Shown piece after piece: positions 1 to 64,000 of a stretch of DNA of 64,000 nt. The DNA is from Bacillales bacterium UBA4694. Its GTDB lineage: Bacteria > Bacillota_I > Bacilli_A > RFN20 > CAG-288. Under the pieces are notes generated by a model, which was not told the DNA's origin, searched no databases, and was given only the letters and a program-made list of their open reading frames with translations. The position numbers and the translations under genes were made by a program. The stretch lies in contig DHKM01000002.1 of assembly GCA_002404835.1 (NCBI GenBank), positions 27,866 through 91,865 of the forward strand. The letters run 5' to 3'. Within the stretch, counting starts at the first letter, position 1. Each line of letters begins with the position of its first letter.

Positions 1-543
1 TCAGCTTCTCTATCGACGATGTAACGTAAGACGACGGACTGGACACGGCCAGCGCTTCTGGATTTGATCTTGCTGTGAAGAAGATTGGATAGACGGAAAC
101 CCATCAGTCGGTCGATGATTCTTCTTGTCTCCTGGGATTCGACCAACTTTAAATCGATGGTCCGCGGGTTATTCATCGCCTTGAGAATGGCAGGTTTAGT
201 GATTTCGTGGAATTCAAGTCTCTTTGTCGTATTCACATCTAATCCGAGAACCTGAGCCAAATGCCAGGAAATTGCTTCTCCTTCGCGGTCAGGGTCGGTC
301 GCGAGATAGACGTCATCTGCTTTCTTGACAGCACTTTTTAGTTCTTTGACGATAGCTTCTTTGTCTTTGGATATGACATAAGTCGGTTTGAATCCGTTTT
401 CGATATCGACACCCAATCCCATTTTACCGGAACTTGCTAGATCCCGGATGTGTCCCTTGGATGCTAGGACTTTGTATTCCGGACCAAGGAACTTGCCGAT
501 GGTTTGGCTTTTATGTGGAGATTCCACAATCACTAATTTCATA
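1..543 (-). CDS. topA: DNA topoisomerase I, N-terminal TOPRIM part. The gene continues beyond the window start.
   Basis: I translated the minus strand by hand from the ATG at 543, which sits behind a GGAGGTG RBS. The product begins MKLVIVESPHKSQTIGKFLG...DPDREGEAISWH, the canonical TopA N-terminus with its TOPRIM acidic motif. The conserved dprA-topA neighbourhood supports the call. Confidence 0.85.
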
Positions 544-645
544 GTTGCACCTCCCTATCCTTATATATATTGTTGTCGTTGAAGCGTATTTAATTATTGA
601 GAGAGAGGCTATGTTTGTCAAGTGTTATTTTTTCCATAGCTAAAG

Positions 646-1476
646 CTATGATTTTTTCTCTTCTTTGCTTTTGCTTGCCGTGAGGATTTCCAACTTCAAA
701 TCATTGCTATCTAAAATCGGTTCAGCTCCTTGCTTGATCAGTTCATTGGTCAGCTCTGGATCATCAAGGTCCTGATTGCAGGGCAAAGCTAAGACGTTCC
801 GGTTGAAACTACTAGCCCAATAGACGGAATTATTGGTTCCGCTCCTCTTTTTCCCTGCACCAACGAACAAGGATGGAGAAAGAGCGGCTAAAAGTCTGTT
901 TCGGAAAAGAAAATTTTGAGGTTTCGCATTTTCGGATAGTGGATATTCGCTCAGAACGAGCCCTTTTCCGCTTTTGCAATAGTCGTAGATTCCGTCATTC
1001 TCTGTCGGATAGGGCTTATCAATTCCAGAACCGATGACGGAGATGATCGGTGCCTCAACTTCCATAGCGGCCTTCATTACTGTCGAATCGATTCCTTTTG
1101 CCATTCCGGATATGATGACGACTTTCTTCTCCGTTTTGATTTCGAGTTCCTTGATGAGTCTATAGCATGTATCGCTCTGATAGATGGTTGGTCTTCTCGA
1201 ACCAATGGCTGTAAGACGATACCTTTCGCTTAACAGGGAAAGATTTCCGTAATAATAGAGAATAAAAGGTGGTTTGTAGATATCCTTTAAACAATCTGGA
1301 TAGTTTTCGTCTACGATGGTGATGTAGTTGGCTTTTGTGTTTTGCTCAGCTTCTTCTTTGAGCTCCTTGGATAATGGGCGTTTTTCTTTGATGTAGCTGT
1401 ACATTTCATCCCATTTTCCCTTCTTCAGATATGATAGGGTAAGAAGAACTGATCGTGCTGTAAAAATGTCGTTCAT
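646..1476 (-). CDS. dprA: DNA processing protein DprA/Smf
   Basis: 276 aa with the Rossmann-like DprA core ISGMAKGIDSTVMKAAMEVEAPIISVIGSGIDKPYP. It sits immediately upstream of topA, as in most Firmicutes. Confidence 0.85.
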   Translation of the reverse strand: MNDIFTARSVLLTLSYLKKGKWDEMYSYIKEKRPLSKELKEEAEQNTKANYITIVDENYPDCLKDIYKPPFILYYYGNLSLLSERYRLTAIGSRRPTIYQSDTCYRLIKELEIKTEKKVVIISGMAKGIDSTVMKAAMEVEAPIISVIGSGIDKPYPTENDGIYDYCKSGKGLVLSEYPLSENAKPQNFLFRNRLLAALSPSLFVGAGKKRSGTNNSVYWASSFNRNVLALPCNQDLDDPELTNELIKQGAEPILDSNDLKLEILTASKSKEEKKS

Positions 1477-1515
1477 ATGGACCTCCTATAGAAGATGGAT
1501 TCTGAGATATTTTTT

Positions 1516-1549
1516 TGTCCACTGAAAAAGGAAGCAACGCTGTGCTTCC
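1516..1549 (-). terminator. Rho-independent terminator after rnhB
   Basis: Hairpin GGAAGCA-acgctg-TGCTTCC at about 1530..1549. On the minus strand it is followed by a T-run (plus-strand A-run 1521..1529). Confidence 0.5.
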
Positions 1550-2232
1550 TAGTCGAATAAGGATAATTGTTCCTCGATCATGGAACGTATGGGTTCGAAA
1601 GTCAGTCTATGTACTCCTTTGATAAATCCGTGTGTTTTGATGGCTTCGATATGGGCCTTTGTTCCATAGCCTTTATTTTTCTTAAAGCCATAGACTGGGT
1701 ATTTCTCATCCAAGGCAATCATATAATCATCTCTTGTTACTTTTGCAAGAATGCTAGCAGCTGCGACGGACTGACTTGTTGCATCTCCTTTTGCGATGGA
1801 TAGCAGTGGTATATTTGTATGAAGCTTCATATAATCGGTGATGATATAATCGACTCTATGTGCTTTGAGAAGTTCAGAAAGACAACATTCCATGCCCTGT
1901 CTATCTGCTTCAAGGATATTGATGGTATCTATGGTTTTGACATCGACAAGCTTTACATAATAGGCAAGAGCTTTTTCCTTGATTTCTTTTGCAAGCTCCC
2001 TTCTTTCTTTATCCGTCAGTTTCTTGGAATCGTTGATTCTGTCGTTCTCGTAGTCGGATGGAAGAATGACACCAGCTGTGGATACGGGGCCAGCCAAAGG
2101 ACCACGACCTGCCTCATCGAAGCCGGCAATGAATTCGATATGGTTTTCTTTTTCGATGTTCCTGTCATACAGGAAGAGTTTATTCGTTTCTTTCATAAGG
2201 GTGATCCAAAGAAATTCTTCCGATTGTTCCAT
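1549..2232 (-). CDS. rnhB: Ribonuclease HII
   Basis: Motif FIAGFDEAGRGPLAGPV with DEAGRG catalytic residues. The start may instead be the internal Met at about 2196 (MKETNKLF...), which would shrink the overlap with rbgA to 17 nt. Confidence 0.85.
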   Translation of the reverse strand: MEQSEEFLWITLMKETNKLFLYDRNIEKENHIEFIAGFDEAGRGPLAGPVSTAGVILPSDYENDRINDSKKLTDKERRELAKEIKEKALAYYVKLVDVKTIDTINILEADRQGMECCLSELLKAHRVDYIITDYMKLHTNIPLLSIAKGDATSQSVAAASILAKVTRDDYMIALDEKYPVYGFKKNKGYGTKAHIEAIKTHGFIKGVHRLTFEPIRSMIEEQLSLFD

Positions 2233-3046
2233 CGCGGAACTCTTTTAGGAAAGTCATTCGTGACCTTTGGATATCGGGCTGACCTTTGGCAAGAAACATG
2301 TTTCTGCTATTAGCAAAGGCAAGGAAGAATTCTTCTTCTTTCAATTGGTTTGAGAAGGGATATCGTTCTGATAGCAAATTCGGATAATGGGTTTGGATGT
2401 TTTCAAGAAGGTAATCCGTAAGAGGAATGATAGGGAGAATGTCGATTCTTATGGAACCAAGCAAAGCCAGTTTTGCGCTGATTTCCTTGTCTTCATAGTT
2501 CGGCTCGAGGATTCCCGGAGAATCGAAGATGAATACTTTGTCGGATACCTTGATCATAGGCTCGTCTCTTGTTTTACCTGGCCTGTTTTCTACAGCGGCT
2601 TTCTTTTTTCCGGCAAGGCAATTGATAAATGTGGATTTTCCGACATTCGGAATACCTAAGACTATGAAACGTTTGGCTGGAAGCGGAAAGTTCAAGCGGA
2701 GGAAGCGTTCATCCTTCTTGGTATGGATCTGTGACAGATATTTTAGCATCGGCTTAGCTGCATTTTTGTCCCGAAGATCAAAGACAAAAGGCTTGATTCC
2801 TTTTTCGGAAAGGATTTGTTGTGCTTCTTTGAAGGCTTTGGGGTCTGCTAAATCCGATTTGGAAAAGACATATACTTTGGCTTTATCTTGGGTGATTTTG
2901 TCTAGGTAGTCCGGGAATGAGGAAAACGGTGCTCTGGCATCCCCTATTTCGATGACCCCGTCGCACTGTTTGATCTTTTCTTCGATTTTGTTCCTTGCTT
3001 TGGCCATATGGCCTGGGAACCAGTTGATTTCATTGATACTTGACAT
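2180..3046 (-). CDS. rbgA: Ribosome biogenesis GTPase A (YlqF/RbgA), a circularly permuted GTPase
   Basis: G4-G1-G3 order typical of YlqF: ...GIPNVGKSTFINCLAGKK...DSPGIL. The N-terminus WFPGHMAKARNKI matches the RbgA start, so I chose the ATG at 3046 rather than the 3148 ORF start, which would run over the csoR promoter. Confidence 0.8.
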   Translation of the reverse strand: MSSINEINWFPGHMAKARNKIEEKIKQCDGVIEIGDARAPFSSFPDYLDKITQDKAKVYVFSKSDLADPKAFKEAQQILSEKGIKPFVFDLRDKNAAKPMLKYLSQIHTKKDERFLRLNFPLPAKRFIVLGIPNVGKSTFINCLAGKKKAAVENRPGKTRDEPMIKVSDKVFIFDSPGILEPNYEDKEISAKLALLGSIRIDILPIIPLTDYLLENIQTHYPNLLSERYPFSNQLKEEEFFLAFANSRNMFLAKGQPDIQRSRMTFLKEFRDGTIGRISLDHPYERNE

Positions 3047-3132
3047 GATAATAGGATAATTTTTTTCTCTTACTTTTTCAAATAGTAATTCGAGTGTAGA
3101 AACGATCCTTTTGGGTGAAGAGCCTTTGTTCC

Positions 3133-3161
3133 TTGAAAAATAGGGCATGGGGGTATATACT
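3133..3161 (+). promoter_or_regulatory. Sigma-A type promoter of csoR-copA (TTGAAA-17-TATACT)
   Basis: -35 TTGAAA at 3133..3138, a 17-nt spacer, and -10 TATACT at 3156..3161. It lies 47 nt upstream of the csoR ATG. Confidence 0.4.
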
Positions 3162-3195
3162 TATTCAGAAAATATACCCTATACCGGTATATTTA
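3148..3195 (+). promoter_or_regulatory. Putative CsoR operator (GGGTAT/ATACCC inverted repeats)
   Basis: GGGGGTATAT-N13-ATATACCC inverted repeat plus the perfect palindrome TATACCGGTATA, overlapping the -10 and the leader of csoR. CsoR operators in Firmicutes are ATACCC...GGGTAT-type pseudo-palindromes. Confidence 0.35.
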
Positions 3196-3207
3196 GGAGG
3201 TTTCACT

Positions 3208-3513
3208 ATGGATGATCAATGCCCTAATTGTGCCAAATACAAACATGTTCCCCGTTCTGAAGAGGAACAGAAATCACTGAAGAACCGACTTTCACGGATT
3301 CAGGGTCAGTTGAACGGCGTTTCGAAGATGGTGGAAGACAACCGCTACTGTGGGGACATCCTGATTCAGATTGCTGCAATCGAAAGATCCTTGCAGGAAG
3401 TCGGATATATGATACTGAAGACACATATGGATACCTGTGTACGAGAAGACATGAAAAACGATAAACCAGGAATTGTGGATGAGACTCTGGGACTTATCAG
3501 AAAGCTGAAATGA
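3208..3513 (+). CDS. csoR: CsoR-family copper-sensing transcriptional repressor
   Basis: About 100 aa. The start is the ATG at 3208 behind an AGGAGG RBS. The sequence ...NRLSRIQGQLNGVSKMVEDNRYCGDILIQIAAI... carries the C-H-C metal-ligand pattern of the CsoR/DUF156 family. It is translationally coupled to copA (stop 3513, start 3515). Confidence 0.8.
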   Translation: MDDQCPNCAKYKHVPRSEEEQKSLKNRLSRIQGQLNGVSKMVEDNRYCGDILIQIAAIERSLQEVGYMILKTHMDTCVREDMKNDKPGIVDETLGLIRKLK

Positions 3514-3514
3514 T

Positions 3515-6313
3515 ATGGTTGAAAACGAAAAATACGATGTTGAAGGGATGACCTGTGCCTCTTGTTCTAGCCATGTAGATAAGGCAGTCAGGAAAGTACA
3601 GGGAGTCAAAGACGTCAATGTCAATCTTCTGACCAATTCCATGGTAGTCACCTATGATAGTCCTGCAACTTCCGCTTCGATTGAGAAGGCGGTGGAAGAC
3701 AGTGGATATCATGCTCATCTTCAGAAAGGGAGAAAAGAAGAAAAAGAGGAAGATGATCTGCAGGATTGGGAAACGAAGAAGCTTGTCGAAATCCTTATTG
3801 CTTCCTTTGTCCTTCTTGTCCCTTTGTTTTATATTTCCATGGGTTCCATGATGGGATGGAATATTGGTGTACTTGCAACCCATCCGTTCCTCCTTGGACT
3901 TTTGGAACTGATTCTGTCTTCAATCATACTTTTGATCAACCGAAGGTTCTTTGTCTCGGGATTCAAGGCCTTGGCTCATGGTGGACCGAATATGGATACT
4001 TTGGTTGCGCTGGGTACCGGCGTGAGCTATATCTATTCCATATTCATGATGATCATGATGTCTCTTTATGTCCATATGGGTTCTACGATGGAAGAATATC
4101 ATCAGCTCATGCATTATTCTATGAATCTAGCTTTTGAGACTTCTGGTATGGTTCCCACCTTGATTACTATAGGAAAGACGTTAGAGTCCTATTCAAAAGG
4201 CAAGACGACTTCTGCTATCAAGGCATTGGTCAATCTTACCCCTAAAAAGGCCTGTGTCCTAAGAGATGGGAAAGAAGAAATCATTGATGCTTCCTTGGTA
4301 CAGGTTGGCGATGTAGTGTTGGTGAAACCAGGCGAATCCATTCCGGTAGATGGAACGATTCTTTCCGGAGATTCCAGTGTGAACGAATCCGCACTGACCG
4401 GTGAATCAATGCCAAGGGATGTGACCGTTGGAAGTAAAGTATCCGCGGCTACGATTAATGTAAATGGTGTTTTGAAAATCAAAACAACTCATATTGGTAA
4501 TGACACGACTTTCCAGCAAATTATAGAAATGGTAAAAACGGCAGCTTCGACAAAAACAAATATTTCCAGAATAGCAGATAAGGTATCAGGTGTTTTTGTC
4601 CCTGTCATCATGTCCATCGCGATTATCGTATTTGTCTTCTGGTTTGTCTTTGGAAAAGACTTTGTCCAAGTCAATGACCCCGATGATACTATATTGACCT
4701 ATGCCCTTGCCAAAGGTGTTTCCATTCTTGTTATTGCCTGCCCTTGTGCCTTGGGGCTGGCTACACCTGTTGCCATTATGGTTGGGACAGGGAAAGCTGC
4801 AAAAAACGGAATCCTGTTCAAAACCGCAAGTGCCATGGAAGAAACCGGTAAAGTCGATTTCGTAGTCTTGGATAAGACAGGCACGATTACTAAGGGACTT
4901 CCGGAAGTCCGGGACATCGTTTCCGATGACAAGAAGTCGCTTCTTAAGCTTGCCTATGGTTTGGAAAAGAACAGTGAGCATCCATTAAGTAAAGCGATTG
5001 TCCGTAAGGCGGAAGATGATGGACTGATGCCGGATACGTTTGATCATGTTCAGGCGATTGTCGGAAAAGGTATCCAGGGAATAAAGGAAGGAAAACTCTT
5101 TTTTGCCGGAAATTATGCATTGGTCAAAGAAAAATCAAAACCGGATGAAGCTTATTTGGAAAAATCTCTGGAATATTCCAGAAAGGGAATGACTCCTCTC
5201 TTCTTCATGGATGAGGAAAAGATTCTCGGTATCATCGCTGTCAGCGATGTCATCAAGGAAGATTCGAAAAAAGCCATCGAAGAATTCTCTAGGATGGGTG
5301 TTGTTCCAGTCATGCTTACAGGTGATAATAAAGAAACTGCTTTATCGATTGCCAAGGAAGTCGGAATCACTCATGTTGTCAGCGATGTGCTTCCTGATGG
5401 GAAACAGGAAGTCATCCGCAAGCTTCAGACAAAAGGAAAGGTATTGATGGTCGGGGACGGAATCAATGATGCCGTTGCTCTGACTCAGGCGGATATCGGT
5501 ATGGCTATCGGAGCAGGTAGTGACGTGGCAATTGATTCTGCAGATGTCGTATTGATGAAATCCACGCTGATGGATGCCGTTGCAAGCATACGGCTAAGCC
5601 GTCATACTTTGACCAATATCAAGGAAAATCTGTTCTGGGCGTTTTTCTACAATATCATCATGATTCCGATTGCCGCCGGTGTCTTCTCTGCAAGCGGCAT
5701 CGAATGGCTTGTAAAGATGAAACCTTGGTATGGTGCTCTTGCTATGGCGTTTTCCTCCGTGTCTGTCTGTCTCAATGCACTTCGAATCAATCTGTTCGAT
5801 CCTTATAACAGTAAAAAGGACAGGCACCATAAAAAGGTTGAACTCGAAGACGGTCTCCTTGTTCAACAAGAATACTCTAAGGAAGAAATGATAGTCGGAA
5901 TCAAAGGATTGATGTGCGAAAACTGCGTTTGCCATGTTAGGAAGGCGCTTGAATCCATAGAGGGAATCGATGTCGTTGATGTATCGCTGAAAGACAACCA
6001 GGCCAAGGTTACTGGTGATAAAATAAACGTGGATGAAATCAGGAAGACTGTTTCAAAAGCTGGATATGAAGTGGTCGAGATTAAAACATTCAAAGAAAAG
6101 GAGAATAATATTATGACAAAAACTTTGAAAATCGAAGGGATGATGTGCAAGCACTGCGTCATGCATGTGAAGGAAGCTTTGGAGAAGATGGATGGTGTTA
6201 TCAAAGCCGATGTCTCTCTTGAGAAGAAGGAAGCTGTCGTGACCTGCGACAAGGAAATTGATACGGCTCAGTTCAAGAAGGTCATCGAAGAAGCAGGATA
6301 CAAACTTCTCTGA
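3515..6313 (+). CDS. copA: Copper-translocating P1B-type ATPase with one N-terminal and two C-terminal HMA domains
   Basis: N-terminal HMA GMTCASC, then TM-CPC (ACPCALG), DKTGTIT, GDGINDAVAL, and C-terminal HMA repeats GLMCENCVCHV and GMMCKHCVMHV. Confidence 0.9.
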   Translation: MVENEKYDVEGMTCASCSSHVDKAVRKVQGVKDVNVNLLTNSMVVTYDSPATSASIEKAVEDSGYHAHLQKGRKEEKEEDDLQDWETKKLVEILIASFVLLVPLFYISMGSMMGWNIGVLATHPFLLGLLELILSSIILLINRRFFVSGFKALAHGGPNMDTLVALGTGVSYIYSIFMMIMMSLYVHMGSTMEEYHQLMHYSMNLAFETSGMVPTLITIGKTLESYSKGKTTSAIKALVNLTPKKACVLRDGKEEIIDASLVQVGDVVLVKPGESIPVDGTILSGDSSVNESALTGESMPRDVTVGSKVSAATINVNGVLKIKTTHIGNDTTFQQIIEMVKTAASTKTNISRIADKVSGVFVPVIMSIAIIVFVFWFVFGKDFVQVNDPDDTILTYALAKGVSILVIACPCALGLATPVAIMVGTGKAAKNGILFKTASAMEETGKVDFVVLDKTGTITKGLPEVRDIVSDDKKSLLKLAYGLEKNSEHPLSKAIVRKAEDDGLMPDTFDHVQAIVGKGIQGIKEGKLFFAGNYALVKEKSKPDEAYLEKSLEYSRKGMTPLFFMDEEKILGIIAVSDVIKEDSKKAIEEFSRMGVVPVMLTGDNKETALSIAKEVGITHVVSDVLPDGKQEVIRKLQTKGKVLMVGDGINDAVALTQADIGMAIGAGSDVAIDSADVVLMKSTLMDAVASIRLSRHTLTNIKENLFWAFFYNIIMIPIAAGVFSASGIEWLVKMKPWYGALAMAFSSVSVCLNALRINLFDPYNSKKDRHHKKVELEDGLLVQQEYSKEEMIVGIKGLMCENCVCHVRKALESIEGIDVVDVSLKDNQAKVTGDKINVDEIRKTVSKAGYEVVEIKTFKEKENNIMTKTLKIEGMMCKHCVMHVKEALEKMDGVIKADVSLEKKEAVVTCDKEIDTAQFKKVIEEAGYKLL

Positions 6314-6331
6314 TTATCGGATTTTGAAAAA

Positions 6332-6381
6332 AGACTTATGGATCTCTAGCTATTAGGCATAGAATCCGTAAGTCTTTTTGA
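6332..6381 (+). terminator. Putative terminator after copA
   Basis: AAAAGACTTAtGG...CCgTAAGTCTTTTT stem with a long loop and a trailing T-run. Confidence 0.35.
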
Positions 6382-6581
6382 TTGCAAGAAATCTGTAAGG
6401 AAGAAATCGCTTACATAGAATGGTAGGACAGCCGAATGGAGTGAAAAATCCTTTTTTTTTTACTTTTTTCTTCTTTTTATGTTTTTTTGACTTCTTTTTG
6501 TCGCTGAATCATTGAAATGTGATTTGACTTTACCATTTTAAAGGAATAGTTTATTCATAAATCAAAAAAGGAGGATGATTT

Positions 6582-7331
6582 ATGAAAAAAGGATTGCTTG
6601 TAGCATTGATTCCTCTTCTTTCTTCTTGTGGAATACAAATGAGTGTTTCCGCAAAATCAGACAGTGGTCCTTCTGAATCTGTTTGTCCTGTTTCTAAAAG
6701 CGACTCTTCGGACTCTGGGCCTATGGAAGAAACATATATGAATAAGGAGTTCGGTTTTGATCATATTACGGAAGAGGCTACGTTCGATCTTACGAATAAT
6801 GATGTTGAACTTGATTTCTTTTATGCCCAATGGCAGAAAAAACGAAATCCCTCCGTTTTCTATAATCATACCGTAGCACTTCAGTACAGGTTTTCGGATG
6901 TGCCTTATCCGGAATGGGACCGAAACCCGGATTATCATTTGTCCGTTGATGGTTGTGAAGCTTGTTTTCCAATCTCGATGAGGCAAGGCAAGGTGCTTTT
7001 TCTGGATAATGGAACGAAGAGTTTTGTGGATGAACACATTATTACTTCAGGGTCACTACAATATGATAAGTGGGAACCGGATCGATGTGTGGTAAAAACA
7101 TCTATCGAGATGAAAACATTTCTTGAGGGTGCGAAGACAGGTAAATATCTGCATGTTTTTTATGTTCCGTATCCTGCGGAAGACGGATATATGTATGATG
7201 AAAACGGAAACAAGTTTGAGTGGATTGACTACAAAGAGCCTTTCCATAGAAGCTCACTTATACAAAACTATTCTGTTGAAATAACGGATTCCGTTGTTAA
7301 ATTGTTCTATGAACAGGAACCGAATTATTGA
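6582..7331 (+). CDS. Lipoprotein, function unknown
   Basis: MKKGLLVALIPLLSSCG: signal peptide plus LSSC lipobox, behind an AAGGAGG RBS. No recognisable catalytic motifs. Confidence 0.6.
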   Translation: MKKGLLVALIPLLSSCGIQMSVSAKSDSGPSESVCPVSKSDSSDSGPMEETYMNKEFGFDHITEEATFDLTNNDVELDFFYAQWQKKRNPSVFYNHTVALQYRFSDVPYPEWDRNPDYHLSVDGCEACFPISMRQGKVLFLDNGTKSFVDEHIITSGSLQYDKWEPDRCVVKTSIEMKTFLEGAKTGKYLHVFYVPYPAEDGYMYDENGNKFEWIDYKEPFHRSSLIQNYSVEITDSVVKLFYEQEPNY

Positions 7332-7511
7332 TTTCGATAAAGAGATTCGTCATTTTCTTTATGCGGATTTGGAATTGAATTCTTTAAAGTAATTCTATTT
7401 GCCTATTGTTTGTTTCTTTTCCTTATTCTTTTTTTACCTAAACCAAATTCTATTTCTTTTTATCTTTCGGAAAAAGATTTATAATTACATCCAGAAAGAG
7501 AACGAACAAAT

Positions 7512-8519
7512 ATGTCAAAGAAAACAAATGCAGTTGAAACAGTCGGCAAGAAAAAGAAGCATCATATTCTTAGAGGAATCTTGATTTTCTTCCTCTCTCT
7601 TATTTTGCTCATCGTAATCTGTCTGGCAGCTTACAATGGAATCAAACATATCCGTTTCAAGGGATATTATGATATTGCCACCAAGATGAGAGACAACCCA
7701 GGATTGAACGACGGGTATGTTACTCAGGGGTTATGCTATCTGGAGGATGAGGACGTCTATCTGACCAGCGGATATATGACAGACAAGGAGAAACCTAGCC
7801 GTGTCTATTCCGTCGATAAGAACAACAAGCAACATTTTGCCGAACTTTATTATCTGAAGGATGGTGTCGAAAAGAATTTCTCCTATCATTGCGGTGGTGT
7901 CGCTAGCGAAGGCGATTATGTCTATGTGGCAGGTGCTTCCAAGATCTTCTCCTTCTTGAAAAAGGATATTCTGAATTCCAATAAGGCAGTTGCTGTGAAG
8001 AGTTTTGCTGTCAACAATGCCGCATCCTTTGTCTTTACGGACGGAAATTTCCTTTACACAGGTGAGTTCAATGATGATAATGCCTACAAGACCGAAAATG
8101 AATTCAAGAATACAGATGGGGAAGTCACAAAAGCCATCATTTCCAAATATGAACTTGCTTCCGTCGACAAAGATGAGAAGGGAACTCCTGTTCTTGAATA
8201 TGCCATCCGCAATTCCGTCCAGGGAATGTGTGTCACGGCATCCGGAAAGATTGTCCTGGATACCAGCTGGGGAATGAGCCCTTCCCATTTCTATGTCTAT
8301 GATGGATTCAATGGTACGGAAGATACTAAGGACGGCGACGTTCCGGTCATCTACCTCGACAGCAGATACCTCAAGCAGGACATCGTCGGACCATCTATGG
8401 CAGAAGATTTGGATTATCATGATGGAAAAGTGCTGGTGGCAAGTGAATCTGCTTCCAACAAATATATTTATGGTAAATTCTTCTTCTATTTCTCTATCAT
8501 GGGCCTTACCATCGATTAA
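7512..8519 (+). CDS. N-terminally TM-anchored extracellular protein, function unknown
   Basis: Basic cytoplasmic tail (KKKKHHILRG) and a single TM helix (ILIFFLSLILLIVICLAAY), followed by a roughly 290 aa Tyr/Gly-rich ectodomain. Convergent with the first GH3 gene. Confidence 0.5.
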   Translation: MSKKTNAVETVGKKKKHHILRGILIFFLSLILLIVICLAAYNGIKHIRFKGYYDIATKMRDNPGLNDGYVTQGLCYLEDEDVYLTSGYMTDKEKPSRVYSVDKNNKQHFAELYYLKDGVEKNFSYHCGGVASEGDYVYVAGASKIFSFLKKDILNSNKAVAVKSFAVNNAASFVFTDGNFLYTGEFNDDNAYKTENEFKNTDGEVTKAIISKYELASVDKDEKGTPVLEYAIRNSVQGMCVTASGKIVLDTSWGMSPSHFYVYDGFNGTEDTKDGDVPVIYLDSRYLKQDIVGPSMAEDLDYHDGKVLVASESASNKYIYGKFFFYFSIMGLTID

Positions 8520-8562
8520 GGACGAATAACTGAAGAATTTGTTTTGGCTTGTCAGATGAAAA

Positions 8563-8620
8563 AAGGACCACAGGATAAAATCCAATGTTATTGGATCATT
8601 CTGTAAGGTCCTTTTCTTTT
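8563..8620. terminator. Bidirectional terminator between convergent genes
   Basis: AAAAGGACCACAG...CTGTAAGGTCCTTTT long hairpin, with an A-run on one side and a T-run on the other. Confidence 0.45.
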
Positions 8621-11517
8621 TACTTTTCCTTAATTAGGAAATAAGAGGTCATATAATAGACAAATGCGATTCCGGAAATGATACCGGAGACGATACTAAC
8701 TGTTGTCAGGGTGACTTTCCACCATGGCGTAATATCTTCAAGGGTGCTGTCTGGACTGATTCCGTTCATTCCTGCGGATTTGTTGACGATGGTATATAGG
8801 ATTCTATGGGTGCTTTCACGAACTCTCCAGGCAAAGGTAGGGCTGGATTTGTAGGCATCCAACGACTTCTCGGTTCCGCTTCCCATGAAGAGATTGGACC
8901 CGTTCATGAAGCCATCGTTATAAAGCATATAACTGCCACCGTTTGAGACTGCCATATCGGTGATGATGTAACCGGTAAATCCCCACTCTTTGCAAAGAAT
9001 GTTCTGTTGAAGTTGGTTGTGTGCTCCGACCCAACGGCAGCCTACTCGGTTGAAACTTGACATGATTGAACCTGTATGGCCCTTCTTCACTGCCGCTTCA
9101 AATGGAGCCAAGAGAAGCTCTCTTGCTTCCTGCTCGTTGAGCCAGACACTGATACCGTTTCTGTTTGTTTCACAGTCGTTGAAGGCAAAATGTTTTGTAT
9201 GTGTGATAACACCTTTCTTTTGTAAGGCATTGATTTCCGCCACGCAAGCCTGACTTGTCAAAAAACTATCTTCGCTGAAATACTCGTTTGATCTTCCGAT
9301 GAATGGAGTTCTATGAAGATTGACACCAGGAGCATAACTTCCTTCTGTTCCGGATAAACGAATATCTTCAGCAAAGGCATCTCCGATTTTTGAAATGAGC
9401 TCGTTATTGAATGTGCTTGCCCAGATTCCTTCGCTAGGGAAGGCGGAATCTGTCTTTGTCTCGACTACTGCAGTCGGTCCGTCCAAGGCCTTGATGCCAG
9501 GAAGTCCGATTTTCGATAAGGCAATGGTTGCGTTCTGACCGGAAGTCACAAGCCTTGCCTGTTGTCCGAATGACATAGAATCGAGAAGCTCATCCCATTT
9601 CTTGTCATCGTAGGCGATTTCCTTCTCTTCGAAAGATTTCAGGGAAATCAGTTTCAGATCGGTTGGCTGCTCGTATTTTGGCATTTCCGTTTCTGTCTCG
9701 ACGATGGCTTTGTCCGATTTGATGTCGTCTTTCATTTTGTCGGTTTCAATCGTGAAGGATATCGGAGCTTTCGGCCAGGTGCCTGTCCAGTCGTTTCTGG
9801 ACATATAGGTGACTTTGTTGTTTCCTTTTCCTTCGTAGAGATTCATATCGCTGTCATCAAGCTGATTGGTGATTTCCATTCCGGTTGTCTCATCTTTGGA
9901 ATAGGTTGTATGGTCAAGGGTACTTACATGATAGGAATAGACAAGCGAATCCGTTCCATCTGTCTGATATCCTTTTTTCTTGAGAATGTTGTCCGTGGCA
10001 TTATGGGCATCTCTTCCGGCAGTCAGATAATAATCTCCCTCGTCGACGATATAGGTCTTGTATCCGTATGAGTCATAGGATTTCATCTGACTCTTCTGGA
10101 TTTCGATGGTGACCGTTTCTTTTCCTCCGTTGGCCTTCAACACACCTGTCTTCTGATAGCCGACGAGTTCGACACTCGCTTTCTCGACATGGTTGGCTTT
10201 GTCATAATCGGTATAAGGTTTCTGCATGTAGATTTCAACTGTATGTTTGCCGTCCATGTTTCCGATATTGGTGACATCGAGGGATACGAGGAATGAATCA
10301 TCTTTTGCCTCTACCTTATAATTCGAGTATTCGAATGTCGTATAGGAAAGCCCGTAGCCGAACGGGAAAGCGACATCGTTTTCGTAATTGTAGTCTCCGG
10401 CATTTCCTTTCCCCATGATCTTGTCTTCATATCTTGTCTCATAATACCGATATCCAAGATAGATTCCTTCGTTGTAGATTTCATAGGAACGCTGGGTGGA
10501 ATCCAGTTTCAGGGCAGAATAGTTTGTGTAATACTGAGCCAAACTCTTGGAACGATTGAGGCCCCAGCTTGTCATGGCAGGAGAGGAGAAATTGTCTCGG
10601 CAATAGGTATCAGACAATCTTCCTGAAGGATTGTTTTCTCCAATCAACGTTTCGACCACGGCATTCAGTCCATAGCTTCCGACGTTTCCAATCCACAGAA
10701 CGCTATCGACATCGATGTTTTCACGATATAGATAATCCTGTTCGATCGGATTAGATGAATTCAATAAGACGATGATTCGCTTTACTTTTCCTTCTTTCTT
10801 CAGAGAAGTAAGATTTGCAAGTAGATCGAGTTCGCTTTCGGAAAGAGAAAGATAGCTTCCGTCTTCACCGTCGCTCTTGCTTGTCGAAAGATCCTTTCCT
10901 TCGCCGGATTCCCGGGCAATGGTGATAATGGCAGCATCCGAGTAGTTGGCAATACTTTTTTCAAGAGTGGCTTTGACCTTGTCATAGCCAGGCTCATTGA
11001 TCAAATAGGAATTTCCAATGATGGTTCTTCCTTCCCCTTTGAGAGTATTTGTGTATAGCGACTCTGTATCCGGATTGACTTCGATTCCTTTTTCTTTCAG
11101 GATATTAGGAAAAGTCTGATAGGAACTGGAGGATGTCGAACTAGAACCGGATGTGTTGTAATTGAACCGGTAGCTTGCTGTTCCAAGCAGAGTCACTTTG
11201 CTTGTTTTGGATATCGGCAAGGATGCCTCCCCGGTTGAGATCTTACTGTTCTTTAGAAGGACTAGCCCCTCGTTTTCTGCTTCGATGGCCGTGTCCTTGA
11301 AATAGCGTTTGACATCATCTTCCGTTTTGTATGTTGTCTTGAAATATTCGTCTCCGGTATTGTCTTTCCTTGAAGTATCAATATGTAATGCCTTGTTGAT
11401 GGCATTGCTGTTCTTGTCTGCAATCGCTCCTCCTGCAATCGATATGACAAGCAAGGAGGAAAAACCAAGGAAAAGACCATGGGATAAGCGCTTGTATTTG
11501 AAGATTCTCTTATTCAT
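8620..11517 (-). CDS. Glycoside hydrolase family 3 (beta-glucosidase-like), domain-permuted, with a C-terminal TM anchor (paralog 1)
   Basis: Signal peptide. The GH3 C-terminal alpha/beta-sandwich motifs come first (LVLLKN...KVTLLG; AAIITIARESGEG; NPSGRL). Next come YLGYRYYE / FPFGYGLSYTTF and an Fn3-like domain. The TIM-barrel catalytic domain follows (KHFAFNDCETNR...GFTGYIITDM nucleophile region). It ends in a TM helix VSIVSGIISGIAFVYYM. Confidence 0.85.
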   Translation of the reverse strand: MNKRIFKYKRLSHGLFLGFSSLLVISIAGGAIADKNSNAINKALHIDTSRKDNTGDEYFKTTYKTEDDVKRYFKDTAIEAENEGLVLLKNSKISTGEASLPISKTSKVTLLGTASYRFNYNTSGSSSTSSSSYQTFPNILKEKGIEVNPDTESLYTNTLKGEGRTIIGNSYLINEPGYDKVKATLEKSIANYSDAAIITIARESGEGKDLSTSKSDGEDGSYLSLSESELDLLANLTSLKKEGKVKRIIVLLNSSNPIEQDYLYRENIDVDSVLWIGNVGSYGLNAVVETLIGENNPSGRLSDTYCRDNFSSPAMTSWGLNRSKSLAQYYTNYSALKLDSTQRSYEIYNEGIYLGYRYYETRYEDKIMGKGNAGDYNYENDVAFPFGYGLSYTTFEYSNYKVEAKDDSFLVSLDVTNIGNMDGKHTVEIYMQKPYTDYDKANHVEKASVELVGYQKTGVLKANGGKETVTIEIQKSQMKSYDSYGYKTYIVDEGDYYLTAGRDAHNATDNILKKKGYQTDGTDSLVYSYHVSTLDHTTYSKDETTGMEITNQLDDSDMNLYEGKGNNKVTYMSRNDWTGTWPKAPISFTIETDKMKDDIKSDKAIVETETEMPKYEQPTDLKLISLKSFEEKEIAYDDKKWDELLDSMSFGQQARLVTSGQNATIALSKIGLPGIKALDGPTAVVETKTDSAFPSEGIWASTFNNELISKIGDAFAEDIRLSGTEGSYAPGVNLHRTPFIGRSNEYFSEDSFLTSQACVAEINALQKKGVITHTKHFAFNDCETNRNGISVWLNEQEARELLLAPFEAAVKKGHTGSIMSSFNRVGCRWVGAHNQLQQNILCKEWGFTGYIITDMAVSNGGSYMLYNDGFMNGSNLFMGSGTEKSLDAYKSSPTFAWRVRESTHRILYTIVNKSAGMNGISPDSTLEDITPWWKVTLTTVSIVSGIISGIAFVYYMTSYFLIKEK

Positions 11518-11518
11518 G

Positions 11519-11950
11519 CTAGACCCTCTTTTCTGTGATTATCTTCACTTCTTCTTTGTTCCTTGTCTTTGGAAGAAAGACGGAAATAAGAGCTGCAACA
11601 AGGGAAATAAGGAAGAACAAAATTGTTATGATGAAAGAAGATGAGAAAGTAGAACCATCGATGGAAGTGAAAACGTTGGCGATATAATTCGCCTGGCTTC
11701 CGATGTAGGAGATGAAACTATATAAAACCAAAAGGAACGCAATGTCATTCAATGGCTGGATCGTATAGAAGAATGTGACAATCTCCAAGATGAAGGCGAT
11801 GATTGCTGGGATTATTGCCGAAAGAGCCAGATCCTTGTTGAATTCGTTTTTCCCAAAGCAGATATAGAGAATGACGGCAACAATACCAAATAGGACACTT
11901 GCCGCTTCAATAAAAAAGCAAAGGGGTTTCGATCTAAAAAATCCTTTCAT
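11519..11950 (-). CDS. Small 4-TM membrane protein, paralog of 62003..62419, coupled to GH3
   Basis: 143 aa with four hydrophobic helices. Its stop lies 1 nt from the GH3 start. It is clearly homologous to the ORF at 62003..62419 (ANVFTSIDGSTFSSSFIITILFF vs SNVAFGVDGNSFDVAFFLFWIF). Confidence 0.55.
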   Translation of the reverse strand: MKGFFRSKPLCFFIEAASVLFGIVAVILYICFGKNEFNKDLALSAIIPAIIAFILEIVTFFYTIQPLNDIAFLLVLYSFISYIGSQANYIANVFTSIDGSTFSSSFIITILFFLISLVAALISVFLPKTRNKEEVKIITEKRV

Positions 11951-11960
11951 ATTCTTGCCT

Positions 11961-13211
11961 CTAGTCTTTGTTGAATTCTTTGAATGTAAGAGTTTCGTCC
12001 GTATAGAATTTCAGGCAGTCGATCATGGGAGCCATAGCAGCCATGGTTCCTGTAGAATCTTTTCTTCTGTTGTTGTTTGTGATGAGTTTGATTACGTTCT
12101 CGCCTTTCTTGAGATTCAAGGCGGTGGACAAGGTGAAATCGTTGAATGGTCTCTTATCCGGATTGGAACGGTCGGTGATGACGTTTTTAATTTCGATGGT
12201 TCCGTAGTCAAGATTGGAACCATTGACGTTGACAAGCCAGGAATCGACATAGGAACCATCTGCATTTTCTTTGCCTTCAGTTGAGAATGTCATGTCGAAA
12301 TATTCTGCCGTAAGAGTGGCGATGAAGATGGCATCATTGACTTCTTCTGTTGCTGTGATGTCGAATTCCAAATAAGCGCCATTGTAATAAAGATCGGTGA
12401 TGTATTTGTGGTTGGAACAGTCTGTAGACATAGTGCCGTCCGTCTGGATAAGACCGAGGCCTGTGACATTGCTGGAATAACCATATCCGAGCTTTTCGCC
12501 GATATCGTTTGCTGTGATATCATCTTCCGGTAAGTCGGTCAGTTGTGTATACTCGGCCTCGAATGTATATTTGTTGAACCATCTGGCATAGAGGTCTGCG
12601 TTTTCTTGGTATCTTTGCATCGGTTTGTATTCACTTGCAAAATCTGCGGAGGTATACCAGTTCTTAAAATAATATCCATCTCTGTTAGGGGTTATGGCTT
12701 TGATTCTGCTGTTCTTTTTGACATAGACTTTATAGAAGACATCTTTTTCTGATCCGCTATAGTTCCAATGGAAAGTAACACTTATCGTATTTCCGTCATC
12801 TTCTATCCATTGGGCATAGATCGTGATGTTTCCTGTAATGGCGGAGAAATCATAGACAGTATTTCCTTCTTTGTCTGTGGTCCAGCCACTGAAAAGATAA
12901 CCTTCTCTTGTCGGAGTGTCGATTGGGTTGACATATTTCCCCTTTTCGGCATTCACTTTGACGGAAGTTGAACCAGTATAGTTGAGATCGAAAGTCACAA
13001 CATCATTTTCAACAGGCTCTGGAGTTGGGTCATCCTTTTTGGAGGAGGTTGAATCCTTCTTGGTAGAATCGATATCCGGTTTTGGCTGTTCAGTGCTTTG
13101 GGTTGTATCTTTTGTATTGCTGTTGGATCCTTTATTGGAGACTGTTGTTCCCCCACAGCTAGATAACATCAAAATGGATAGAATCGGTAAGATGAAAAAT
13201 TTTTTTGACAT
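11961..13211 (-). CDS. Lipoprotein with Listeria-Bacteroides (Flg_new) repeats and a C-terminal beta-sandwich/CBM-like domain
   Basis: LMLSSCGG lipobox. Two repeats of the YxFxGWxTx...YxFxxxxxxxxxLYAxW type (YLFSGWTTDKEGNTVYDF...IYAQW; YYFKNWYTSADF...LYARW), then a C-terminal domain of about 200 aa. First gene of the lipoprotein / small-TM / GH3 operon. Confidence 0.7.
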   Translation of the reverse strand: MSKKFFILPILSILMLSSCGGTTVSNKGSNSNTKDTTQSTEQPKPDIDSTKKDSTSSKKDDPTPEPVENDVVTFDLNYTGSTSVKVNAEKGKYVNPIDTPTREGYLFSGWTTDKEGNTVYDFSAITGNITIYAQWIEDDGNTISVTFHWNYSGSEKDVFYKVYVKKNSRIKAITPNRDGYYFKNWYTSADFASEYKPMQRYQENADLYARWFNKYTFEAEYTQLTDLPEDDITANDIGEKLGYGYSSNVTGLGLIQTDGTMSTDCSNHKYITDLYYNGAYLEFDITATEEVNDAIFIATLTAEYFDMTFSTEGKENADGSYVDSWLVNVNGSNLDYGTIEIKNVITDRSNPDKRPFNDFTLSTALNLKKGENVIKLITNNNRRKDSTGTMAAMAPMIDCLKFYTDETLTFKEFNKD

Positions 13212-13290
13212 AATGTTTTTCTCACTTTCTTGTTATTGATAACAATATAATGAATTAGTCTGATAGATAGGTAATATAATTAGGAAAACA

Positions 13291-13328
13291 ACCTCGATTG
13301 GAATAGTTAATTCCCGAGGTTGTTTTCG
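13291..13328 (-). terminator. Terminator after the 1379-aa GH3 gene
   Basis: AACAACCTCG-loop-CGAGGTTGTT hairpin flanked by AAAA/TTTT, directly downstream of the stop at 13330. Confidence 0.5.
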
Positions 13329-13329
13329 C

Positions 13330-16300
13330 TCATTTACTTATCTTCTTCTTGAAGAGAACGGCAACGGCAGCTAAGCCTAATGTTGCAACAGCAGATGTTG
13401 CTGCTACGACAGATCCTCCGCAACCGGAAGACTTCTTGTTCTTCAAGGCTTCGATTTCTTCTTTGAGAGCTTTGATGTCATCGGCATAGTCCTTGGTTTC
13501 CTTGCCTTCCAAGGCAGCAAGTCTAGACTCAAGAGAAGAAACATCCGTCTTGCCTTTGAGGGCTTCGATTTCCTTCTTGAGATCGGCGATTTCCTTGGAA
13601 TAGTCTTCTGTCGGAGTGACGATGCTGTTTCCTTTGACGACCATATGGACCTTGATGGTTGCGGTTGTCTTTGTATCACCGCCACCGAATCCAGGGAAAC
13701 CTGCTTTGTTGGTTTCTGGTTTGGCAAGACCAAACGGGAATCCTCCACCGGAACTCTTCTTGGTGGCTGTTACTTTGATTGTGAAATCAAAAGTTCCGCT
13801 TTCTGTCGGTGTACCTGAAATCTCTCCGTCTTCCTTTACGACGATGCCGTTAGGGGCTTTTCCGCTATCGATGGCATAAACGACTGTATCATATTTTCCA
13901 CCTTCGGTCGTGAAGATGCTGGACTTATATTTAGCTGCGAATTCTTCACCGACTTCCATCGCTTCCATGTCATCGCTTCCTTCTTCCAGTTCGAAAGCAG
14001 AATTGACGGTGATGGAATACTTGGCACTCTTGGTGACATAGTTGTCGATGACACAAGTTACGGTGAACTCGTATTTTCCTTCCTCAGTTGCACTTCCGCT
14101 GATTTCACCGGTCTTCGTGTTGATGGAAAGACCTGTGGGAAGTTTTCCGTCAGAGATGGAATAGGTAGCAAAAGAGTCATCTCCAAGAAGGGTGGCATCT
14201 AATCCTGTGGAAAGTTTGGCATTTTCGTAGGCTTTGATGGTTCCGAGATTACCGCCCTGCAAGGCAAGAGAGGCAAATCCGTTCTGATAGTTGTTGGAAT
14301 TTACGGTAGCATAGATGACGGAATGGGCTACCTTACGTGCATAGTAGTACTGGAGATAGGATTCCTTGTATTCGGCATCGGCGTCGGTCATATCGGCTTT
14401 GTATTTGACTCCGCCTTTTCCGTTTCTCAGAGTGGCATCCCATTCTCCGGAGAGAAGGTCATACCAAGGTTCAGTCTTGTAGACGATACCGTTTCCGGCA
14501 CGGACCATCTGATCGATGGTGGTGCACCATCTCATTCCGAGGAATCCGTCGGTGATCATGAAGCCATGCCATCCCCACTGATTCTGGAGGACACCGGTAT
14601 TAAGATACCAGTTGGACTGGTTGACAATACCCTGGATTCTTCCGTATCCGGACATACCCGCATTGGCACCGCCTTCCTGGATTGCCATCTGGAATTCTTT
14701 GAGTTCGTTCTGACGGATGTTCTGCTCTGACTGCCATGTGTAGAGTGATTGTCCGCCACGGTTTGTTTCCTGGTCATTGAAGGCAAGATGCTTGACCATG
14801 GCATTGCAGCCTCTGGACTGGGCACCTTTGACGACGGCAGCGGCAATATATCCGCCCTGGATACCATCCTGAGAATAGTATTCGTTGTTTCTACCGGAGA
14901 AAGGAGAACGATGCATATCCATACCTGGACCATACCAACCCGTGTTTCCGGTTAGAAGCGCCATCGTACCGACAATCTGGCCGTTGAGGTTGGCAAGCTC
15001 GGTGTTCCATGTGGAAGCGATGATGGTTTCATCTGTCCACTGATACAGATTGTCGAAGCAGTTCGGACCATCCTGATCGATGGATTTCGGTTTTCCGAAG
15101 TCGTCCAAAGCGACAGTGGAAGCTCTGGATTCTGTAGACAAATCACAGATTTCTTCCCAGGTAAGCTGATTCAGGAAGTCTTCGTATTTGGTATCATCGT
15201 AGCTTAAACCATGCAGATCCTTGAATTGGATGGTGACTGTTCTTCCTTCTTTGGATGCGGCTTGTGTCCAATTGGCACATTTGCTGTCGAAGTCCGCTTT
15301 GCTGAAATACCAAGGATCGCTTTCCTTGTCTTCAAGTGCGGTATAGACACGGATTCCGTCGGAAGAAGTATCGACCTGTTTATCCAGTTTATAGGACAAA
15401 CGTTCGGTATCGGTATCCTGCCATCTCTGGTAGACTTCTTTGGTGAAGACAAGGGCATTCTTCTTTTCGGTTCCGCTTCCATCATCTTTCTGGACGGTAA
15501 CTTCCTGTGGATGCTGTGGGAAAGTGGCATCGAAATCAGAACGGCTCATCAGGACTTCAACATCCTTTCCGTCCTGCATCATATCCGCAGTACGGAGCGA
15601 ATTGACTTGGGTCTTTCCGTCTTTTCCAGTTCCGACGTATTTTCCGTTGTCTGTTGTGAACATATTGGAAAGCTCGTTTCCGGAGAAATCATCCAGATGC
15701 TGATGGGCGGTTGCCTTCAAGGTGAAGTCGATTTCGTCGACATCATCTGTTTTGTCTGTCTTGGCATCGATAGAAAGGTCTCTATGAGAAGTGGCCATGG
15801 CACGGATTGTGTATTTGCCGGCATCAAGCTCATAGTCGCCTTTGACGCCATCTTTGTTGGCATCTTTGTAATCCCAGGAGGCAAAATCCTGTACATTGAC
15901 CTCGACGACAATGGTTTCTCTTTCACCCGGCTTCAAAAGACTGGTTTTTCCATAGCCGACAAGATCGTGGACCGACTTTTCGATTCCGCCTTTGTTATAT
16001 GGTGATTTGACATAGATCTGAACGGTCTGCTTGCCTTCGACATCACCGGTGTTCTGGACTTCGACCGGGATGTAAAGCTTCTTGACCTTGGCTGGACTTC
16101 CTTTGGAGGATTCGAAGAGGGATGCTTCGACTTCGTCTCCGAGAGGAGTTTCCAGATTCTCGTCGCGGAAGGCTCCTTTGATGTTCATGCTGAATGTGGT
16201 ATAGCTTAAACCATCGCCGAATCCATAGGCGACATTGTTCTCATACCAATCCTGGGCTTCTTTTCTCTGAGCATCGCTGGTCGCTTTTTCGTATTTGTCT

Positions 16301-17469
16301 TCATAATAGGTCTCATAGTACCGATAACCAAGATAGATATCCTCTTCATAATCGATACCTAAATCAATCCAGTCATTGGAAACAGAACCTTGGACAATCT
16401 GACCGTTTTCGTCATATTGCGGTCTATTGAAGGATAGCTTTCCGTCCGAATCATAATAATAACGATGCGAGGAACCTGTCTGGGAATTGTCGCCGAAATT
16501 CTGCCAGGTCGGATCGGCTGTCAGATCTCTTGGCCATTCATCGACCAGATGTCCGGAAGGATTCACCTGACCATTGAGAATTCTTGCCACAGCATAAAGT
16601 CCATCTTCGCCCGGACGGCCGATATACATGATGGCATTGATGTTCTCATCATCTTTCAGCGAACCGATTTCCATGACGTTGGAAGTGTTAAGAAGAACGG
16701 CAACTTTGTCGAATTTGGATTCGACCATCTTGATAAGATCTTTTTCCTCTTCGGTAAGCATGAGAGCATGCTTGGCAGTATAGGAAGATTCTTCCTGAGA
16801 AGGATCGGCTGCCATATTCCATCCGCCCCCGCCTTGTTCTCCGCCACTGGATTTGGTATAGGTGCCTAATGCCTTGTGGGATGCAACTTCTTCCGGAGTG
16901 GCTTTTTCAGAGGTGACTCTTTCGATGTCTCCGCCTTCGCCAGCATTTCTAGAGAGGACGATGATAGCAGCCTCGTTATATTCCTCCATGGAATTGAGGA
17001 CGGACCCATTGAAATTATTTGCCTGCTTTGTGATGCAGGAACCGCTGCTCATCGGACCAGAAGAGGCGCTGTTTCCCTGATTCAGGTAATGCTGTTCCAA
17101 GGTAGGATTGACTTTGAAGCCTTCGGAACGAAGTGCTTCCGGAAGTGTCAAAGCGGTATTTTTGCTATAGGAACCGCCTCCGACGAGTGCGACATTGTTT
17201 GAACCGAAAACAGAAATTCTTTCGTTTCCTCTTAACGGAAGTGTGCCATCATTCTTTAAAAGAACGTCACCTTCTGCGGCCAATTCAATGTTAAGATCCT
17301 TAGCGGCATCCATGCACTGATCCAATGTGGAATAGTTCGGATAGTATTTGTCTTTTTCACCAGCTTTTGTCTGAAGTGCATTGCCATTTCCGCCGAGCAA
17401 GGCGAGACTTAATAGGCTTAATGTGGAGAGAGAGAAGAGCTTGATTGATCTGTTGCTTCTTTTTTTCAT
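13330..17469 (-). CDS. Giant cell-surface GH3 glycosidase (paralog 2): permuted GH3, two He_PIG Ig-like domains, a coiled-coil stalk and a C-terminal TM anchor
   Basis: Signal peptide. GH3 motifs GYRYYETYYED, GFGDGLSYTTF, KHLAFNDQETNRGG and HGFMITDGF. Two putative Ig (He_PIG) repeats (LPTGLSINTKTGEISGSATEEGKYEFTV; APNGIVVKEDGEISGTPTESGTFDFTI). Heptad region DLKKEIEALKGK...ALKEEIEALKNKK. It ends GCGGSVVAATSAVATLGLAAVAVLFKKKISK. An AGGAG RBS lies 7 nt before the ATG. Confidence 0.85.
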   Translation of the reverse strand: MKKRSNRSIKLFSLSTLSLLSLALLGGNGNALQTKAGEKDKYYPNYSTLDQCMDAAKDLNIELAAEGDVLLKNDGTLPLRGNERISVFGSNNVALVGGGSYSKNTALTLPEALRSEGFKVNPTLEQHYLNQGNSASSGPMSSGSCITKQANNFNGSVLNSMEEYNEAAIIVLSRNAGEGGDIERVTSEKATPEEVASHKALGTYTKSSGGEQGGGGWNMAADPSQEESSYTAKHALMLTEEEKDLIKMVESKFDKVAVLLNTSNVMEIGSLKDDENINAIMYIGRPGEDGLYAVARILNGQVNPSGHLVDEWPRDLTADPTWQNFGDNSQTGSSHRYYYDSDGKLSFNRPQYDENGQIVQGSVSNDWIDLGIDYEEDIYLGYRYYETYYEDKYEKATSDAQRKEAQDWYENNVAYGFGDGLSYTTFSMNIKGAFRDENLETPLGDEVEASLFESSKGSPAKVKKLYIPVEVQNTGDVEGKQTVQIYVKSPYNKGGIEKSVHDLVGYGKTSLLKPGERETIVVEVNVQDFASWDYKDANKDGVKGDYELDAGKYTIRAMATSHRDLSIDAKTDKTDDVDEIDFTLKATAHQHLDDFSGNELSNMFTTDNGKYVGTGKDGKTQVNSLRTADMMQDGKDVEVLMSRSDFDATFPQHPQEVTVQKDDGSGTEKKNALVFTKEVYQRWQDTDTERLSYKLDKQVDTSSDGIRVYTALEDKESDPWYFSKADFDSKCANWTQAASKEGRTVTIQFKDLHGLSYDDTKYEDFLNQLTWEEICDLSTESRASTVALDDFGKPKSIDQDGPNCFDNLYQWTDETIIASTWNTELANLNGQIVGTMALLTGNTGWYGPGMDMHRSPFSGRNNEYYSQDGIQGGYIAAAVVKGAQSRGCNAMVKHLAFNDQETNRGGQSLYTWQSEQNIRQNELKEFQMAIQEGGANAGMSGYGRIQGIVNQSNWYLNTGVLQNQWGWHGFMITDGFLGMRWCTTIDQMVRAGNGIVYKTEPWYDLLSGEWDATLRNGKGGVKYKADMTDADAEYKESYLQYYYARKVAHSVIYATVNSNNYQNGFASLALQGGNLGTIKAYENAKLSTGLDATLLGDDSFATYSISDGKLPTGLSINTKTGEISGSATEEGKYEFTVTCVIDNYVTKSAKYSITVNSAFELEEGSDDMEAMEVGEEFAAKYKSSIFTTEGGKYDTVVYAIDSGKAPNGIVVKEDGEISGTPTESGTFDFTIKVTATKKSSGGGFPFGLAKPETNKAGFPGFGGGDTKTTATIKVHMVVKGNSIVTPTEDYSKEIADLKKEIEALKGKTDVSSLESRLAALEGKETKDYADDIKALKEEIEALKNKKSSGCGGSVVAATSAVATLGLAAVAVLFKKKISK

Positions 17470-17545
17470 TTTTTCTCCTGTCTTTTTCTCTTTTTAACCG
17501 GTATTTGAAGAGAAAAGGTCAGATTCCTTTGGTACTGACTGGCGG

Positions 17546-17574
17546 TATGATACCCCTTACAAATTGGGAGCTCA
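17546..17574 (-). promoter_or_regulatory. Putative promoter of the giant GH3 gene (TTGAGC-17-TATCAT on the minus strand)
   Basis: Reading the minus strand: TTGAGC at 17574..17569, a 17-nt spacer, and TATCAT at 17551..17546, roughly 75 nt upstream of the start codon. Confidence 0.3.
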
Positions 17575-17621
17575 ATGATTCTAGAAATAAAGATTTGTGG
17601 TGGGATATAAAGATTTTCAAA

Positions 17622-17652
17622 AGGGCTGAAATGTAAATTTCTGGGCTGAAAT
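17622..17652. promoter_or_regulatory. Direct repeat pair GGGCTGAAATG x2 with 20-bp periodicity; candidate LytTR response-regulator binding site
   Basis: aGGGCTGAAATGtaaatttctGGGCTGAAATGcagg. Only the 11-12 nt core is repeated. It lies about 50 bp upstream of the putative -35 of the GH3 gene and next to the LytTR regulator gene. Confidence 0.35.
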
Positions 17653-17786
17653 GCAGGAAGGCTGCTTTTAGAATTGACACCAAAAAAGACGCTGATTGTA
17701 CTACCTTGATGAGGGTAAGTAAAGGAGAGTTTAGTACAATTACAGCGCCTCTTTGAAGATTGAAAGAGGTCAAATATAGAAGAAAG

Positions 17787-18518
17787 TCAGTTGATGAGAG
17801 ATGATCTAGTCAGTGACATGTATTCTTCGATGATTTGGTTTCGGTTTGTTCGGGAAAGCGGAATTTCAGTCTGACTTTTTAATATAACGTGTTTTGCATC
17901 GAATTTTTCGATATATTTGTAATTGATGAGAAAACCTTTGTGAACCCGGATGAATCCAAACGGTCTGAGCTGGTTTTCCAGTGAAACAAGAAGCTGACGG
18001 ATTTTGATTGCATCCGGTTTGTCTTGTAGATGCAACAACTGATAGTTGTGGCTTGCTTCGACAAATTCGATATCATCAATGCTGATCAGGGAGGTTTCCG
18101 TTTCGGTCTTGATTTCCAGATAATTGATTTTCCGGTAATTTGGATAGATGTCATTCAGAAAATGGCTGATTGCACTGCTCACATCTTCGATGAAGTTTGT
18201 TTTTCTGATGAATCCGATCGGGTCGAATTCAAAGCAACGGAATACTTTTGATTCGTTTGAAGAAATGAAGACAAGAGAGACCTTTTTGTCTTTTTCTCGA
18301 ATCAATTTGGCCACTTCCGTTCCATCCAAAGGGGACATGATGACATCAAGACAGATCAAATCATATTGTGTGTGTTCCATGGATTCCAAAAGCTTTTCTC
18401 CTTCAGTGAAAGCCTGGATTTCGGATGGTATTTTCTTTTCGTCGAGTATCCCTTTTATGGAATTGGCCTCTATGGAAAGGCTTGTGTTTTCATCATCAAG
18501 CATTGCGATCTTAATCAT
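17787..18518 (-). CDS. LytTR-family two-component response regulator
   Basis: N-terminal receiver domain (MLDDE...DLICLDVIM) and a C-terminal LytTR DNA-binding domain (FIRVHKGFLINYKYIEKF). It overlaps the kinase gene by 8 nt. Confidence 0.8.
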   Translation of the reverse strand: MIKIAMLDDENTSLSIEANSIKGILDEKKIPSEIQAFTEGEKLLESMEHTQYDLICLDVIMSPLDGTEVAKLIREKDKKVSLVFISSNESKVFRCFEFDPIGFIRKTNFIEDVSSAISHFLNDIYPNYRKINYLEIKTETETSLISIDDIEFVEASHNYQLLHLQDKPDAIKIRQLLVSLENQLRPFGFIRVHKGFLINYKYIEKFDAKHVILKSQTEIPLSRTNRNQIIEEYMSLTRSSLIN

Positions 18519-19857
18519 GGTTTTCTCCTTGTTTTTGAAACATCTCTATCATGCCGTCGGAATAGAATTTTCCGTCTTCGATGTAGAAGGTGATATGACC
18601 ATTGTATTTTCTGATCATTCCTTTGATGATTCCGATTCCATAACCATGGCCGTTTGTGTTTTTGGATGAGTTGAATTCCAGTCTTTGTTTGTCGGTGGGG
18701 TTGCAGATGAGGAATCTCAGATAGTTTTTGTCTGCTCTTATTCTTACATCGATACATGGCTTTTTATCTGGGGTTCTTTCGGTTTCTTCCAAAGCATTGT
18801 CGATAAGGTTGGTCAGTAAGGAACAAAGATCGCTGTCCAAGAAAGGGAGAGAAGGTGGGATAGCAACCATGGTCATCATTTCGATATGTCTCATATGAGC
18901 TTTTGTCATCTCAAGATTGAGAATGGAAGAAACGACAGAATTTCCGCAGTCAATGATATGGATGTCTTCGAAAGTTACATCCAATGTTTTTTGGAGATAT
19001 TCTTCTGCTTTGTCATATTGTTTCTCTTTGAGTAGGTTTATGGCATAGGCATAATGGTTTTTGATATCATGCCTTGCCATGCTTGAACGAGTGATGGAAT
19101 CCTGATTCATTTTCAGCATCAAAAGAGCAGACTGGTTCATTTTCGCCTCTGCTTCTGCCTGGATTGTCCTCTGCTGACTTCTTAGAAGAAGATAGAGAAA
19201 AACATAGATTCCGATGTCTATGGCCAGAAGGACAAAAAGGACGAAAATGATGAAGGCGTGATAGGCTGTTGAGGATGAAATGTCAAAATTGCTCTGAACC
19301 ATTGAAATGATAAGAATTCCGAGGAAAATGGAAATATCCAAAATCAAATAGGAAATCGGAATGCAATAAAAATTGTTGATGTTTATATAGCCGATTAAAA
19401 AACCGGAAATAATGGCTAGCAGATAAGGAAGAGACATTAGGGCTTGATAGGCAAAACTGTTAAGGGATAATTTAGCAAGGATGAGGTTGTTATGATGACC
19501 GATTTCTGTAACGACATAGGTGGCAGAGAAAAACAAAATCATTCGAACGAACTTTTTCCGAAAACTCAGTTTATCGGTGATTCCCAGATAGATGAAACCC
19601 GGAATGACCATTGACAAAATAATCAGATAGGGGGTGAACCTTGGCTGATTTAAGGAATAGCTTAGCATGCAAAGAATAGTGATGGATGCAAATAAGATGG
19701 CGAAATTCAGAAAGTCGAAAATTATTTTGCGGATACTTTTCGAATAATTGCCACGGCAAAGTATGGCTGAAAAAGCAATGCAGAAAATCTCAAAAACAAA
19801 AGGGAAACTGTAAAATACCCTGAAGAAATTGACAATATTTTCGGTTAGTTGACCCAT
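18511..19857 (-). CDS. AgrC/ComD-type (HPK10) membrane sensor histidine kinase
   Basis: Six to seven N-terminal TM helices, an H-box ARHDIKNHYAY, and a C-terminal GHKL ATPase (NGHGYGIGIIKGM). Canonical partner of LytTR regulators. Confidence 0.75.
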   Translation of the reverse strand: MGQLTENIVNFFRVFYSFPFVFEIFCIAFSAILCRGNYSKSIRKIIFDFLNFAILFASITILCMLSYSLNQPRFTPYLIILSMVIPGFIYLGITDKLSFRKKFVRMILFFSATYVVTEIGHHNNLILAKLSLNSFAYQALMSLPYLLAIISGFLIGYININNFYCIPISYLILDISIFLGILIISMVQSNFDISSSTAYHAFIIFVLFVLLAIDIGIYVFLYLLLRSQQRTIQAEAEAKMNQSALLMLKMNQDSITRSSMARHDIKNHYAYAINLLKEKQYDKAEEYLQKTLDVTFEDIHIIDCGNSVVSSILNLEMTKAHMRHIEMMTMVAIPPSLPFLDSDLCSLLTNLIDNALEETERTPDKKPCIDVRIRADKNYLRFLICNPTDKQRLEFNSSKNTNGHGYGIGIIKGMIRKYNGHITFYIEDGKFYSDGMIEMFQKQGENHD

Positions 19858-19910
19858 AAATAACCTCTAATAGTCGAATTATAAATGCCAATTCAATCAA
19901 AAACAATAGG

Positions 19911-20720
19911 TCAATCCTTCTTTTTGGCTTTCAGGTAACGCGGTTTTCCTTCCATATCATAGAGGATTTCTTCATCAAAAGAATTGGAGGTCAAATCATC
20001 AAGAAGCTTTGCGACCTTTTTTGCATTGGTTGATTCCAATTCGAAAAAAGCAAGACCATGGGAAGATAAATGTGAGTTAAGCAGCGGAAATATTTTCCGA
20101 TAAGAATCGCATCCGTCTTTTCCGCTGAACAGAGCAAGACTCGGCTCAAATGGAGCATCTACTTCACGTGAATCTTCTTCAATATAAGGTGGGTTGGAAA
20201 TAATGACATCATAGATACAATCGATATTGTAAAGGAAATCTGATTTTATGAATTTGATTTCTTTTTTATTTCCTTTTGCGGATTTTTCAGCCAAAGCCAA
20301 TGCATTATCTGAAATATCACTGGCATGAATTTCCGCTTCTGGGAAAAGAAACTTAAGACTGATGGCAATGAATCCTGATCCAGTGCATAAATCTAGAATC
20401 TTCTTTTGATTCCAATCCTGATTGTTTTTGACATAATCATAAAGGAATTCGATTGTTTCGGTTCTTGGAATCAAGACATTTTCGTTCAGATAGATTTTAT
20501 TTCCTCGGATGATGTCATATCCGGAAAGGTAAACCGCTGGATATCCTGCTTTCAGTTTGTTAAGGATGCTTATGGCTTCTTTAGACGATATCTGATCCAT
20601 ATCTCCATGAATTCCTAAATCGGAAAACGGAAAATGAAAGACATAATCGAACACAGTTCTTATGTCTGCAAGGGGTATTCCTTCTTTGTAGTACAGAGAA
20701 AAAATTTCATTATAAGTCAT
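19911..20720 (-). CDS. prmC: Release-factor glutamine N5-methyltransferase
   Basis: DLCTGSGFIAISL SAM-binding motif and the IISNPPYI catalytic NPPY motif. Immediately downstream of prfA. Confidence 0.85.
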   Translation of the reverse strand: MTYNEIFSLYYKEGIPLADIRTVFDYVFHFPFSDLGIHGDMDQISSKEAISILNKLKAGYPAVYLSGYDIIRGNKIYLNENVLIPRTETIEFLYDYVKNNQDWNQKKILDLCTGSGFIAISLKFLFPEAEIHASDISDNALALAEKSAKGNKKEIKFIKSDFLYNIDCIYDVIISNPPYIEEDSREVDAPFEPSLALFSGKDGCDSYRKIFPLLNSHLSSHGLAFFELESTNAKKVAKLLDDLTSNSFDEEILYDMEGKPRYLKAKKKD

Positions 20721-20770
20721 GTTTTGCTTTCCAATAAAAATGCCTTTGTAAAGACAAAGGCATGCTTAAA

Positions 20771-21883
20771 CTACTTCTCGGCTGTAGCAGCCATTTCCTC
20801 CTGGAGTTTCTTGGTTTGTTCCTCCAACAGGTCTTTTTGATTTGCCTCGTTCAAGGCTGTGACCAATTCATCCAAATCACCATTCATGATTTTAGGAAGA
20901 TTCAATGTGCTCCAGCCGATTCTATGATCGGTCACACGGTTTTGAGGATAGTTATAGGTTCTTATTCTTTCGTTTCTTTCCCCAGTACCGACTTTCAGTC
21001 TTCTTTCTCCACCGACTTTCTCTTCTACTTCGGCATCATGCATGGCCTGAAGTTTTGCTTTCAACATGACCATACAGGTTTCCTTGTTGGCAAGCTGGTC
21101 CCTTTCTACCTGGCAGGATACGACAACACCGGTTGGGATATGTGTGATTCTAACAGCTGATTCTGTTTTATTGACGTTCTGTCCGCCGGCACCAGAACTG
21201 TGATAAGTATCGATTCTTAAATCGGCCGGATTGATCTTGATATCGACATGTTCGACTTCTGGCATGACAAGGACAGTGGCTGTGGAGGTCTGGATGCGCC
21301 CATTGGCTTCTGTTACAGGAACTCTCTGGACTCTGTGCGCACCACTCTCGAATTTGAGTTTGGAGTATACTCTCTTTCCTTTGATTTTCAAGGAAATGAG
21401 GGAGTATCCGCCCAACGGCGTTGGGTCGGAATCGAGAATCTCGATTTTCCACCCTTGGCTGTCTGCGTAATGAGAATACATACGGAAAAGATCTCCAGCG
21501 AAGATATTCGCTTCATCTCCACCAGCAGCTCCTCGTATTTCCATGATGATATTCTTGTCATCGTTCTCATCCTTCGGAAGAAGAGCAATCTTGATTTCCT
21601 CTCTTTTCTTCTCAATCTTCGGACCCAGTTCGTCGAAGGTCATTTTCGCCATTTCGCGGATGTCGTCATCTTCGTCTTTCATCATGATTTCGGCATCAGC
21701 TTTATCGTTCATCATTTTTGTCAGATCGTCAAACATGTTCACCGGTTCTTCCAATGTTGCTCTTTCTTTGGATAGCTTTGTCATTGTCGGAATATCCAGT
21801 GTTCCTTCGCTTAAAAGTTTATCGATGTCTCCTAGCCTCTGTTTCATTGCCTTGAGACGTTCTAACATGAAATCTGTTGCCAT
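20771..21883 (-). CDS. prfA: Peptide chain release factor 1
   Basis: GGQ motif (SGAGGQNVNKTESAVRITHIPTG) and the PrfA-type N-terminus MLERLKAMKQRLGD. Confidence 0.9.
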   Translation of the reverse strand: MATDFMLERLKAMKQRLGDIDKLLSEGTLDIPTMTKLSKERATLEEPVNMFDDLTKMMNDKADAEIMMKDEDDDIREMAKMTFDELGPKIEKKREEIKIALLPKDENDDKNIIMEIRGAAGGDEANIFAGDLFRMYSHYADSQGWKIEILDSDPTPLGGYSLISLKIKGKRVYSKLKFESGAHRVQRVPVTEANGRIQTSTATVLVMPEVEHVDIKINPADLRIDTYHSSGAGGQNVNKTESAVRITHIPTGVVVSCQVERDQLANKETCMVMLKAKLQAMHDAEVEEKVGGERRLKVGTGERNERIRTYNYPQNRVTDHRIGWSTLNLPKIMNGDLDELVTALNEANQKDLLEEQTKKLQEEMAATAEK

Positions 21884-22041
21884 AATATGTATTTCTCCTT
21901 TTTGTTTAATTGATTCAGCTGAATGGAAAAATTGACGCTAACTGAAGCGCTCAAAGAAAAAGAGATGTTCGTACCGTGTGTCTTGTCTAGTTTTCATAGC
22001 AAGATATTTTATCATAAGTGCCTTTTTTCTAGATAGAGGTG

Positions 22042-23565
22042 CTAATGATTTTCGTTCGTCTTTTCCTTGTAGTATTCTTTGATATCATCCATGGATGTCT
22101 TAAGAAGGTCAAGGACGTCTTTTGAAAATGCACCGCATTCCCCTTCTTGAATCTTTTTAAAAGATTCTTCAATAGAAAGATTGTCTTTGAATACGACAAG
22201 ATTGTCAAAGCTGTCGATTAAGGATATCAACTGCGTGGCAAAAGAAATGTTTTTGAGCCCTCTTGGTGAACCTTTTCCATCAATTCGTTCATGGTGGTTC
22301 AGGGCAACGTCATATATGGTTTTATAGAAATCGTTCTTTTCAAAATCCGGCAGGGATTGAATCAAGTTTGCGCCATAGGAAGAATGCATGTCTATTGTCG
22401 ATATTTCCTGTTCGGTCAAATTCTCTTTCTTGTTGAGAATATCAAGAGGGATGAATATTTTGCCGATGTCGTGAACTTTGGCAGCCAGAATAATGGCTTC
22501 TTTTTCTTCTTTGGTCAGCATCTTGCATCCCTCATGAGGGGACTCGAGAATCAGATTCGTAATTGCTTCTACACGGATGAGATGAGAATAAAGATCCGGG
22601 TATTTGATTTTCAAAAGCATATCCAGAAGGGAAAAGAGGAAGACATCGTTCTTATCTTCGGTTTTCTTCAGCAATGTCTGGATAGAACTGTTTTCCTTTG
22701 CTTTGCTATCTGATACAACGGTGTTTCTTTTCTCTTTCGCAATATAAAGATTGGTATCCGCTTTTTCGAAGGATTCCTGTGCTGTTTTTCCTGACGCATT
22801 TGTCACACCGATTGAAACGGTGATTTTGACACTTTGGTGTTTTGGGTAGATGTACCGGCTAAGATGTTCTCTGATGTTGTCTAGGATTTTGATGGTTTCA
22901 TTTTCGTCATTTGTATGTAGAAGGATGACGAATTCATCACCACCATATCGAACGATGATTCCTTTTCCCTTTAAGAATTCTTTTGCGATCTTCACAACGT
23001 TTATGAGGACAATATCTCCGAACATGTGCCCATAAATATCATTGCATCCCTTGAAATTGTCGATGTCCAGAATCGCCACATAGGAAAATGTTTTCCTGTC
23101 TTTTAAATATTCTTCATAATACCGTCTGTTATAGGTGTCCGTTAGAATATCGTAATAGACTTTTTTGAAATAGTTTCCGGCGGTTTCTCCGGAAATCATT
23201 TTCATTTTGATATTTGTGATAAAGGTAGTTGGAAGCTTGAAAATGATTTCAAGAACATAAGGTAGGGATTCGATTTTGATGTATTTGGCATTGACGAGAT
23301 AGTAACGCTCGTTTAGACATTCCAATTTGAATGATTCCTTTTTTGTCTTCATACAGCGCGAAGATACACATTCCTTGCACGGATTTTTCCGATTCCAGAA
23401 GGTATAGCATTCAAAAGGAATGTTCAGCTTTTTTCGAGTCTCTTTTTCTTTCTCTAGACAGTGGATATGTTCTGCACTTAAAACACGAACGGCAAAAAAG
23501 ATTTGCTTTAGGTTTTTGACCAGGTCCATTGCCTCTTCATTTGTGTAATTGGTAACGCTTGACAT
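22042..23565 (-). CDS. Diguanylate cyclase (GGDEF) / HD-GYP phosphodiesterase fusion with a Cys-rich N-terminal domain
   Basis: LDIDNFKGCNDIYGHMFGD...RYGGDEFVILL (GGDEF), then VHDIGKIFIP...ALNHHERIDGKGSPRGL (HD-GYP with GSP in place of GYP). The N-terminal roughly 120 aa has HCLEKE...CYTFWNRKNPCKECVSSRCMK. Confidence 0.8.
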   Translation of the reverse strand: MSSVTNYTNEEAMDLVKNLKQIFFAVRVLSAEHIHCLEKEKETRKKLNIPFECYTFWNRKNPCKECVSSRCMKTKKESFKLECLNERYYLVNAKYIKIESLPYVLEIIFKLPTTFITNIKMKMISGETAGNYFKKVYYDILTDTYNRRYYEEYLKDRKTFSYVAILDIDNFKGCNDIYGHMFGDIVLINVVKIAKEFLKGKGIIVRYGGDEFVILLHTNDENETIKILDNIREHLSRYIYPKHQSVKITVSIGVTNASGKTAQESFEKADTNLYIAKEKRNTVVSDSKAKENSSIQTLLKKTEDKNDVFLFSLLDMLLKIKYPDLYSHLIRVEAITNLILESPHEGCKMLTKEEKEAIILAAKVHDIGKIFIPLDILNKKENLTEQEISTIDMHSSYGANLIQSLPDFEKNDFYKTIYDVALNHHERIDGKGSPRGLKNISFATQLISLIDSFDNLVVFKDNLSIEESFKKIQEGECGAFSKDVLDLLKTSMDDIKEYYKEKTNENH

Positions 23566-23589
23566 ATGAAATCTAACTCCTTGTGAGGT

Positions 23590-24048
23590 TTATTTCTTGC
23601 CCTTTGTTCTCATGGTTTTGAAAAAATCGGAAAGCAGTTTATCGAATCGGCTGTCATCAATCCGATGTACTTTCATGACATTATCGACAAAAACGTGATG
23701 ATAAGATAAGGCTCCTGCTTTTGTATCGTCTGTAACGTAATATAGGTTTGATATTCCTGCTTTCAATATGGCTGCCATACAAAATAGACAGGGCTCAAGG
23801 GAAACGACGATGCTGTAGTCTTTCAGATATCTGGAGTTTGTCTGTTTCATCTCTTCTGTGATTACATTGTATTCTGCATGTTCAAAGGGAACGTTTGAGG
23901 ATTCCACACTGTTGTGCATTATGACGATATGGTTATTTGAAACCAAAGCGGCAGCTACTGGGATTTCGCCAAGTTTCTCTGCTTCAAGGCAGGAATCGTA
24001 TAGACTGTCTAAGATGGATTGTAATTGTTCTGTTGTCATGGTACCCAT
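23590..24048 (-). CDS. tadA: tRNA-specific adenosine deaminase
   Basis: CDA fold motifs HAEYNVI and SLEPCLFCMAAI. I placed the start at the MGTMTTEQ Met near 24048, because the longer 260-aa ORF would overlap the upstream lipoprotein gene in another frame. Confidence 0.75.
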   Translation of the reverse strand: MGTMTTEQLQSILDSLYDSCLEAEKLGEIPVAAALVSNNHIVIMHNSVESSNVPFEHAEYNVITEEMKQTNSRYLKDYSIVVSLEPCLFCMAAILKAGISNLYYVTDDTKAGALSYHHVFVDNVMKVHRIDDSRFDKLLSDFFKTMRTKGKK

Positions 24049-24079
24049 AATATTAGTATAAGTTTCAGTCTTTGGAATT

Positions 24080-24113
24080 AAAAGAGAAAAGAAAAACCGC
24101 TCATAATGAGCGG
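24080..24113 (-). terminator. Terminator after the lipoprotein gene
   Basis: CCGCTCAT-a-ATGAGCGG hairpin at 24097..24113, followed on the minus strand by a long T-run (plus-strand A-run 24080..24096). Confidence 0.55.
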
Positions 24114-24133
24114 TCAAGAAATCAAATGGGATT

Positions 24134-24640
24134 TTACTTGGAATAGGTGACTTTAAGGTTGTAGAAGGAACTGGAGTCTTTGCCGGTACCACTGGTTTTG
24201 ACGGAAGTGACAAGACCATACTCGTTCCATTCGATGGAAGCATCGACTTTGTTGCCGTCTTCATCTTTGTCAGAATAGGCAACCTTGAAGTTTCCGCCTG
24301 CATAATAGGTCCAATCGGTATTTTCGGCGACGGTGAACGAACCAAGTCCGAAAGAAGTGAGAATGGTACCATAAGCGATACCTTTTACGTCAGTCAAAGA
24401 GGTCCCGGTCAGAACTCTGTCTTTGACGGTTAAATCGGCATCGATTCCGCTTTCGCTCTTGGAGTTATCACTCTTGCTCTTGATAGAGCCAGTGACTTTG
24501 GCAGTTTTGTATTCGACTGTTTTCTTCAAAGCTTCGCCGGCCTTCGTCTTGAAATCAGCGAAACTGACCTTACTAGTACAAGAAGCCAAAGTAAGGACAG
24601 CAAGAGACATCATACCAATAGAACGTAATCCTTTTTTCAT
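24134..24640 (-). CDS. Lipoprotein, function unknown
   Basis: MKKGLRSIGMMSLAVLTLASCTS: signal peptide plus LASC lipobox, about 165 aa. Confidence 0.6.
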   Translation of the reverse strand: MKKGLRSIGMMSLAVLTLASCTSKVSFADFKTKAGEALKKTVEYKTAKVTGSIKSKSDNSKSESGIDADLTVKDRVLTGTSLTDVKGIAYGTILTSFGLGSFTVAENTDWTYYAGGNFKVAYSDKDEDGNKVDASIEWNEYGLVTSVKTSGTGKDSSSFYNLKVTYSK

Positions 24641-24902
24641 TTTTCCCTCCATATGCTTAGGATAGGAAATCTCTAAGCACGATAGTATTATGATACATTA
24701 TTTTAAATAAAATGCAAATCACAAAAGAATTTTTTTGAACTTGCAAGTATATAAATGATTTCACTGAATGTGTTTTAATTAAACAAATATTAAAGACATA
24801 GTAATGATAATAGAAAAGACAATTTGAAATTTATAATACGAAATTTTTGTAAATCCAATAAATTAGATATTAGACAAAGTTGAATGATTTGTCTAATTGT
24901 TC

Positions 24903-24934
24903 GCATAAAAAGCCTTGGCTTTATCCAAGGCTTT
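24903..24934 (-). terminator. Terminator after the SWIM-SNF2 operon
   Basis: AAGCCTTGG-ctttat-CCAAGGCTT hairpin immediately 3' of the SNF2 stop at 24937, with adjacent T residues on the minus strand. Confidence 0.5.
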
Positions 24935-24936
24935 GG

Positions 24937-27900
24937 TTAACTCAAGAGATATTGAATATCTTCTGTTGTAATCTTTTGTTTGTCATTCGGATCTTTGTCG
25001 ATGATGTCGCTCAGGGTCTTCTTTTTCTCCTGGAGAGAGATGACTCTTTCCTCGACTGTGCTTTTCATCACTAGTTTATAGACGGTTACTTTTCTTTCTT
25101 GTCCAATACGATAGGCTCGATCGGTTGCCTGTTCTTCGCTAGCCACATTCCACCAAGGATCAAGGTGGATGACGATGTCAGCACCAATCAAATTAAGTCC
25201 GGTACCACCGGCTTTCAAAGAGATCAGCATGACGGAGATGCTGTCGGTCGTATTAAAGTCATCGGCAATTTCGACTCTTCTTTTTGCCGGAGTTTCTCCG
25301 GTGATCATATCATAGTTGACTTTTTCTTTTGTTAGGCATTGACCCAAATGATCTAAAGCCTGCTTGAAAGAAGAGAAGACAAGAATCTTGTGCCCTTTTC
25401 CTGTCGCCTGTTTCAGCAGGTGGACGGTATAGTCGAGCTTGGAAGAGATTTTGTTGTATTCAAGGAAGGTTGCCGGATCTACGCATATTTGTCTCAATCT
25501 TGTAAGTTCGGCAAGAATCTCGATTTTCTTCGCATTTCCCATGGCCATTGATTTTTTGGCTTTCAGAAGATATGCATTGTAGAAATCCTGCTCTTCTTTT
25601 GTCATGGAGAGAGTTGTGATTTCAACCGTCTTTCCGGGGAGCTCCTTAAGGACATCTGTTTTCTTTCTTTTCAGGATGAATGGGGAAACAATTCTTTCCA
25701 AATGTTCTCTGTCTTGTTGCGTGATATCAAGCTTCCCATAGTTCTTTCTGAACTCGGTGAAGGTTTTGAAATACCCTGGCATCAGGAAATCAAAGATGGA
25801 CCAAAGGTCTAAAAGCGAATTCTGAATCGGAGTACCGGTCAAGGCAAACCGATGATCGGATTTGAGCTCCTTGATGGCCTTGGCTTTCTGCGATAAGGCA
25901 TTTGCAATGTACTGTCCTTCATCAATGATGATGTTTTTGAAATAGATCTCTTTGAAGTAATCTAGATCGATTCTCAGCGAATCATAAGGAATGATATATA
26001 CGACATCTTCATCGGGTTTGATATTTTGAATCAGCTTATGTCTTATTTCCCTATCAACGGAAAGAACGATGACCTTTTGGTTAGGATTCCATTTATTGAA
26101 TTCCGCTTCCCAGTTATAGGTGAGAGATTTGGGAGAAATGATCAAAGTAGGTTTCTTGGTTTTATCCTGGGATAGGAAGGCAATCATTTCCAATGTCTTT
26201 CCAAGCCCCATATCATCGGCCAAGATGCCTGCAAGATTATGGGCATATAAAGAGGTAAGCCATTGAACTCCCTTGATCTGGTAAGGCCGTAAAACAGATT
26301 CGATTTCAGGACTGAGATTCAATTTTACTTTTTCGTAGTCCTGGATTTCCTCGAATAGTTTCATGACTTCATCCGGGATTACGGAAAGTGAGTTATCTTT
26401 CAGTTTCAAAGCCTGGTAGAGAGGAATCTTTTTGTCTAGTTTTTTCAAATCGACATCGACATCACTGACTAGGTGTTCCAAAGCTTCTCCGAGTTCTGAG
26501 TCGGTGAGAGATAGATAGTCTCCTTTGAGAAGGAAAAATTTCTTTTTCCTTTTATAGGCGGAAAGGATTTCTTCGATTTCATCTTCGGAATATTCGTCGC
26601 TTTTGAAATTGAGATGGAACCAGTCCTGTTCTCCACCGGAAACGATGATACTGATTTTCCCGATAGGTTTCTTCTTCAGCCTTTTCAGTTCTTCGCTGAT
26701 GAAGACGGTCGCTGATTTTTTTAAAGGCCTCAGGTCTGCACCTAGATACTGATTGATCAGTTCCTCATCTTTCAATTTTCCATTGAAAGGAAGGAATAAC
26801 TTCTGCATTTCGAAAGCAAAACCATTGAATCCATCCGGTTCCGAGTTTTTATATGTTTCGAGATCAACCTGTTTTCCTTTGATGAAGGCTCGCGTTTCGG
26901 ATTTGATTCCATCGTCTTCCAAAGAAAGGAAGAGTTCGATGTGGTTGATGAGTTGCATGCTTTTGGCAACAACGGATGGTGCCACCTGGATGTCGCTTGC
27001 GATTTTTGGAACCAAAGCTGTTGTGATTTCTTTTGTAAATAAATCAGAACGCATATCAGGATGATCTTTGAGGAAGTGGAAAAGCATTGTAGCTTTTGTG
27101 CTTTGGAAATGATAGAAATGCATTATGTTCTCTTCCATATAGGAAGCGGCATGCCTTCCGATAAAATAAGTGAAATCGTGGCTTTTGAAATCAACGTCGC
27201 AGATGATTTTCTCTTTCTCATCGATTTCTATTTTGCAAGGACTACTTTGAATAGAGTGGATTGCAATGTTGTTTATGAAAAGTTCGACATGATCTTCTGA
27301 TTTGGCATCCTTGGCTTCATGGATGGCGTTGATCAAATCGTAGATTTCGTTCATAACGTTTGTATCTGCGCTGAAGTCATGATCATAGTAGCTCCGGCTT
27401 TCGACATAGATTTGTCGACGATAGAGAAATGAATAACAATCGAAAACTTTTTTGATGGCTGAATCAAGTTTGTTTCTTCTGTCGGAGAAGTAGAAATCGC
27501 CCATGACATTATTGTGACCAAAGACACTATCTTTCTTTTTTCCATTGGCGCAATTGGCATCTAATTCTGTTTCAATGAAATTATCTTCTATTGACAAGTG
27601 AAAACAGAAGGTAAAGCTCAAAGCTTCTTTATCCAGCATTTCATCTGTCTGGTCTAGATTTGCTAAAAATCTAGAGAGATCCGATTTGTCTTTATAGTAT
27701 TGGTCAATATCTGTTTCGGATAAATCGGAAAGTAATTTGGACTGTAAATAATAATCCCCATAGCAGCTAAGCTGTTGTTCTTCACTCATTTTTTCGTCCA
27801 TATCCATGAGAAAGGATGCAAAAACATTGATGATACCGGTGTCTGAGAAAGAACTCGGCGTGACGCAGTCGACGATATTATGCTTATAGTTTATGGCAAG

Positions 27901-28077
27901 AGAAAAGAAACCCAGTTCATCTTGGGTCGCATAGGATATTTTCTTCCCATCATCCGAAACACGATAGAGAATTCTATCTTTGCCCTCTTCAAGTCTTTTC
28001 CTGAATTCATTTGCTATCTCTGTTGGAGTGAATGAAGATTCCATTGGCAATTGGGTCTGTTTCTTAGAGAAATACAT
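24937..28077 (-). CDS. SNF2-family ATPase/helicase with a large N-terminal bacterial SNF2-associated region (YwqA-like)
   Basis: C-terminal half: LADDMGLGKTLEMIAF (motif I), DEGQYIAN (motif II, DEGQ variant), TGTPIQNSL, LVFSSFKQALD, QATDRAYRIGQERKVTVYKLV (motif VI). A roughly 550-aa N-terminal region precedes the helicase core. Confidence 0.85.
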   Translation of the reverse strand: MYFSKKQTQLPMESSFTPTEIANEFRKRLEEGKDRILYRVSDDGKKISYATQDELGFFSLAINYKHNIVDCVTPSSFSDTGIINVFASFLMDMDEKMSEEQQLSCYGDYYLQSKLLSDLSETDIDQYYKDKSDLSRFLANLDQTDEMLDKEALSFTFCFHLSIEDNFIETELDANCANGKKKDSVFGHNNVMGDFYFSDRRNKLDSAIKKVFDCYSFLYRRQIYVESRSYYDHDFSADTNVMNEIYDLINAIHEAKDAKSEDHVELFINNIAIHSIQSSPCKIEIDEKEKIICDVDFKSHDFTYFIGRHAASYMEENIMHFYHFQSTKATMLFHFLKDHPDMRSDLFTKEITTALVPKIASDIQVAPSVVAKSMQLINHIELFLSLEDDGIKSETRAFIKGKQVDLETYKNSEPDGFNGFAFEMQKLFLPFNGKLKDEELINQYLGADLRPLKKSATVFISEELKRLKKKPIGKISIIVSGGEQDWFHLNFKSDEYSEDEIEEILSAYKRKKKFFLLKGDYLSLTDSELGEALEHLVSDVDVDLKKLDKKIPLYQALKLKDNSLSVIPDEVMKLFEEIQDYEKVKLNLSPEIESVLRPYQIKGVQWLTSLYAHNLAGILADDMGLGKTLEMIAFLSQDKTKKPTLIISPKSLTYNWEAEFNKWNPNQKVIVLSVDREIRHKLIQNIKPDEDVVYIIPYDSLRIDLDYFKEIYFKNIIIDEGQYIANALSQKAKAIKELKSDHRFALTGTPIQNSLLDLWSIFDFLMPGYFKTFTEFRKNYGKLDITQQDREHLERIVSPFILKRKKTDVLKELPGKTVEITTLSMTKEEQDFYNAYLLKAKKSMAMGNAKKIEILAELTRLRQICVDPATFLEYNKISSKLDYTVHLLKQATGKGHKILVFSSFKQALDHLGQCLTKEKVNYDMITGETPAKRRVEIADDFNTTDSISVMLISLKAGGTGLNLIGADIVIHLDPWWNVASEEQATDRAYRIGQERKVTVYKLVMKSTVEERVISLQEKKKTLSDIIDKDPNDKQKITTEDIQYLLS

Positions 28078-29519
28078 CAGTTTTCTCCTTTCGTCAATTT
28101 GAATTCTTTGAAATCGATGAATTCAGAAAGATTTCCTGATCCAAGCAGGGCATCAGCATAAAGGAAGGTTGGGAAATCATATACTCGCGTAAATCCGTCT
28201 TTGATCTTGGAATCCATGGCAAAATCATAGATATTTTGATCGCCGATGTTGGCTCTTATGATTTCTGCAATTTGAGTGGCTCTGTTTAAATATACTTTGT
28301 TTCCGGTGATTTCTTTTTTTGCGAGTTTCTTGAATGTCCGAAGAGCAGTTTTATAAGTACGGGGATTCTTGAAATAACGATCCCTCAGTACATATATTTC
28401 ATAAAGCGTACAACTTTCCGTTGAAAAAGCCGAAGGTGTTGTATAGAACAACATGAAATTCAGGGAAATGTTGAAAATAGGATAACTATAGGAATCCCTG
28501 AAGACTCTTTGTTTGCTGATATGCTCGATTTGGCCTTCTTTGAGGTAGGGGAAGATCAGATCGAATTCCATGCTGGTAAAGGTATGGTTGTCGATGCTTG
28601 GGAGGAAAAGAGCATAGTATTCTTCCGGTTTATAATTCTCCTTGACGAATTTTACGATACGGACCTCATCAGAAAAGGAAACGGTTTTGCTTGTTTTTTT
28701 GAGAAGAAGCTCAAATGATTTTTTGTATTTGTGGATGATTATGGATGTCAGGATTTTATCGTAGAGATAAGAGCTAATGTATCCTTTGGAAAGGTTATAG
28801 AGAATCCAGTCCTCGTTTAATAACAAAAAGATGCCGCTCTGATCAGTCAGAAAATCTACAATGGATAAGATTTCCGGAGAGTTTTTATGTATGATGAAAT
28901 TTTTGAAAAACGGCTCAATCAAATCTTTGTGTTTGTCGGTAAATGTTTGAAGGATATATTTGGCATCCTTGTTACCATCAGTCCAAATGATTTCCTGGAG
29001 CAGATCGATTCGATTGTTTTTTGCAAGATACTCGATTGTATCATTCATGAATTTGTTTCGATTTTTCAGGCTTTGAATCTGGGAATAGGTTTTTTGATGG
29101 TTGTCCAGAAAATTCCGACCGAAATTTTCGCTTTTTGGGTCTAGGTCAAGAACGGGCATAGAGGAAAAAACCACTTCCTCTTTTTCTTCGAATGGTTCAA
29201 AAACAGGAGTTGAGTACTCATCGTAAATGAGTTCATTTCCTTTTATATATTCTTCTCTCATCTTTATGACGGCAACTAGATGTTTACAGAAATGTGTACT
29301 ACTGTAACTCGGACAATCACAAAACGCATATGTAATATATCCATCATGATCAAAAGCAACCGAATAAATGTAGTCGTCGTAGTTTCCGCTGATGGTTCCT
29401 GAAAAACTTTCCGGAGTAATATACTCAGGCATCAAACGTCCATCGTAATAATAATCATAGCCAGCCCGGAGCTTGGCGTCCGTAACCTGACTATAGAATT
29501 GTTCAATAGAAAGTTTCAT
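28077..29519 (-). CDS. SWIM zinc-finger protein (YwqB-like), translationally coupled to the SNF2 helicase
   Basis: CDCPSYSSTHFCKHLVAV matches the SWIM C-x-C-x(n)-C-x-H signature. Its stop overlaps the SNF2 start (ATGA at 28077). Confidence 0.7.
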   Translation of the reverse strand: MKLSIEQFYSQVTDAKLRAGYDYYYDGRLMPEYITPESFSGTISGNYDDYIYSVAFDHDGYITYAFCDCPSYSSTHFCKHLVAVIKMREEYIKGNELIYDEYSTPVFEPFEEKEEVVFSSMPVLDLDPKSENFGRNFLDNHQKTYSQIQSLKNRNKFMNDTIEYLAKNNRIDLLQEIIWTDGNKDAKYILQTFTDKHKDLIEPFFKNFIIHKNSPEILSIVDFLTDQSGIFLLLNEDWILYNLSKGYISSYLYDKILTSIIIHKYKKSFELLLKKTSKTVSFSDEVRIVKFVKENYKPEEYYALFLPSIDNHTFTSMEFDLIFPYLKEGQIEHISKQRVFRDSYSYPIFNISLNFMLFYTTPSAFSTESCTLYEIYVLRDRYFKNPRTYKTALRTFKKLAKKEITGNKVYLNRATQIAEIIRANIGDQNIYDFAMDSKIKDGFTRVYDFPTFLYADALLGSGNLSEFIDFKEFKLTKGEN

Positions 29520-29547
29520 AAAAAATATTATATCGAATAAATAGCCA

Positions 29548-29575
29548 TAAAAAAAGAGCTGAGCAACAGCTCAGC
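29548..29575 (-). terminator. groEL terminator
   Basis: GAGCTGAGC-aaca-GCTCAGC hairpin with a T-run on the minus strand. Confidence 0.55.
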
Positions 29576-29588
29576 CCTTAATGATGGT

Positions 29589-31214
<1,626 letters not shown>

Positions 31215-31232
31215 TCAATTCTCCTTTGATGA

Positions 31233-31514
31233 TTAGTCAACAACAGCAAGGATGTCCTTGTCCTGAATCAACATATACTTCTTTCCGGCTTCTTCATAAT
31301 CGGTTGTGGAATACTTCTTGTAGATAACCTTCTGACCGACTTCAGCCTGAACCTTGATTTCTTTTCCGTCTTCGTTTGTATATCCCGGACCGACTGCGAC
31401 GACCTTTGCGAGAGCGGATTCGTTCTCATGTGCAGTTGCGATGATGATTCCACCGACTTTCTTCTCTTCCGGAACCTTCTCCAACACGACGTAATCTCTT
31501 AATGGTTTAATCAT
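31233..31514 (-). CDS. groS: Co-chaperonin GroES (10 kDa)
   Basis: 93 aa: MIKPLRDYVVLEKVPEEKKVGGIIIA... Confidence 0.9.
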   Translation of the reverse strand: MIKPLRDYVVLEKVPEEKKVGGIIIATAHENESALAKVVAVGPGYTNEDGKEIKVQAEVGQKVIYKKYSTTDYEEAGKKYMLIQDKDILAVVD

Positions 31515-31557
31515 TTTTATGACCTCCGATCAATGAGCGTTTTCGCTATTCGTGAAT

Positions 31558-31585
31558 ATTATAAGTCCAAAATTAGCAATTTCAA
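31558..31585 (-). promoter_or_regulatory. groESL sigma-A promoter (TTGAAA-16-TATAAT on the minus strand)
   Basis: Plus-strand positions 31580..31585 (-35) and 31558..31563 (-10). The CIRCE element overlaps the -35 region. Confidence 0.45.
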
Positions 31586-31599
31586 GTGCCAAGTGCTAA
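31573..31599. promoter_or_regulatory. CIRCE element (HrcA operator)
   Basis: TTAGCAATT-tcaagtgcc-AAGTGCTAA against the consensus TTAGCACTC-N9-GAGTGCTAA. It sits in the classical position upstream of groES. Confidence 0.7.
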
Positions 31600-31707
31600 T
31601 TTTTTTGAAACACAGTTTTGACTTTCTCAATTAATCTTACAAAAATATGAAAATTGACTATTTTTCAAAAAAACAATTCAAAAATTGAAATTTTTCTAAT
31701 CTCTTTT

Positions 31708-32373
31708 TCATATGTCCCTGTTGTCATTGCATTCTAGCTTTGCAGTTGCAAGAACCATTACTGAAGAATAATAGATGAATCTGGCAAAATGCCCGAACAT
31801 CAGAGAATTTCCAAGTCCGATATTCAGCATTAACATAAAGTCACTTAGGACAAAAAGAAGGACACCTATCCGAATCTGATTGTTATACCTTATCGATATA
31901 GCCTCTAAAAGAGAAATGATCAGGGAATAAATGAGGAAGCCGGCTGTCAGAAGGACTCCGTTCTTATTCAAAAAGCATAGATTCAATGTCAGGAAAACGA
32001 GATAAGTGATTCCAAATACAATCAAAATACCTTTTACTGGCCTGGATTTATAGAGAAGACAGACAAGAAGAAGGATGTGTCCTATTGAAAAAAGAATGCC
32101 ACCTGCAAGAAAACTCAGGTTGATGCTCGTATCGCCGAGAAGGAAGAAAAACAAAACGATGCTGAGAACGGATTGTCTTCTGTTCTTTTCTTTGAGTAGC
32201 ATAGGAATGGAAAGAAGAACGGAGATGAGACCGATACAGAATTTGATTCCCCATTGGATCATGCGGATGGATTCTGTTTTATTCGAAGTCAGTTCTGTTT
32301 CTAGCAAAAGGAACAAAGCAAAACTGATCATAATCAGAATGGTGGAATAGATTTTCTTTGTTTTGGTTTTCAT
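31708..32373 (-). CDS. Polytopic membrane protein, function unknown
   Basis: 221 aa with about 7 hydrophobic helices and no soluble domain. Confidence 0.5.
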   Translation of the reverse strand: MKTKTKKIYSTILIMISFALFLLLETELTSNKTESIRMIQWGIKFCIGLISVLLSIPMLLKEKNRRQSVLSIVLFFFLLGDTSINLSFLAGGILFSIGHILLLVCLLYKSRPVKGILIVFGITYLVFLTLNLCFLNKNGVLLTAGFLIYSLIISLLEAISIRYNNQIRIGVLLFVLSDFMLMLNIGLGNSLMFGHFARFIYYSSVMVLATAKLECNDNRDI

Positions 32374-32825
32374 TTGATGTGATTATAGCAATTGGAAGAA
32401 CGTTCTACAATTAAAATAGCCATCATGAACACAGGATAGCCAATGATATATGTTACTTTATTAATTTGAAATTTGGGATTTTCCACACACTTCTTCCCAG
32501 TCAGCTTTGAAAATTACGCCTTGGATGGGATCGATGGATTCTATGTTGAGGACAATGGTGTTCTTGCTATTGATATTTGAAGTTTCCTCTAAACTAACTT
32601 AATATGTATCTTTTATTTCACCTGCTGTTGACATATATCTTACAATCAATCCGTTGAGAACGAGCTTATGAATAAAGACTTTAATTTGAGCTATAAGGAA
32701 AGTAATCAGGGACGATGTCATCATTTTGAAAGATGATATGGTCATTCCTCTTTCTAGACGTAAAACGAATGAAGCAAAGTCGAGATACATGGAGCTGATG
32801 CAGGACAAACTTATAAGTATCTACT

Positions 32826-32854
32826 AAAAAAGGCAGCTCAGCATCAGAGCTGCC
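32826..32854 (-). terminator. Terminator after ttcA
   Basis: GGCAGCTC-agcatca-GAGCTGCC hairpin with a 6-7 nt T-run on the minus strand. Confidence 0.55.
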
Positions 32855-32869
32855 TACATATTGCGTGAA

Positions 32870-33766
32870 TTATTTCTTGGAATCGTAATCATCGAGGAAG
32901 GAATGGAATTTACCACCATCCTTGTATCCGATGATTTTATCTAGAATGACGTTTTCCGCTGATTTAAACAGGTTCTGCTCGACCTGAGGGTTCATGTTCT
33001 TCAGCTCCTTGATGAGCTGCTTGGTCTCGTATCTTCTCGATCCTCCTCCACCGTTGTCGCAGACGGAACAGTTTTCTGTGAATCGACAGGCACACTGGAT
33101 GAAGCGGAGCTTGTTCATATTTCTCCAGGCGATGATATCCTGCTCCCTCACGTAGTAGAGAGGGCGGATGACTTCCATACCTTCGTAATTGTCGGAATGG
33201 AGCTTTGGGAGCATGGTCTGGAAAGAACCGGCATTGAGAAGATTCATCAATATGGTCTCGATGACATCGTCATAATGGTGGCCCAAGGCAATTTTATTGC
33301 ATCCCAGATCATTCTTGGCAATCCGATACAGAGCTCCTCTTCTCATTTTGGCACAAAGGTAGCAGGGACTATGATCCTGGGAATTTGCAATTTCGAAGAT
33401 GTTTGTTTCTACGATAGTGGCCGGGATATTAAGAAGACTCAGATTGTTCTTGATGACCTGAAGATTGATTTCGTTGTATCCGGGATTCATGACCAAATAC
33501 TTGACTTCGAAAGGAAAATCGGAATGCTTATGGAGAAGCTTGAAGCATTCAGCCATGCACATGGAATCTTTTCCTCCGGAGATACAGACACATATCCTGT
33601 CATTTGGCTGGATCAGTTTGTAGTTTTGAATGGCGGCGACGAATTTCGACCAGATTTTGCGACGATAGGTCGTCGTAAGACTTCTTTCATATTCGTCATT
33701 TTTATCAGGAATATTTTTTTCCTTTAGTTCTTCTGTTCCTACGATTTCGGCTTTTTTATTTTCCAT
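32870..33766 (-). CDS. ttcA: tRNA 2-thiocytidine synthetase TtcA-family PP-loop ATPase
   Basis: PP-loop CVCISGGKDSMCM and a Cys-rich C-terminal half (CACRF...CSVCD) consistent with Fe-S-dependent TtcA. It overlaps the upstream cysteine desulfurase gene by 11 nt. Confidence 0.75.
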   Translation of the reverse strand: MENKKAEIVGTEELKEKNIPDKNDEYERSLTTTYRRKIWSKFVAAIQNYKLIQPNDRICVCISGGKDSMCMAECFKLLHKHSDFPFEVKYLVMNPGYNEINLQVIKNNLSLLNIPATIVETNIFEIANSQDHSPCYLCAKMRRGALYRIAKNDLGCNKIALGHHYDDVIETILMNLLNAGSFQTMLPKLHSDNYEGMEVIRPLYYVREQDIIAWRNMNKLRFIQCACRFTENCSVCDNGGGGSRRYETKQLIKELKNMNPQVEQNLFKSAENVILDKIIGYKDGGKFHSFLDDYDSKK

Positions 33767-34877
33767 GGATGATACCTCTCAGTGTTTCGATGAATTCCTT
33801 TAGTTCTTCTTTTGTAGTCAGATAGGAAATAGAAATACGGAAAGACTCTAACGCTCTTTCCTTGTCATGATAGATGCTCATGATGGTTTTGCTTGGTGTA
33901 TTGGTGATGCTGCATGCTGATTTCTGTGAAACACAGATATCCTTTTCAGATAACTTTTCAACGATTTCCCTGGCTTTATGCCCTTTTACGGAGATATTCA
34001 GGATGTAAGGGAACTCCAAGTTTGAATTGATGAGAATGGAATCGTCTTTCTTCAGCTCGTTTACCAAATAAGATTGCAGTTCTTTTGCTTTCTCAAGATG
34101 AAAATCCAAATTGCTTAAGGCAAGTTCCGTTGCTTTGATGCTAGAACAAATCAATCCAAGTGGGGCGGTAGAGGAGCGGTAGATGCTGACGCTGTTTCCG
34201 CCATGGATAAGGGGAGTGAGAACGACGTTCTTCTTTTTCAGAAGGATTCCAGTTCCAATCAGCCCGCCATATTTATGGGGAGTGAAACTGACTAAATCTG
34301 CCCCTTCTAGTTCAAGAGGAATCTTTCCAACAGCTTGTGTAGCATCAAGAAGAACATGGCAGTTAGGATGGTCTTTTGCAATTTCAATCACACTCTTATA
34401 GTCTTGGATGGCACCGGCTTCGCTTTCTACAACGGAAAGGCAGATGAGAATGGTATCGTTCCTGATTTTCTTTTTCAGATCGTTCAAATCGAGTTTGCCG
34501 TCTGAATCTGTTTTTATGAACTGAACATCGGCATTATAGCCCTCTCTTAGATATCCTAGGACAGCATTTGTAGAGCTATGTTCGAATTCGCTGACGAGAA
34601 TGTGCTTGCCGAAACCCTCATAGGACTGGAAAAGCCCTTTGATGGCTAGATTGTTGCTTTCGCTGGCACTGGAAGTGTATATGGCTTCATATTCTGTTTC
34701 GTTCAGATGGAAAACATCAAGAAGCTTTTGGTTCTCTTTTCTGTAGAGTTCCATGCTTCTTTTTCCCTCTTTGTGAAGAGAAACACAGTTTCCATGGTAA
34801 TGGGTTTCGATGTCGACAAGGTAATCCAAGACTTCCTTGGAAGTCGGAAAATTTGCAGAATAATCAAGATAAATCAT
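33756..34877 (-). CDS. Cysteine desulfurase (class V aminotransferase, NifS/IscS-like)
   Basis: Start chosen at MIYLDYSANFPTS (the desulfurase-type N-terminus). The PLP lysine lies in SFTPHKYGG. Operonic with ttcA, consistent with a sulfur relay. Confidence 0.8.
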   Translation of the reverse strand: MIYLDYSANFPTSKEVLDYLVDIETHYHGNCVSLHKEGKRSMELYRKENQKLLDVFHLNETEYEAIYTSSASESNNLAIKGLFQSYEGFGKHILVSEFEHSSTNAVLGYLREGYNADVQFIKTDSDGKLDLNDLKKKIRNDTILICLSVVESEAGAIQDYKSVIEIAKDHPNCHVLLDATQAVGKIPLELEGADLVSFTPHKYGGLIGTGILLKKKNVVLTPLIHGGNSVSIYRSSTAPLGLICSSIKATELALSNLDFHLEKAKELQSYLVNELKKDDSILINSNLEFPYILNISVKGHKAREIVEKLSEKDICVSQKSACSITNTPSKTIMSIYHDKERALESFRISISYLTTKEELKEFIETLRGIIHGK

Positions 34878-34930
34878 AACGAAAGAATTATAGAAGGAAA
34901 TATTCTTTCTTTCAATCCTAAGAAATGAAA

Positions 34931-34959
34931 ACAAAAACCTTCGGCAGAGTAGCCGAAGG
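34931..34959 (-). terminator. Terminator after lemA
   Basis: CCTTCGGC-agagta-GCCGAAGG hairpin with a T-run on the minus strand. Confidence 0.55.
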
Positions 34960-34983
34960 CAGTTGTTGTAAACGATGAAAGGT

Positions 34984-35652
34984 TTAGAAGAAGGTTCCTC
35001 TTGCCTTTTCCTTCATTTCCTTGGAAGTGGTGAATGGAATTCTGGTCGTATAACCGGCTCTGGAAGCCACCATGATCTTGACCGGCCAGGCATAGATTTC
35101 GGAGTTCCACTGAAGAACGGAATCGTTATAGACTTCTCTGGCAGCGGTGATTTCTTTCTGGAGATAGCTGTTCTGCTGCAGGCAGTCGGCGATTTCTTTG
35201 TGTGCCTGGATGTTCGGATAGGCTTCAAAAGCAAGATTGATGGCATTCTGCATGCCATCGAGCTTCTGGGCAACTTCATTTCTGGTTGCATCGGCATTTG
35301 GATTGACGCCGCCTCTATATGCAGCGACAGACTTCAAAACATCTTTATCCAAATCGATGGCTTTGTCAAGAAGCTTGGCAGCATTCTGAAGAATGACGAC
35401 TCTCTGCTCGAGGTAATTGTCAATTTGGGAAGCATTGTGCTGGATTTTCTGCTGAAGCTGACCGAAATAGGATTTGGCCTTCATGCAAAGGATAAGATAA
35501 ATGACGCCAGGGATGATACCAAGAAGGAACAAAAAGACAACAAACACATATGTTCCTGCAGTAACTTTCGGACTGACCTGCTTATCGATAACGTGAACGT
35601 CACGGCCTTCTTCTCTAATAGGATCTTTTGTTTCGTCTAATTCATTAGCCAT
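34984..35652 (-). CDS. lemA: LemA-family membrane protein
   Basis: N-terminal TM (YVFVVFLFLLGIIPGVIYLIL), then a LemA-like soluble domain ending ...YNDSVLQWNSEIYAWPVKIMVASRAGY. A GGAGG RBS precedes the start. Confidence 0.7.
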   Translation of the reverse strand: MANELDETKDPIREEGRDVHVIDKQVSPKVTAGTYVFVVFLFLLGIIPGVIYLILCMKAKSYFGQLQQKIQHNASQIDNYLEQRVVILQNAAKLLDKAIDLDKDVLKSVAAYRGGVNPNADATRNEVAQKLDGMQNAINLAFEAYPNIQAHKEIADCLQQNSYLQKEITAAREVYNDSVLQWNSEIYAWPVKIMVASRAGYTTRIPFTTSKEMKEKARGTFF

Positions 35653-35698
35653 AGGTAATCCTCCTTTTTGGGTTGGCTTATTGTATCATGTATTCTTT

Positions 35699-37564
35699 TT
35701 AGTTACTATCTTTTGTTTTGAATGTGTTCACGAATTGTTGGTAACTAGGTACGTCTTTGCCATTGGATGGAACGATGTAGGCAAGAAGCCTTCTCTCAAA
35801 GTGAATGGCTTTGTTGGACTTGAGAATTTCCATGGCATTTCTGAAGCCATCGTTCTGCATGAGATTGTTGAAGTCATAACGGGAAGCATCATAGTTCTGG
35901 ACTCCCATAAACGTGGTTCTCTGGATAGGATCATATTGGACCCAATGAACCGGAATGGTATGCAATCTTCCGTCACCACCCATTTTGGTGATATAGTCGA
36001 CCATCGGTGTTCCTTTGAAAGCATAGGATGTGATCTGAATCTTGTCGATTCCACCTTCGCTTCCGAGATATTTTGCTTTTCGGATCGATCTTGTTGCTGC
36101 GTCTTTGGGATCCACCTCTGCACTTGAGAAGGAGTTAGCAAGACTTTCCTGTTCGAACGGAGAAACGTTCATATCCGGAGCATCCGTTCCATAGATGGTC
36201 TCTACGCTCTTGGTCTGCTGATAGAGAGGTATGGAGAGGAGTGGGGCAAGATCGAAATAGAGGGAACGGAAGAAACCAAAATTGTAATCTACGAATTTCT
36301 TTCTGGCATTTCTACAGTCGAAGTCAGCATAATCTGCCGGATTTGAATAGAGGTTCTGGCTTTGGGCATGCTGGGAGAAGATGTAGTTGAGATTCCTTTT
36401 CTTTATGAAGGTGAAATCATCTCCATAAGGTGCTTTTGATTTGATCAGCTTGACCATGTTGTTCTGGGCAAGAGGAGTAAAGAGAAGTCGGAATTGAAGT
36501 TCGTCGTCTCTGTCGATGGCATGGAAGAGAGAATCGAATTCATCATTTCCCATTTTGGTGAAATTCGTATTCGGATCATTGTCGGTCAAAGCTTTTTCTG
36601 CAATCTTATCGAGCTTCTTCGACGTTCTCTGAACCTGTTTTTTGATTGCTTTTTCATTGGCATCAGCATTTACCTGCGGCTCTCTGGAGAAGGAAAGCTT
36701 TTCAGCGGCATCATTACCATAGACCAGGAAGGTCTCGAAGGAATAGTTCGGACATGGTTTTATGACAGTGGCAGTCAAAGTCTGAGTATGTGTGACTGTA
36801 TGTCTGTTTCCTTTTGAATCGGTCGTTGTTGTCGTCCAAGTGATGACGATGCTGCCTGTGTAGGTCTTGTCTATCATCTCTTCCTTGTGAATTCTTTCAA
36901 CGAGGAATGGATTACCCGTCACGCTTCCAGAGAGGACGAAGTAATTGGATAAGTGATGGTCCGATTCGACATCGATTCCGTATTTTTTCTTCAAATAGAT
37001 ATACTTGCTGTCGTCGAATTTGTCATCCAGTTGAATGAGAGGAGTTACTTTTTTTACGATATTTGCTGTATCTGACCAGTCAAACATGGAATTCAAGGAA
37101 GCCATCTGGTCATAACAGGTCTTTTTGATTGCGTTAGCTTCATCAAGTAATTTGTTGGCGATATTCTGTCTCTTTTCGATAATCTTGTTCAGCTTTTTGA
37201 AAATGCAGACCAAGTCGATGATTCCGAGTACAATCGATAATGGGCCTACAATGAAACCGACAAGTTTGAGCGAACCATCCGATTTCACTCCGATGATAAT
37301 CAATAAAATCCCTACGATAAACAGAATTACGGCTAAGACGATCAGGAATATGCGAATGCCCTTGCTGGAATTTGCTTTTCCAAGTGCCTGCTGGTATTCC
37401 TTGTCTTTGGCGTAGTATTTGTCTGCAGTCTGACTGTTTAGATCCTGGTCTAGAGAAGATTTCTTGACGAGTTCATCGAAGTAGTTGTTTGCTTCATCGA
37501 TGCTTTTTTGTCTGAATACTCTGTTGTACTCGTCTAGTGGCTCAAGAATTTCATCGTTTTCCAT
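35699..37564 (-). CDS. Large membrane protein of unknown function (two TM helices near residues 75-125, then about 500 aa soluble domain)
   Basis: 621 aa with no recognisable catalytic motif. No terminator separates it from the zinc-ribbon gene upstream or lemA downstream, so it is in the same operon. Confidence 0.5.
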   Translation of the reverse strand: MENDEILEPLDEYNRVFRQKSIDEANNYFDELVKKSSLDQDLNSQTADKYYAKDKEYQQALGKANSSKGIRIFLIVLAVILFIVGILLIIIGVKSDGSLKLVGFIVGPLSIVLGIIDLVCIFKKLNKIIEKRQNIANKLLDEANAIKKTCYDQMASLNSMFDWSDTANIVKKVTPLIQLDDKFDDSKYIYLKKKYGIDVESDHHLSNYFVLSGSVTGNPFLVERIHKEEMIDKTYTGSIVITWTTTTTDSKGNRHTVTHTQTLTATVIKPCPNYSFETFLVYGNDAAEKLSFSREPQVNADANEKAIKKQVQRTSKKLDKIAEKALTDNDPNTNFTKMGNDEFDSLFHAIDRDDELQFRLLFTPLAQNNMVKLIKSKAPYGDDFTFIKKRNLNYIFSQHAQSQNLYSNPADYADFDCRNARKKFVDYNFGFFRSLYFDLAPLLSIPLYQQTKSVETIYGTDAPDMNVSPFEQESLANSFSSAEVDPKDAATRSIRKAKYLGSEGGIDKIQITSYAFKGTPMVDYITKMGGDGRLHTIPVHWVQYDPIQRTTFMGVQNYDASRYDFNNLMQNDGFRNAMEILKSNKAIHFERRLLAYIVPSNGKDVPSYQQFVNTFKTKDSN

Positions 37565-37602
37565 ACAATTATCCTTTCATAATGTGTCAACATAGACTCG
37601 TA

Positions 37603-37821
37603 CTAATAATCGTAGTCATCTCCATCGTCCTGGATTTGAAGGTCCTCCCGAATCATCGAATGGTCTTCGTCGGAGACGGATGGTTTTTCCTTTTGATCAG
37701 AAAATTTTCCTAATGTGGAATGACCAGTCGACTTAAAGCTGGAACCGACGTGTTTGTGGCAATAGGGACAAATCCAATCTTCATCGGGAATTTCTTTTTT
37801 GCAATTTGGACATGTTTTCAT
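37603..37821 (-). CDS. Zinc-ribbon small protein with an acidic C-terminal tail
   Basis: MKTCPNCKKEIPDEDWICPYCHKH (C-x2-C...C-x2-C), ending DDGDDYDY. A TATAAT sits only about 10 nt upstream of the ATG, so the transcript has a very short leader or is leaderless. Confidence 0.5.
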   Translation of the reverse strand: MKTCPNCKKEIPDEDWICPYCHKHVGSSFKSTGHSTLGKFSDQKEKPSVSDEDHSMIREDLQIQDDGDDYDY

Positions 37822-37928
37822 AATGCAAATATTATACTTCATGAAGCGATGATAGAAAAAGGGAGAAGGAAACAATTTCGTTTGACAGGCAATAAAAAGA
37901 GGATGGATTATGTGCTAAAATAGGAAGT

Positions 37929-38531
37929 ATGGAAAAGAAAATAGTTTTTGCCACTTCTAACCCGAACAAAGTCCGCGAAGTCAGGGAGATGATTGCTCCC
38001 TTAGGTTATGAAGTCGTATCGTTGAAAGACTTGGGACTGCATGTCGATGCGGAAGAAATCGCTTCGGATTTTGAGGGTAATGCCAGAATCAAGGCGTTTG
38101 ATATCCTCTGCAAGACCGATTATCCGGTACTTAGCGACGATTCCGGCCTTTCCATCCATGCTCTTGATGGATTTCCTGGAGTCCACTCCGCAAGATTCAT
38201 GGAAGGCCATAGTTATGAAGAAAAGTGCAATGCCATCATCGATATGCTGAAGGATAAAAGCGATAGAAGTGCGACCTTCTATACGGCTATGGTCTATATG
38301 GACAAGAAACATGGCATCGATTTATGCTTCATGGGTGAAACAGAAGGTGAAATCGCTGACTTTTTCGACAAGGATGCACCAGATCAATTTGGATATGATC
38401 CCGTATTCTATTCTTATGATCTTAAGAAGACTTTTGGTAGGTCCACTCCGGAAGAGAAGGATAGTATCTCCCATCGCGGCAGGGCTTTAAGAAAATTATT
38501 CGGCTATTTAAAGGAACATGCAGAGCAATAA
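37929..38531 (+). CDS. rdgB: Non-canonical purine NTP pyrophosphatase (RdgB/HAM1)
   Basis: VFATSNPNKVREV motif, 200 aa. Confidence 0.85.
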   Translation: MEKKIVFATSNPNKVREVREMIAPLGYEVVSLKDLGLHVDAEEIASDFEGNARIKAFDILCKTDYPVLSDDSGLSIHALDGFPGVHSARFMEGHSYEEKCNAIIDMLKDKSDRSATFYTAMVYMDKKHGIDLCFMGETEGEIADFFDKDAPDQFGYDPVFYSYDLKKTFGRSTPEEKDSISHRGRALRKLFGYLKEHAEQ

Positions 38532-39363
38532 GAAAAAATTCCTGTCCGTTATTCCGATTTATCTGAATATGATGACAGCCCTGATTTCAGTTATCGTTCT
38601 ATTTTCCGTCTTTCTTTATTATTTTCAGCAGATGCGGATTAAGGAAAACCCAAAATATAGTCTACCAGCACCTCTTCGAATAACGGCTCTGGTATTTTCT
38701 GTGATTCTTTTTTTGTCTTTGCTCGGACTTCTTTTGTTCTCTCTTCTCCATTTCTCTGAGATGAAGAAAAGAAGAGAAAAAATCGAAAAAGAGAACAAAG
38801 AAGAAATCGAGGACATGAAAAAGGACCTTGCTTCTGAAATCCACTTGACGAAAATAGGAAGTGGCGCAAATTACACACTGAAGCAGAAAACGAATTTTTC
38901 CGATATCCAGAAAGCGATGTCTTTATTATATTCCCCTTTTATGGTCTTGATCGTTTTGTGCACTGTGTTAGTATTTGTCGTGGTTTTCTCCGTCAGTTTT
39001 TTGATTGGCAATCCTATGCTGATGCTTGTCTTTGCTATTTATTTGCTTGTTCCTCTTCTTGGTTTTATGACATTCCATTATCTGATACCGAAGCATGAAA
39101 TGAAAAAAGAATCAGGTGAGAAAGAATATACATTTTTGGATGATCGACTCTGCATCCAGGATAATCAAAGCAATAAGGAACAGCTTTTTTATCGGGAAAT
39201 CGAAAAATCAAAGAAATTCAAAGACGGAATCTGTTTGGTTTATCAAAATTCCCTTGGAAAGAAATCGGGAATCTTTATTCAGATTGATGCCAAGAATAAT
39301 CCAAATCTGTTTGAGTTTTTGTCTTTAAAGATTCTTCATCGGGAAGGTTTAACGGATTTATAA
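38518..39363 (+). CDS. Membrane protein, function unknown (two TM pairs plus a C-terminal PH-like/YcxB-like region)
   Basis: Overlaps rdgB by 14 nt and precedes pth. No catalytic motif. Confidence 0.45.
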   Translation: MQSNKKKFLSVIPIYLNMMTALISVIVLFSVFLYYFQQMRIKENPKYSLPAPLRITALVFSVILFLSLLGLLLFSLLHFSEMKKRREKIEKENKEEIEDMKKDLASEIHLTKIGSGANYTLKQKTNFSDIQKAMSLLYSPFMVLIVLCTVLVFVVVFSVSFLIGNPMLMLVFAIYLLVPLLGFMTFHYLIPKHEMKKESGEKEYTFLDDRLCIQDNQSNKEQLFYREIEKSKKFKDGICLVYQNSLGKKSGIFIQIDAKNNPNLFEFLSLKILHREGLTDL

Positions 39364-39379
39364 GGAGAATATTGAATTT

Positions 39380-39940
39380 ATGAAAATCATTTTAGGAATA
39401 GGCAACTTCGGTGATTTATATGAAGACACCAGGCACAATTCCGGATTTCAGGCTGTTGATCTTCTAAGCGAAGATCTCGGAATAAAAGTCAATAAACATG
39501 ACTTCAAATCACTTGTAGGGAAAGGAAAAGCCTTTGATGACGACATCCTTCTGATGAAGCCTCTGACCTATGTCAATCTTAGCGGAGATGCTCTGATCCA
39601 GGCGAAGAATTTCTACAAAGTCGATATCTCGGACATATATGTTCTTGTCGATGATATGGATACAGAACCTGGACATATCAGACTGAAATTGAAAGGTTCT
39701 TCCGCCGGACACAATGGGTTGAAATCCATTATTGCCAATCTCAATACGGATCAGTTCAAGAGAATACGTATCGGAATCGGGAGACCGGGAGTTGGTTCCA
39801 CACCGGATTTTGTTCTTTCGGCACCAAAAGACAAAGAGGTTTATCAGGCTTGGAAAGACGGAATTTCCAAGGCGGCGGAAGCGATGGAATATACCCTTCG
39901 ATTCGGTTTCGAGAAGGCAATGAATCAATACAACAAATAA
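39380..39940 (+). CDS. pth: Peptidyl-tRNA hydrolase
   Basis: MKIILGIGNFGDLYEDTRHNSGF...GHNGLKSI. Confidence 0.9.
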   Translation: MKIILGIGNFGDLYEDTRHNSGFQAVDLLSEDLGIKVNKHDFKSLVGKGKAFDDDILLMKPLTYVNLSGDALIQAKNFYKVDISDIYVLVDDMDTEPGHIRLKLKGSSAGHNGLKSIIANLNTDQFKRIRIGIGRPGVGSTPDFVLSAPKDKEVYQAWKDGISKAAEAMEYTLRFGFEKAMNQYNK

Positions 39941-39941
39941 C

Positions 39942-42900
39942 ATGTCACAATTTGGAAAACGTTCTCTTTTTTCTTACCTACTGAATAATGTTCAGAAGGA
40001 AAACATCGATAACCGCAGAGATGTCAACGTCTCTTCTCCTGAGGCACTTGCAATCTTGACGGCCCTAAGTTTTGATGAAAAACCCAGGAAGATGTTTTTC
40101 CTTTTTCCGACCATTTATGAAGCTGAGGAATTCACCCAGATTCTAGGGGATTATCTCTCCTCCGATGATGTTTTCATGTTCCCTTATGATGAAATCCTGC
40201 GAAGCTCTGCAATCGGTGTCTCTCCGGAAATGGGACTTGAGCGTTGTAGTGCCATTGCTTCGATTATGGATCCAAGACCTTCGATTTTAGTCGCCCATGG
40301 TTCATCAGCTCTTCTTAGGCTTTGTCCGAAAAGCCGATACGAGAAAGGAATCAAGACGATCAAAAAGGGCGATATGCTTGATAAAGAATCTTTTATCAAG
40401 GAACTTTCGAACCTAGGATATTCTTCTATTGATCGAGTCACAAACCGGAATCAGATTGCTACCAGAGGTGAAATCCTCGATGTCTATGATTCGTATTATC
40501 CCGATCCGATCAGAATCCAGTTCTTCGGAGACGAAATCGATGACATCCGTTTCTTCAAGGTTCAGGAGGAACTCTCCTATCAGCATATCGATAAAATCAT
40601 TATTCATCCTGCCAGTCTTCTTCTTTTGACCGAAGAGGAAGTCAAGACCGGTTTTGAAAGAATGGACAAGGAGTGTCAAGAACTCCTTTTATCTACAAAG
40701 GACAGACGAACCGTCGATGAACTATCCAACCGTCTTCAAGATGTGAAGACTCAGGCGGTTACTTTGAATTTAAAGGATATTCAGCAAAGGTTTTATCCGA
40801 TTTTCAATTCTGATGACGATTCGATTCTGGATTATGTAGATGATTATGAAAAATTTCTCTATCATCCTCAGGAGACAAAATCCAGTATTCACGCTGTAAA
40901 AGCTAAGGAAAAAGATTATTTTTCTTCGGCTTATAAAGAAGCAATCTCATTGATAGAAGAAAAAGTATACAAAGAAGAAAAACTCGATTTTATTGATTAT
41001 TCTTCCGTTGTTTTCAATTCCGATGATGAAAACGCCTTTATCGTAAGAGATAATTCTTATAAAAGTATTTCCTATTCTCAGTCGAATCTGATGCTTGAAC
41101 AGTACCTTAAAGAAGGCTACAAAATCAGAATAGCTCTTCCTGAACCGAATCTGACTAATTATGTCAACTATCTTAACAGCGTCGGAATGAATCATACACT
41201 GTATCCAACTCATTCGGCCTTGATGCTCTATGAAGGAAGAATCACACATGGATTCGAGATTCCGAAAGAAAAACATGTTTATCTGAGTTCCAAGGAAATC
41301 TACGGCGTCTCTGATCAAAAATCGAGATTCTTATCTAGATATAAAGAAGCTAAGATCATCCGTCGCTATGAAGATCTTCAGATCGGGGATTATGTCGTTC
41401 ACGAAATCCATGGTGTTGGAAAATATCTCGGTGTCGAAACAATCGATGGTTTGGAATATCTGAAAATCGAATACGCAGATAAGGCTGTCTTCTATCTCCC
41501 ACTAAATCAGTATCGTATGATACGGAAGTATTCGGCAAGGGATGGATATGCTCCCTCTTTGGACAAACTCGGTGGAAGCACATGGTCCAGAAAGAAATCC
41601 AGAATCCGCTCACGCATGGCTTTTTTGGCAGATCAGCTTCTCTCCATCTATGCGGAACGGAAGACAAGGCCCGGATTTGCTTTCCTGAAGGAACCAGAGA
41701 TGGAGTTCGATTTCCGGAAGACCTTCCCATATCCGTATACGGCATGCCAGCTGAAAGTCATCCAGGAAGTATTCGATGATATGGAAAAACCGAATCCGAT
41801 GGACAGACTTATCGCAGGAGATGTCGGATTCGGAAAGACGGAAATTGCTTTCAATGCTGCCTTCAAAGCCATTCTCAGCCACAAACAGGTCGCATTCCTC
41901 TGTCCGACTACGATTCTTTGTATGCAACATTATAAGAATGCTATGGCTCGTTTTGCTCCATACGGAGTGAGAATCTGCGCTTTCAACCGCTTTGTATCCA
42001 AAAAGGAGCAGGATAAGAACATCCAGCTGATCAAAGAAGGAAAAATGGATCTTGTCATCGGAACCCATAGGCTTCTGAGCGATGATATTGTCTTCAAGGA
42101 TCTTGGACTTTATATTGTAGACGAGGAACAGAAATTTGGCGTTACGCATAAAGAAAAAATCAAGGAGAAGGTGAAAAATGTCGATTCACTGACTCTGACT
42201 GCGACCCCGATTCCACGTACACTTCAGATGTCTCTTCTGAATGTCCGTTCATTGTCTCTTCTAGACGAAGCGCCGATCAATAGGATGCCGGTAAAGACGT
42301 ATGTCCTTAAATACGATAAGGAAGTCGTATACGAAGTCATCCAAAAAGAACTGGATCGTAAAGGACAGGTCTATTATCTTCATAACGACATAAAGTCTAT
42401 CTTTACTCTTGCCAGTTCCATTCAGAAGAAGTTTCCGGATTACAAAGTCTCGGTCGTGCATGCCCAAATGGGCGAGGATGAAATCGAGAAAGTCATGGAT
42501 GACTTCTATGACAGCAAATCCGATATCCTTGTCTGCACTTCCATCATCGAATCCGGTCTGGATATTCCTAACGTCAATACTATCCTGGTCGACAATGCGG
42601 ATCATTTCGGCCTTTCACAGCTCTATCAGATCAAGGGACGTGTTGGCAGAAGCGATAGACTTGCTTATGCTTATTTCTTTTTCCGCGATGACAACAAGCT
42701 GACGGATACGGCAAGGCTGAGACTCAAAGCCTTGAAGAACTTCACGGAACTTGGTTCCGGATACAAGATTGCCATGCAAGACCTAAATATCAGAGGAGCA
42801 GGAGATATTCTAGGAAGTGAGCAGGCAGGCTTTGTCGATTCTTTGGGATATGATGCCTACATCGATCTTCTAAATCAGGTTGTTAAAGAAAAATCCTTTG

Positions 42901-43379
42901 CCAATACTGCTGTCGATGATAAACCAAAGAATTTCTTCGAACTGTCGTTCTCCTTGGATGCTCATATTCCGGATGATTACGGGAATGAAAGTCAGAGAAT
43001 CTCGATGTATCGAGAACTGTCTGACTGCAATTCCTATAAAGACATCAATGAGTTTGGAAAGAAGTTGAACGATGTCTATGGACCTTATCCAAGTGAGGTA
43101 GGCAATCTGCTTCTAAAACGTGGAGTCGAGCTGAACCTGAATTCGGGAATTTTCGAAAGTTTCGAAGAAGGTCTGGGAATCTATATTCTCAAGACGACCA
43201 AGGCTTTTTCCATGAAGGAAGGAATCTATAAACAAATCCAGGAAATCATCCAACCGCTTACGGTTAAGATCAAAGTCAAAATCAGCGACAATAAGTTCGG
43301 CTTCTCATTGACTAAGACAAAAGACTATCTTCAGGACCTCCTTTATCTGACTCAAAGTTTAAGAAAACTAGCTGAATAG
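39942..43379 (+). CDS. mfd: Transcription-repair coupling factor
   Basis: Superfamily 2 (SF2) helicase motifs GDVGFGKTEIA, DEEQKFGV, TATPIPRTL. 1145 aa. Conserved pth-mfd linkage. Confidence 0.9.
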   Translation: MSQFGKRSLFSYLLNNVQKENIDNRRDVNVSSPEALAILTALSFDEKPRKMFFLFPTIYEAEEFTQILGDYLSSDDVFMFPYDEILRSSAIGVSPEMGLERCSAIASIMDPRPSILVAHGSSALLRLCPKSRYEKGIKTIKKGDMLDKESFIKELSNLGYSSIDRVTNRNQIATRGEILDVYDSYYPDPIRIQFFGDEIDDIRFFKVQEELSYQHIDKIIIHPASLLLLTEEEVKTGFERMDKECQELLLSTKDRRTVDELSNRLQDVKTQAVTLNLKDIQQRFYPIFNSDDDSILDYVDDYEKFLYHPQETKSSIHAVKAKEKDYFSSAYKEAISLIEEKVYKEEKLDFIDYSSVVFNSDDENAFIVRDNSYKSISYSQSNLMLEQYLKEGYKIRIALPEPNLTNYVNYLNSVGMNHTLYPTHSALMLYEGRITHGFEIPKEKHVYLSSKEIYGVSDQKSRFLSRYKEAKIIRRYEDLQIGDYVVHEIHGVGKYLGVETIDGLEYLKIEYADKAVFYLPLNQYRMIRKYSARDGYAPSLDKLGGSTWSRKKSRIRSRMAFLADQLLSIYAERKTRPGFAFLKEPEMEFDFRKTFPYPYTACQLKVIQEVFDDMEKPNPMDRLIAGDVGFGKTEIAFNAAFKAILSHKQVAFLCPTTILCMQHYKNAMARFAPYGVRICAFNRFVSKKEQDKNIQLIKEGKMDLVIGTHRLLSDDIVFKDLGLYIVDEEQKFGVTHKEKIKEKVKNVDSLTLTATPIPRTLQMSLLNVRSLSLLDEAPINRMPVKTYVLKYDKEVVYEVIQKELDRKGQVYYLHNDIKSIFTLASSIQKKFPDYKVSVVHAQMGEDEIEKVMDDFYDSKSDILVCTSIIESGLDIPNVNTILVDNADHFGLSQLYQIKGRVGRSDRLAYAYFFFRDDNKLTDTARLRLKALKNFTELGSGYKIAMQDLNIRGAGDILGSEQAGFVDSLGYDAYIDLLNQVVKEKSFANTAVDDKPKNFFELSFSLDAHIPDDYGNESQRISMYRELSDCNSYKDINEFGKKLNDVYGPYPSEVGNLLLKRGVELNLNSGIFESFEEGLGIYILKTTKAFSMKEGIYKQIQEIIQPLTVKIKVKISDNKFGFSLTKTKDYLQDLLYLTQSLRKLAE

Positions 43380-43382
43380 AAA

Positions 43383-43429
43383 AAGCCATTACTTTGTAGA
43401 GACTATCTACAAGGTAGTGGCTTGTTTTT
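43383..43429. terminator. Bidirectional terminator between mfd and the convergent giant lipoprotein gene
   Basis: Imperfect 18-bp stem AAGCCATTACTTTGTAGA/TCTACAAGGTAGTGGCTT, with an A-run upstream and a T-run downstream. Confidence 0.5.
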
Positions 43430-46400
43430 AGTTGTCATGATAGAAGAAGACGCTGGTTGGTCCGGAACCATAGCTACCGGTATTGGTGTAGGTGGGTCCG
43501 TTTTTCTTTTTTCCGTTGTCTTTGATTTTAGAACCATCCCCTGATAATAGGCTGTCGGCTTCAACAGACGTAATCAAGTAGGTCTCTAGATTCGGATTTT
43601 CAAAACCGCCGCAGGCTGTGACAAACTTATAGTAGCGTGACATCTTTCCGTTTTCACTGTACGGGCAGGTAGATCCATAATTCGGAAGAGTCAGTGTGAA
43701 CTGGTTTTCACTTGATTTCAGTTCAGCTTCAACAAGGCCTCCTGCAATCGTAATTTTGGCTCCTATAGAAAGGAAATTGAGGATGTTTTCAGAACTATAT
43801 CCTAACGAGATTTCCTGGTTTCCACTGAACGTAATGACAGGAATGTTCAATATTGAACCTAAATCAAGGGAGAGGTTGAATTTTTTGCTTTGCTTGTCTT
43901 CTTGTGCGGATTTGATGACCTTGGAGAAGTCGTTGGATTTGATCAAGGTAGATGAGGAAGATGAGCTCTCGTCATCTTTGATATTACTTGCCAATGTATA
44001 ATTGAGAATAGACCCTGCATCAAGCGTGTAATTGAAAAGATAATAGATAAGATGAGTGGTTTTGGTGAAGTCTTCTGCTGTTGTATAGAAGTATTCGGAG
44101 GTGGTTGTATACTTCGTCTTAAATTTCCAATTCTCCCAAACGGTAGAAGTGCTTGTCTTGGTTTGACAGACGAAAATCTGATTTTCCTTGACAAAGTATT
44201 CCGTCATTCGATATCCGTCATCGCTCATGTTTTTTTCATGGTTGTTTATGGCAAGATAGGCATAGGCTTCATTGTTCTGAATGTATATCTTCGCCTTGGC
44301 ATAAGCGTCAACGTTGATCAAACTAGAAGAAATTTTCAATACTTTGAGATTCAGCTTTAACCGTCCTTCCATCTCCATATAATTGTGCGAAGTCGTTGTG
44401 ACAAGACAATTAAGCAATGTCTTGAATCCAGCTACATCAACGGTATACCCGGTATCTAGGTCCATACTTGGTTTTGGATTCTTATCGAAGGCGGTCAAGC
44501 TCAGTGATGCTTCGATCGTATATTTTCCGAGGGAAGCCGAAATGGTGGCCTTTTTGATTCCCGTTGAATCATAGTCGATTGTCAAGGTTTCGTCTTTGTC
44601 GTTCTCATAGGTGACTGTATCATCGAACAGTTTGCTGGAAGCGACAAGTACAATCTGACTGTCCGTCAGTTCGACTTTCTTCACATATTTGTATCTCAGA
44701 ATTCTTGATGGATCCTTGGATGCAATCATATCCATAAGAGGAAGTCCGGTCGTTCCGTTTTCGACATGACCGAGATAACGATAAAGAAGGTTGTTTTCGT
44801 CGATGGATTTGGCAATTTTCATGATCTCTTCTACATCGCTTTTCTCCATGGATATCTTCATGTTGTCGTTGTATTTGGCGATGAACTGTCCGTCCACGAG
44901 TTTTAGACTATCCTTATCGAAAACACCGTGATAATCGAATACGACTTTCTGATCGGCAGTCTTTGTGGAATCACCAAGATAAGGATGTGTGATTCCAAGA
45001 CCGCCATAGCAGACGGGGTTGTTACTATCTGTCATATCGACTGCGACAAAGCTTTTGTTTAAAGAACTATTTGTATCCCCATAGGTATCGTTGAAGTCTC
45101 CGATGGATACCTCCTGATCCAATCCGCTGTCGGTTTTGTATTTGACGGAAGCATTTGCTTCGATTCCGAACTTTTCGAATGTGGTAGGAAGCGAGTAGAA
45201 GACATCAACCAGCTGGGAAGCGTTGTTGATTACCGTATATTCGCTCTTCTGGATATCGTTAAGCAGATCTTCTTCGTAATCTTCAAAGGAGATGGTGGCA
45301 CTCAATGAGTCTGTTTCTTTGTCGATGAGGGAGTGAGCGAGGTTCAGTGTAATGGAGGAAATCTGATTCGTTGTGGTGTTGATAGAGAATACAATGTCGG
45401 AAAGTTTTCCTTCGTAGTCACTACCTTTTAGGAAATAATCAGGAGTGACTTTCAGAATGAGGTTGCTTGTATCCGTGTTGTCTTTGTCGATAAAAACAAA
45501 GCTTTCAAGGTCTTTTATCGATCCTTCCTTTAGGCTATCGGTGAAATTCTTGTAGTTTGAACTGCTTTTGATAGCGGAAAGAATGGAATTGGTTTCTTCA
45601 ATCGAATCGGAAGCGGAAGTTGTCTTTACTTTGGTGTTTTTGTCTATGACATCCTTGATCTTGGTGATTTCAGAATCCGGGAACTGATTCTTCAGAAGAT
45701 AAGTCCCATCATCATAGTTGTAGCCTAGATAAATGTTCTTGTCCTGATATCGGACCTCGATTTTGTTCTTCATCGTATCATCTCCGGTATCGATATCCAG
45801 GGCAATGGAATAATTTCCTTTGCTGAAATGGTCGATTCCGTCGGCCAGGGAAGAAAGATCGTTATCATCTTTGACCACTTTTGTCATATCAGCCTTGATT
45901 TTTCCATTCAGGGAATAGGCAACACCAGCTGAGGTATCCTTGTAGGTCAAAGCCAGATTGGCCTGCACCTTTTTGTTGTCGACAATGTCGACCAGGGTTT
46001 TGAAAATCGGAGTAATAGCTTCGTAGTTCTTATAGTTCTTTTCTTCTTCACTGACGTCTTTTCTTGTGACATTGCTGCTATCCTTGATACTTAAGGTACA
46101 GCTGAGTCTGTAGGAACCTATATTCAGATTTTCAAGGCGAATATCCTTTAAGCCTTTATCTTTTCCGCCTTCTATGATATCCAGTGCGACAAGGAAAGCA
46201 TCATCGTTAGCGGAAGAAAGGCCGAAGAACTTAGAGTAGAATTCGATTTCGAATCCTTGGTTGAAGGTATAGGTGAAGCTCTTGATCATGCCTTCGTATT
46301 TTGAATAATCACCGGCAACAAGACTATCGAAATCCGTCTGGGATAAGGTGATATTCAGAATATCCGTAATGTTCTTGATTAGGCTGTCTTTTCCGATGTC

Positions 46401-47579
46401 AGAGACATAAGTGAAGATATCCGCAAGAGTGGTTGTCATAACCTTTCCATGGAAGAGATTGTTCAGGGAAAGATAAAGTGTTTCGTCTTGGAAGTGGATG
46501 GATAAGTCATTGAGGATCTTTGTTCCGTTTACATGGCGTAGATTCAGTCGATAGTCTCCTTTGTCATAGTTGATGAAGGTATCGCTGGCAAAGGCTTCGA
46601 ATTCACCGACAACGGTTTGCTTCTTGCCGTTTTGGTCGTCCAAAGAAAGATTCAACCCGATATTTGCCTTTTTGTCGTTTCCCAGCTTTGTCAATGTCCG
46701 GAAAAGAGAAGAAGTGGATGCTGTCAGATCATCGAACTGGTTCTGATCTTTGCGGATATAGGATCCGGTGGAACGAAGTTCTAGGGAACTGTCAGCGCTG
46801 ATGGCTGTTTTCTTCTCGGTTGTGACATCGACCAAAGCGAAATCCTTTAAGGAGATACCTTTTAGGGAATAATTTTCATCCGCGAGAAGATTTAGCTTGA
46901 ATGAATTCAGTTTTGTGTTTTCGTCAATGGAAATTTCTGGTATGACGATATCAAGAGAATAACCGGAAACTCCATGTTCTACCTTGGAATTCAAAACCTG
47001 GGAATTTGAAATTATATCTTTGATTTTGCTGATGATTTTTCCAAAATCGATTTGATCCTGGCTATCATTTGTCAATGAGACATCAAAGCCTAAGGCATTG
47101 ATCAATTGCAGAATCTGATTCAGTGTTCTTGGGGTTGAAATGGAATAGGCATGAACTTTATAGACAAGATAGATATATCCGTCTTGTTCCAAGGAAAGGG
47201 AAAGGTTGTCGATAACGGCATTTTCATATTCCAATTTTAGAATACAAGAGAGATTGACATCCAATGAATTCAGCTTGGAAAAATCAATGATCAAGTCTGA
47301 AGCTGTGATTTTTATTGGTTTTCCGTTTGAAAGATCAATCTGAAAACTGAAATTGTCGAAGGCAAATTCTTTTGCCTTCGAGATATTGCTCATCACGTTA
47401 TTCAGGATATTGGACGAATCCTCTTCTTCGGAATTATCGATATCTGGGACAATGATATTGGGTTCGTCGATATTTCCTTGATTTTTGTTGCTGTTGGAAT
47501 ATCCAAAAGAGGAGCACGAGCTAAGGGCCATACTTAAAAACAAGGATAAAGAAATCAGTAATTGTTTGCTATGTTTCAT
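43428..47579 (-). CDS. Giant surface lipoprotein (about 1380 aa), paralog A of the divergent pair
   Basis: MKHSKQLLISLSLFLSMALSSCSS lipobox (the ORF call begins at a TTG at 47594; I chose the ATG at 47579). Ser/Asn/Asp-rich with a Gly-rich C-terminus (TGSYGSGPTS). Homologous blocks with 48871..53652 (PDID..SS..ILNN; SxPRTxxQIxxLIN; YSLPTTxxxxGIxANASxxxxT). Confidence 0.6.
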   Translation of the reverse strand: MKHSKQLLISLSLFLSMALSSCSSFGYSNSNKNQGNIDEPNIIVPDIDNSEEEDSSNILNNVMSNISKAKEFAFDNFSFQIDLSNGKPIKITASDLIIDFSKLNSLDVNLSCILKLEYENAVIDNLSLSLEQDGYIYLVYKVHAYSISTPRTLNQILQLINALGFDVSLTNDSQDQIDFGKIISKIKDIISNSQVLNSKVEHGVSGYSLDIVIPEISIDENTKLNSFKLNLLADENYSLKGISLKDFALVDVTTEKKTAISADSSLELRSTGSYIRKDQNQFDDLTASTSSLFRTLTKLGNDKKANIGLNLSLDDQNGKKQTVVGEFEAFASDTFINYDKGDYRLNLRHVNGTKILNDLSIHFQDETLYLSLNNLFHGKVMTTTLADIFTYVSDIGKDSLIKNITDILNITLSQTDFDSLVAGDYSKYEGMIKSFTYTFNQGFEIEFYSKFFGLSSANDDAFLVALDIIEGGKDKGLKDIRLENLNIGSYRLSCTLSIKDSSNVTRKDVSEEEKNYKNYEAITPIFKTLVDIVDNKKVQANLALTYKDTSAGVAYSLNGKIKADMTKVVKDDNDLSSLADGIDHFSKGNYSIALDIDTGDDTMKNKIEVRYQDKNIYLGYNYDDGTYLLKNQFPDSEITKIKDVIDKNTKVKTTSASDSIEETNSILSAIKSSSNYKNFTDSLKEGSIKDLESFVFIDKDNTDTSNLILKVTPDYFLKGSDYEGKLSDIVFSINTTTNQISSITLNLAHSLIDKETDSLSATISFEDYEEDLLNDIQKSEYTVINNASQLVDVFYSLPTTFEKFGIEANASVKYKTDSGLDQEVSIGDFNDTYGDTNSSLNKSFVAVDMTDSNNPVCYGGLGITHPYLGDSTKTADQKVVFDYHGVFDKDSLKLVDGQFIAKYNDNMKISMEKSDVEEIMKIAKSIDENNLLYRYLGHVENGTTGLPLMDMIASKDPSRILRYKYVKKVELTDSQIVLVASSKLFDDTVTYENDKDETLTIDYDSTGIKKATISASLGKYTIEASLSLTAFDKNPKPSMDLDTGYTVDVAGFKTLLNCLVTTTSHNYMEMEGRLKLNLKVLKISSSLINVDAYAKAKIYIQNNEAYAYLAINNHEKNMSDDGYRMTEYFVKENQIFVCQTKTSTSTVWENWKFKTKYTTTSEYFYTTAEDFTKTTHLIYYLFNYTLDAGSILNYTLASNIKDDESSSSSSTLIKSNDFSKVIKSAQEDKQSKKFNLSLDLGSILNIPVITFSGNQEISLGYSSENILNFLSIGAKITIAGGLVEAELKSSENQFTLTLPNYGSTCPYSENGKMSRYYKFVTACGGFENPNLETYLITSVEADSLLSGDGSKIKDNGKKKNGPTYTNTGSYGSGPTSVFFYHDN

Positions 47580-47752
47580 TTTTGATTTTATCAATATTAT
47601 AGTTTATCGGAAAAAGATAACGTATCCAATGTTATTTGGCCTAATGATACATTCCAATAATGGTTTTACATGAAAACTATTTTCGGGACTATATTATTTA
47701 CTTCCGAAACATTGTTATTTTTTCTTTTCGCGCGTTTAAATATTATGGCAAT

Positions 47753-48874
47753 ATGAAAAACGAAAACGATAATTTAGAGAACTCTCCTTCTTTTGAGATT
47801 GTTAAAATGGAAGAAGAGACCATACCAAAGAAACATAAAATCGACAAAGACAAGCTGAAATGGGGCCTTTGTATCGCGGTGGTCTGTGTATTCGCTGCAT
47901 TCTTCGGCACAAGTGGCGGATACTTCATTTATTCGACCTTGCATCCGACAAAGGACAATGTCAGTATCGGAACGGAAACAATCCTGAAGGATGAAGAAGT
48001 CCAGAAGGAAATAAAAAACGGGACTCTGACAAGCACCTACAAAGACAAGGCATACAAAGTCTTGAATTATTCTTTCTATAGACAGGCATCCTATCGGTAT
48101 TCCCTGACTATGACTACTGGAAAGACCCATGCCTTGATTGCAGACCAGAAAATCAAATCTGCAACCCTTGTTACTCCGGAATGCGATTATTTTGAAAATA
48201 TTTCGTCCGGCTTCACATCGACAGCCTATCGGTTCTACGATTACAAGAATGGAACCAATACGTTGGACAGCATGATGTGTTCTAAGGAAAAGGACTGGGA
48301 AACAAAGACACCGGATAAAATGTCTTATGACGATTATATCCAGAAATTCGGAAAGCTCTATAAAGGCCAGTATTATGTTACCTATGATACGACAGATACG
48401 ACCAAAGCGGTTCCGGATGTCTACCTTTCTCAGAATGAAGAGGATTATAAGAATGCGTTGAAATCCGGGAAAAACGTGGGGAATGTGACCGGTGTATCCA
48501 TCTATACTATGAACTCCAATACAGTGGAAAGCTCGACAATCGAAAAGACGGATACAGGATATCAGGTAAGTGTCAATTTCAATGTCAAGAATGGGGCCTG
48601 CTCCTACTTCAAAGTCCAGATGCATACAACAGGCGGGGTGGAAGTCAAATTCGTTTCTTCCACGATCACCTATGATTTAGATGAAGACCTGAATCTTATA
48701 CATGGGAAAACAATCGACAAATATACGACGATGGGTGTTACAGCAGATCAACAGTTGGATATTTATTATTATCACAACAATGTCGAATCATTATTCGGTG
48801 ATCAGATGATTACGGTACCTGAAAAAGATTCTTCGACGACGTTTAAAGGATATGACTTACTTCCTAAGGAGTGA
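47753..48874 (+). CDS. TM-anchored (type II) protein, translationally coupled to giant paralog B
   Basis: Cytoplasmic tail, then the TM helix WGLCIAVVCVFAAFFGTSGGYFIY, then a roughly 300-aa ectodomain. Its stop overlaps the start of the next gene (ATGA at 48871). Confidence 0.5.
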   Translation: MKNENDNLENSPSFEIVKMEEETIPKKHKIDKDKLKWGLCIAVVCVFAAFFGTSGGYFIYSTLHPTKDNVSIGTETILKDEEVQKEIKNGTLTSTYKDKAYKVLNYSFYRQASYRYSLTMTTGKTHALIADQKIKSATLVTPECDYFENISSGFTSTAYRFYDYKNGTNTLDSMMCSKEKDWETKTPDKMSYDDYIQKFGKLYKGQYYVTYDTTDTTKAVPDVYLSQNEEDYKNALKSGKNVGNVTGVSIYTMNSNTVESSTIEKTDTGYQVSVNFNVKNGACSYFKVQMHTTGGVEVKFVSSTITYDLDEDLNLIHGKTIDKYTTMGVTADQQLDIYYYHNNVESLFGDQMITVPEKDSSTTFKGYDLLPKE

Positions 48875-51800
48875 ATATTATGAAAAACAGAAAGAAAAGA
48901 ACAAGTTTTAAAAGAAAAGCGGAAATATTGACTTTGGTTGCCCTCGGAACCATGAGTATCTCTGGATCCTTTGCCTATGTTTCGGTAAAGAACGCGGAAA
49001 AAGACAATGGAAACAATGGAAGTATCCTGACTCCGGATATTGATCGGGATGACGATGATTCCTCCCATGATGCATTGAGCTACATACTCAACAACATGCT
49101 TTCCTGCAAATCCATGAAATTCAACAATCTCGATATTGTTGCCAATCCTGGATCCGCATCCACTCAGGCCACGATTGCTCTTTCTGACCTTGGCGTCGAT
49201 CTTACCAACCTCAATTCTACCAGTATCTCTGCGCAAGGTAATATGGCAGTCTGCTTTGGCGGATATGAAAAAGAAAGCGAAAAGGGCGATGTCAAGAAAC
49301 TTAACAATACCATAACAACCTCCATGCATTTTGCTTTGGAGGATCTTACGACACTTTATCTGTCTGCCTTCAATGGACACTTCAAGCTTTCTGCACCGAG
49401 AACAATCGCTCAGATTTCGGCTTTAATCAATAAGTTCACCCCGTCCAGTGAAAACAAACCTTCCCAGACCAGCAACAACAATACGGATATCATGGAAATT
49501 GTCAATAAGGTCAAAGAAGTCATTTCCGGTAGTGATACTTCTATCGGATTGTCTATCGTGGACAACAAGAAAGATTCCATCGTCATTACCATCAATGATA
49601 TGGTTTTCGGCAAGACCGGTGAAACACAGACTGTTATCTCCGGGCTTAAGATTGTCTTGGGTTATGAAGGTACATGGGGAAACAATGACGGCGTTCTTAC
49701 AGATGCTACTTTGACTTCACTGGAAGTCGGCAGTCAGGCTGAACCGATCAAAATCCAGCAGCAGTATAATGGAAGTAAAGTCAATGATGTTTTGGCATCT
49801 CTTTATATTTCTACAGGGGAAAACGGAATCGTCATCGATAAAGAAAATGGAATGACTCTTGACGATCATTCCAACTATAACGATATGACTGATCCGAATC
49901 AGTCTGTTTTCTCTACTATCGGCGATATTTTCATGAAGAATTCAAACGGATCCGTTATGATGGCAAAAGCCAATATCGGACTGAACATCGATATCGATAA
50001 TTTCAATCAGGAAACCTATGCGAAAAAAGAAAACTTCATGAGCTTCGATGGCAGCCTCAAACTGGATGCCTCATCCGTTTCTCAGTTCCTTTCTTCTTCC
50101 AGGATGCTTCTGGAATTGAACAATGTCAAAAAAGGAAGCGACGTTAGTCAGACCGAAAAGCTGGATAGTCTGAAGATGTATTATGCCGGTGGCAATGAAG
50201 GTGCAGCTTATATCAATTTCGATGACGCTTACAAAGTCAAAATTGACAATACAGCTTCTTCTGAATTGGTCAAATATCTGTCTGATAATGGCAATGATAT
50301 CATCTCCAGCATTACTGATCAGGTCAAGGCTGCTTTGAATGCTGTTCCTAGCGATGCCATCAAGGATGCTGCAGAGAACGACACCAAGACAAGCGAAATC
50401 ATCGATAAGATTGCCGACTTCGTCTATCAGAAGACCGGAACGCTTCCGAACTCTGACCTGAATTCCTTGATCAACTTCGATTATATTCCGGATACGGCAG
50501 CCAAGAAGGGAACCTTTGTCTTCAAGCTCAGAAAAGATCTTCTTGGCATGAAGACCGTCGACCCTGAGAATCTTTCCGATACGGATTGGATGAGTGTTTC
50601 CATTCATATCACGACTGACAAGATTACCATCACCAACGGAAAAATCGATGAAACATACAAAGGAAGAATCCAGGATGTTACGATTTCCGGAATCGACATC
50701 AATGACAAGACGGTCATCGTCAAGATTGATTTGTCTAAGATTACGGATGTCAATATTGAATCCGATGTCTTTACGGAGGACGAGCATTATGTTTCCATCA
50801 ATGGAACCGTCGGTATTATCAAGACACTCGGAAACTATATCATCAATCAAAAAGGCGGAGTCAACTATGCTCTTACCTATCTCCCTGAGAACAAGGACAC
50901 TTCTTCTTCCTTTGGAATGAGCGGCTCTATCGGAGTCGATCTCAGTGAAATCAATTCCTTCAAGCAGCTTGGAAGTAGTGGATCTGTCTTTGGGCTTACT
51001 TCTTCTCAGTTCTATTTCACCAGTGAAATCGCAACCAAGAATGCAAGTGACACCAGCAAGAATCATTCCAGAAACTTGGAAGTCTCCTATAAAAAAGAAG
51101 AAAACAATTCCAGAAATCTTTATTTTGCCTATGATGATTGCTTCAAAAACTATGTCTCAGACGCTTCCATCAGCGATATTTGCTCCGTATTGGATAACAA
51201 GGTTTCCGGCCAGAGTTCCTCTGCTCCTCTTGCCATCAGCGGAATGGATGAAGTTCTTTCTGCTCTTGGTGTATCCGAGAAATTCCAGAATGATATCAAA
51301 GCCATCGTCAATGACAAGTCTCTGAGAACCCTGAATTCTTTCCTGACAGTCACGCAAGGTGAAAGCAAAGATGTTCTCGTTCTCTCTCTGAATTTAAGCT
51401 ATATTTTCGCAGGATCCGATCTTGCTAGTAAGGTCAAATCGATTGATGTCACCTTAGATGCTTCGACAGAAGCCTTTAAGTCTATCAAGGTCGGCGGATA
51501 TCGCGACAATAATAACGCCCTTCTTGAATTCGAAGTCGATTTCACCGACTTCAACATGCCGACTACTGACTATGGCGATTATGTTGAAATCAAGGATGCT
51601 ACTTCCATTTTCGATTCCTTCTACAATCTTCCTACCACGCTTGATGAATATGGTCTTGGAATCAACGCCTCTTTGACAGACAATACCAACAATCAGCTTG
51701 TCGTAGGATTGAATTCCGGTCTTGTTATCGACCGTACACATAACAACTACGATGGCGCAGTTGTCATATCTCATCCGTCTCTTTCGAATCTCGATGGCGG

Positions 51801-53652
51801 AAACAGTATGGCAAAACAGAAAATCGAATTTGCCTATGATTCCATGGAGAAGCAGGAATCCGGTGATTACGTTTCAATCCAGGATCCTACTTTTGTTGCC
51901 GAATACAATGACAGAATGCATATCAAGATGGGAAGCAGTTCTGTCAAAGATCTTGTATCAACGATTTCCAATGATAAATCCACACACAAACTCCTTGAAG
52001 CTTTGACTTCCTTGAATTTGGTTGCGAACGGACTTCCGCTTGAAAAGGCGGCAACGACAAAAGACGCCAGCGTTCTTCTTGAAAACAAATTGATAGACAA
52101 AGTTGTGTTCGATGATGCAAACAACCAGATTGTTCTTACCATGTTTGCTTCTCTGTTCAATAGCGAAGCCTCTGATACCGACAGAGTAACAGTCTCTGTT
52201 TCCTATACGGAAGCGACCAAAGACGAAGAAGGTAAAGTGACGGACCATTCGTCAGCCAAACTCAATCGCATTTCTCTTTCTGGACTGACCTTGAAGGGTG
52301 GAAAGCAGATTGAAGCCTCCATTTCCTTGGAGTCCGATTATCAAAATACATTGGACAATGCCGTGAAGGATACGACCACAGGAGAGACTGCTTTCCATGT
52401 TGCCAGACCCGGTGATAAGGCAAGCAACGGACAAGAAGTCGGTTTCATCAACCTTGCGGATTTCAATGATCTGATTAAAGCAGGAATCGATACTACAAAC
52501 TTCAATTATTATTCTTTGGCTGGAAATGTTTCTTTGGATCTTACTGCCTGGCTCCAAGAATCTCAAATTGATATCAATGAGTTTTCCTTCGATCTTTCTT
52601 TGAAATTCACATTCTTTATTGCTGATGGACAGCTCTATGCCGACTTCTATATCAATAGAGGACAGAATCAGTTTGCTGATTTCAAGTTCAACGGCGATTA
52701 TGTGTATGTCACCTCTTCCAATGATACAGAGAAAGGGCAGTATAAGACCTATCGAATGAAGAAGGCAGATGTCACGTCCAAGAACAACATGCTCTATCTC
52801 CTTCTTTCCGAAGGACTTGGAATCGATTCCCATATTGCGGGAAGAACCTTGATGGCTCAGCTCTATGCCGGATTCAACAACCAGGTCGTCAACCCGGAAG
52901 AAAATGCTGAAGAAACCGTAGAAGAATCGGTAGACGAATCAGCAGAGGAATCAACTTCCTCTGGTCTTAATCTTCCAATCAAACTTGGAATCACGGACGA
53001 TTTCTCTTCTATCCTTGCCAATACTGCCATTCAGTCAAAGGTCAACACCGGAGTCGAAGGTGAACAGGTCAACAAGTGGTCCATTGTTCTCAATCCGAAT
53101 TCTCTCTTTACTTCTGCTTCCGATATTTCCAAACTTGTCAGCTTCGGCGAAACCAGATTGGATATTTATGATATGGCTATCCGCAATCAGAACGATGACG
53201 GAAGTTGGACTAGAACAACCACACCGCTTTACGGAATGAATCTTAAGACTGCCATCAATCTCCTTCCCGGAACCTATGGTGACGATACTCAGGTTGCCAG
53301 GGTCAAACTCGGTCTCTCTCTCCATGCCAATTACAGCAACAATACGGATGGATATGGTATTGTCAGCGATGATATGGTCAAAAATTACCGCGATTCAACG
53401 GCCCAAGCAAGCAACGATTCAACGGCTGAAGCAAAATCCAATACCGAGATCGGTGTATCCAATTTCTTTGCCTGCACTCACAATATCGACAAGGTTGTCA
53501 CCAGTGACTTCAATGTCAATGCTGTCTCTCTGATTTCGAAAGAGCTTTACGACTTCTCCAGCGGAAATCTTATCGAATTCTATAATAACTATAATATCGA
53601 TACTTCTGCTATCGTCTATATCAACGACATTTTCGAGTATTATAAGGATTAA
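48871..53652 (+). CDS. Giant secreted/surface protein (1593 aa), paralog B of the divergent pair
   Basis: N-terminal basic stretch plus a hydrophobic signal (ILTLVALGTMSISGSFAYVS, no lipobox Cys). Shares several conserved blocks with the 43428..47579 protein. Contains an acidic linker (EENAEETVEESVDESAEEST). Confidence 0.6.
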   Translation: MNIMKNRKKRTSFKRKAEILTLVALGTMSISGSFAYVSVKNAEKDNGNNGSILTPDIDRDDDDSSHDALSYILNNMLSCKSMKFNNLDIVANPGSASTQATIALSDLGVDLTNLNSTSISAQGNMAVCFGGYEKESEKGDVKKLNNTITTSMHFALEDLTTLYLSAFNGHFKLSAPRTIAQISALINKFTPSSENKPSQTSNNNTDIMEIVNKVKEVISGSDTSIGLSIVDNKKDSIVITINDMVFGKTGETQTVISGLKIVLGYEGTWGNNDGVLTDATLTSLEVGSQAEPIKIQQQYNGSKVNDVLASLYISTGENGIVIDKENGMTLDDHSNYNDMTDPNQSVFSTIGDIFMKNSNGSVMMAKANIGLNIDIDNFNQETYAKKENFMSFDGSLKLDASSVSQFLSSSRMLLELNNVKKGSDVSQTEKLDSLKMYYAGGNEGAAYINFDDAYKVKIDNTASSELVKYLSDNGNDIISSITDQVKAALNAVPSDAIKDAAENDTKTSEIIDKIADFVYQKTGTLPNSDLNSLINFDYIPDTAAKKGTFVFKLRKDLLGMKTVDPENLSDTDWMSVSIHITTDKITITNGKIDETYKGRIQDVTISGIDINDKTVIVKIDLSKITDVNIESDVFTEDEHYVSINGTVGIIKTLGNYIINQKGGVNYALTYLPENKDTSSSFGMSGSIGVDLSEINSFKQLGSSGSVFGLTSSQFYFTSEIATKNASDTSKNHSRNLEVSYKKEENNSRNLYFAYDDCFKNYVSDASISDICSVLDNKVSGQSSSAPLAISGMDEVLSALGVSEKFQNDIKAIVNDKSLRTLNSFLTVTQGESKDVLVLSLNLSYIFAGSDLASKVKSIDVTLDASTEAFKSIKVGGYRDNNNALLEFEVDFTDFNMPTTDYGDYVEIKDATSIFDSFYNLPTTLDEYGLGINASLTDNTNNQLVVGLNSGLVIDRTHNNYDGAVVISHPSLSNLDGGNSMAKQKIEFAYDSMEKQESGDYVSIQDPTFVAEYNDRMHIKMGSSSVKDLVSTISNDKSTHKLLEALTSLNLVANGLPLEKAATTKDASVLLENKLIDKVVFDDANNQIVLTMFASLFNSEASDTDRVTVSVSYTEATKDEEGKVTDHSSAKLNRISLSGLTLKGGKQIEASISLESDYQNTLDNAVKDTTTGETAFHVARPGDKASNGQEVGFINLADFNDLIKAGIDTTNFNYYSLAGNVSLDLTAWLQESQIDINEFSFDLSLKFTFFIADGQLYADFYINRGQNQFADFKFNGDYVYVTSSNDTEKGQYKTYRMKKADVTSKNNMLYLLLSEGLGIDSHIAGRTLMAQLYAGFNNQVVNPEENAEETVEESVDESAEESTSSGLNLPIKLGITDDFSSILANTAIQSKVNTGVEGEQVNKWSIVLNPNSLFTSASDISKLVSFGETRLDIYDMAIRNQNDDGSWTRTTTPLYGMNLKTAINLLPGTYGDDTQVARVKLGLSLHANYSNNTDGYGIVSDDMVKNYRDSTAQASNDSTAEAKSNTEIGVSNFFACTHNIDKVVTSDFNVNAVSLISKELYDFSSGNLIEFYNNYNIDTSAIVYINDIFEYYKD

Positions 53653-53662
53653 TGTAAAAATA

Positions 53663-53700
53663 AATCCCTTTGCCTTTTCATAAGACGAAGGGATTTTATT
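53663..53700 (+). terminator. Terminator after giant paralog B
   Basis: AAATCCCTT-loop-AAGGGATTT hairpin followed by TTTATT. Confidence 0.5.
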
Positions 53701-53706
53701 GTGAGT

Positions 53707-53746
53707 AAAAAACGGACAAACAAAAAGTTCCACTCGCAGGTGGAAC
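53707..53746 (-). terminator. Terminator after the alcohol dehydrogenase gene
   Basis: GTTCCAC-tcgcag-GTGGAAC hairpin at 53727..53746 with a long T-rich tail on the minus strand. Confidence 0.5.
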
Positions 53747-53753
53747 TTGATTG

Positions 53754-54926
53754 TCATTCGAAACAGTCTTCCAGAATTTTGAGCGTCTCTTCTTCGCTGA
53801 GCGGATGGAATCCGGCCTCAAGTCCGTTCTGATATGCGCTTTTTGCGATTAGAGGAAGCATATCCTTGGTCGCATTCAGTTCTTTCAAGGTAGTCGGAAT
53901 CTTCAGTTCCTTGATGAAATTCTCCATCTTTTCGATTCCTTCGGCAATGATTTCATCCTGTGTTTTTCCTTCTCTTGCTACTTGGAAGACATTTACGGCA
54001 AATTTTTCGAACTGATTCTTTCCGAATTTAGAGATATATTTGTAGTAAGGATAGGAAATAACGGCAAGTCCTAATCCATGCGGACAATGAGTATAAGCAC
54101 CTAATTGATGCTCGATTCCGTGTACATTCCAGTCCTGCTTTTTTCCAAGTCCGACAACGGTATTGAGAGCAAGTGTCGCTTCCCACATCAAATTGCTTCT
54201 TGCTTCATAATCCTGTGGATTCTTACTAGCTTTCTTTCCGTGATCGATGACAGCCCTCATGAGACCTTCTAGGATATAATCACTTGTATTGTCCCCGTCA
54301 TCGCTGAAATACTGCTCCATCAGATGAGAGAACATATCGAAGATTCCGCTGACCATCTGTGGATAAGGAACCGTGAGAGTATAGCTTGGATCGAGGATGG
54401 AGAAGACAGGGTAGTTGAATTCACCATATACTTTCCCGATTTTCAGCTTCTTTTCTTCGTTTGTGATGACGGAACCTGAATTCATTTCGCTTCCTGTACC
54501 GACCATGGTGAGAACTGTTCCGATTGGAGTGACAGGATGGGTGAGATTTTCCTGCCTTTCATAATATTTTCCCCAAGGATCTTTTTCCCCGATACTGGCA
54601 GCGATTGCCTTGCTGCAATCAATGACACTGCCGCCTCCGACAGCAAGAATGAATCCGATTCCGTTTTCTTCGATCAGCTTCTTTCCTTCCAGAACGGAAG
54701 AATAACTTGGATTTGAATGGACTCCGGAGAGCTCGAAGACTTCCTTTCCGGTATTCTTCAGATGGGAGATGACAGTATCATAAATGCCGTTGTTCTTGAT
54801 GCTTCCGGTTCCATAGACCAAAAGAACCTTTTTGGAAACTTTTTTCAATTCTTTGTCCAGGTTGGAGATGCTGTTCTTGCCGAAATAAATTTTTGTCGGA
54901 TTGAAATATTCGAAATTGCCTTCCAT
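53754..54926 (-). CDS. Iron-containing (group III) alcohol dehydrogenase, butanol-dehydrogenase-like
   Basis: GGGSVIDCSKAIAAS Fe-ADH signature and conserved His cluster (HGIEHQL...CPHG). 390 aa. Confidence 0.85.
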   Translation of the reverse strand: MEGNFEYFNPTKIYFGKNSISNLDKELKKVSKKVLLVYGTGSIKNNGIYDTVISHLKNTGKEVFELSGVHSNPSYSSVLEGKKLIEENGIGFILAVGGGSVIDCSKAIAASIGEKDPWGKYYERQENLTHPVTPIGTVLTMVGTGSEMNSGSVITNEEKKLKIGKVYGEFNYPVFSILDPSYTLTVPYPQMVSGIFDMFSHLMEQYFSDDGDNTSDYILEGLMRAVIDHGKKASKNPQDYEARSNLMWEATLALNTVVGLGKKQDWNVHGIEHQLGAYTHCPHGLGLAVISYPYYKYISKFGKNQFEKFAVNVFQVAREGKTQDEIIAEGIEKMENFIKELKIPTTLKELNATKDMLPLIAKSAYQNGLEAGFHPLSEEETLKILEDCFE

Positions 54927-55088
54927 AATTAAACCTCCTAATGGCTCTTATATTGTAGAACTTAAATCAAGGTTTAAGTCAAGAGGGAATCAAATATTCG
55001 ATAAAAAAGCAGACACAAAGTATTGCTTTTGTGTCCGCCTGTTGATTTTCGTTTGGTATTATTGTTATGTGTGTTCTTATTGTGGTTT

Positions 55089-55856
55089 TTACTTATCCTC
55101 ATGATTCCATGATTGATTTTTTTCGGAAAAATCTGTTCCAGTGAAAGAAACCGGTGATGCATGGATGGATTTATTTTTCGCAGTGTGCTTTTTGAAGAAA
55201 TGCATGAAATTGGAATTGATGTTGAGTTTTGTTGCAGTCTTCTCCAAGATAAATACGATTGTGCTTCCTGCCAAGGAATTGACGATGAATTCGACGATGA
55301 AGTTGACTCCGATGATTGCAAAGACGAAGACGAAGGGGTTGGCGAAAGTGCCGAGTTGATCTATGGCCGGAGTATTGTAGAAGAAGAGGCAGAAGGTAGT
55401 CATGAAGAGAATCGTATTCAGCAATGCTGTGCAGGCAGAACTGATAAAAGTCGCAAAATAGCCTTTTTTATCCTTGATTTTGATAGCATCATGGATAAGT
55501 CCCGTAAAAAATCCTACGAGCATTCTGGCAATAAGGCACATACAGATCAAACCGGACCAATACCGGAGAGCTGTTATTTCACCTTTTGCGACGCAGCTTT
55601 GAAGTAACAGTGCTGTTGCATCCATACCGAGTACAGCCTGCAGAATGGAAATGAATCCCCAAATCGTTCCGGCAAGAAGCCCCATCCAAGGGCCGAAGAT
55701 ACAGGCGATGATGCTGACTGGTATTCCCATCAGCGTAATCGTCAGGGTTCCTGTCTGGATTGTTCCAATCGGAGTAAAACCAAATAGGAACATGACTGCG
55801 ATCATCAAAGCCGTTACACTGAGAGTGTAGACGGCATAGTTTCTTCTTTTTTTCAT
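55089..55856 (-). CDS. ECF transporter S (substrate-capture) component, probably pantothenate-specific
   Basis: About 6 TM helices in the typical ECF-S size and pattern. It lies immediately downstream of coaX with a 14-nt gap. Confidence 0.55.
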   Translation of the reverse strand: MKKRRNYAVYTLSVTALMIAVMFLFGFTPIGTIQTGTLTITLMGIPVSIIACIFGPWMGLLAGTIWGFISILQAVLGMDATALLLQSCVAKGEITALRYWSGLICMCLIARMLVGFFTGLIHDAIKIKDKKGYFATFISSACTALLNTILFMTTFCLFFYNTPAIDQLGTFANPFVFVFAIIGVNFIVEFIVNSLAGSTIVFILEKTATKLNINSNFMHFFKKHTAKNKSIHASPVSFTGTDFSEKNQSWNHEDK

Positions 55857-55870
55857 GGATTTTGCCTTTC

Positions 55871-56634
55871 TTAGTTGTTCTTCATGTAAATGTCGTAAAG
55901 ACCGTCGAATACGATGTCCGGATTATATGTCATATCCGTTAGAAGGCTTCTCACTAGGGAAGCGTCTGGTCCAGTCAGGACTTTGAATAAGGATGATCCG
56001 TGCTCTGTTTCGATTCTTCTGGAAAACTCTTCGATCAAACAAGCGTATCCGTTAAGAATGCCGTTGTTCATGCTTTCTTTCGTTGATTTTCCAAGCATTC
56101 TTTTAGGCTTTTCGAATTCGATATCCATCAGCTGTGCGTTGGAATTGAACATCAGGGAAGAAGAAGTCATCAGTCCTGGAAAAAGCGAACCACCGACAAA
56201 TTCTTTCCTTTTTGTTACAACAACAAAGGAAACAACAGTGGACATATCGACGATTAGGGTATCTCGCTGATAATCGTTGACTCCGCCAAGAGCTTCTGCA
56301 ATCAGATCGGTTCCGACTTCGCTTGGATTATCCATTCGGATGGCAAGACCTGTTTTCAATGTTCGATTGAGAACGAGGCATTGCTTTTTTAGAAGCATGG
56401 TTGTGGCATTTCGGATGCGGTTTGTCAAAGAGGGAACTACAGAAGATAGAATAGCACCATCAAAATCCTGGATGGATAGATGTTCCATTTCTAAAAACGT
56501 GGCCAGAATATGCTGATATTCGAGCTCGCTTCTTAGTTTGTCAGCATAGGTTCGAAACGAAAAAACGGCTTTCCTTTCTTGATAGACTCTTATATCAAGG
56601 GAAAGATTGCTGAGATCCAGTAGAAGAATCATGA
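55871..56634 (-). CDS. coaX: Type III pantothenate kinase
   Basis: Start at MILLLDLSNLSL behind a GGAGGTG RBS. Acetate and sugar kinases/Hsc70/actin (ASKHA) fold motifs (LLLDLSN, GTD, LIVDMSTVV, LTGPDA). Confidence 0.7.
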
Positions 56635-56732
56635 AAAGACACCTCCTGACTATAGTCCTATCTAGGATAGGTACCATGTATACAATGTCTTTGGACTGCA
56701 TTACTATACAGTTTTGCTTTGCGAAATGCAAG

Positions 56733-56757
56733 AAAAAACCATGGGACTAACCCATGG
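56733..56757 (-). terminator. Terminator after the HMA-domain gene
   Basis: CCATGGG-actaa-CCCATGG hairpin plus a T-run on the minus strand. Confidence 0.5.
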
Positions 56758-56759
56758 CA

Positions 56760-57047
56760 TCAATCTTTCTTATAGAATTTGTAGTGTTTCTTCGAAAACG
56801 TGAAAAAGAAGGTATCTTTCAGATTTAGCTCTCTATTGATTTCTTTTATCCGATATCCGGAGTTCTGTAATGCGTTTTGGAATTCTTCTTCGTCCAGTGT
56901 CACATCGGATAAGACCGTGCATGTATTTTTAGTGTGGCTTGCCTTGACTTTGATGGCTCTATTTACATGGTCTTTTATAAGAGTGGAGACATGCTCTTCG
57001 CACATGGGACATTTCATCCCATCGATTTTCAGTGTATAGCGATTCAT
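56760..57047 (-). CDS. Heavy-metal-associated (HMA) domain protein, CopZ-like with a basic C-terminal extension
   Basis: YTLKIDGMKCPMCEEHV: GMxCxxC metal-binding loop in a beta-alpha-beta-beta-alpha-beta context. 95 aa. Confidence 0.65.
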   Translation of the reverse strand: MNRYTLKIDGMKCPMCEEHVSTLIKDHVNRAIKVKASHTKNTCTVLSDVTLDEEEFQNALQNSGYRIKEINRELNLKDTFFFTFSKKHYKFYKKD

Positions 57048-57109
57048 AGGAACTCTCCTTTGTTAGACATGGCTAATTATATTCTTTTTAATTGAAAAAG
57101 GAAAGGATT

Positions 57110-57682
57110 TCACTGTTTCTTGGATAAAATTCCCCGGATATTCGAATTCTTCAAATTCTCGAGCATGCTGCTTCGGATAAAGACAAGCGTCGAATAGATA
57201 TGGTCTTCTTTTTTTTCGGGGTCTTTCACAAGATCGAGAAAGAAATAACTGATATTCTCTCTTTTATGATAGAAATAGAAACTCGGGGTGATGAAGATTT
57301 CATTGCCGTCCTCTTTTTCCTGGAGGTTCTCTCTTCTGGATACATCATATCCTTTCGGGATTTGGAAGAAAAAGACAAGCTTTGCTTCAGGGTTCTTCTT
57401 GAAATCAATCCATTGAACATCTGAACTGGAATAGGAAAGACCGACCATTTTGAGAAAAGAATCCTTTTCTTCATCGTTTTCCATCAAATAAGAATTGAAG
57501 TAGTATGTTTTCTCTGTGGAAGCTAGATTGTTCTGGAGCTCTTTTTCCTGGATGTTTCTGTAAGGCAAAGAAAAGGAGACAGGAATCTCCTTGCCATAGA
57601 AACACTGGTAGCAGGTAACTTCTGTTTTCTGACAGGAAGAAAGCAGAAGGGAAAACAGAAGAAGAAAATGGTTCTTTTTCAT
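57110..57682 (-). CDS. Lipoprotein, function unknown
   Basis: MKKNHFLLLFSLLLSSCQK lipobox. Lies 3 nt downstream of tilS. Confidence 0.55.
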   Translation of the reverse strand: MKKNHFLLLFSLLLSSCQKTEVTCYQCFYGKEIPVSFSLPYRNIQEKELQNNLASTEKTYYFNSYLMENDEEKDSFLKMVGLSYSSSDVQWIDFKKNPEAKLVFFFQIPKGYDVSRRENLQEKEDGNEIFITPSFYFYHKRENISYFFLDLVKDPEKKEDHIYSTLVFIRSSMLENLKNSNIRGILSKKQ

Positions 57683-57684
57683 CT

Positions 57685-58923
57685 TTAATATAATACCTTA
57701 AATGTAAACGGAATTCTTTTTTTTCGGATATCGACAAAGAAAGGAACGTATTTTATCTTTCCTTGGTATTCGAAAACGGGGTAAATCTTTTTAAGACGGT
57801 TCGGTATTTCCTGATCTTCAAGGAAGCTAGTGACGTTTTTCTCTTTTAGATTGGTATCGATTGTATCCCCGTCATGACAATTTCTTATGATAAAAGGAAA
57901 AGCGGGAATGTTGAAAACACGGGGATCAGAAAGGTCGATGATGAATTTCTCTGTCTCATAGCGTCCTGGTTTGTCAAAGATATAGGAATAGCCTGTCTGC
58001 TTGGTTTTATCTATAAAGAAGTGGAAGCAGTTGCGGAAAAGGGATTTCTCATCGGATAGTTCCATTTGGTTGACGGATCTTCCATTTAGGAATTCGTAGG
58101 CTTCTTTGCCAAGTCCTGCCAATCTTTTTGAGGATACATTCAGATTTTCTTTTTTCAATAAAAAGAAAAGAAGCCTCCTTTTTTCTTCCTCCGAAAAGCA
58201 ATCGTAATCCGAAAAAGATATCGGATAGGAAAGTAAGGCAAACTTATGGTAAAGTCCTGAAATCCTTAGATTCTCGCTGTCGATCTCTTTCTGAATCTCT
58301 CTTTGCTTGGAAACGGGTATCTCTTCTTTTCGAATCAGATTCCGTTTCGTATGGTTATCGTAGTTAGTGATATCGTCATAGAAAGGAATGCCGTTTTCAA
58401 TAAGGAATTGAGTAAGTTCTGATTTTGAAATGGAGAGAATTGGCCTATAAACCATCATTCCATTCAAAGTTGTTTTTGGAGGTAATCCGTAAAACAATGG
58501 TATGTTCTTTCTCTCTTTCTGAAGAATATATGTCTCAACAGAATCGGTCAATTGGTGGGCAGTCAGAAGTGCAGTGAATCCATATTTCTTGCATAGGGAT
58601 TCAAAAAGTGTATAACGGTAGATTCTAGCCCAGTCTTCGAAATTACCGTCTTTTTTCCTGTCGTATTCCGTATCATATTTGAAGAGTTCCAGTGAAAAAG
58701 AAGAAATCATATCGATAACAAGTTTCTCTTCCTTATTCACAAAAGGCGAATCATGATAGTTGATGTAGCAAACAGCGATTCTGTCCTTCAGTGTGTCTTT
58801 ATAGTATTCATGAAGCATATAAAGAAGAAAGACAGAATCCGGTCCACCAGAAAAAGCGAGAAGAAACCTTCCCGCTTTCATTTTCAGTTTATCGAATTCT
58901 TCAAAGATTCTATTTTTGTTCAT
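57685..58923 (-). CDS. tilS: tRNA(Ile)-lysidine synthetase
   Basis: PP-loop LAFSGGPDSVFLL. 412 aa. Conserved yabO-divIC-tilS order. Confidence 0.85.
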   Translation of the reverse strand: MNKNRIFEEFDKLKMKAGRFLLAFSGGPDSVFLLYMLHEYYKDTLKDRIAVCYINYHDSPFVNKEEKLVIDMISSFSLELFKYDTEYDRKKDGNFEDWARIYRYTLFESLCKKYGFTALLTAHQLTDSVETYILQKERKNIPLFYGLPPKTTLNGMMVYRPILSISKSELTQFLIENGIPFYDDITNYDNHTKRNLIRKEEIPVSKQREIQKEIDSENLRISGLYHKFALLSYPISFSDYDCFSEEEKRRLLFFLLKKENLNVSSKRLAGLGKEAYEFLNGRSVNQMELSDEKSLFRNCFHFFIDKTKQTGYSYIFDKPGRYETEKFIIDLSDPRVFNIPAFPFIIRNCHDGDTIDTNLKEKNVTSFLEDQEIPNRLKKIYPVFEYQGKIKYVPFFVDIRKKRIPFTFKVLY

Positions 58924-59234
58924 TTGTATTCGATGACGATGTCATCGCTGGGAATATAGACGTTGTTACCATCGAAATAGACAGAAGCATAATCCGGATC
59001 GACAAGATTCTCGTGTTCTTTCGCTACTTTGTTGTATTGGTCGATGACCTGGGCTTCTCTGGATTTCAAGGAAATGCTGTTATTATAAATGATTACGAAG
59101 GCGATACCTAAAACAGCTACAATTGTAGCAAGGGCGATGCTTGTGGAGAGAAGAATCGTTTTTTGGGCTTTGACGCTGAGTCCTTTTTTAGGAAGGAGAG
59201 CGCCAGCCGGATTCGCTTTCGTTTCTTTTTTCAT
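58920..59234 (-). CDS. Small bitopic membrane protein; a DivIC/FtsB-like septation protein by position
   Basis: Single TM ([23 protein letters not shown]), then a short coiled-coil-like segment. It occupies the divIC slot between the S4-domain gene and tilS. Confidence 0.45.
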
Positions 59235-59476
59235 GACACAACCTCGTACATTTCGCCAGCATTGTCGATTGTAGAAACCATCCGGATTTGTTTGATTTTG
59301 GCTTTCACAGTACGACCTAAAGGCGTTGAGATTTCAATCAAGTCGTCCAACTTGACTTCCAACGATGGTTTAGCAACTTTACCATTGACCCTGACGTATC
59401 CTTTGTCGATGAATTCTTTGGCTGCTTCTCTTCTCTTGATGAGACGGGATACTTTTAGATATTTGTCTAAACGCAT
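59231..59476 (-). CDS. S4-domain RNA-binding protein (YabO/Hsp15-like)
   Basis: [38 protein letters not shown]: classic S4 fold signature. 81 aa. Confidence 0.7.
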
Positions 59477-59584
59477 GATTGATGAACCTCTATATTAGTT
59501 TATCGCAAATTGGTCAAAAGAAAAAGAAAATGATTAAGAAAATTGACTTTGCAATTGATTTCCCGGTTTGCGTGCAAAAAAACG

Positions 59585-59625
59585 GCAAAGAAAAAACCCT
59601 CGGATCGGAACTTCCAAGGGTTTTC
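59585..59625 (-). terminator. Putative terminator after rpsI
   Basis: AACCCT...AGGGTT stem with an internal GGAAgTTCC palindrome and a T-run on the minus strand. Confidence 0.4.
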
Positions 59626-59658
59626 TTTGCTTGGTCTGAGACCAATTCCCGAAGCGAA

Positions 59659-60060
59659 TTAACGCTTGGAGAACTGACCGGACTTTCTTGCTTTGCGGAA
59701 ACCGTACTTCTTACGCTCGACAACTCTGGAATCAACAGTGAGTAATCCAGCAGCTCTGAGCTGAGCACGGAATTCCGGATTGGCCTTGACTAAGGCTCTT
59801 GCGATGCCAAGACGTAAGGCACCGGTTTGTCCGGAGTAGCCACCACCAACGATGTTGGCCTTGATGTCGTACTTACCTTCTGTGCCAGTGACCTTAAGAG
59901 GCTGAGTGGCGTCAAGGATAAGAACTTCATGAGGCAGATATTCGTTGATTTTCTTTCCGTTGATGACGATTTCACCAGTGCCAGGAGTAACGAAGACTCT
60001 GGCAACGGAAGATTTTCTTCTGCCGACGGCAGCGTAGATCAATTTTTCACTCTTTGCCAT
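59659..60060 (-). CDS. rpsI: 30S ribosomal protein S9
   Basis: ...[19 protein letters not shown]...[17 protein letters not shown]-terminus. Confidence 0.95.
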
Positions 60061-60062
60061 AA

Positions 60063-60518
60063 TTACTTCTCCCTCTTAGCGGTTAATTCGACTTCAATCG
60101 GCTTTCTATCCTGTCTGTCATGTTCAGCGCCTTCATAGACGAAAAGCTTACGGATCATCTGCTTTCCTAAGGATCCCTTCGGAAGCATTCCCCAAACGGC
60201 TCTTCTGACCATTTCAGTAGAATAGTGTTCCTTCATGACCTTGGCGGAACGGGTTCTAAGACCACCATAATTATGACTCTTGTTGTCATAATACATCTTG
60301 TTGTTGATCTTGTTTCCGGTCAACCAAACCTTCGAGCAATTGACGACGATAACGAAGTCACCGCAGTCGAAGTTCGGAGTGTATTCCGGTTTGTTCTTTC
60401 CCATAAGGATGACTGCGATTTCGGAGGCTAATCGACCAAGAGTTTTGTCAGAAGCATCGACGACATACCATTTTTTGGCGACATCGTTCTTCTTATAAAT
60501 TGTTGTTTGACGTGTCAT
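60063..60518 (-). CDS. rplM: 50S ribosomal protein L13
   Basis: [32 protein letters not shown]. The start is the internal Met of the 162-aa ORF. Confidence 0.9.
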
Positions 60519-60594
60519 TTTGTCAAATATCCTTTCTTGAATCTCGAGCAAACTGTAACCTTACCGGGGTGTAGTTCACAATTAGCCAACGATT

Positions 60595-60623
60595 ATTATA
60601 TTAAATGTTGTCAAGCAAATCAA
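60595..60623 (-). promoter_or_regulatory. rplM-rpsI promoter (TTGATT-17-TATAAT on the minus strand)
   Basis: -35 at plus positions 60618..60623, -10 at 60595..60600, leaving a roughly 75-nt leader. Confidence 0.4.
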
Positions 60624-60645
60624 TTAAAATCCAAATATTTTCAAC

Positions 60646-60670
60646 AAGAAAAAATAGGCTTCCGCCTATT
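60646..60670 (-). terminator. Terminator after the small membrane protein gene
   Basis: AATAGGC-ttcc-GCCTATT hairpin with a T-run on the minus strand. Confidence 0.5.
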
Positions 60671-60989
60671 CTTTCCTTTGTTTCGATAAGAAAAAAGAAC
60701 TTACTTCCGCAATCAGGGATAGACCGAAGAAAATCAATGCGGCAAATGGAATGTAGGATGGGAATCCAATCAGAAGAATGGAGCCGGTCAAACCCAAAAG
60801 CGTAGCAATAAGAAAAAGGAAATGTGCCTTTGTAAATAGTGAAACGAATCCTAGACACCAGATTTCAAGAGAAACGACTAGGACGGCCAACCAAAGTTCG
60901 GAATATCCGCGAAGGAATAGACAGATGAATTCGGATACTGTAGCAAGAATAAGGAGAATGAAAATGAATAAGTTGAGTTTCTTTTTCAT
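60666..60989 (-). CDS. Small 3-4 TM membrane protein
   Basis: 107 aa and very hydrophobic. Lies 6 nt downstream of the esterase lipoprotein gene. Confidence 0.45.
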   Translation of the reverse strand: MKKKLNLFIFILLILATVSEFICLFLRGYSELWLAVLVVSLEIWCLGFVSLFTKAHFLFLIATLLGLTGSILLIGFPSYIPFAALIFFGLSLIAEVSSFFLSKQRKE

Positions 60990-60994
60990 AGTTG

Positions 60995-61948
60995 TTACCT
61001 GAAGAAACGAAGAAGAGAATCAAACAAAGAGACTCTCCAGCTTCTTGCGGAATGATATCCCATCGTTATTTTGACATATTCCGTATTTTCTTTTGTGAAC
61101 CATTCATTTCCGTCTTTGAGCAGTTCATCTACCATCTTCCGATGTTTGTTATAGGCAAAATCGAAAATCCCGTCAGCATTGAACATATAATTTATCTTAC
61201 AGCCATCGTATTTTTCTTGATTGAAGGCATCTAAGATCAAACTGCTGTCAATGGAGGAAGAATAGCATCCGAAATAGGAAAAATAGTCAAAATTCGAAAC
61301 CATGCCTGCTTTTAAGGTGAGTCTGGCTCCATTTGACAGACCGGCAATGGCCCTGTGGTCTCTAGAGGCCTTCAGTCCGGCCTCATCTTGACTTGAACTG
61401 TGGGTTGAATACTTCGCTTCCACGTTCGGAACGATATCGTACCTCAGTTCGTTGCTGAAATTCTGATTGGATTTTTCTTTTACGGGTGAATAGTCTTTGA
61501 TGTTCTTGATGGTGTCGTCCCCATATAATCCATAACTGTATGTGTTTGGGCAGACCACGATGAGAGGTTCGATGATTTGATTGTAAATCATATTGTCGAG
61601 CACTTTTTTTGCCTGAATGGTATCAAACCATGTGTTGATATGATCGACGCTCTGTTTGTCTGTCCCATGAAGCAAATAAAGAATGTCGTACTTTTTTTCT
61701 TTGCTATATTGATAAGGTAAATAGACGTTGCATTTTTTTGTTTCCGTTTTGTTGCTGTTGTCGACATAATCCCTTGTTTCGTAGGATAAGCTTTCGATGG
61801 TCCCCTTTTCGGAAATATCGCTGTCCAGATATTTGCTTTCTACATCCCATGTCTGAATACTAGCAGTATCGGATTGTCTGTTAGAACAGCCACAGCAGGA
61901 GATTGCAATCAAAGTGGCGGCAAGAAGCAACGCATGGCGATTTTTCAT
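60995..61948 (-). CDS. Lipoprotein of the putative esterase (alpha/beta-hydrolase, enterochelin-esterase-like) family
   Basis: LLAATLIAISCCGCSN lipobox. YDILYLLHGTD...IVVCPNTYSYG matches the 'putative esterase' (PF00756-like) pattern. An AAGGAG RBS precedes the start. Confidence 0.6.
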   Translation of the reverse strand: MKNRHALLLAATLIAISCCGCSNRQSDTASIQTWDVESKYLDSDISEKGTIESLSYETRDYVDNSNKTETKKCNVYLPYQYSKEKKYDILYLLHGTDKQSVDHINTWFDTIQAKKVLDNMIYNQIIEPLIVVCPNTYSYGLYGDDTIKNIKDYSPVKEKSNQNFSNELRYDIVPNVEAKYSTHSSSQDEAGLKASRDHRAIAGLSNGARLTLKAGMVSNFDYFSYFGCYSSSIDSSLILDAFNQEKYDGCKINYMFNADGIFDFAYNKHRKMVDELLKDGNEWFTKENTEYVKITMGYHSARSWRVSLFDSLLRFFR

Positions 61949-61972
61949 TTAGATCTCCTTGAATTCATAATA

Positions 61973-62010
61973 AGGGTCTGCAATGTTGCAGACCCTATTG
62001 TTTTATTTTT
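61973..62010. terminator. GC-rich hairpin plus T-run between the small-TM gene and the esterase gene
   Basis: AGGGTCTGCAA-tgt-TGCAGACCCT followed by ATTGTTTTATTTTT on the plus strand. Its orientation relative to the minus-strand genes is ambiguous. Confidence 0.4.
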
Positions 62011-62419
62011 CGGAAACGGCAGTTTTTTCTTTTGAAAGACCGATAGAGAACCCGACGGCGGTTAGAACGGTTGCCAAAATATCGAAAATCCAGAAGAGGA
62101 AGAAAGCGACGTCAAAACTGTTTCCGTCGACACCGAAGGCGACATTGGAGATGAACAGCATTTCCGTATTAAGAAGGACGGTTAACGATGAAGCGTAGAG
62201 AACGACCGGAACAATTCCGAGAATTCCGAAATCTTTGAAAAGGCAGAGAATATTTGTGATCAGACCGATGACAAGAAGAACAACGGCTGCTGCAGAGACA
62301 GGGGAAAGGTAATTTCCACCTCTTGCGGTATAGACAATTAGAGTGAGAAGGGCAAAAAGGAAACCGAGAGCAGACAGATAGAAACCGGTTTTCTTGCCGG
62401 AAAGGAATTTTTTCAGCAT
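62003..62419 (-). CDS. Small 4-TM membrane protein, paralog of 11519..11950, coupled to GH3
   Basis: 138 aa. Its start abuts the stop of GH3 paralog 3. Clearly similar to the 11519..11950 protein. Confidence 0.55.
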   Translation of the reverse strand: MLKKFLSGKKTGFYLSALGFLFALLTLIVYTARGGNYLSPVSAAAVVLLVIGLITNILCLFKDFGILGIVPVVLYASSLTVLLNTEMLFISNVAFGVDGNSFDVAFFLFWIFDILATVLTAVGFSIGLSKEKTAVSEK

Positions 62420-63976
62420 TTATCTTTCCTCCTTCTTGGAGACGGCGAAATTGTAGACAATAAGACCTAATGATGCAGCCGTCAAAACGGACGAGACGCT
62501 GACTAGAGCGATAAGAGCATTATCATACCAGGTATTGACATTGACAATACGGCTAGAAGAGGTAAGTCCGTTCATTGCAGCACTGTTGGCAAAGTTGTAA
62601 AGCTGACGATGGATGGCTTCTCTCATGTTGGACATCAATTTGTAGTCTTTTGTGATATCGATACCCTTGAGATAGTTGGCAAATCCAGTTCCGGATGTAC
62701 AGAACATGGTAGTTCCGGCTTCATAGGCGAGCTGCGGTTCCATCAAAGAACCCTGTTTCTGTCCGAAGTCTGTCGTGACATTTCCTTTGAATCCCCATTC
62801 CTTTTCCATGACATTCTTCCAAAGATTGGAATGGTGTCCGGTCCAGACGAGTCCGAGTCTGTTGAATCCGCCCATGACGGCAGAGCAGGACTTATCATCA
62901 TCACCTGTGGTTTCGAAGGCATATTGGAAGGCTCTGAGGTAGTTTTCACGGATGGCCTGTTCATTAGAGAATGTGCAAACGCCGATACGATTTGTTTCTT
63001 GGTCATTGAGGAAGAAATGCTTCAGATAAGGAATGGTACCCTTTTCCATAGCACCCTTGACTTCTTTTTCACATAGTTTGCCGGCTAAATAACCATCTTC
63101 AGAATAATATTCAAAGTTTCTTCCTCCGCAAGCGGTACGGTGAGTATTTGCGGCAGGACCATACCATCCAACTCCTCCTCCCCAAAGTCCTTCTTCTCCG
63201 AATGAGAGACCGACTTTGTAGGTCAAATCAGCATTCCAAGTACCGGCAATAATGGTTTCGGTCGGATAAGAAACCATAAGTTCGTCGGTTTTCTTTACAT
63301 TTTCGGCATCGTATTGTTTGGTGTAGTCTTCGATGTAATTTGATTTTGTCCAAGCGGAAGGACCATCGACAGCAGTTGTGGCATTAAGACCGACGGATTC
63401 GATTTTATTTCTTCCCTGAGCAGTTGAGGAAAGATAATCGTCGATGGTAAGCTGATCCAGAAGTTTGTTCCAGTTCTCATCGTCGTAATCGGCACCGATC
63501 ATCATGGCAAGTGTGTATTTCTTCTCTGCACCTGTTGTGATCTTGGATGTATCGGAATCTCCCTTCACATAGGCAGAAGGAGATGTTGTTCCATCATTCT
63601 TGCTGGAATAATAGGAATCGATTTCCTTGATCATTTGATCCGTTGCTGTCAAAGAAACGGTTTCCGGATACGTCTTGTCCCAATCACTTCTGGAAAGATA
63701 GGTGATTTCTTGATTGGTTCCTTTGGTGTAGTAGTTCAAGTCGGTGGAGTCAAACTGGTTGGTGACGTTGGCTTTGGTAGCACTTAGACGGTATTCATCT
63801 TTGTCGAATGCGGTCTTGGTGACTTTTCTTACTTTGCTGGCCTCTCCTTTTTGATCCATTCTTCCCTTCTGATCAGAAGTGACTTTCATTTCAAGAATGT
63901 TGTTCAAGGCATCATGGGCACTATCTCCGATAGCAAAGTAGTAGTCGCCCTGCTCTAAGACATAGGTCTTATTCAA
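62420..63976 (-). CDS. GH3 glycosidase paralog 3 (C-terminal part; continues past the window end), permuted, with a C-terminal TM anchor
   Basis: Fn3-like piece YVLEQGDYYFAIGDSAHDALNN, a TIM-barrel region YLKHFFLNDQETNR and GFKGNVTTDFG, then the TM helix ALIALVSVSSVLTAASLGLIVY. Confidence 0.8.
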   Translation of the reverse strand: MNKTYVLEQGDYYFAIGDSAHDALNNILEMKVTSDQKGRMDQKGEASKVRKVTKTAFDKDEYRLSATKANVTNQFDSTDLNYYTKGTNQEITYLSRSDWDKTYPETVSLTATDQMIKEIDSYYSSKNDGTTSPSAYVKGDSDTSKITTGAEKKYTLAMMIGADYDDENWNKLLDQLTIDDYLSSTAQGRNKIESVGLNATTAVDGPSAWTKSNYIEDYTKQYDAENVKKTDELMVSYPTETIIAGTWNADLTYKVGLSFGEEGLWGGGVGWYGPAANTHRTACGGRNFEYYSEDGYLAGKLCEKEVKGAMEKGTIPYLKHFFLNDQETNRIGVCTFSNEQAIRENYLRAFQYAFETTGDDDKSCSAVMGGFNRLGLVWTGHHSNLWKNVMEKEWGFKGNVTTDFGQKQGSLMEPQLAYEAGTTMFCTSGTGFANYLKGIDITKDYKLMSNMREAIHRQLYNFANSAAMNGLTSSSRIVNVNTWYDNALIALVSVSSVLTAASLGLIVYNFAVSKKEER

Positions 63977-64000
63977 AGTGTAGTCATAACTGGCGATGTC

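Follow-up and report, generated by a model that had tools for sequence, protein, structure and literature searches.

The closest described relatives of the enzymes analysed here are GlyA1 (PDB 5K6L-5K6O) and BrGH3A, members of a permuted-topology GH3 subfamily from rumen metagenomes (PMC5104943, PMC11233000). In these proteins, as in the enzymes described below, an (alpha/beta)6 sandwich is followed by an FnIII-like domain and an (alpha/beta)8 barrel, with the catalytic Asp in the barrel and the catalytic Glu in the sandwich. Both the permuted topology (GlyA1, 5K6L) and a C-terminal membrane helix on GH3 enzymes (SN243) are already known. Common inhabitants of the human and animal gut include Mycoplasma-related Bacilli (RF39, RFN20, and relatives), uncultured bacteria with small genomes that would have to feed on dietary glycans with neither a cell wall nor sortases. 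Within this group, peptidoglycan is predicted to be absent from the family CAG-288, and the order RFN20 reportedly has no srtA/B (PMC10868615). We analyzed a window of 64,000 nt from Bacillales bacterium UBA4694 (contig DHKM01000002.1, 27,866-91,865); all coordinates below are window positions. The window contains two gene cassettes, A and B, with every gene of both on the minus strand, and three GH3 paralogs with the following features.

8620..11517, minus strand: GH3-1, 965 aa, predicted permuted GH3 exo-glycosidase with a signal sequence (Pfam; alignment to 2X40)
10900-10902, minus strand: codon of the GH3-1 acid/base Glu, E206
8956-8958, minus strand: codon of the GH3-1 nucleophile, D854
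8623-8730, minus strand: GH3-1 C-terminal TPWW motif, helix, and basic tail
13330..17469, minus strand: GH3-2, 1379 aa, permuted GH3 (E178, D974)
13438-14244, minus strand: two He_PIG Ig-like domains and a heptad/coiled-coil stalk of GH3-2, C-terminal to the GH3 part
13333-13437, minus strand: GH3-2 SGCGGS motif, helix, and KKKISK tail
62420..64000, minus strand: GH3-3, C-terminal 526 aa with the TIM barrel; the gene extends past the window edge
62768-62770, minus strand: codon of the GH3-3 nucleophile Asp
62423-62536, minus strand: GH3-3 NTWY motif, helix, and KKEER tail

The Pfam analysis showed the order Glyco_hydro_3_C, Fn3-like, Glyco_hydro_3 in GH3-1 and GH3-2. The sandwich, FnIII-like domain, and barrel lie at residues 85-356, 426-503, and 652-856 of GH3-1 and at residues 69-382, 482-551, and 817-980 of GH3-2, and the barrel (PF00933) and sandwich (PF01915) exceeded the Pfam cut-offs in both proteins. 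GH3-3 has the barrel alone within the window, also above the cut-off; its sandwich was seen in orthologs, and the full permuted order was found in the ortholog of locus L009 (84.6% identity) and in other type-B orthologs. Among PDB relatives, a C-terminal barrel is present in 5K6L and 5WUG, and 5K6L matches GH3-1 with its barrel at residues 502-711. In pairwise comparisons, GH3-1 was 28% identical to GH3-2 (E 3e-87) and 33% identical to GH3-3 (E 2e-76), and no fourth GH3 gene was found within the 64-kb window. Scores against NCBIfam equivalogs were all far under the cut-off (best, 212 bits versus 1300) and thus point to no particular substrate. Taken by themselves, the GH3 enzymes are unremarkable representatives of the known subfamily.

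In the alignment with Thermotoga neapolitana Bgl3B (TnBgl3B, 2X40), D854 and E206 of GH3-1 coincided with D242 and E458, the acid/base Glu being embedded in SGEGKD in GH3-1 and in SGEGYD in TnBgl3B. The equivalent residues of GH3-2 are the nucleophile D974 and E178, the latter in AGEGGD. An xxITD/VTTD nucleophile motif is common to GH3-1, GH3-2 (D974), and the GH3-3 fragment. The Glu of GH3-3 falls beyond the window, and its orthologs, including that of L009, carry a GGEGSD acid/base motif. Judged from these alignments, the catalytic Asp and Glu are intact in all three paralogs, the Glu of GH3-3 being read from its orthologs.

The GH3s carry an N-terminal signal sequence, and each of the three ends in one C-terminal hydrophobic helix and a K/R-rich tail. 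The LPXTG motif was absent from all three tails (TPWW..., SGCGGS..., and NTWY...), and neither tail type matched a curated NCBIfam sorting domain at E<0.1. The overall layout is a conserved (P/T)W(W/Y) or GC(G/S)(G/S)S motif followed by the helix and a basic cluster; GH3-2, with GCGGS before its helix, differs from GH3-1 and GH3-3, which have (P/T)W(W/Y). The helix is probably kept as a membrane anchor, and the reported lack of sortases in RFN20, with the predicted lack of peptidoglycan in CAG-288, would explain the use of such anchors. A first-pass annotation, made from the letters and open reading frames of this DNA, had described three GH3 paralogs with the sandwich and Fn3-like domains before the barrel, a single helix plus basic tail in place of LPXTG, and two He_PIG domains with a heptad stalk on the 1379-aa member. 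The first was borne out by Pfam for GH3-1 and GH3-2 and by orthologs for GH3-3, the second in all three proteins, and the third by Pfam as regards the two He_PIG stretches of GH3-2; the catalytic residues, whose conservation it had named as a check, were recovered by the TnBgl3B alignment and in the motifs of GH3-2, GH3-3, and orthologs.

Two of the three GH3 genes adjoin a gene for a small membrane protein.

11519..11950, minus strand: TM-1, 143 aa, small 4-TM partner protein
62003..62419, minus strand: TM-2, 138 aa, small 4-TM partner protein

The two loci have opposite gene orders, with TM-1 preceding GH3-1 and GH3-3 preceding TM-2. Only 1 nt lies between the stop codon of TM-1 and the start codon of GH3-1, and the TM-2 start directly abuts the GH3-3 stop, with the AAGGAGG ribosome-binding site of TM-2 lying within the GH3-3 tail codons. 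No third full-length small-TM gene was found within the 64-kb window. TM-1 and TM-2 are 23% identical (pairwise E 2e-9) and share the family motifs in a 28-sequence alignment. Neither matched Pfam or NCBIfam, including SMR/EmrE, LrgA/CidA holin-like, and GtrA families, and a scan of 148 family members gave no consistent known family. In public data, the family comprises 376 clusters at 50% identity with E<=1e-3 (118 at E<=1e-10), nearly all of 125-160 aa, and one of its carriers is Candidatus Enterosoma (GTDB order RFN20, family CAG-288). Its recurrent traits, all found in TM-1 and TM-2, are a length of about 125-160 aa, four helices, two motifs, and a position abutting a tail-anchored permuted GH3. 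This small 4-TM protein family is the new part of the system and was previously undescribed.

The AlphaFold2 (AF2) model of the small protein consists of four long helices (pLDDT 90.2), in agreement with the four-helix proteins of about 140 aa that had been noted beside paralogs 1 and 3. The two motifs are Y..G.N(E/Y)(F/L) after helix 1 and (Y/F)IxNVxxG(I/V)DGxxF between helices 3 and 4. Only Y, N, D, and G are near-invariant, and no Cys, His, or Ser is conserved family-wide. In the model, the conserved Y..G.NEF and YIxNVxxGIDGxxF segments are placed at the outer ends of helices 1, 3, and 4, on the same membrane face as the conserved W(W/Y) motif of the GH3 tails. Against a role as a passive dock, such an element would not obviously require polar loop motifs conserved to this degree.

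The size and helix count of the small protein approach those of dimeric small transporters, raising the idea that it oligomerizes like SMR/SemiSWEET-type carriers and imports the sugar freed by GH3. Conserved polar N, Q/E, and D residues near the outer ends of helices 3 and 4 would fit such a carrier, no sugar transporter gene was seen in the cassettes, and fusion to the enzyme would couple hydrolysis and uptake in one place. We nevertheless consider transport improbable. No Pfam or NCBIfam transporter family was found among the 148 members, and Foldseek against PDB gave no match at E<0.1, the best nonsignificant matches being auxiliary subunits and not carriers. Moreover, the conserved residues lie at the membrane surface and in loops, not mid-membrane, and one fused copy per enzyme is ill-suited to an obligate antiparallel or parallel dimer.

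The linkage to GH3 was conserved far beyond the window. In 53/53 informative related loci, the small TM gene adjoins, or is fused to, a permuted tail-anchored GH3. Informative loci are those in which the flank or the protein itself was informative (L001-L051, L060, and L061); eight others (L052-L059) merely resample the window's own locus and stand outside the 53. Thirty-two loci were fetched solely through a motif inside the small protein (metagenome scan, alignment A3), and 10 were earlier loci. A profile search of genome contigs with alignment A1 gave only 3 loci, since the divergent TM-1 sequence was used in its confirmation step. Both gene orders were seen repeatedly, and divergent subfamilies (P0200, P0230, P0145, P0156, and P0198), down to about 20% identity, showed the same adjacency. 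Tail-anchored GH3s without a partner gene of their own, for example the second GH3 of L011 and the GH3-2 type, also occur in related loci.

Natural fusions were found as well. P0187 (1075 aa) runs from GH3 through the tail helix and a 9-residue linker into the 4-TM domain, and its 90% cluster contains 7 members, of which 5 are 1075-1076 aa long, from several independent contigs. A second fusion, P0265, has a different linker. The topology of the P0187 fusion is consistent with the predicted N-in orientation of the small protein. With moderate confidence, we favor the reading that the anchored GH3 has an obligate membrane partner in the small protein, within a surface system harvesting hemicellulose or plant-glycan oligosaccharides.

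If the small genes were unrelated or spurious membrane ORFs lying beside GH3 by chance, the window copies might well be just 23% identical, and hydrophobic proteins may inflate similarity scores. The data already contradict this account and leave it next to no probability: every informative locus, whatever its subfamily or gene order, shows the adjacency, fusions exist, non-hydrophobic motifs are kept, the AF2 model is confident, and the gene spacing is tight, with a strong TM-2 ribosome-binding site.

The three-part layout of the GH3 tails, which is that of sorting signals, fits a further idea, that the helix and basic tail form a sorting signal and the small protein is its dedicated processing enzyme, comparable to a sortase, exosortase, or rhombosortase. 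Dedicated sorting systems are known in which the gene of the target lies one-to-one beside that of its sorting enzyme. As in sortase/LPXTG display, the window GH3s would be exported enzymes kept at the surface, with a motif, hydrophobic helix, and basic residues in that order; unlike sortase substrates, they have no LPXTG or other curated sorting motif. The small protein, with 140 aa and four helices, is smaller than any known sorting enzyme and has no family-wide Cys, His, or Ser, and the stable enzyme-substrate fusion in P0187 speaks against cleavage. We regard a processing role as very improbable.

The first-pass annotation had argued for a functional partnership over a hitch-hiking ORF, and the linkage in the 53 loci and the fusions uphold that argument. 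As to co-evolution, which it had proposed as a check, no compensating residue pair was visible among 27 unique GH3-tail/partner pairs, in which a charge-compensating partner of the D/E located about 8 positions into many tail helices was sought and no covarying column was seen. Relative to the catalytic domain, the tail helix was not more conserved in partnered enzymes (0.28/0.59) than in unpartnered GH3-2-type enzymes (0.23/0.45).

The remaining features of the two cassettes are as follows.

11961..13211, minus strand: lipoprotein, 416 aa, lipobox MLSSC
12579-13010, minus strand: two Flg_new/InlB B-repeats of the lipoprotein (Pfam)
11964-12578, minus strand: predicted CBM35/CBM6-fold C-terminal domain of the lipoprotein (AF2 pLDDT 86.4; Foldseek)
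13282..13330, minus strand: hairpin and U-rich tract directly 3' of the GH3-2 stop, dG -24.6 kcal/mol, z -7.46, probable intrinsic terminator
17787..18518, minus strand: response regulator, 243 aa, receiver PF00072 and LytTR PF04397 (Pfam)
18511..19857, minus strand: histidine kinase, 448 aa, six N-terminal TM helices and HATPase_c_5 (PF14501), AgrC-like architecture
60666..60989, minus strand: 107-aa 4-TM protein (hydropathy), kept after the esterase (synteny)
60995..61948, minus strand: lipoprotein esterase, 317 aa, CE1 feruloyl-esterase-like (PF00756), kept in cassette B (synteny)
61973..61996, minus strand: stable hairpin in the gap that separates the TM-2 stop from the esterase start, dG -17.9 kcal/mol, z -5.43, probable terminator or attenuator

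The Cys of the lipobox (MLSSC-GG), read from the sequence, is kept in at least 90% of 65 lipoprotein homologs. For the C-terminal domain, the best Foldseek matches in PDB were CBM35 structures (2W46, E 3.9e-5; 2W3J; 2W1W), with CBM6 ranking next; the probability was 1.0 for each. No CBM_6 or CBM_35 Pfam match was obtained in 22 lipoprotein homologs, one of which matches PF14683 'CBM-like' at 1e-4, and a profile search of PDB with the lipoprotein returned InlB repeats only and no CBM. The predicted structure supports a CBM35/CBM6 fold, so the CBM-like domain claimed at the outset holds at the level of fold only. The hairpin and U-rich tract between GH3-2 and the lipoprotein gene indicate that the lipoprotein heads a three-gene unit (lipoprotein, TM-1, and GH3-1). 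The Flg_new lipoprotein had been taken to head the first operon; its leading position stands, whereas GH3-2 is probably a separate transcript. This long-loop hairpin was spotted by eye and was missed by consensus promoter and terminator scans. Rfam and tRNA scans of the 64-kb window gave no matches and hence no taxonomic marker.

In cassette B, the esterase matched the feruloyl esterase domains of C. thermocellum XynY/XynZ (phmmer, E 3e-22), and its N-terminal sequence LIAISCCGC contains a lipobox Cys, likewise read from the sequence. The 107-aa protein aligned with the partner-family alignment (hhalign probability 91.6%, E 8e-7) and has no IDGxxF loop; it may be a distant paralog of the partner family that has been truncated. 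Absent from the first-pass annotation were the esterase lipoprotein (CE1) and the other small TM protein of cassette B, as well as the LytTR two-component system, the GH3-2 terminator, and the GH3-2 tail motif.

By Pfam and hydropathy, the kinase and regulator have the domains of the AgrC/AgrA type (HPK10/LytTR), and a homologous response regulator recurs upstream of or beside the cassettes in related loci. In the window, and in most loci whose flanks extend far enough, the LytTR regulator and HATPase_c_5 kinase are neighbors of the GH3/4-TM pair, and minimal modules have the forms RR-HK-GH3-4TM (L049), RR-HK-4TM-GH3 (L047), and RR-HK-GH3::4TM (L011). Such arrangements suggest that the 4-TM protein might be a co-sensor or adaptor linking GH3 to the AgrC-like kinase, with substrate binding or turnover relayed in the membrane to LytTR, inducing the cassette. 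Cassette A has two GH3s, one 4-TM protein, and one two-component system, so that the 4-TM count tracks the system and not the enzymes. The kinase, with six TM helices, lacks a sizeable external domain, polar conserved loops such as those in the 4-TM protein would be appropriate to a signaling interface, and the arrangement could be analogous to the co-sensing in which intramembrane-sensing kinases work with transporters or accessory proteins. However, a regulator beside its own target operon is expected anyway, and no robust fusion or motif links the kinase to the 4-TM family; the sole RR/4-TM hybrid (P0221) is without helix 1 and the LytTR domain and resembles a deletion or misassembly. We consider a co-sensing role rather unlikely; it is compatible with the obligate partnership, not an exclusive alternative to it. 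An extension that we consider rather unlikely as well is that the 4-TM proteins form a new class of auxiliary membrane subunits that clasp the tail helix and also contact the kinase, reporting glycan binding or turnover to LytTR (enzyme-as-receptor) in wall-less or sortase-less gut Bacilli.

Under the favored obligate partnership, two regulated cassettes would harvest plant-glycan oligosaccharides at the surface of an uncultured gut Bacillota cell, most likely of a Mycoplasma-related lineage of Bacilli. The GH3s would be exported by their N-terminal signal sequence, and the C-terminal stop-transfer helix would hold them on the outer face of the cytoplasmic membrane with the basic tail in the cytoplasm. 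GH3-1 with TM-1 and GH3-3 with TM-2 would form dedicated pairs whose genes are presumably cotranscribed and apparently translationally coupled, the hairpins after GH3-2 and TM-2 defining the cotranscribed units. The small protein, predicted to have four helices with both termini cytoplasmic, may pack on the GH3 tail helix and the juxtamembrane (P/T)W(W/Y) motif, giving a five-helix membrane module that docks and orients the enzyme. The putative CBM35/CBM6-fold lipoprotein would capture glycan, which the stalked GH3-2 in cassette A and the CE1 feruloyl-esterase-like lipoprotein in cassette B would process, and the adjacent AgrC-like kinase and LytTR regulator would control expression.

These data define a widespread unannotated family (the 376 clusters above) whose only consistent context is a tail-anchored GH3, and the natural fusions render the physical partnership directly testable. 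If the model is true, it would give a name and a role to a family now labeled 'hypothetical protein', a route to display or stabilize glycosidases on membranes, and possibly a new coupling of glycan degradation to gene regulation.

Several known systems offer partial parallels. TARP gamma-2, with its claudin fold, and MS4A/Fc-epsilon-RI beta are, like the small protein, small four-helix proteins, with helix-mediated association with a larger membrane-anchored protein. Such eukaryotic four-helix auxiliary subunits were the top Foldseek matches, which were nonsignificant (TM-score about 0.55, none with E<0.1, identity 10-18%). Claudins and TARPs have an extracellular beta-sheet, whereas the bacterial small protein has none, and the likeness is one of analogy only, not homology. 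In systems such as SaePQ with SaeRS and LiaF with LiaRS, a kinase with little extracellular sequence is encoded next to a polytopic membrane protein of small size, in some cases together with a lipoprotein. No sequence relationship of SaePQ or LiaF to the 4-TM protein was found, and the latter is tied to the glycosidase (fusion, 0-1 nt spacing), not to the kinase. SN243, compared here by description and not by sequence, resembles the window GH3s in its predicted C-terminal helix, a tether to the cell surface after Sec export; it differs in having, according to its paper, NagZ-type catalytic residues, and a term search of that paper gave neither a permuted order nor a partner membrane protein. 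GlyA1-type and window enzymes both come from gut or rumen Firmicutes and share the permuted architecture. GlyA1 has a different, 120-residue C-terminal domain, and a term search of its paper (PMC5104943) gave no signal peptide or transmembrane segment. Unlike GlyA1, the window enzymes combine a signal sequence with a C-terminal membrane helix and, for GH3-1 and GH3-3, a 4-TM partner gene, and GH3-2 adds the He_PIG domains and stalk.

The three GH3 glycosidase genes and the two small membrane-protein genes of the window were found in two loci, cassette A and, at the right edge of the window, cassette B, with all genes on the minus strand. The cassette A genes are listed first, in 5' to 3' order.

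18511-19857, minus strand: cassette A, histidine kinase (HK)
17787-18518, minus strand: cassette A, response regulator (RR)
13330-17469, minus strand: cassette A, glycosidase GH3-2, 1379 aa
11961-13211, minus strand: cassette A, lipoprotein, 416 aa
11519-11950, minus strand: cassette A, small 4-TM protein TM-1, 143 aa
8620-11517, minus strand: cassette A, glycosidase GH3-1, 965 aa
62420-64000, minus strand: cassette B, glycosidase GH3-3, C-terminal 526 aa only
62003-62419, minus strand: cassette B, small 4-TM protein TM-2, 138 aa
60995-61948, minus strand: cassette B, esterase, 317 aa
60666-60989, minus strand: cassette B, four-helix membrane protein, 107 aa

A scan of all window ORFs revealed no fourth GH3 and no third full-length member of the small-TM family. 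The TM-1 stop is separated from the GH3-1 start by 1 nt, and the lipoprotein stop from the TM-1 start by 10 nt; the TM-2 start directly adjoins the GH3-3 stop, with an AAGGAGG site inside the last GH3-3 codons. A hairpin (-24.6 kcal/mol, z -7.5) with a U-rich tract lies immediately 3' of GH3-2, and another (-17.9 kcal/mol, z -5.4) lies 3' of TM-2. The hairpins and gene spacing therefore indicate four likely transcription units: GH3-2, lipoprotein-TM-1-GH3-1, GH3-3-TM-2, and esterase-107 aa. The single "first operon" of the first-pass annotation was corrected accordingly, as the hairpin, a probable terminator, would set GH3-2 apart from the lipoprotein-TM-1-GH3-1 unit. Two ORFs convergent with GH3-1 (6582-7331, plus strand, 249 aa; 7512-8519, plus strand, 335 aa) had no Pfam match; at this site the syntenic contig L001 carries just one gene, of 274 aa, which is unannotated and lies on the opposite strand. 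Further ORFs without any Pfam match were 43428-47594 (minus, 1388 aa), 48871-53652 (plus, 1593 aa), 35699-37564 (minus, 621 aa), 28077-29519 (minus, 480 aa), and 47660-48874 (plus, 404 aa).

Pfam analysis of GH3-1 and GH3-2 gave the domain order Glyco_hydro_3_C, Fn3-like, Glyco_hydro_3, with two additional He_PIG stretches in GH3-2, in agreement with the reversed order first read from the sequence. GH3-1 shares 28% identity with GH3-2 (E 3e-87) and 33% with GH3-3 (E 2e-76). The closest solved structure to GH3-1 was Thermotoga neapolitana Bgl3B (2X40), in which nucleophile D242 and acid/base E458 align with GH3-1 D854 (GYIITD) and E206 (SGEGKD). GH3-2 carries the same catalytic motifs (D974 and E178), and the nucleophile motif of GH3-3 is VTTD; catalytic-residue coordinates were verified codon by codon. 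The acid/base position of GH3-3 falls outside the window, and its L009 ortholog (84.6% identical) and five more orthologs keep GGEG(S/N/T)D. The catalytic Asp and Glu, whose loss would have spoken against the first-pass annotation, are thus kept, the Glu of GH3-3 being judged from orthologs. PDB entries 5K6L and 5WUG matched with the barrel located in the C-terminal half. 5K6L is GlyA1, the protein that founded the permuted GH3 subfamily (PMC5104943), and BrGH3A is a second member, characterised in 2024 (PMC11233000). The permuted topology is real, yet it was known before, and the window GH3s add new members to a subfamily already characterised at the structural level. Every NCBIfam equivalog score was far under the cut-off, so GH3 specificity was not assignable.

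Each GH3 N-terminus has a basic and then a hydrophobic segment, typical of a Sec signal, and each C-terminus has a single hydrophobic helix and a K/R-rich tail. LPXTG was absent from all three tails, and neither of the two tail classes seen in related loci matched a curated sorting domain in NCBIfam. In the class abutting a small membrane gene, MNG...(P/T/W)W(W/Y) precedes the helix and basic tail. About 45% of these partnered tails, in both subfamilies, have D/E about eight residues into the helix (L002, L006, L011, L014, L015, L019, L022, L028-L030, L036, and L061), where the window tails have Ser or Val; the partner showed no basic residue to match. In the class of GH3-2 orthologs (window 13333-13437; L014-L045), GC(G/S)(G/S)S, the helix, and KKRK follow a variable stalk, which forms a coiled coil in the window and is built of collagen-like GXY repeats in several loci. 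Lying immediately outside the membrane, the Cys of this motif might be modified or serve as a cleavage site. A C-terminal helix anchor by itself is not new, and tail anchoring has precedent. In L007 (2975-5994) and L026 (5419-8034), the partnered GH3 is split or shortened by a frameshift or early stop next to an intact small gene; either pseudogene formation or faulty assembly could account for this.

The new element of the region is the pair of small membrane proteins. TM-1 and TM-2 share 23% identity (E 2e-9) and two motifs, Y..G.N(E/Y)(F/L) after helix 1 and (Y/F)IxNVxxG(I/V)DGxxF between helices 3 and 4. Neither matched Pfam or NCBIfam, and no known family recurred among 148 members. When 1.84 billion representatives were searched with a profile, 376 proteins passed E<=1e-3 and 118 passed E<=1e-10, with lengths almost always of 125-160 aa; the contig index records the exact TM-1 protein in 48 blocks. 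AlphaFold2, with a 148-sequence alignment, gave a confident four-helix model (pLDDT 90.2, pTM 0.81; helices at 10-32, 43-61, 65-95, and 104-125). Both termini are positively charged, which suggests an N-in/C-in topology and would place the conserved motifs on the outer face.

The linkage of these genes to GH3 was assessed in 61 loci, 53 related and 8 (L052-L059) re-sampling the window's own locus in other assemblies. The loci reached via TM-2 homologs all showed the order LytTR regulator, HATPase_c_5 kinase, permuted GH3, small TM, PF00756 esterase, and ~112-aa protein. Another 32 metagenome loci were chosen by a peptide pattern within the TM-1-type protein alone, and so independently of neighbour genes; in all 32 the small gene immediately precedes a GH3 of about 970-1000 aa, and those with upstream flank always carry a Flg_new lipoprotein and a GH3 of 1150-1380 aa too, which is the full cassette A. 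Divergent subfamilies showed the orders TM-GH3 (P0200 and P0145), RR-HK-TM-GH3 (P0230), and RR-HK-GH3-TM (P0156), and P0198, the most aberrant member sampled, sits directly downstream of a protein ending ...VWPWWESSIVALD...KSRKD. No informative locus among the related loci lacked a neighbouring GH3; conserved linkage in other genomes, whose absence would have spoken against the first-pass annotation, was borne out in both orders, and the reading of the small gene as a hitch-hiking ORF, which had been doubted from the start, is effectively excluded.

Linkage is most strongly supported by a naturally fused protein, P0187 (1075 aa), which comprises a complete permuted GH3, the TPWY-helix, a nine-residue linker, and a four-helix domain at 958-1070. 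The 90% cluster of P0187 comprises seven proteins, including five of 1075-1076 aa, and is represented on several independent contigs of up to 62.5 kb. A second fusion, P0265, with another linker and of another subtype, came from one short contig. The fusion is topologically consistent, with the GH3 helix running outside to inside and partner helix 1 inside to outside.

We propose that the 4-TM protein would be a dedicated membrane partner of GH3, clasping its tail helix and W(W/Y) motif in a five-helix module. Over the rival roles of a co-sensor, a small transporter, or a sorting factor, this mechanism is favoured because the genes are fused in places, are always adjacent whichever comes first, and are co-transcribed, and because the conserved motifs are predicted to share the outer face. 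Two results count against a tight helix-helix fit: tail-helix and catalytic-domain conservation were 0.28/0.59 in partnered GH3s versus 0.23/0.45 in the unpartnered GH3-2 type, the partnered helix being no better kept, and no compensating residue pair between tail and partner was found among 27 unique pairs.

A lipobox (MLSSC) marks the cassette A lipoprotein, in which Pfam also recognises two InlB-type B-repeats. Its C-terminal domain, called CBM-like in the first-pass annotation, obtained no name from sequence methods, and a confident AlphaFold2 model (pLDDT 86.4) supported that label at the level of fold, placing the domain in the CBM35/CBM6 fold (2W46, E 3.9e-5; many CBM35/CBM6 matches at probability 1.0). 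The cassette B esterase has a lipoprotein-like N-terminus (LIAISCCGC), and among solved structures it is closest to two C. thermocellum CE1 feruloyl-esterase domains, those of XynY and XynZ (E 3e-22), a likeness that hints at feruloylated xylan oligosaccharides as the cassette B substrate. Together, these two proteins point to hemicellulose-derived oligosaccharides, possibly feruloylated or uronic-acid-bearing, as putative substrates. The 107-aa protein, conserved 3' of the esterase, has four helices and can be aligned over its full length with the partner family (hhalign probability 91.6%, E 8e-7), the IDGxxF loop being absent. One possibility is a truncated paralog, perhaps paired with the lipoprotein esterase; this is tentative because membrane-protein profile scores can be inflated.

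The RR (receiver and LytTR) and HK (six helices and HATPase_c_5) are of the typical AgrC/AgrA class. The pair recurs beside the cassettes, upstream or downstream, also precedes the P0187 fusion, and forms minimal modules with only GH3 and 4-TM or only a fusion. This recurrence fits simple operon control; it also allows a co-sensor, in which the GH3/4-TM pair would pass information to a kinase with almost no external sequence. A 229-aa hybrid, P0221, joins a receiver domain to partner-family helices 2-4, with both helix 1 and the LytTR domain missing. Deletion or misassembly probably accounts for it; if real, the hybrid would tie the 4-TM family to the two-component system. A cyclic-di-GMP signalling gene (22042-23565, minus strand), encoding a GGDEF domain fused to an HD (HD-GYP-like) domain, may be notable if the genome is reduced.

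The G+C content was 41%. The L001 flank has the order RsgA/MMR_HSR1-family GTPase, RNase HII, DprA, TopA, which we take to resemble the Bacillus rbgA-rnhB...dprA-topA region. Homolog-bearing MAGs are named Bacilli bacterium, Candidatus Enterosoma sp., Clostridia bacterium, and Firmicutes bacterium, and the sources named for related loci include human gut and fermentation metagenomes. The closest cassette B relatives, L008 (CAVJWL010000018.1) and L009 (CAVEQA010000013.1), come from MAGs titled Prevotellaceae and Paludibacteraceae with Firmicutes-like gene content; these bins are probably mislabelled or contaminated. Candidatus Enterosoma belongs to GTDB order RFN20, family CAG-288. The family is predicted to lack peptidoglycan, and the order is reported without srtA/B (PMC10868615), which would explain helix and lipid anchors instead of LPXTG.

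In Pfam, NCBIfam, PDB, and the searched literature, we found no description of the 4-TM partner family, of its strict coupling or occasional fusion to a tail-anchored permuted GH3, or of the conserved cassettes with a CBM35-fold lipoprotein, stalked second GH3, CE1 esterase, and LytTR two-component system. Foldseek against the PDB returned nothing under E 0.1 for the small protein; its best, non-significant matches were TARP gamma-2, claudin-15, and Fc-epsilon-RI beta, and the likeness to these eukaryotic four-helix auxiliary subunits is one of analogy only.

Follow-up and report, generated by a model that had tools for sequence, protein, structure and literature searches.

What do AgrC/LytTR-type two-component systems sense when no peptide gene accompanies them? 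Such systems are textbook examples of peptide quorum sensing and serve as drug targets, and a clean, widely conserved case that bears on this question is found in the 64-kb stretch of DNA analyzed here (termed the window). In it, a sensor kinase and a response regulator are encoded next to a 1379-aa GH3 glycosidase, an arrangement which an earlier note on this sequence had described and which Pfam matches, gene coordinates and conserved synteny bear out. Our analyses suggest that the pair is probably a dedicated two-component switch for a cluster of membrane-anchored GH3 glycosidases, with catabolite repression on top.

The sensor histidine kinase of the HPK10/GHKL type (448 aa) is encoded at 18511-19857 on the minus strand and matches PF14501 (HATPase_c_5) in Pfam at E=1.3e-16. 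Hydropathy segments predict approximately seven transmembrane helices in its N-terminal part, which are followed by a coiled linker, an H-box of the RHDxxNH type (RHDIKNH, residues 262-268) and the GHKL/HATPase_c_5 ATP-binding domain. Both hydropathy and an AlphaFold2 model (pLDDT 77) indicate that the protein has almost no extracellular loops. When this model was compared to the PDB using Foldseek, the cytoplasmic module of AgrC (6e52) was the best match. At the level of sequence, the kinase has no match in the PDB, its sensor domain showing no detectable similarity to any PDB chain; NCBIfam assigns it to no family, and a Pfam scan found neither 5TM-LytS nor His_kinase (PF06580). The response regulator (17787-18518, minus strand, 243 aa) consists of a receiver (Response_reg, PF00072, E=1e-12) and a LytTR domain (PF04397, E=1e-16), both identified by Pfam. 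Its receiver has an acidic pocket (D8/D9) and a presumed phosphoacceptor, D58, in the motif CLDVIM. The regulator reaches none of the cut-offs of the NCBIfam equivalogs AgrA (23.8 bits, cut-off 400), BtsR (35, cut-off 246) and LytR (37, cut-off 375). The regulator gene overlaps the stop codon of the kinase gene by 8 nt (ATGATTAA), by which the two genes are predicted to be translationally coupled.

The presumed direct target of this pair is the giant secreted GH3 encoded at 13330-17469 (minus strand, 1379 aa). Pfam detects GH3_C, Fn3-like, GH3_N and He_PIG domains in its translation, which begins with a signal peptide, continues with a catalytic part of permuted order (GH3_C-Fn3-GH3_N), Ig-like He_PIG domains and a coiled coil, and ends in an SSGCGGS motif, a transmembrane helix and finally the residues KKK. 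Its specificity is not assignable, since all NCBIfam equivalogs score far below their cut-offs. A weak hairpin (13283-13324) lies between its gene and the second gene of the cluster, which encodes a lipoprotein (11961-13211, minus strand) with Flg_new (Listeria-Bacteroides) repeats (PF09479) and the lipobox LSSCGG, and which is syntenic in loci L001, L002, L011, L012, L028 and L037. Next come a four-helix membrane protein of 143 aa (11519-11950, minus strand) and the GH3 that it accompanies, GH3b (8620-11517, minus strand, 965 aa). The latter is also domain-permuted and has an N-terminal signal or anchor as well as a C-terminal PWW motif, transmembrane helix and basic tail. A strong terminator follows at about 8559-8615. 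The 143-aa protein has no match in Pfam or NCBIfam; its homologues, retrieved by phmmer and jackhmmer, adjoin GH3 genes in L001, L002, L011, L012 and L028. The cluster encodes neither a transporter nor a solute-binding protein.

The synteny of kinase, regulator and GH3 is kept in six further lineages, the kinases of which are 39-70% identical to that of the window: L001 (70% kinase identity), L002/L010, L006, L007/L008, L011, L012 (39-40%). In L001, L002, L006, L007, L011 and L012 an orthologue of the giant GH3 (55-91% identity) directly follows the regulator. What lies upstream of the kinase varies, namely prmC, AbiEii, MatE or phosphoglucomutase. Moreover, a GH3 gene is present in 40 of the 49 loci that have a strong kinase match, and six of the nine that lack it are contigs ending within 2 kb, whereas it is found in only 10 of the 36 loci with a weakly matching kinase. 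Among GTDB species representatives the best match has 40% kinase identity, and the related locus L024 is binned as Butyrivibrio sp. Judging from these sequences, the arrangement is common to many rumen and gut Firmicutes.

The 317-bp intergenic region between the regulator and the GH3 genes (17470-17786) contains the exact 11-mer GGGCTGAAATG twice, at 17623-17633 and 17643-17653, 20 bp apart from start to start. The 64 kb contain only two exact direct repeats of 11 nt or more with a spacing of 12-30 bp, compared to a mean of 0.39 in shuffled sequences. The earlier note had proposed a LytTR box made of these two copies; both are exact and form the best pair of the window, but the sites number three rather than two. 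All three lie on the minus strand: box A (GCATTTCAGCCC, 17643-17654), the distal copy; box B (ACATTTCAGCCC, 17623-17634), the proximal copy, 20 bp from box A; and the degenerate box C (TCTTTATATCCC, 17602-17613), 21 bp from box B. With a weight matrix that was built from the relatives only, the window being left out, boxes A and C score 14.3 and 13.1 bits, respectively. The pairs A-B (28.2 bits) and B-C (27.1 bits) rank first and second in the 64 kb, and the next unrelated pair scores 14.3 bits. Box A aligns with GCAGTTCATCCC, GATTTTCGTCCC and TCATTTCGTCCC in the relatives, where box C has the counterparts AATCTATATCCC, TCTCTCTGTCCC, GGTTTCTATCCC and GCATTGTGTCCC. The 9-mer core of box B, TTTCAGCCC, is identical in L001, L002, L006, L007 and L011, loci which contain no further copy of it; across the window and seven relatives, it is confined to the GH3 promoter. 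The three boxes, which share the consensus yWTTTCrkCCC and a spacing of 20-21 bp, are in phase, conserved and unique within the window, and leave-one-out scans recovered three in-phase sites in every relative. In L011 and L012 these scans revealed a second triple box that precedes the Flg_new/GH3b unit. The weight-matrix pair scan of the window found no box upstream of the Flg_new gene, which leaves the extent of the regulon there uncertain.

In more distant relatives, pairs of CAGTTCGTG/CCGTTCGTG, which are similar to the AlgR site, are found exactly 21 bp apart (L015, L016, L018 and L024). The core TTCGT is 7.5-fold enriched (22 observed vs 2.9 expected, Poisson 1e-12) within 200 bp after the regulator stop codon in a set of 14 non-redundant distant loci, simple direct-repeat tests of single loci being individually non-significant in many distant loci. 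The sequence of the boxes drifts in parallel with the divergence of the regulator. In typical LytTR sites, a stretch of 11-13 nt separates two repeats of 9-11 nt (PMC4847170), and the candidate sites, with a core of 9-12 nt and periods of 20 and 21 bp, fit this general layout. Synteny and phylogenetic footprinting back the proposal, made before, that a LytTR box would act on the adjacent GH3 gene.

The regulator gene is separated from the boxes by a long terminator-like hairpin with a T6 run (17682-17754, minus strand; RNAfold -28.6 kcal/mol, z=-4.0), and hairpin-plus-T-run terminators occupy the same place in L001, L006, L007, L011 and L012. The hairpin is predicted to set the GH3 transcription unit apart from the sensor operon. 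For the GH3 unit, the earlier note had named a promoter (17547-17575, minus strand) composed of TTGAGC (17570-17575), a 17-nt spacer and TATCAT (17547-17552), together with the ribosome-binding site AGGAG (17475-17479, minus strand), which was read from the sequence 5 nt before the GH3 ATG. These elements are present, the promoter having 9/12 matches in a consensus scan and a counterpart in L001 (TTGATG, 17-nt spacer, TAACAT). However, TATCAT lies inside a cre-like palindrome, and an alternative candidate for the -10 element, TAGAAT (17578-17583, minus strand), is equally conserved in L001, so that two promoter candidates stand. TAGAAT is surrounded by the block CTTTATTTCTAGAAT, which is common to the window and L001. 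It is located 17 nt downstream of box C, which would put box C at the -35 position if TAGAAT served as the -10 element. From box C to the best candidate for a -10 element there are 17 nt in the window and L001 (TAGAAT) as compared to 10 nt in L006 and L007 (GATAAT), and the predicted promoter thus takes no consistent place.

The palindrome that overlaps TATCAT, TTGTAAGGGGTATCA (17548-17562, minus strand), is a presumed operator of the CcpA/LacI type. In the window, as in L001, it deviates from the cre consensus WTGNAANCGNWNNCW by one mismatch, at the central CG, which is normally invariant in cre sites. The palindrome is the only match in the window to the pattern TGTAASSSSTWWCA, for which 0.01 occurrences are expected. 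Moreover, three to four relatives, including L006, L011 and L012, have a perfect cre consensus at the equivalent position, the element of L007 (L008-type) has one mismatch, and a cre-like element also follows the second set of boxes in L011 and L012.

The gap between prmC and the kinase gene measures only 53 bp. It contains a candidate promoter for the kinase-regulator operon (19878-19906, minus strand), in which TTGTTT (19901-19906) and TATAAT (19878-19883) were read from the sequence on either side of a 17-nt spacer. The weight-matrix pair scan detected no boxes upstream of the kinase, either in the window or in six relatives, which argues against the kind of autoinduction loop, or positive feedback, that is typical of the agr, com, blp and pln systems. 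We therefore envisage a switch of the following kind. The kinase-regulator operon would be expressed constitutively from its own box-less promoter and without positive feedback. A signal received by the seven-helix membrane domain would cause the regulator to become phosphorylated, presumably at D58, and in this form it would bind boxes A, B and C, whose anatomy and conservation are described above, and activate the GH3 promoter. The boxes lie just behind the regulator terminator and directly upstream of, or overlapping with, the GH3 promoter. Finally, the cre-like palindrome downstream of the boxes may provide a catabolite-repression veto, probably exerted by CcpA, a step to which we attach moderate confidence.

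Which signal would such a switch receive? As the earlier note had stated, there is no local pheromone or processing gene: neither AgrB (PF04647) nor AgrD (PF05931) nor a C39/ABC exporter was found in the 64-kb window using Pfam and NCBIfam, the Pfam scan covering almost every ORF of 150 aa or more. A gene for a double-glycine leader peptide combined with a C39 ABC exporter was not found in the window either. The prmC-kinase gap has no room for AgrB or AgrD, which excludes them from it, and the 317-bp gap contains no ORFs of at least 20 aa other than unconserved ones that start with TTG. Furthermore, no peptide, AgrB or exporter gene adjoins the module in seven lineages with different flanks. 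The signal is most likely linked to the substrate, the product or the membrane-located activity of the enzymes, rather than being a quorum peptide. This is favoured by the observations that the module is inherited without a peptide or exporter gene, that it has no autoinduction loop, that it is probably combined with catabolite control and that a genome can contain several paralogous GH3-linked copies.

It is nevertheless conceivable, if unlikely, that the kinase is a genuine peptide quorum receptor, the agrBD-like genes, or the genes for a double-glycine peptide and its C39 exporter, of which reside elsewhere, and that GH3 expression depends on cell density. In Clostridium perfringens, the agrBD-type cassette is unlinked to VirSR, and our view of the genome is confined to 64 kb. 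By its core, the kinase belongs to the AgrC/ComD (HATPase_c_5) type, with the AgrC module as its best structural match, and a sensor topology of six to seven helices is typical of peptide receptors. The quorum option, which the earlier note had raised, is disfavoured, however, by the lack of regulator boxes upstream of the kinase-regulator operon, by the cre element, which points to nutritional control, and by the multiplicity of GH3-linked systems: paralogous ones are found on one contig in L002, L019, L027 and L064, and there are three in Butyrivibrio proteoclasticus (PMC2914790). The absence of peptide, AgrB and exporter genes from the window and from the seven lineages also speaks against it.

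Rather improbable, to our mind, is a mechanism in which the kinase has no free ligand and instead reads the tail-anchored GH3, the four-helix protein or the lipoprotein through intramembrane contacts, a logic comparable to the flux sensing by BceS-BceAB. The kinase family is nearly always found beside GH3s with a C-terminal transmembrane helix, in which at least 28 of the 32 complete neighboring GH3 ORFs of related loci end, and the anchors of these enzymes have conserved juxtamembrane motifs, which read GC[GS]GS in the giant type and PW[WKRQ] in GH3b-type enzymes. The clusters repeatedly encode small polytopic membrane proteins, and the near lack of extracellular loops in the kinase would suit such a mode of sensing as well. 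However, the small membrane proteins have no detectable homology across the wider family, and the anchoring may simply keep the enzyme at the cell surface. There is a similarly slim chance that the kinase, rather than being a pheromone receptor, is the founding member of a group of AgrC-type nutrient or activity sensors which monitor, within the membrane, either a tail-anchored GH3 by way of its conserved C-terminal anchor or a co-encoded small membrane protein, with a veto by CcpA; if so, the processing of surface glycans would feed back on GH3 expression. Finally, it is highly improbable that the repeats arose by chance or as a slippage duplication, or serve as the operator for a different regulator, with the two-component system controlling something else: GGGCTGAAATG does occur with one mismatch at 1402, 47132 and 57010 and chance alone would yield approximately 0.4 exact close repeats in 64 kb, but those three matches are single and partnerless, two of them being inside genes, whereas the boxes keep their position, phase and orientation across lineages with diverged flanks and co-vary with the clade of the regulator, which is the only DNA-binding protein co-inherited with them.

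A dedicated switch for the GH3 cluster, the reading that we prefer, can be compared to several known systems. The system shares with staphylococcal AgrC/AgrA (agrBDCA) a polytopic kinase with an HPK10/HATPase_c_5 core, a REC+LytTR regulator and direct repeats, recurring about every 21 bp, ahead of the target promoter. Unlike in Agr, agrB and agrD are absent from the 64-kb window, no boxes precede the kinase-regulator operon, which would not be autoinduced, there are three sites instead of two and the target is a glycosidase cluster, not RNAIII or toxins. The same classes of kinase and regulator are found in ComD/ComE, BlpH/BlpR and PlnB/PlnCD of streptococci and lactobacilli, whose promoter-adjacent sites pair direct repeats of 9-11 nt across a spacer of about 12 nt (PMC4847170). 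In contrast to the system described here, they have a double-glycine peptide gene, a C39 ABC exporter and autoinduction.

The closest precedent, as far as a comparison by description allows, is found in B. proteoclasticus B316, where PUL7, 21 and 33 have LytTR regulators near secreted GH3s with a C-terminal helix (Kelly et al., 2010, PMC2914790). Both GH3s of the window fit this association, as each has a signal sequence, a C-terminal helix and a basic tail; the host here differs in being an uncultured rumen-type Firmicute. The association of LytTR regulators with GH3s was noted earlier in Butyrivibrio by Kelly et al. (2010), in a one-sentence annotation remark that covers neither kinase type, site, cre element, distribution nor mechanism (PMC2914790). 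A sensor encoded beside the glycoside hydrolases that it controls is also known from the hybrid two-component systems of Bacteroides and from the AraC-type two-component and LacI regulators of Firmicutes gpPULs, and these PUL regulators likewise occur in multiple paralogous copies per genome and are combined with catabolite control, as the cre-like palindrome would suggest for the present system. They belong, however, to completely different protein families, and the cluster described here lacks a transporter and a solute-binding protein. To our knowledge, only AraC-, LacI- and YesMN-type regulators have been studied in the control of fibre-degrading enzymes in Gram-positive rumen and gut bacteria, and the locus fills a gap in the regulation of the fibre- and glycoside-degrading enzymes of these organisms. 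For the gpPUL Ros-7 of Roseburia, a LytTR regulator and a kinase are listed (PMC5320581). The locus offers a defined output (the tail-anchored GH3s), a candidate operator (three boxes phased by 20-21 bp) and a putative second input (cre), and the question of the signal is therefore directly testable using a reporter. Moreover, the box motif can be used for regulon prediction in metagenome-assembled genomes.

The earlier note had started from the premise that a peptide gene normally accompanies HPK10/LytTR pairs, which was an over-generalization. NatK/NatR of Bacillus subtilis comprises a small polytopic kinase and a LytTR regulator, has no peptide gene and controls the adjacent operon, which encodes a Na+ ABC exporter. 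AlgZ/AlgR of Pseudomonas and YpdA/YpdB and BtsS/BtsR of E. coli are LytTR systems that have no peptide and that serve metabolic or nutrient sensing. Their kinases are of other classes, either the one of LytS, BtsS and YpdA, in which a 5TM-LytS sensor is joined to a His_kinase domain (PF06580), or that of AlgZ; the kinase of the window belongs to neither and has no match to 5TM-LytS or PF06580 in Pfam. Similarities extend to the binding sites: the AlgR core CCGTTCGTC (PMC4064291) resembles CCGTTCGTG/CCGTTCGTCC of the distant relatives, and the YpdB motif GGCATTTCAT is close to box A, with which it shares GCATTTCA.

All genes considered here lie on the minus strand of the window. prfA (20771-21883) and prmC (19911-20720) are followed by a histidine kinase of 448 aa (18511-19857; PF14501 HATPase_c_5, E=1.3e-16 in Pfam) and by a response regulator of 243 aa carrying Response_reg and LytTR domains (17787-18518; Pfam), whose ATG and the stop codon of the kinase share nucleotides (ATGATTAA). 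A 317 bp intergenic region (17470-17786) separates the regulator from the gene for a giant GH3 of 1379 aa (13330-17469). Beyond it are encoded a lipoprotein with Flg_new repeats (11961-13211), a four-helix membrane protein of 143 aa (11519-11950) and a second GH3 of 965 aa, termed GH3b (8620-11517), with a strong terminator downstream. Residues 14-221 of the kinase contain approximately seven hydrophobic helices, its H-box reads RHDIKNH, and the AgrC cytoplasmic module 6e52 is the top PDB match of its AlphaFold2 model (pLDDT 77). Searches with the kinase sequence returned neither PDB chains nor NCBIfam families, while the regulator sequence matches PDB entries through its receiver domain only and scores far below the NCBIfam equivalog cut-offs for AgrA, LytR and BtsR. 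None of the NCBIfam cut-offs was reached by the kinase, the regulator or the GH3s, so that none receives a family name. Because all their equivalog scores are far below the cut-offs, the specificity of the GH3s is not assignable either.

Members of the kinase family are scarce: 33 matches were obtained among 5.8 billion proteins. The order kinase, regulator, orthologous giant GH3 is found in all of L001, L002/L010, L006, L007/L008, L011 and L012 (loci or contigs of relatives encoding related kinases), at 39-70% identity for the kinase and 55-91% for the giant GH3. The upstream neighbour of the kinase, in contrast, varies by lineage and is prmC, AbiEii, MatE or phosphoglucomutase. When each species was represented by one genome, scanning yielded 78 further loci, almost all in MAGs of rumen or gut Firmicutes; the best kinase match among these species representatives has 40% identity and, therefore, the window organism is not among them. 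Where the kinase match is strong, 40 of 49 loci include a GH3 gene, and six of the nine that lack one are contigs ending within 2 kb; where it is weak, only 10 of 36 loci include one. Some contigs (e.g., L002, L019, L027 and L064) carry paralogous systems that adjoin different GH3 clusters, and so does Butyrivibrio proteoclasticus B316. In L002, the RUG150 contig, the second pair of LytTR regulator and HATPase_c_5 kinase (1345-8206) adjoins a cluster encoding a 413 aa protein, a 968 aa GH3 and a 148 aa membrane protein, and two systems per locus also occur in L019, L027, L064, L069, L076 and L083. A more distant clade of Erysipelotrichaceae/Bacilli MAGs (L062, L073, L074, L077-L079, L084) shows the order GH3(-GH3)-regulator-kinase, with the GH3 upstream of the two-component system.

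In both window GH3s the domain order (GH3_C, Fn3-like, GH3_N) is permuted compared with that of canonical BglX-type enzymes, and both end in a C-terminal transmembrane helix and a basic tail. The same anchor terminates at least 28 of the 32 complete GH3 ORFs neighbouring the system in related loci. At the C-terminus of the giant GH3 (13330-13440) a coiled coil is followed by SSGCGGS, the helix and KKKISK, and the motif G-C-[GS]-G-S is kept in five orthologues (L001, L002, L006, L007, L037). With its invariant Cys, this tail resembles a C-terminal signal for sorting or lipidation; the GCGGS, helix and KKK arrangement gave no significant match to the NCBIfam CTERM sorting-domain models. In GH3b-type enzymes, PW[WKRQ] lies just ahead of the helix and basic tail (8620-8730 in the window, and most related loci), and it is kept across very distant loci in those enzymes that are linked to a two-component system. 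The 143 aa four-helix protein belongs to no Pfam or NCBIfam family, and jackhmmer searches with it reach close relatives only. Its homologues adjoin GH3b-type genes in L001, L002 (two copies), L011, L012 (two copies) and L028.

The earlier note had reported a repeat pair upstream of the giant GH3. The exact 11-mer GGGCTGAAATG (coding strand CATTTCAGCCC) indeed occurs twice, at 17623-17633 and 17643-17653, and both copies are real, but a weight matrix and an alignment add a third site, so that the element comprises box A (GCATTTCAGCCC, 17643-17654), box B (ACATTTCAGCCC, 17623-17634) and box C (TCTTTATATCCC, 17602-17613), with periods of 20 bp (A-B) and 21 bp (B-C). The window holds only two exact direct repeats of 11 nt or more at 12-30 bp spacing, compared to 0.39 expected; chance was rejected as an explanation for the pair, which is one of these two in 64 kb and is kept in relatives. 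With a matrix built from relatives alone, leaving the window out, A-B ranks first (28.2 bits) and B-C second (27.1 bits) in the 64 kb, against 14.3 bits for the best unrelated pair. In every relative, three sites in phase emerge from leave-one-out scans and from a MAFFT alignment. The 9-mer TTTCAGCCC occurs only upstream of the giant GH3, in constant orientation (window, L001, L002, L005, L006, L007, L008, L011). L011 (14553-14640) and L012 (14581-14670) have a second triple box ahead of the unit encoding the Flg_new, four-helix and GH3b proteins, accompanied by a TGTAACCGCTT element; the corresponding window region (13212-13329) contains no counterpart, only a weak hairpin (13283-13324). One-mismatch copies of the 11-mer at 1402, 47132 and 57010 are single, have no phased partner, lie within genes in two of three cases and were taken as chance. 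The box-like sequence at 57009-57020, ACATTTCATCCC (plus strand, 13.7 bits), is intergenic upstream of coaX (55871-56731, minus strand), in opposite orientation and without a phased partner, and is probably due to chance.

In distant loci, the pairs GCAGTTCGTG/ACCGTTCGTG, GCATTTCGTCAC/GCACTTCGTAAT and GCCGTTCGTCC/GCCCGTTCGGG are found just 3' of the regulator stop. A generic best-direct-repeat test was non-significant in many of these loci taken singly, and we used pooled TTCGT enrichment and a 21 bp spacing test instead. Over 14 pooled non-redundant loci the TTCGT core is 7.5-fold enriched (22 observed, 2.9 expected; Poisson 1e-12), and L015, L016, L018 and L024 each contain two copies of it at a distance of exactly 21 bp. 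L012 and L014 (TTTCGTCCC) link this motif to TTTCAGCCC of the window. The architecture fits the rule for LytTR sites, 9-11 nt repeats with 11-13 nt between them (PMC4847170), and the box cores resemble the AlgR site CCGTTCGTC (PMC4064291) and the YpdB site GGCATTTCAT. Since the box drifts as the regulators diverge, and no other DNA-binding protein is co-inherited with it, we infer that boxes A-C are the putative binding site of the regulator.

A long hairpin followed by a T-run (17682-17754, z=-4.0) lies behind the regulator stop. Relatives have clearer terminators at this position, with box A as the 3' arm in several cases. The terminator between regulator and boxes suggests that the GH3 is a separate, box-dependent transcription unit. 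The promoter proposed in the earlier note, TTGAGC-17-TATCAT (17547-17575; TTGATG-17-TAACAT in L001), and its AGGAG are both present as sequence, but TATCAT falls inside a palindrome and competes with TAGAAT (17578-17583), which lies 17 nt past box C and is kept in L001; a consistent -35/-10 assignment over all relatives could not be made. The palindrome, TTGTAAGGGGTATCA (17548-17562), is unique in the window and deviates from the cre consensus by one mismatch. Perfect cre matches occupy the homologous position in L006 (ATGAAAACGCTTGCA) and L011/L012 (TTGAAACCGCTTACT), and a cre-like element also follows the second box sets of L011 and L012. With moderate confidence, we consider the palindrome a candidate catabolite-repression operator. 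A perfect match elsewhere, ATGTAAGCGATTTCT (6402-6416, minus strand), lies between a P-type ATPase gene (3515-6313) and a 249 aa ORF (6582-7331).

Positive feedback typifies the agr, com, blp and pln circuits. Weight-matrix scans of the window and of relatives found no autoregulatory boxes upstream of the kinase, whose operon has its own candidate promoter (TTGTTT-17-TATAAT, 19878-19906); thus, there is no sign of such feedback here. In line with the earlier note, no pheromone or processing gene accompanies the two-component system within the 64 kb: AgrB, AgrD, C39 peptidase and ABC exporter were all absent from essentially all ORFs of at least 150 aa (Pfam) and in NCBIfam searches. The neighbourhood is housekeeping (dprA, rnhB, P-type ATPase, GGDEF/HD-GYP protein, SNF2 helicase, groEL, mfd, pth, coaX), the gap between prmC and the kinase measures 53 bp, and the ORFs of the 317 bp region have TTG starts and are unconserved. 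Among them, the 84 aa TTG ORF that spans the region (17519-17773) was rejected as a concealed peptide or protein gene, since Pfam gave no hit and its conservation in L001 is blockwise (boxes, TAGAAT, cre), includes indels and shows no codon pattern. Pfam and NCBIfam likewise lent no support to ORFs 57110-57682, 6582-7331, 7512-8519 and 38518-39363 as divergent AgrB proteins.

Sequence and comparison establish the gene order, the domain content, the phased triple box with its uniqueness and conservation, the terminator, the cre-like element and the GH3 anchors. From these features we infer a circuit in which the kinase would phosphorylate the regulator, the phosphorylated regulator would bind boxes A-C and activate the GH3 promoter, and CcpA would repress it. 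Within this model we favour, at roughly even odds, a signal linked to the substrate, the product or the activity of the enzymes, because the module lacks peptide genes, autoinduction is absent, the module is combined with a cre and paralogous copies adjoin different GH3 clusters. A pheromone cassette encoded away from the module is unlikely. Slightly less probable still is that sensing takes place within the membrane, where the kinase would respond to the tail-anchored GH3 or to the small membrane protein that accompanies it; the near-universal GH3 anchors and conserved juxtamembrane motifs fit this idea.

In its parts the system resembles an AgrCA-type phosphorelay. It differs from Agr and Com/Blp systems in peptide/processing genes, autoinduction and equivalog scores, and it is not of the LytS/BtsS type. 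We therefore class it as an AgrC-like/LytTR pair that, by this reading, has been rewired for the dedicated control of GH3 enzymes with a membrane anchor. Peptide-less HPK10/LytTR systems are unsurprising in themselves, and the LytTR-GH3 association had already been noticed: LytTR regulators beside secreted GH3s that end in a transmembrane helix were remarked on in B. proteoclasticus B316 (Kelly et al., 2010; PMC2914790), the only mention we found in the literature, with no later characterisation. This uncharacterised pairing is the nearest precedent. With the window, this real, widespread and experimentally tractable element gains a further member, encoded by an uncultured Firmicute of the rumen type.

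Several further large ORFs of the window have no Pfam family, namely 43428-47594 (minus strand, 1388 aa), 47660-48874 (plus, 404 aa), 48871-53652 (plus, 1593 aa), 35699-37564 (minus, 621 aa) and 28077-29519 (minus, 480 aa). The 1593 aa ORF contains, at 53391, the exact 12 nt direct repeat CGATTCAACGGC with copies 24 bp apart. Finally, the GGDEF and HD-GYP (HD_5) protein, a putative c-di-GMP turnover enzyme, is encoded two genes upstream of prfA (22042-23565, minus strand).

Follow-up and report, generated by a model that had tools for sequence, protein, structure and literature searches.

Organization of the locus

The locus consists of three genes (A, B and C) in the order A<>C-B, lying within the window, i.e., the whole 64,000-nucleotide stretch that was analysed. 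A and C are divergent, and B follows C in the direction of C:

43383..43423, no strand: strong hairpin terminator (18-bp stem) lying between mfd and gene A, whose 3' ends converge; left module border
43428..47579, minus: gene A, giant lipoprotein-type paralogue, 1383 aa (ATG = Met6)
47580..47749, no strand: A-C spacer, 170 bp, 27% GC, presumed bidirectional promoter region
47750..48874, plus: gene C, bitopic membrane protein (N-in), 374 aa, conserved partner
48866..48871, plus: Shine-Dalgarno sequence AAGGAG for B, within the last codons of C and 8 nt upstream of ATG 48880
48880..53652, plus: gene B, giant paralogue, 1590 aa, with an N-terminal hydrophobic anchor and no Cys
53725..53748, no strand: bidirectional hairpin terminator 3' of B; right module border

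The open reading frames of B (1593 aa) and A (1388 aa) are the two largest in the window, as the initial annotation had stated. The length of 1388 aa holds if A is extended to TTG 47594; its orthologues begin at Met6. The overlap of the B start with the C stop (TGA 48872-48874), on which the initial annotation had relied, arises only if GTG 48871 is used and is probably not real. ATG 48880 is the better start, because it has a perfect AAGGAG Shine-Dalgarno sequence and gives 1590 aa, the length of the 100%-identical database protein P0007. Even with this start B and C are tightly coupled, and they are co-transcribed. The two giants had also been described as diverging from a 170-bp AT-rich region; the spacer is real (27% GC vs 41% for the window), but the partner from which A diverges is C, not B. 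The spacer is presumed to be a bidirectional promoter region and contains a small inverted repeat, GTTTT-N5-AAAAC, at 47663-47677; a promoter consensus scan of the spacer gave no score above background.

A and B are ancient paralogues

A and B are true, ancient paralogues over their whole length. Composition-adjusted BLASTP aligns them with E=1e-37 at 25% identity over ~990 columns, and BLASTP finds a separate, additional N-terminal block (E=4e-8). In a 15-sequence alignment the similarity is even over the full length, with 5-19, mostly 10-19, identical consensus positions per 50 residues. The paralogy had originally been read from homologous blocks, the three quoted ones being located at A50/B55, A150/B171 and A800/B918. 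The likeness is spread evenly along the whole length and therefore does not reflect low-complexity composition, the artefact that the initial annotation had wanted checked.

One could still ask whether the trio reflects chance or compositional similarity, mis-called ORFs, or mobile or phage-derived cargo instead of a cellular system, given that the proteins are Ser/Asn/Asp-rich and the database records are all metagenomic. The A-B alignment itself speaks against this, and so do the orthologues, which keep the full length at 32-100% identity on many independent contigs. Synteny with pth-mfd and coaX is conserved, with the trio collinear among housekeeping genes; PHROGs and PADLOC yield no match to A, B or C, the viral fold matches are unconvincing, and the GC content of the trio equals that of the window. 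The results in hand already effectively refute this explanation.

An undescribed family with a conserved gene order

No match to A, B or C was found in Pfam, NCBIfam, PHROGs or PADLOC (for A and B, none in Pfam even at E≤1), and none among PDB sequences, either with the three proteins or with the family profile. When 1.84 billion representative proteins were searched exhaustively with an HMM, only 82 relatives were retrieved; none of the 41 distant relatives scanned has a Pfam domain (E≤0.01), and all cluster members with a source name are "hypothetical protein". Judged from these searches, the trio is an undescribed family, apparently restricted to a clade of uncultured gut Bacilli (RFN20-type). 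The initial annotation had proposed an undescribed surface or adhesion apparatus and had asked whether homologues are annotated as known adhesins or S-layer proteins; none is, "undescribed" holds, and nothing specific points to adhesion. Its Mollicutes-like host lineage is supported by the relative in locus L006, which belongs to a metagenome-assembled genome classed as Bacilli, order RFN20, family CAG-288 (PMC9387265). CAG-288, the family of the one relative with a genome-based classification, is predicted to be non-sporulating and wall-less, lacking peptidoglycan, and RFN20 is predicted to lack sortases (PMC10868615).

The order A<>C-B is found in the window, L001-L003, L005, L006 (34% identity) and L013, and C-B-A in L007, L009 and L014; L015 has C followed by a giant. 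Wherever a long-form locus was examined, a C homologue immediately precedes the B-type giant, even at ~16-25% identity, and an A-type gene adjoins the C/B-type pair wherever the contig extends far enough. Homology of C across loci is seen by BLASTP (E=1e-15) and with a profile built without the targets (E=8e-74 to 4e-20), so that co-occurrence of the 374-aa protein with the giants, a check proposed at the outset, holds in distant relatives. No ABC transporter stands next to the trio in any locus examined, and neither transporters nor acyl-handling enzymes or other lipid genes show a consistent linkage to it in these loci. In L013, a PlsC-type acyltransferase gene lies directly 3' of the B-type gene, a weak extra hint toward a lipid-related role.

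Probable membrane anchors

Each of the three proteins carries an N-terminal hydrophobic segment:

47514..47579, minus: A signal peptide ending in lipobox L-S-S-C (Cys codon 47514-47516), read from sequence and hydropathy
47849..47932, plus: C transmembrane segment, residues 34-61, ending in GTSGGYFIY, from hydropathy
48925..48981, plus: B N-terminal hydrophobic segment (…ILTLVALGTMSISGSFAYV…), a motif kept in B-type proteins across the family

In A, the hydrophobic segment precedes a lipobox (…SMA-L-S-S-C) whose Cys is residue 27 of the TTG-started ORF and which fits the pattern [LVI][ASTVI][GAS]C at the end of a signal peptide. Of the five close A orthologues whose N-terminus is complete, four retain the box as LSAC or LSGC and one, P0006, has no Cys, which agrees with the initial assignment of A as a lipoprotein. 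In more distant A-type genes the box is less strict (…LTC or MTC) or the Cys is missing altogether. C has a single hydrophobic segment behind a Lys-rich N-terminal tail and is therefore of type II, as had been supposed, with an ectodomain of ~310 aa. For B, the initial annotation saw only a cleavable-looking signal and suggested that C holds B at the surface. Neither point is upheld: the segment ends in a Gly/Ser-rich stretch plus Tyr, conserved family-wide in B-type proteins, and looks like a membrane anchor of B's own, not a disposable signal peptide.

Modular architecture of the giants

Residues 200-1388 of A were modelled with AlphaFold2 from a 43-sequence alignment (mean pLDDT 80.8, pTM 0.56). 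The model contains four complete modules and the last strands of a fifth, N-terminal one. Each complete module spans ~220-260 residues and combines 11 antiparallel strands (order 6+2+3) with a helix at its N-terminus and a helical insert in the middle:

46770..47447, minus: A module M1, ~residues 50-275; weakly related to M2 and M3 (hhalign probability 71% and 84%); last strands only in the model
46068..46736, minus: A module M2, residues 287-509; from model, hhalign and HMM cross-hits
45264..46034, minus: A module M3, residues 521-777; 6+2+3 strands like M2, from model, hhalign and HMM cross-hits
44478..45236, minus: A module M4, residues 787-1039; from model and hhalign
43668..44450, minus: A module M5, residues 1049-1309; secondary-structure pattern as in M2-M4
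43431..43667, minus: A C-terminal tail, residues 1310-1388, conserved within the family
49033..53241, plus: B modules M1-M5, by alignment to A (49033-49842, 49876-50751, 50788-51555, 51583-52362 and 52390-53241)

In M2 the order is an N-terminal helix, six strands, three helices, two strands, a short helix and three strands. By profile comparison M2-M4 are provably homologous repeats, with hhalign probabilities of 99.6% for M2-M3 (E=1.5e-24), 98.8% for M2-M4 and 97.1% for M3-M4; module HMM cross-hits are found in A and in B. M4 contains the best-conserved motifs of the family, FYxLPT and AxYNDxM. For M5, hhalign detects no sequence relation to M2-M4; this module is part of the core common to the short (~950-aa) family members.

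A Foldseek search of the PDB with the A model returned LolA (2w7q, probability 1.00, E=7.9e-5, TM 0.41; 8v1k, probability 1.00; LolA matches overall, TM 0.40-0.41), followed by EPD-BCP1 (0.98), RseB (0.96), LolB (0.93) and LolA3 (0.91); an earlier, poorer model gave matches of the same class. The likeness to LolA is moderate and at the level of fold only (TM ~0.4, rmsd ~9-10 Å). Each module scores below 1% probability against E. coli LolA in hhalign, and Pfam models of LolA, LolB, MucB_RseB and related families have no sequence match in A or B (E≤1) or in the 41 relatives (E≤0.01). M2-M5 show the hallmarks of a LolA/LolB-like fold, an unclosed antiparallel barrel of ~11 strands with covering helices, with moderate support (TM ~0.4). 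By the model of A and the alignment of B to A, both giants consist of five LolA-like half-barrels in tandem, a feature that the first reading of the sequence did not see; it had suggested looking for beta-helix or Ig-like repeats.

Proposed function of the trio

In the LolA-like fold class, acyl chains or other hydrophobic ligands are typically held in the open barrel. For LolA and LolB this has been summarised (PMC13078400). With five LolA-like modules per giant, the likeliest function moves from adhesion toward hydrophobic-ligand handling. We propose, with a probability of roughly 0.4, that the trio forms a membrane-anchored complex at the extracellular side of the cell membrane and handles hydrophobic ligands or lipids. 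A would be held to the membrane by its lipid anchor, and B and C by one N-terminal transmembrane helix each; these two helices may pack together through their common Gly/Ser-rich plus Tyr ends. The ten half-barrels are presumed to form hydrophobic pockets into which acyl chains or other lipids fit, from which it would follow that the complex collects, retains or hands over lipids, or molecules with a lipid anchor, at the surface of the cell. In analogy to the Mycoplasma protein P116, a reduced and possibly wall-less gut bacterium could profit from such an activity. Some points argue against this assignment: some A-type relatives lack the lipobox Cys, and the LolA likeness is moderate and confined to the fold.

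A serious rival, which we consider somewhat less likely, is a structural coat or adhesin, in which A and B build either a membrane-anchored layer or adhesive fibrils for protection or attachment of the wall-poor cell, the LolA-like modules being rigid building blocks only, with no lipid role. The giants are large, extracytoplasmic, Ser/Thr/Asn/Asp-rich and Cys-poor, as such a layer would have it. A, B and C retain ~60-73% identity where Mfd and Pth retain 81-91%; this faster evolution than that of the cytoplasmic neighbours would also fit an exposed coat or adhesin. Since the lineage is predicted to have no sortases and CAG-288 no peptidoglycan (PMC10868615), surface proteins must be membrane-anchored. 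Two further observations count both for the coat and against lipid handling, namely that no lipid-metabolism gene is consistently linked and that LolA-like folds can serve non-lipid roles through protein-protein contacts, as in the amidase activator GerS (bioRxiv 10.1101/2025.01.13.632879). Against the coat, a motif scan finds no LPXTG, Pfam shows no SLH, cell-wall-binding, Ig-like or beta-helix repeats and no known adhesin or S-layer domain in A, B, C or the 41 relatives, and the modelled fold of A is neither Ig-like nor beta-helical; the absence of LPXTG and known adhesin repeats from the giants had been noted initially. The proteins that match the fold best all carry hydrophobic ligands. 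Moreover, the trio is single-copy in the window and has conserved housekeeping synteny, collinear down to 16-25% identity, unlike typical adhesins, which are variable and polymorphic in repeat number.

A bridge across the envelope, of the AsmA/TamB/BLTP type, is improbable. In such a bridge the modules would align into one continuous hydrophobic groove, along which lipids leave the cell membrane for a second layer or for the membrane of another cell. B does resemble AsmA-like proteins in having an N-terminal anchor followed by >1500 residues of repeated beta-sheet modules. LptD, lipovitellin and apolipoprotein B appear among Foldseek alignments of low probability (≤0.2, or E>0.05), all from the poor first model of A and LptD also with the later one, and a viral Chorein-N (VPS13-like) protein is weakly matched (probability 0.41, TMq 0.11). 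Discrete LolA-type domains, rather than beta-taco segments, make up the confident matches; AsmA, AsmA_2, TamB (DUF490), DUF748-type and Chorein-N domains have no Pfam match in A, B or the 41 relatives, no TamB or BLTP structure is among the top 50 Foldseek PDB matches, and the hosts are Bacilli without an outer membrane.

Comparison with known systems

The closest structural counterparts of the modules are LolA, LolB, RseB and ependymin-type proteins, the best and most consistent PDB fold matches, which share the N-terminal helix, 11 antiparallel strands and helical insert of the A modules but have no detectable sequence relationship to the modules of A and B. Known LolA-fold proteins have one or two domains (~180-320 aa), whereas the giants have five fused modules (~1400-1600 aa). 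The former are soluble periplasmic proteins or lipoproteins of diderms and function together with an ABC transporter and an outer membrane; the trio occurs in a monoderm or wall-less lineage and has a dedicated bitopic partner and no linked transporter. With no adjoining ABC transporter in the loci examined and Bacilli as hosts, the trio gives no sign of belonging to the Lol lipoprotein-sorting pathway. AsmA-like, TamB and bridge-like proteins are similar in their great length, N-terminal anchor (as in B), repeated strands-then-helices units and presumed hydrophobic cargo, but the A model matches closed-ended LolA-type modules rather than a continuous taco, and the host has no outer membrane.

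P116 of Mycoplasma pneumoniae is a large surface protein of a wall-less, Bacilli-derived bacterium, and its large hydrophobic cavity extracts lipids from the surroundings without ATP (PMC10023570, PMC12487902). The analogy that we propose is functional: P116 forms a homodimer, has a 'previously unseen' fold of its own, and is neither a tandem array nor a three-gene system. No likeness of the giants to the P116 (MPN_213) family was found, since they match no PDB chain in sequence and P116 is absent from the top 50 Foldseek PDB matches. GerS of Clostridioides difficile is a Gram-positive lipoprotein that has a LolA-like fold without sequence similarity to LolA (bioRxiv 10.1101/2025.01.13.632879); it consists of one small domain and activates the cortex amidase of a spore-forming species, in contrast to the five-module giants of the trio.

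Organization of the locus

The giant surface proteins A and B and their bitopic partner C are encoded in a three-gene region bounded by hairpin terminators, in which A is transcribed divergently from C and B:

43383-43423 and 53725-53748, hairpin terminators bounding the three-gene region
43428-47579, minus strand, gene A (1383 aa, counted from the Met used by orthologues)
47594, possible TTG start of an extended A ORF
47750-48874, plus strand, gene C (374 aa; stop codon TGA at 48872-48874)
48866-48871, perfect Shine-Dalgarno sequence AAGGAG for B, 8 nt upstream of its ATG
48880-53652, plus strand, gene B (1590 aa, ATG at 48880)

The AAGGAG preceding ATG 48880, taken with the position of the C stop codon at 48872-48874, indicates that B is co-transcribed with C, and translation of B is probably coupled to that of C. 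The overlap of the B start with the C stop described in the initial annotation holds only for an upstream GTG that is unlikely to be used; the database protein P0007, which is 100% identical to B, has 1590 aa. A mechanical ORF call for C begins at ATG 47660 (404 aa); because all homologues (373-380 aa) begin at the position of Met31 (47750), the 30-codon extension (47660-47749) is probably untranslated.

The spacer between A and C (47580-47749) is exactly 170 bp long and has a GC content of 27%, versus 41% in the window. It contains an inverted repeat, GTTTT-ACATG-AAAAC (47663-47677), which could be an operator; the repeat is kept in the related locus L001 (TAGTTTT-N5-AAAACTA) and absent from L003 and L005. 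Short blocks conserved in four of four spacers include AGTTTATC, AATGATA and CATTATT, among several others. A promoter consensus scan gave nothing above shuffled background, and across the whole 64-kb window no Rfam family reached its gathering threshold and no tRNA gene was found.

A and B are paralogues of a family without annotated domains

In composition-adjusted BLASTP, A and B align over ~990 columns at 25% identity (E=1e-37), with a separate N-terminal block matching at E=4e-8, and when both orthologue sets are aligned (15 sequences), the positions shared by A and B are spread evenly from end to end. These alignments bear out the homology claimed in the initial annotation, whose three homologous blocks were all found in place, and at the sequence level identify A and B as true paralogues. 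No further copy of A, B or C was found within the window.

A, B and C gave no match in Pfam, NCBIfam, PHROGs or PADLOC, nor among PDB sequences searched with the single proteins and with family profiles. The giants have no recognisable Pfam or NCBIfam domain and, as previously noted, no LPXTG motif. Word-indexed searches of 5.8 billion proteins returned only six to nine relatives per protein, 58-100% identical save for one cross-paralogue match at 25%. An exhaustive HMMER search of 1.84 billion cluster representatives, using a profile of A residues 283-1388 built from five A-type and two B-type sequences, retrieved only 82 proteins at E≤0.001. Most of these are 1270-1580 aa long; a subgroup of 850-1000 aa aligns mainly with the C-terminal portion of the profile. 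A Pfam domain was found in none of 41 distant members, and source names, where given, read "hypothetical protein". A phage tail or receptor origin was rejected, a fold search of the viral BFVD having given only low-probability matches.

The giants consist of tandem LolA-like modules

The AlphaFold2 model covers A residues 200-1388; it was poor with the 15-sequence alignment (pLDDT 51) and reached a mean pLDDT of 80.8 (pTM 0.56) when 43 diverse family members were supplied. The latter model contains four complete modules (residues ~287-509, 521-777, 787-1039 and 1049-1309), each with 11 strands arranged on one plan: an N-terminal helix, six strands, two to three helices, two strands, a short helix and three strands. 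The last part of a fifth module, at the N-terminus (~residues 50-275), is also seen. Numbering the modules M1 to M5 from the N-terminus, profile-profile comparison of M2, M3 and M4 gave 99.6% (E=1.5e-24), 98.8% and 97.1%, which proves at the profile level that these three are homologous repeats; cross-hits of the repeat HMM occur in A as well as B. M1 shows a weak relationship (71-84%), and M5 is related by structural pattern only.

In a Foldseek comparison with the PDB, high-probability matches were confined to LolA of two species (probability 1.00; target TM 0.40-0.41; E=7.9e-5 and 2.7e-4), an ependymin-like carotenoid-binding protein (0.98), RseB (0.96), LolB (0.93) and LolA3 (0.91). By hhalign, neither the individual modules nor C gave a signal against E. 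coli LolA. C was also considered as a single-module relative of the giants and rejected, since hhalign against M1-M5 showed no signal. The predicted structure shows the giants to be built from tandem LolA-like modules; a continuous AsmA/TamB-like bridge, the other architecture considered, finds support neither in the sequence nor in a confident fold and is improbable. The fold of the domain is that of a known class; the family, the fusion of five modules, the pairing of paralogues and a bitopic partner dedicated to them are all undescribed. We found nothing comparable in the literature on tandem LolA-like arrays in Gram-positive bacteria.

Membrane anchoring

A, B and C each have one N-terminal hydrophobic segment. 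In A this segment ends in the lipobox L-S-S-C, as first reported, and of the five close orthologues whose N-terminus is complete, four have LSAC or LSGC there; across the family an A-type lipobox is frequent, not universal. The segment of C is preceded by a Lys-rich tail, in agreement with the type II topology assigned earlier, and that of B is without Cys. The N-termini of B-type members run from a hydrophobic stretch through a Gly/Ser-rich run to Tyr (for example SISGSFAY, GISGTATY and ASGSAVYF), the helix of C ends alike (GTSGGYFIY, GGFGGYFVY), and such ends recur in distant homologues of B as well as C:

48925-48981, hydrophobic segment of B with the Gly/Ser-rich and Tyr end
47849-47932, transmembrane segment of C with the Gly/Ser-rich and Tyr end

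Signal peptides normally drift freely, so the conservation of the B motif suggests that its N-terminus is kept as a transmembrane anchor, and B may pack against C within the membrane, helix to helix. The conserved motif argues against the earlier view of a released B that C alone retains at the surface. The trio of A, B and C emerges as a membrane-anchored module of two paralogues and a partner.

The trio is a conserved unit

The order pth-mfd-A<>C-B-FeADH-ECF-S-coaX (<> marking divergent genes) is kept in the close relatives' loci L001-L003 and L005, and in L006, a complete 2.08-Mb Bacilli MAG with 32-41% identity, A<>C-B still adjoins coaX. Among the distant loci, L013 has the arrangement A<>C-B, L007, L009 and L014 have C-B-A, and L015 carries a C-giant pair at the contig end. 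The gene upstream of the giants in L009 matches C at E=1e-15 in BLASTP, and a C profile built without the target loci gave E=8e-74 to 4e-20 when searched against all ORFs of the distant loci. By these sequence searches the upstream gene is genuinely homologous to C, the partner accompanies the giants in relatives, and the trio is a conserved unit. Its explanation as an artefact or mobile element is effectively excluded.

No other type of gene is consistently linked to the trio in the loci examined. The main rival to a role in lipid handling, a purely structural coat or adhesin, is favoured by the absence of a consistently linked lipid gene and by the evolution of A, B and C, which is faster than that of their cytoplasmic neighbours; however, the proteins contain no adhesin or S-layer domain and the trio is single-copy, collinear and conserved in synteny, and we regard this alternative as somewhat less likely.

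A PlsC-type acyltransferase gene (PF01553; 9948-10787) lies directly 3' of the B-type giant of L013 on the same strand; no other neighbour with a link to lipids was seen, and the gene is not conserved in other loci. L010 and L011 carry a short branch of 956 aa (8001-10871) that matches only the C-terminal core of the family and has a cleavable-looking signal. The 316-aa gene upstream of this form in L010 was rejected as a C homologue, being not detectably C-like, and is the one exception among the upstream genes compared. A CotH gene near the 956-aa form suggests that the host is spore-forming.

Host lineage and genomic context

Orders such as RFN20, RF39 and ML615J-28 comprise uncultured relatives of the mycoplasmas that abound in gut and rumen, and to our knowledge almost nothing is known of the workings of their cell surface. 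The trio is flanked by pth-mfd (39380-43379) and coaX...tilS (55871-58923), which in Bacillus subtilis lie in the same chromosomal region. Unlike in B. subtilis, no spoVT, yabP/Q, divIC or spoIIE lies between them here, which fits a non-sporulating, reduced lineage. The neighbours of the trio in the window are ordinary housekeeping genes, and the use of TGA as a stop codon indicates a standard genetic code. Loci L004, L005 and L008 are titled "Paludibacteraceae bacterium" or "uncultured Prevotellaceae bacterium", yet are of Bacilli type: L005 keeps the complete order pth-mfd-A-C-B, its neighbouring genes being 81-95% identical to those of the window, and L004 and L008 contain A-type and B-type genes. 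The Bacteroidales labels or the binning of these three look wrong. We found nothing on lipid or fatty-acid biosynthesis in two papers on RFN20. The genome of L006 is placed by GTDB in Bacilli; RFN20; CAG-288; UBA7642 (PMC9387265), and the wall-poor, Mollicutes-like host proposed initially is plausible for at least part of the family.

Other genes of the window include:

8620-11517, very large GH3 glycosidase (965 aa)
13330-17469, very large GH3 glycosidase (1379 aa)
62420-63976, third GH3 gene, at the window end
38518-39363, 281-aa multi-pass membrane protein, between a Ham1-type NTPase gene and pth
35699-37564, 28077-29519, 6582-7331, 7512-8519 and 57110-57682, ORFs without a Pfam domain

Both very large GH3 proteins have a permuted order, the GH3 C-terminal domain preceding Fn3-like and GH3 N-terminal domains, and the 1379-aa protein also bears two He_PIG Ig-like domains. 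The 281-aa membrane protein evolves unusually fast, as its identity in relatives is 30-45% versus 84-91% for the flanking genes; in Pfam it gave only sub-threshold matches (Wzy_C, DUF2663). The 621-aa ORF without a Pfam domain adjoins a LemA gene and is 70-75% conserved in L001 and L005.

Proposed function and comparison with known systems

Nearly every well-studied protein of the LolA-like fold class is a carrier of acyl chains or other lipids, and a lineage of reduced metabolism, partly wall-less, has an exposed membrane at which its membrane lipids must be acquired and managed. For these reasons we think it most likely, with a probability of roughly 0.4, that the trio acts at the cell surface by taking up, holding or transferring lipids or lipid-anchored molecules. 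The ten half-barrels would form a relay or offer several binding sites. A bolder and doubtful extension is that the trio represents a new class of LolA-based machine by which wall-less Bacilli transfer lipids. Two membrane-anchored chains of five half-barrels each, organized by bitopic C, would reach ~20 nm from the membrane, and lipids would travel from module to module, or through an aligned groove, linking the cell with its surroundings or with the membranes of a host.

Within part of the RFN20/RF39/ML615J-28 group, the trio forms a conserved system of the envelope that all current annotation has missed. If the modules bind lipids, LolA-type carriers would have been recruited outside diderms and fused into giant arrays, and the trio would become a candidate explanation of membrane-lipid supply in these reduced organisms, which matters for culturing. 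Should it prove to be a coat or adhesin, the trio still establishes a protein family and a repeat module that are both new, and the family would merit a Pfam entry and a role as a marker for the lineage.

The classical Lol system works with an ABC transporter and an outer membrane, whereas the trio occurs outside this classical context. The function proposed for the trio is comparable to that of Mycoplasma P116 (PMC10023570), to which its structure is unrelated. If the modules of the trio bind lipids, wall-less bacteria would have two unrelated means of scavenging lipids. Beside P116 in Mycoplasma and the bridge-like transfer proteins of eukaryotes and diderms, a LolA-based machine would be an independent invention for the same task.
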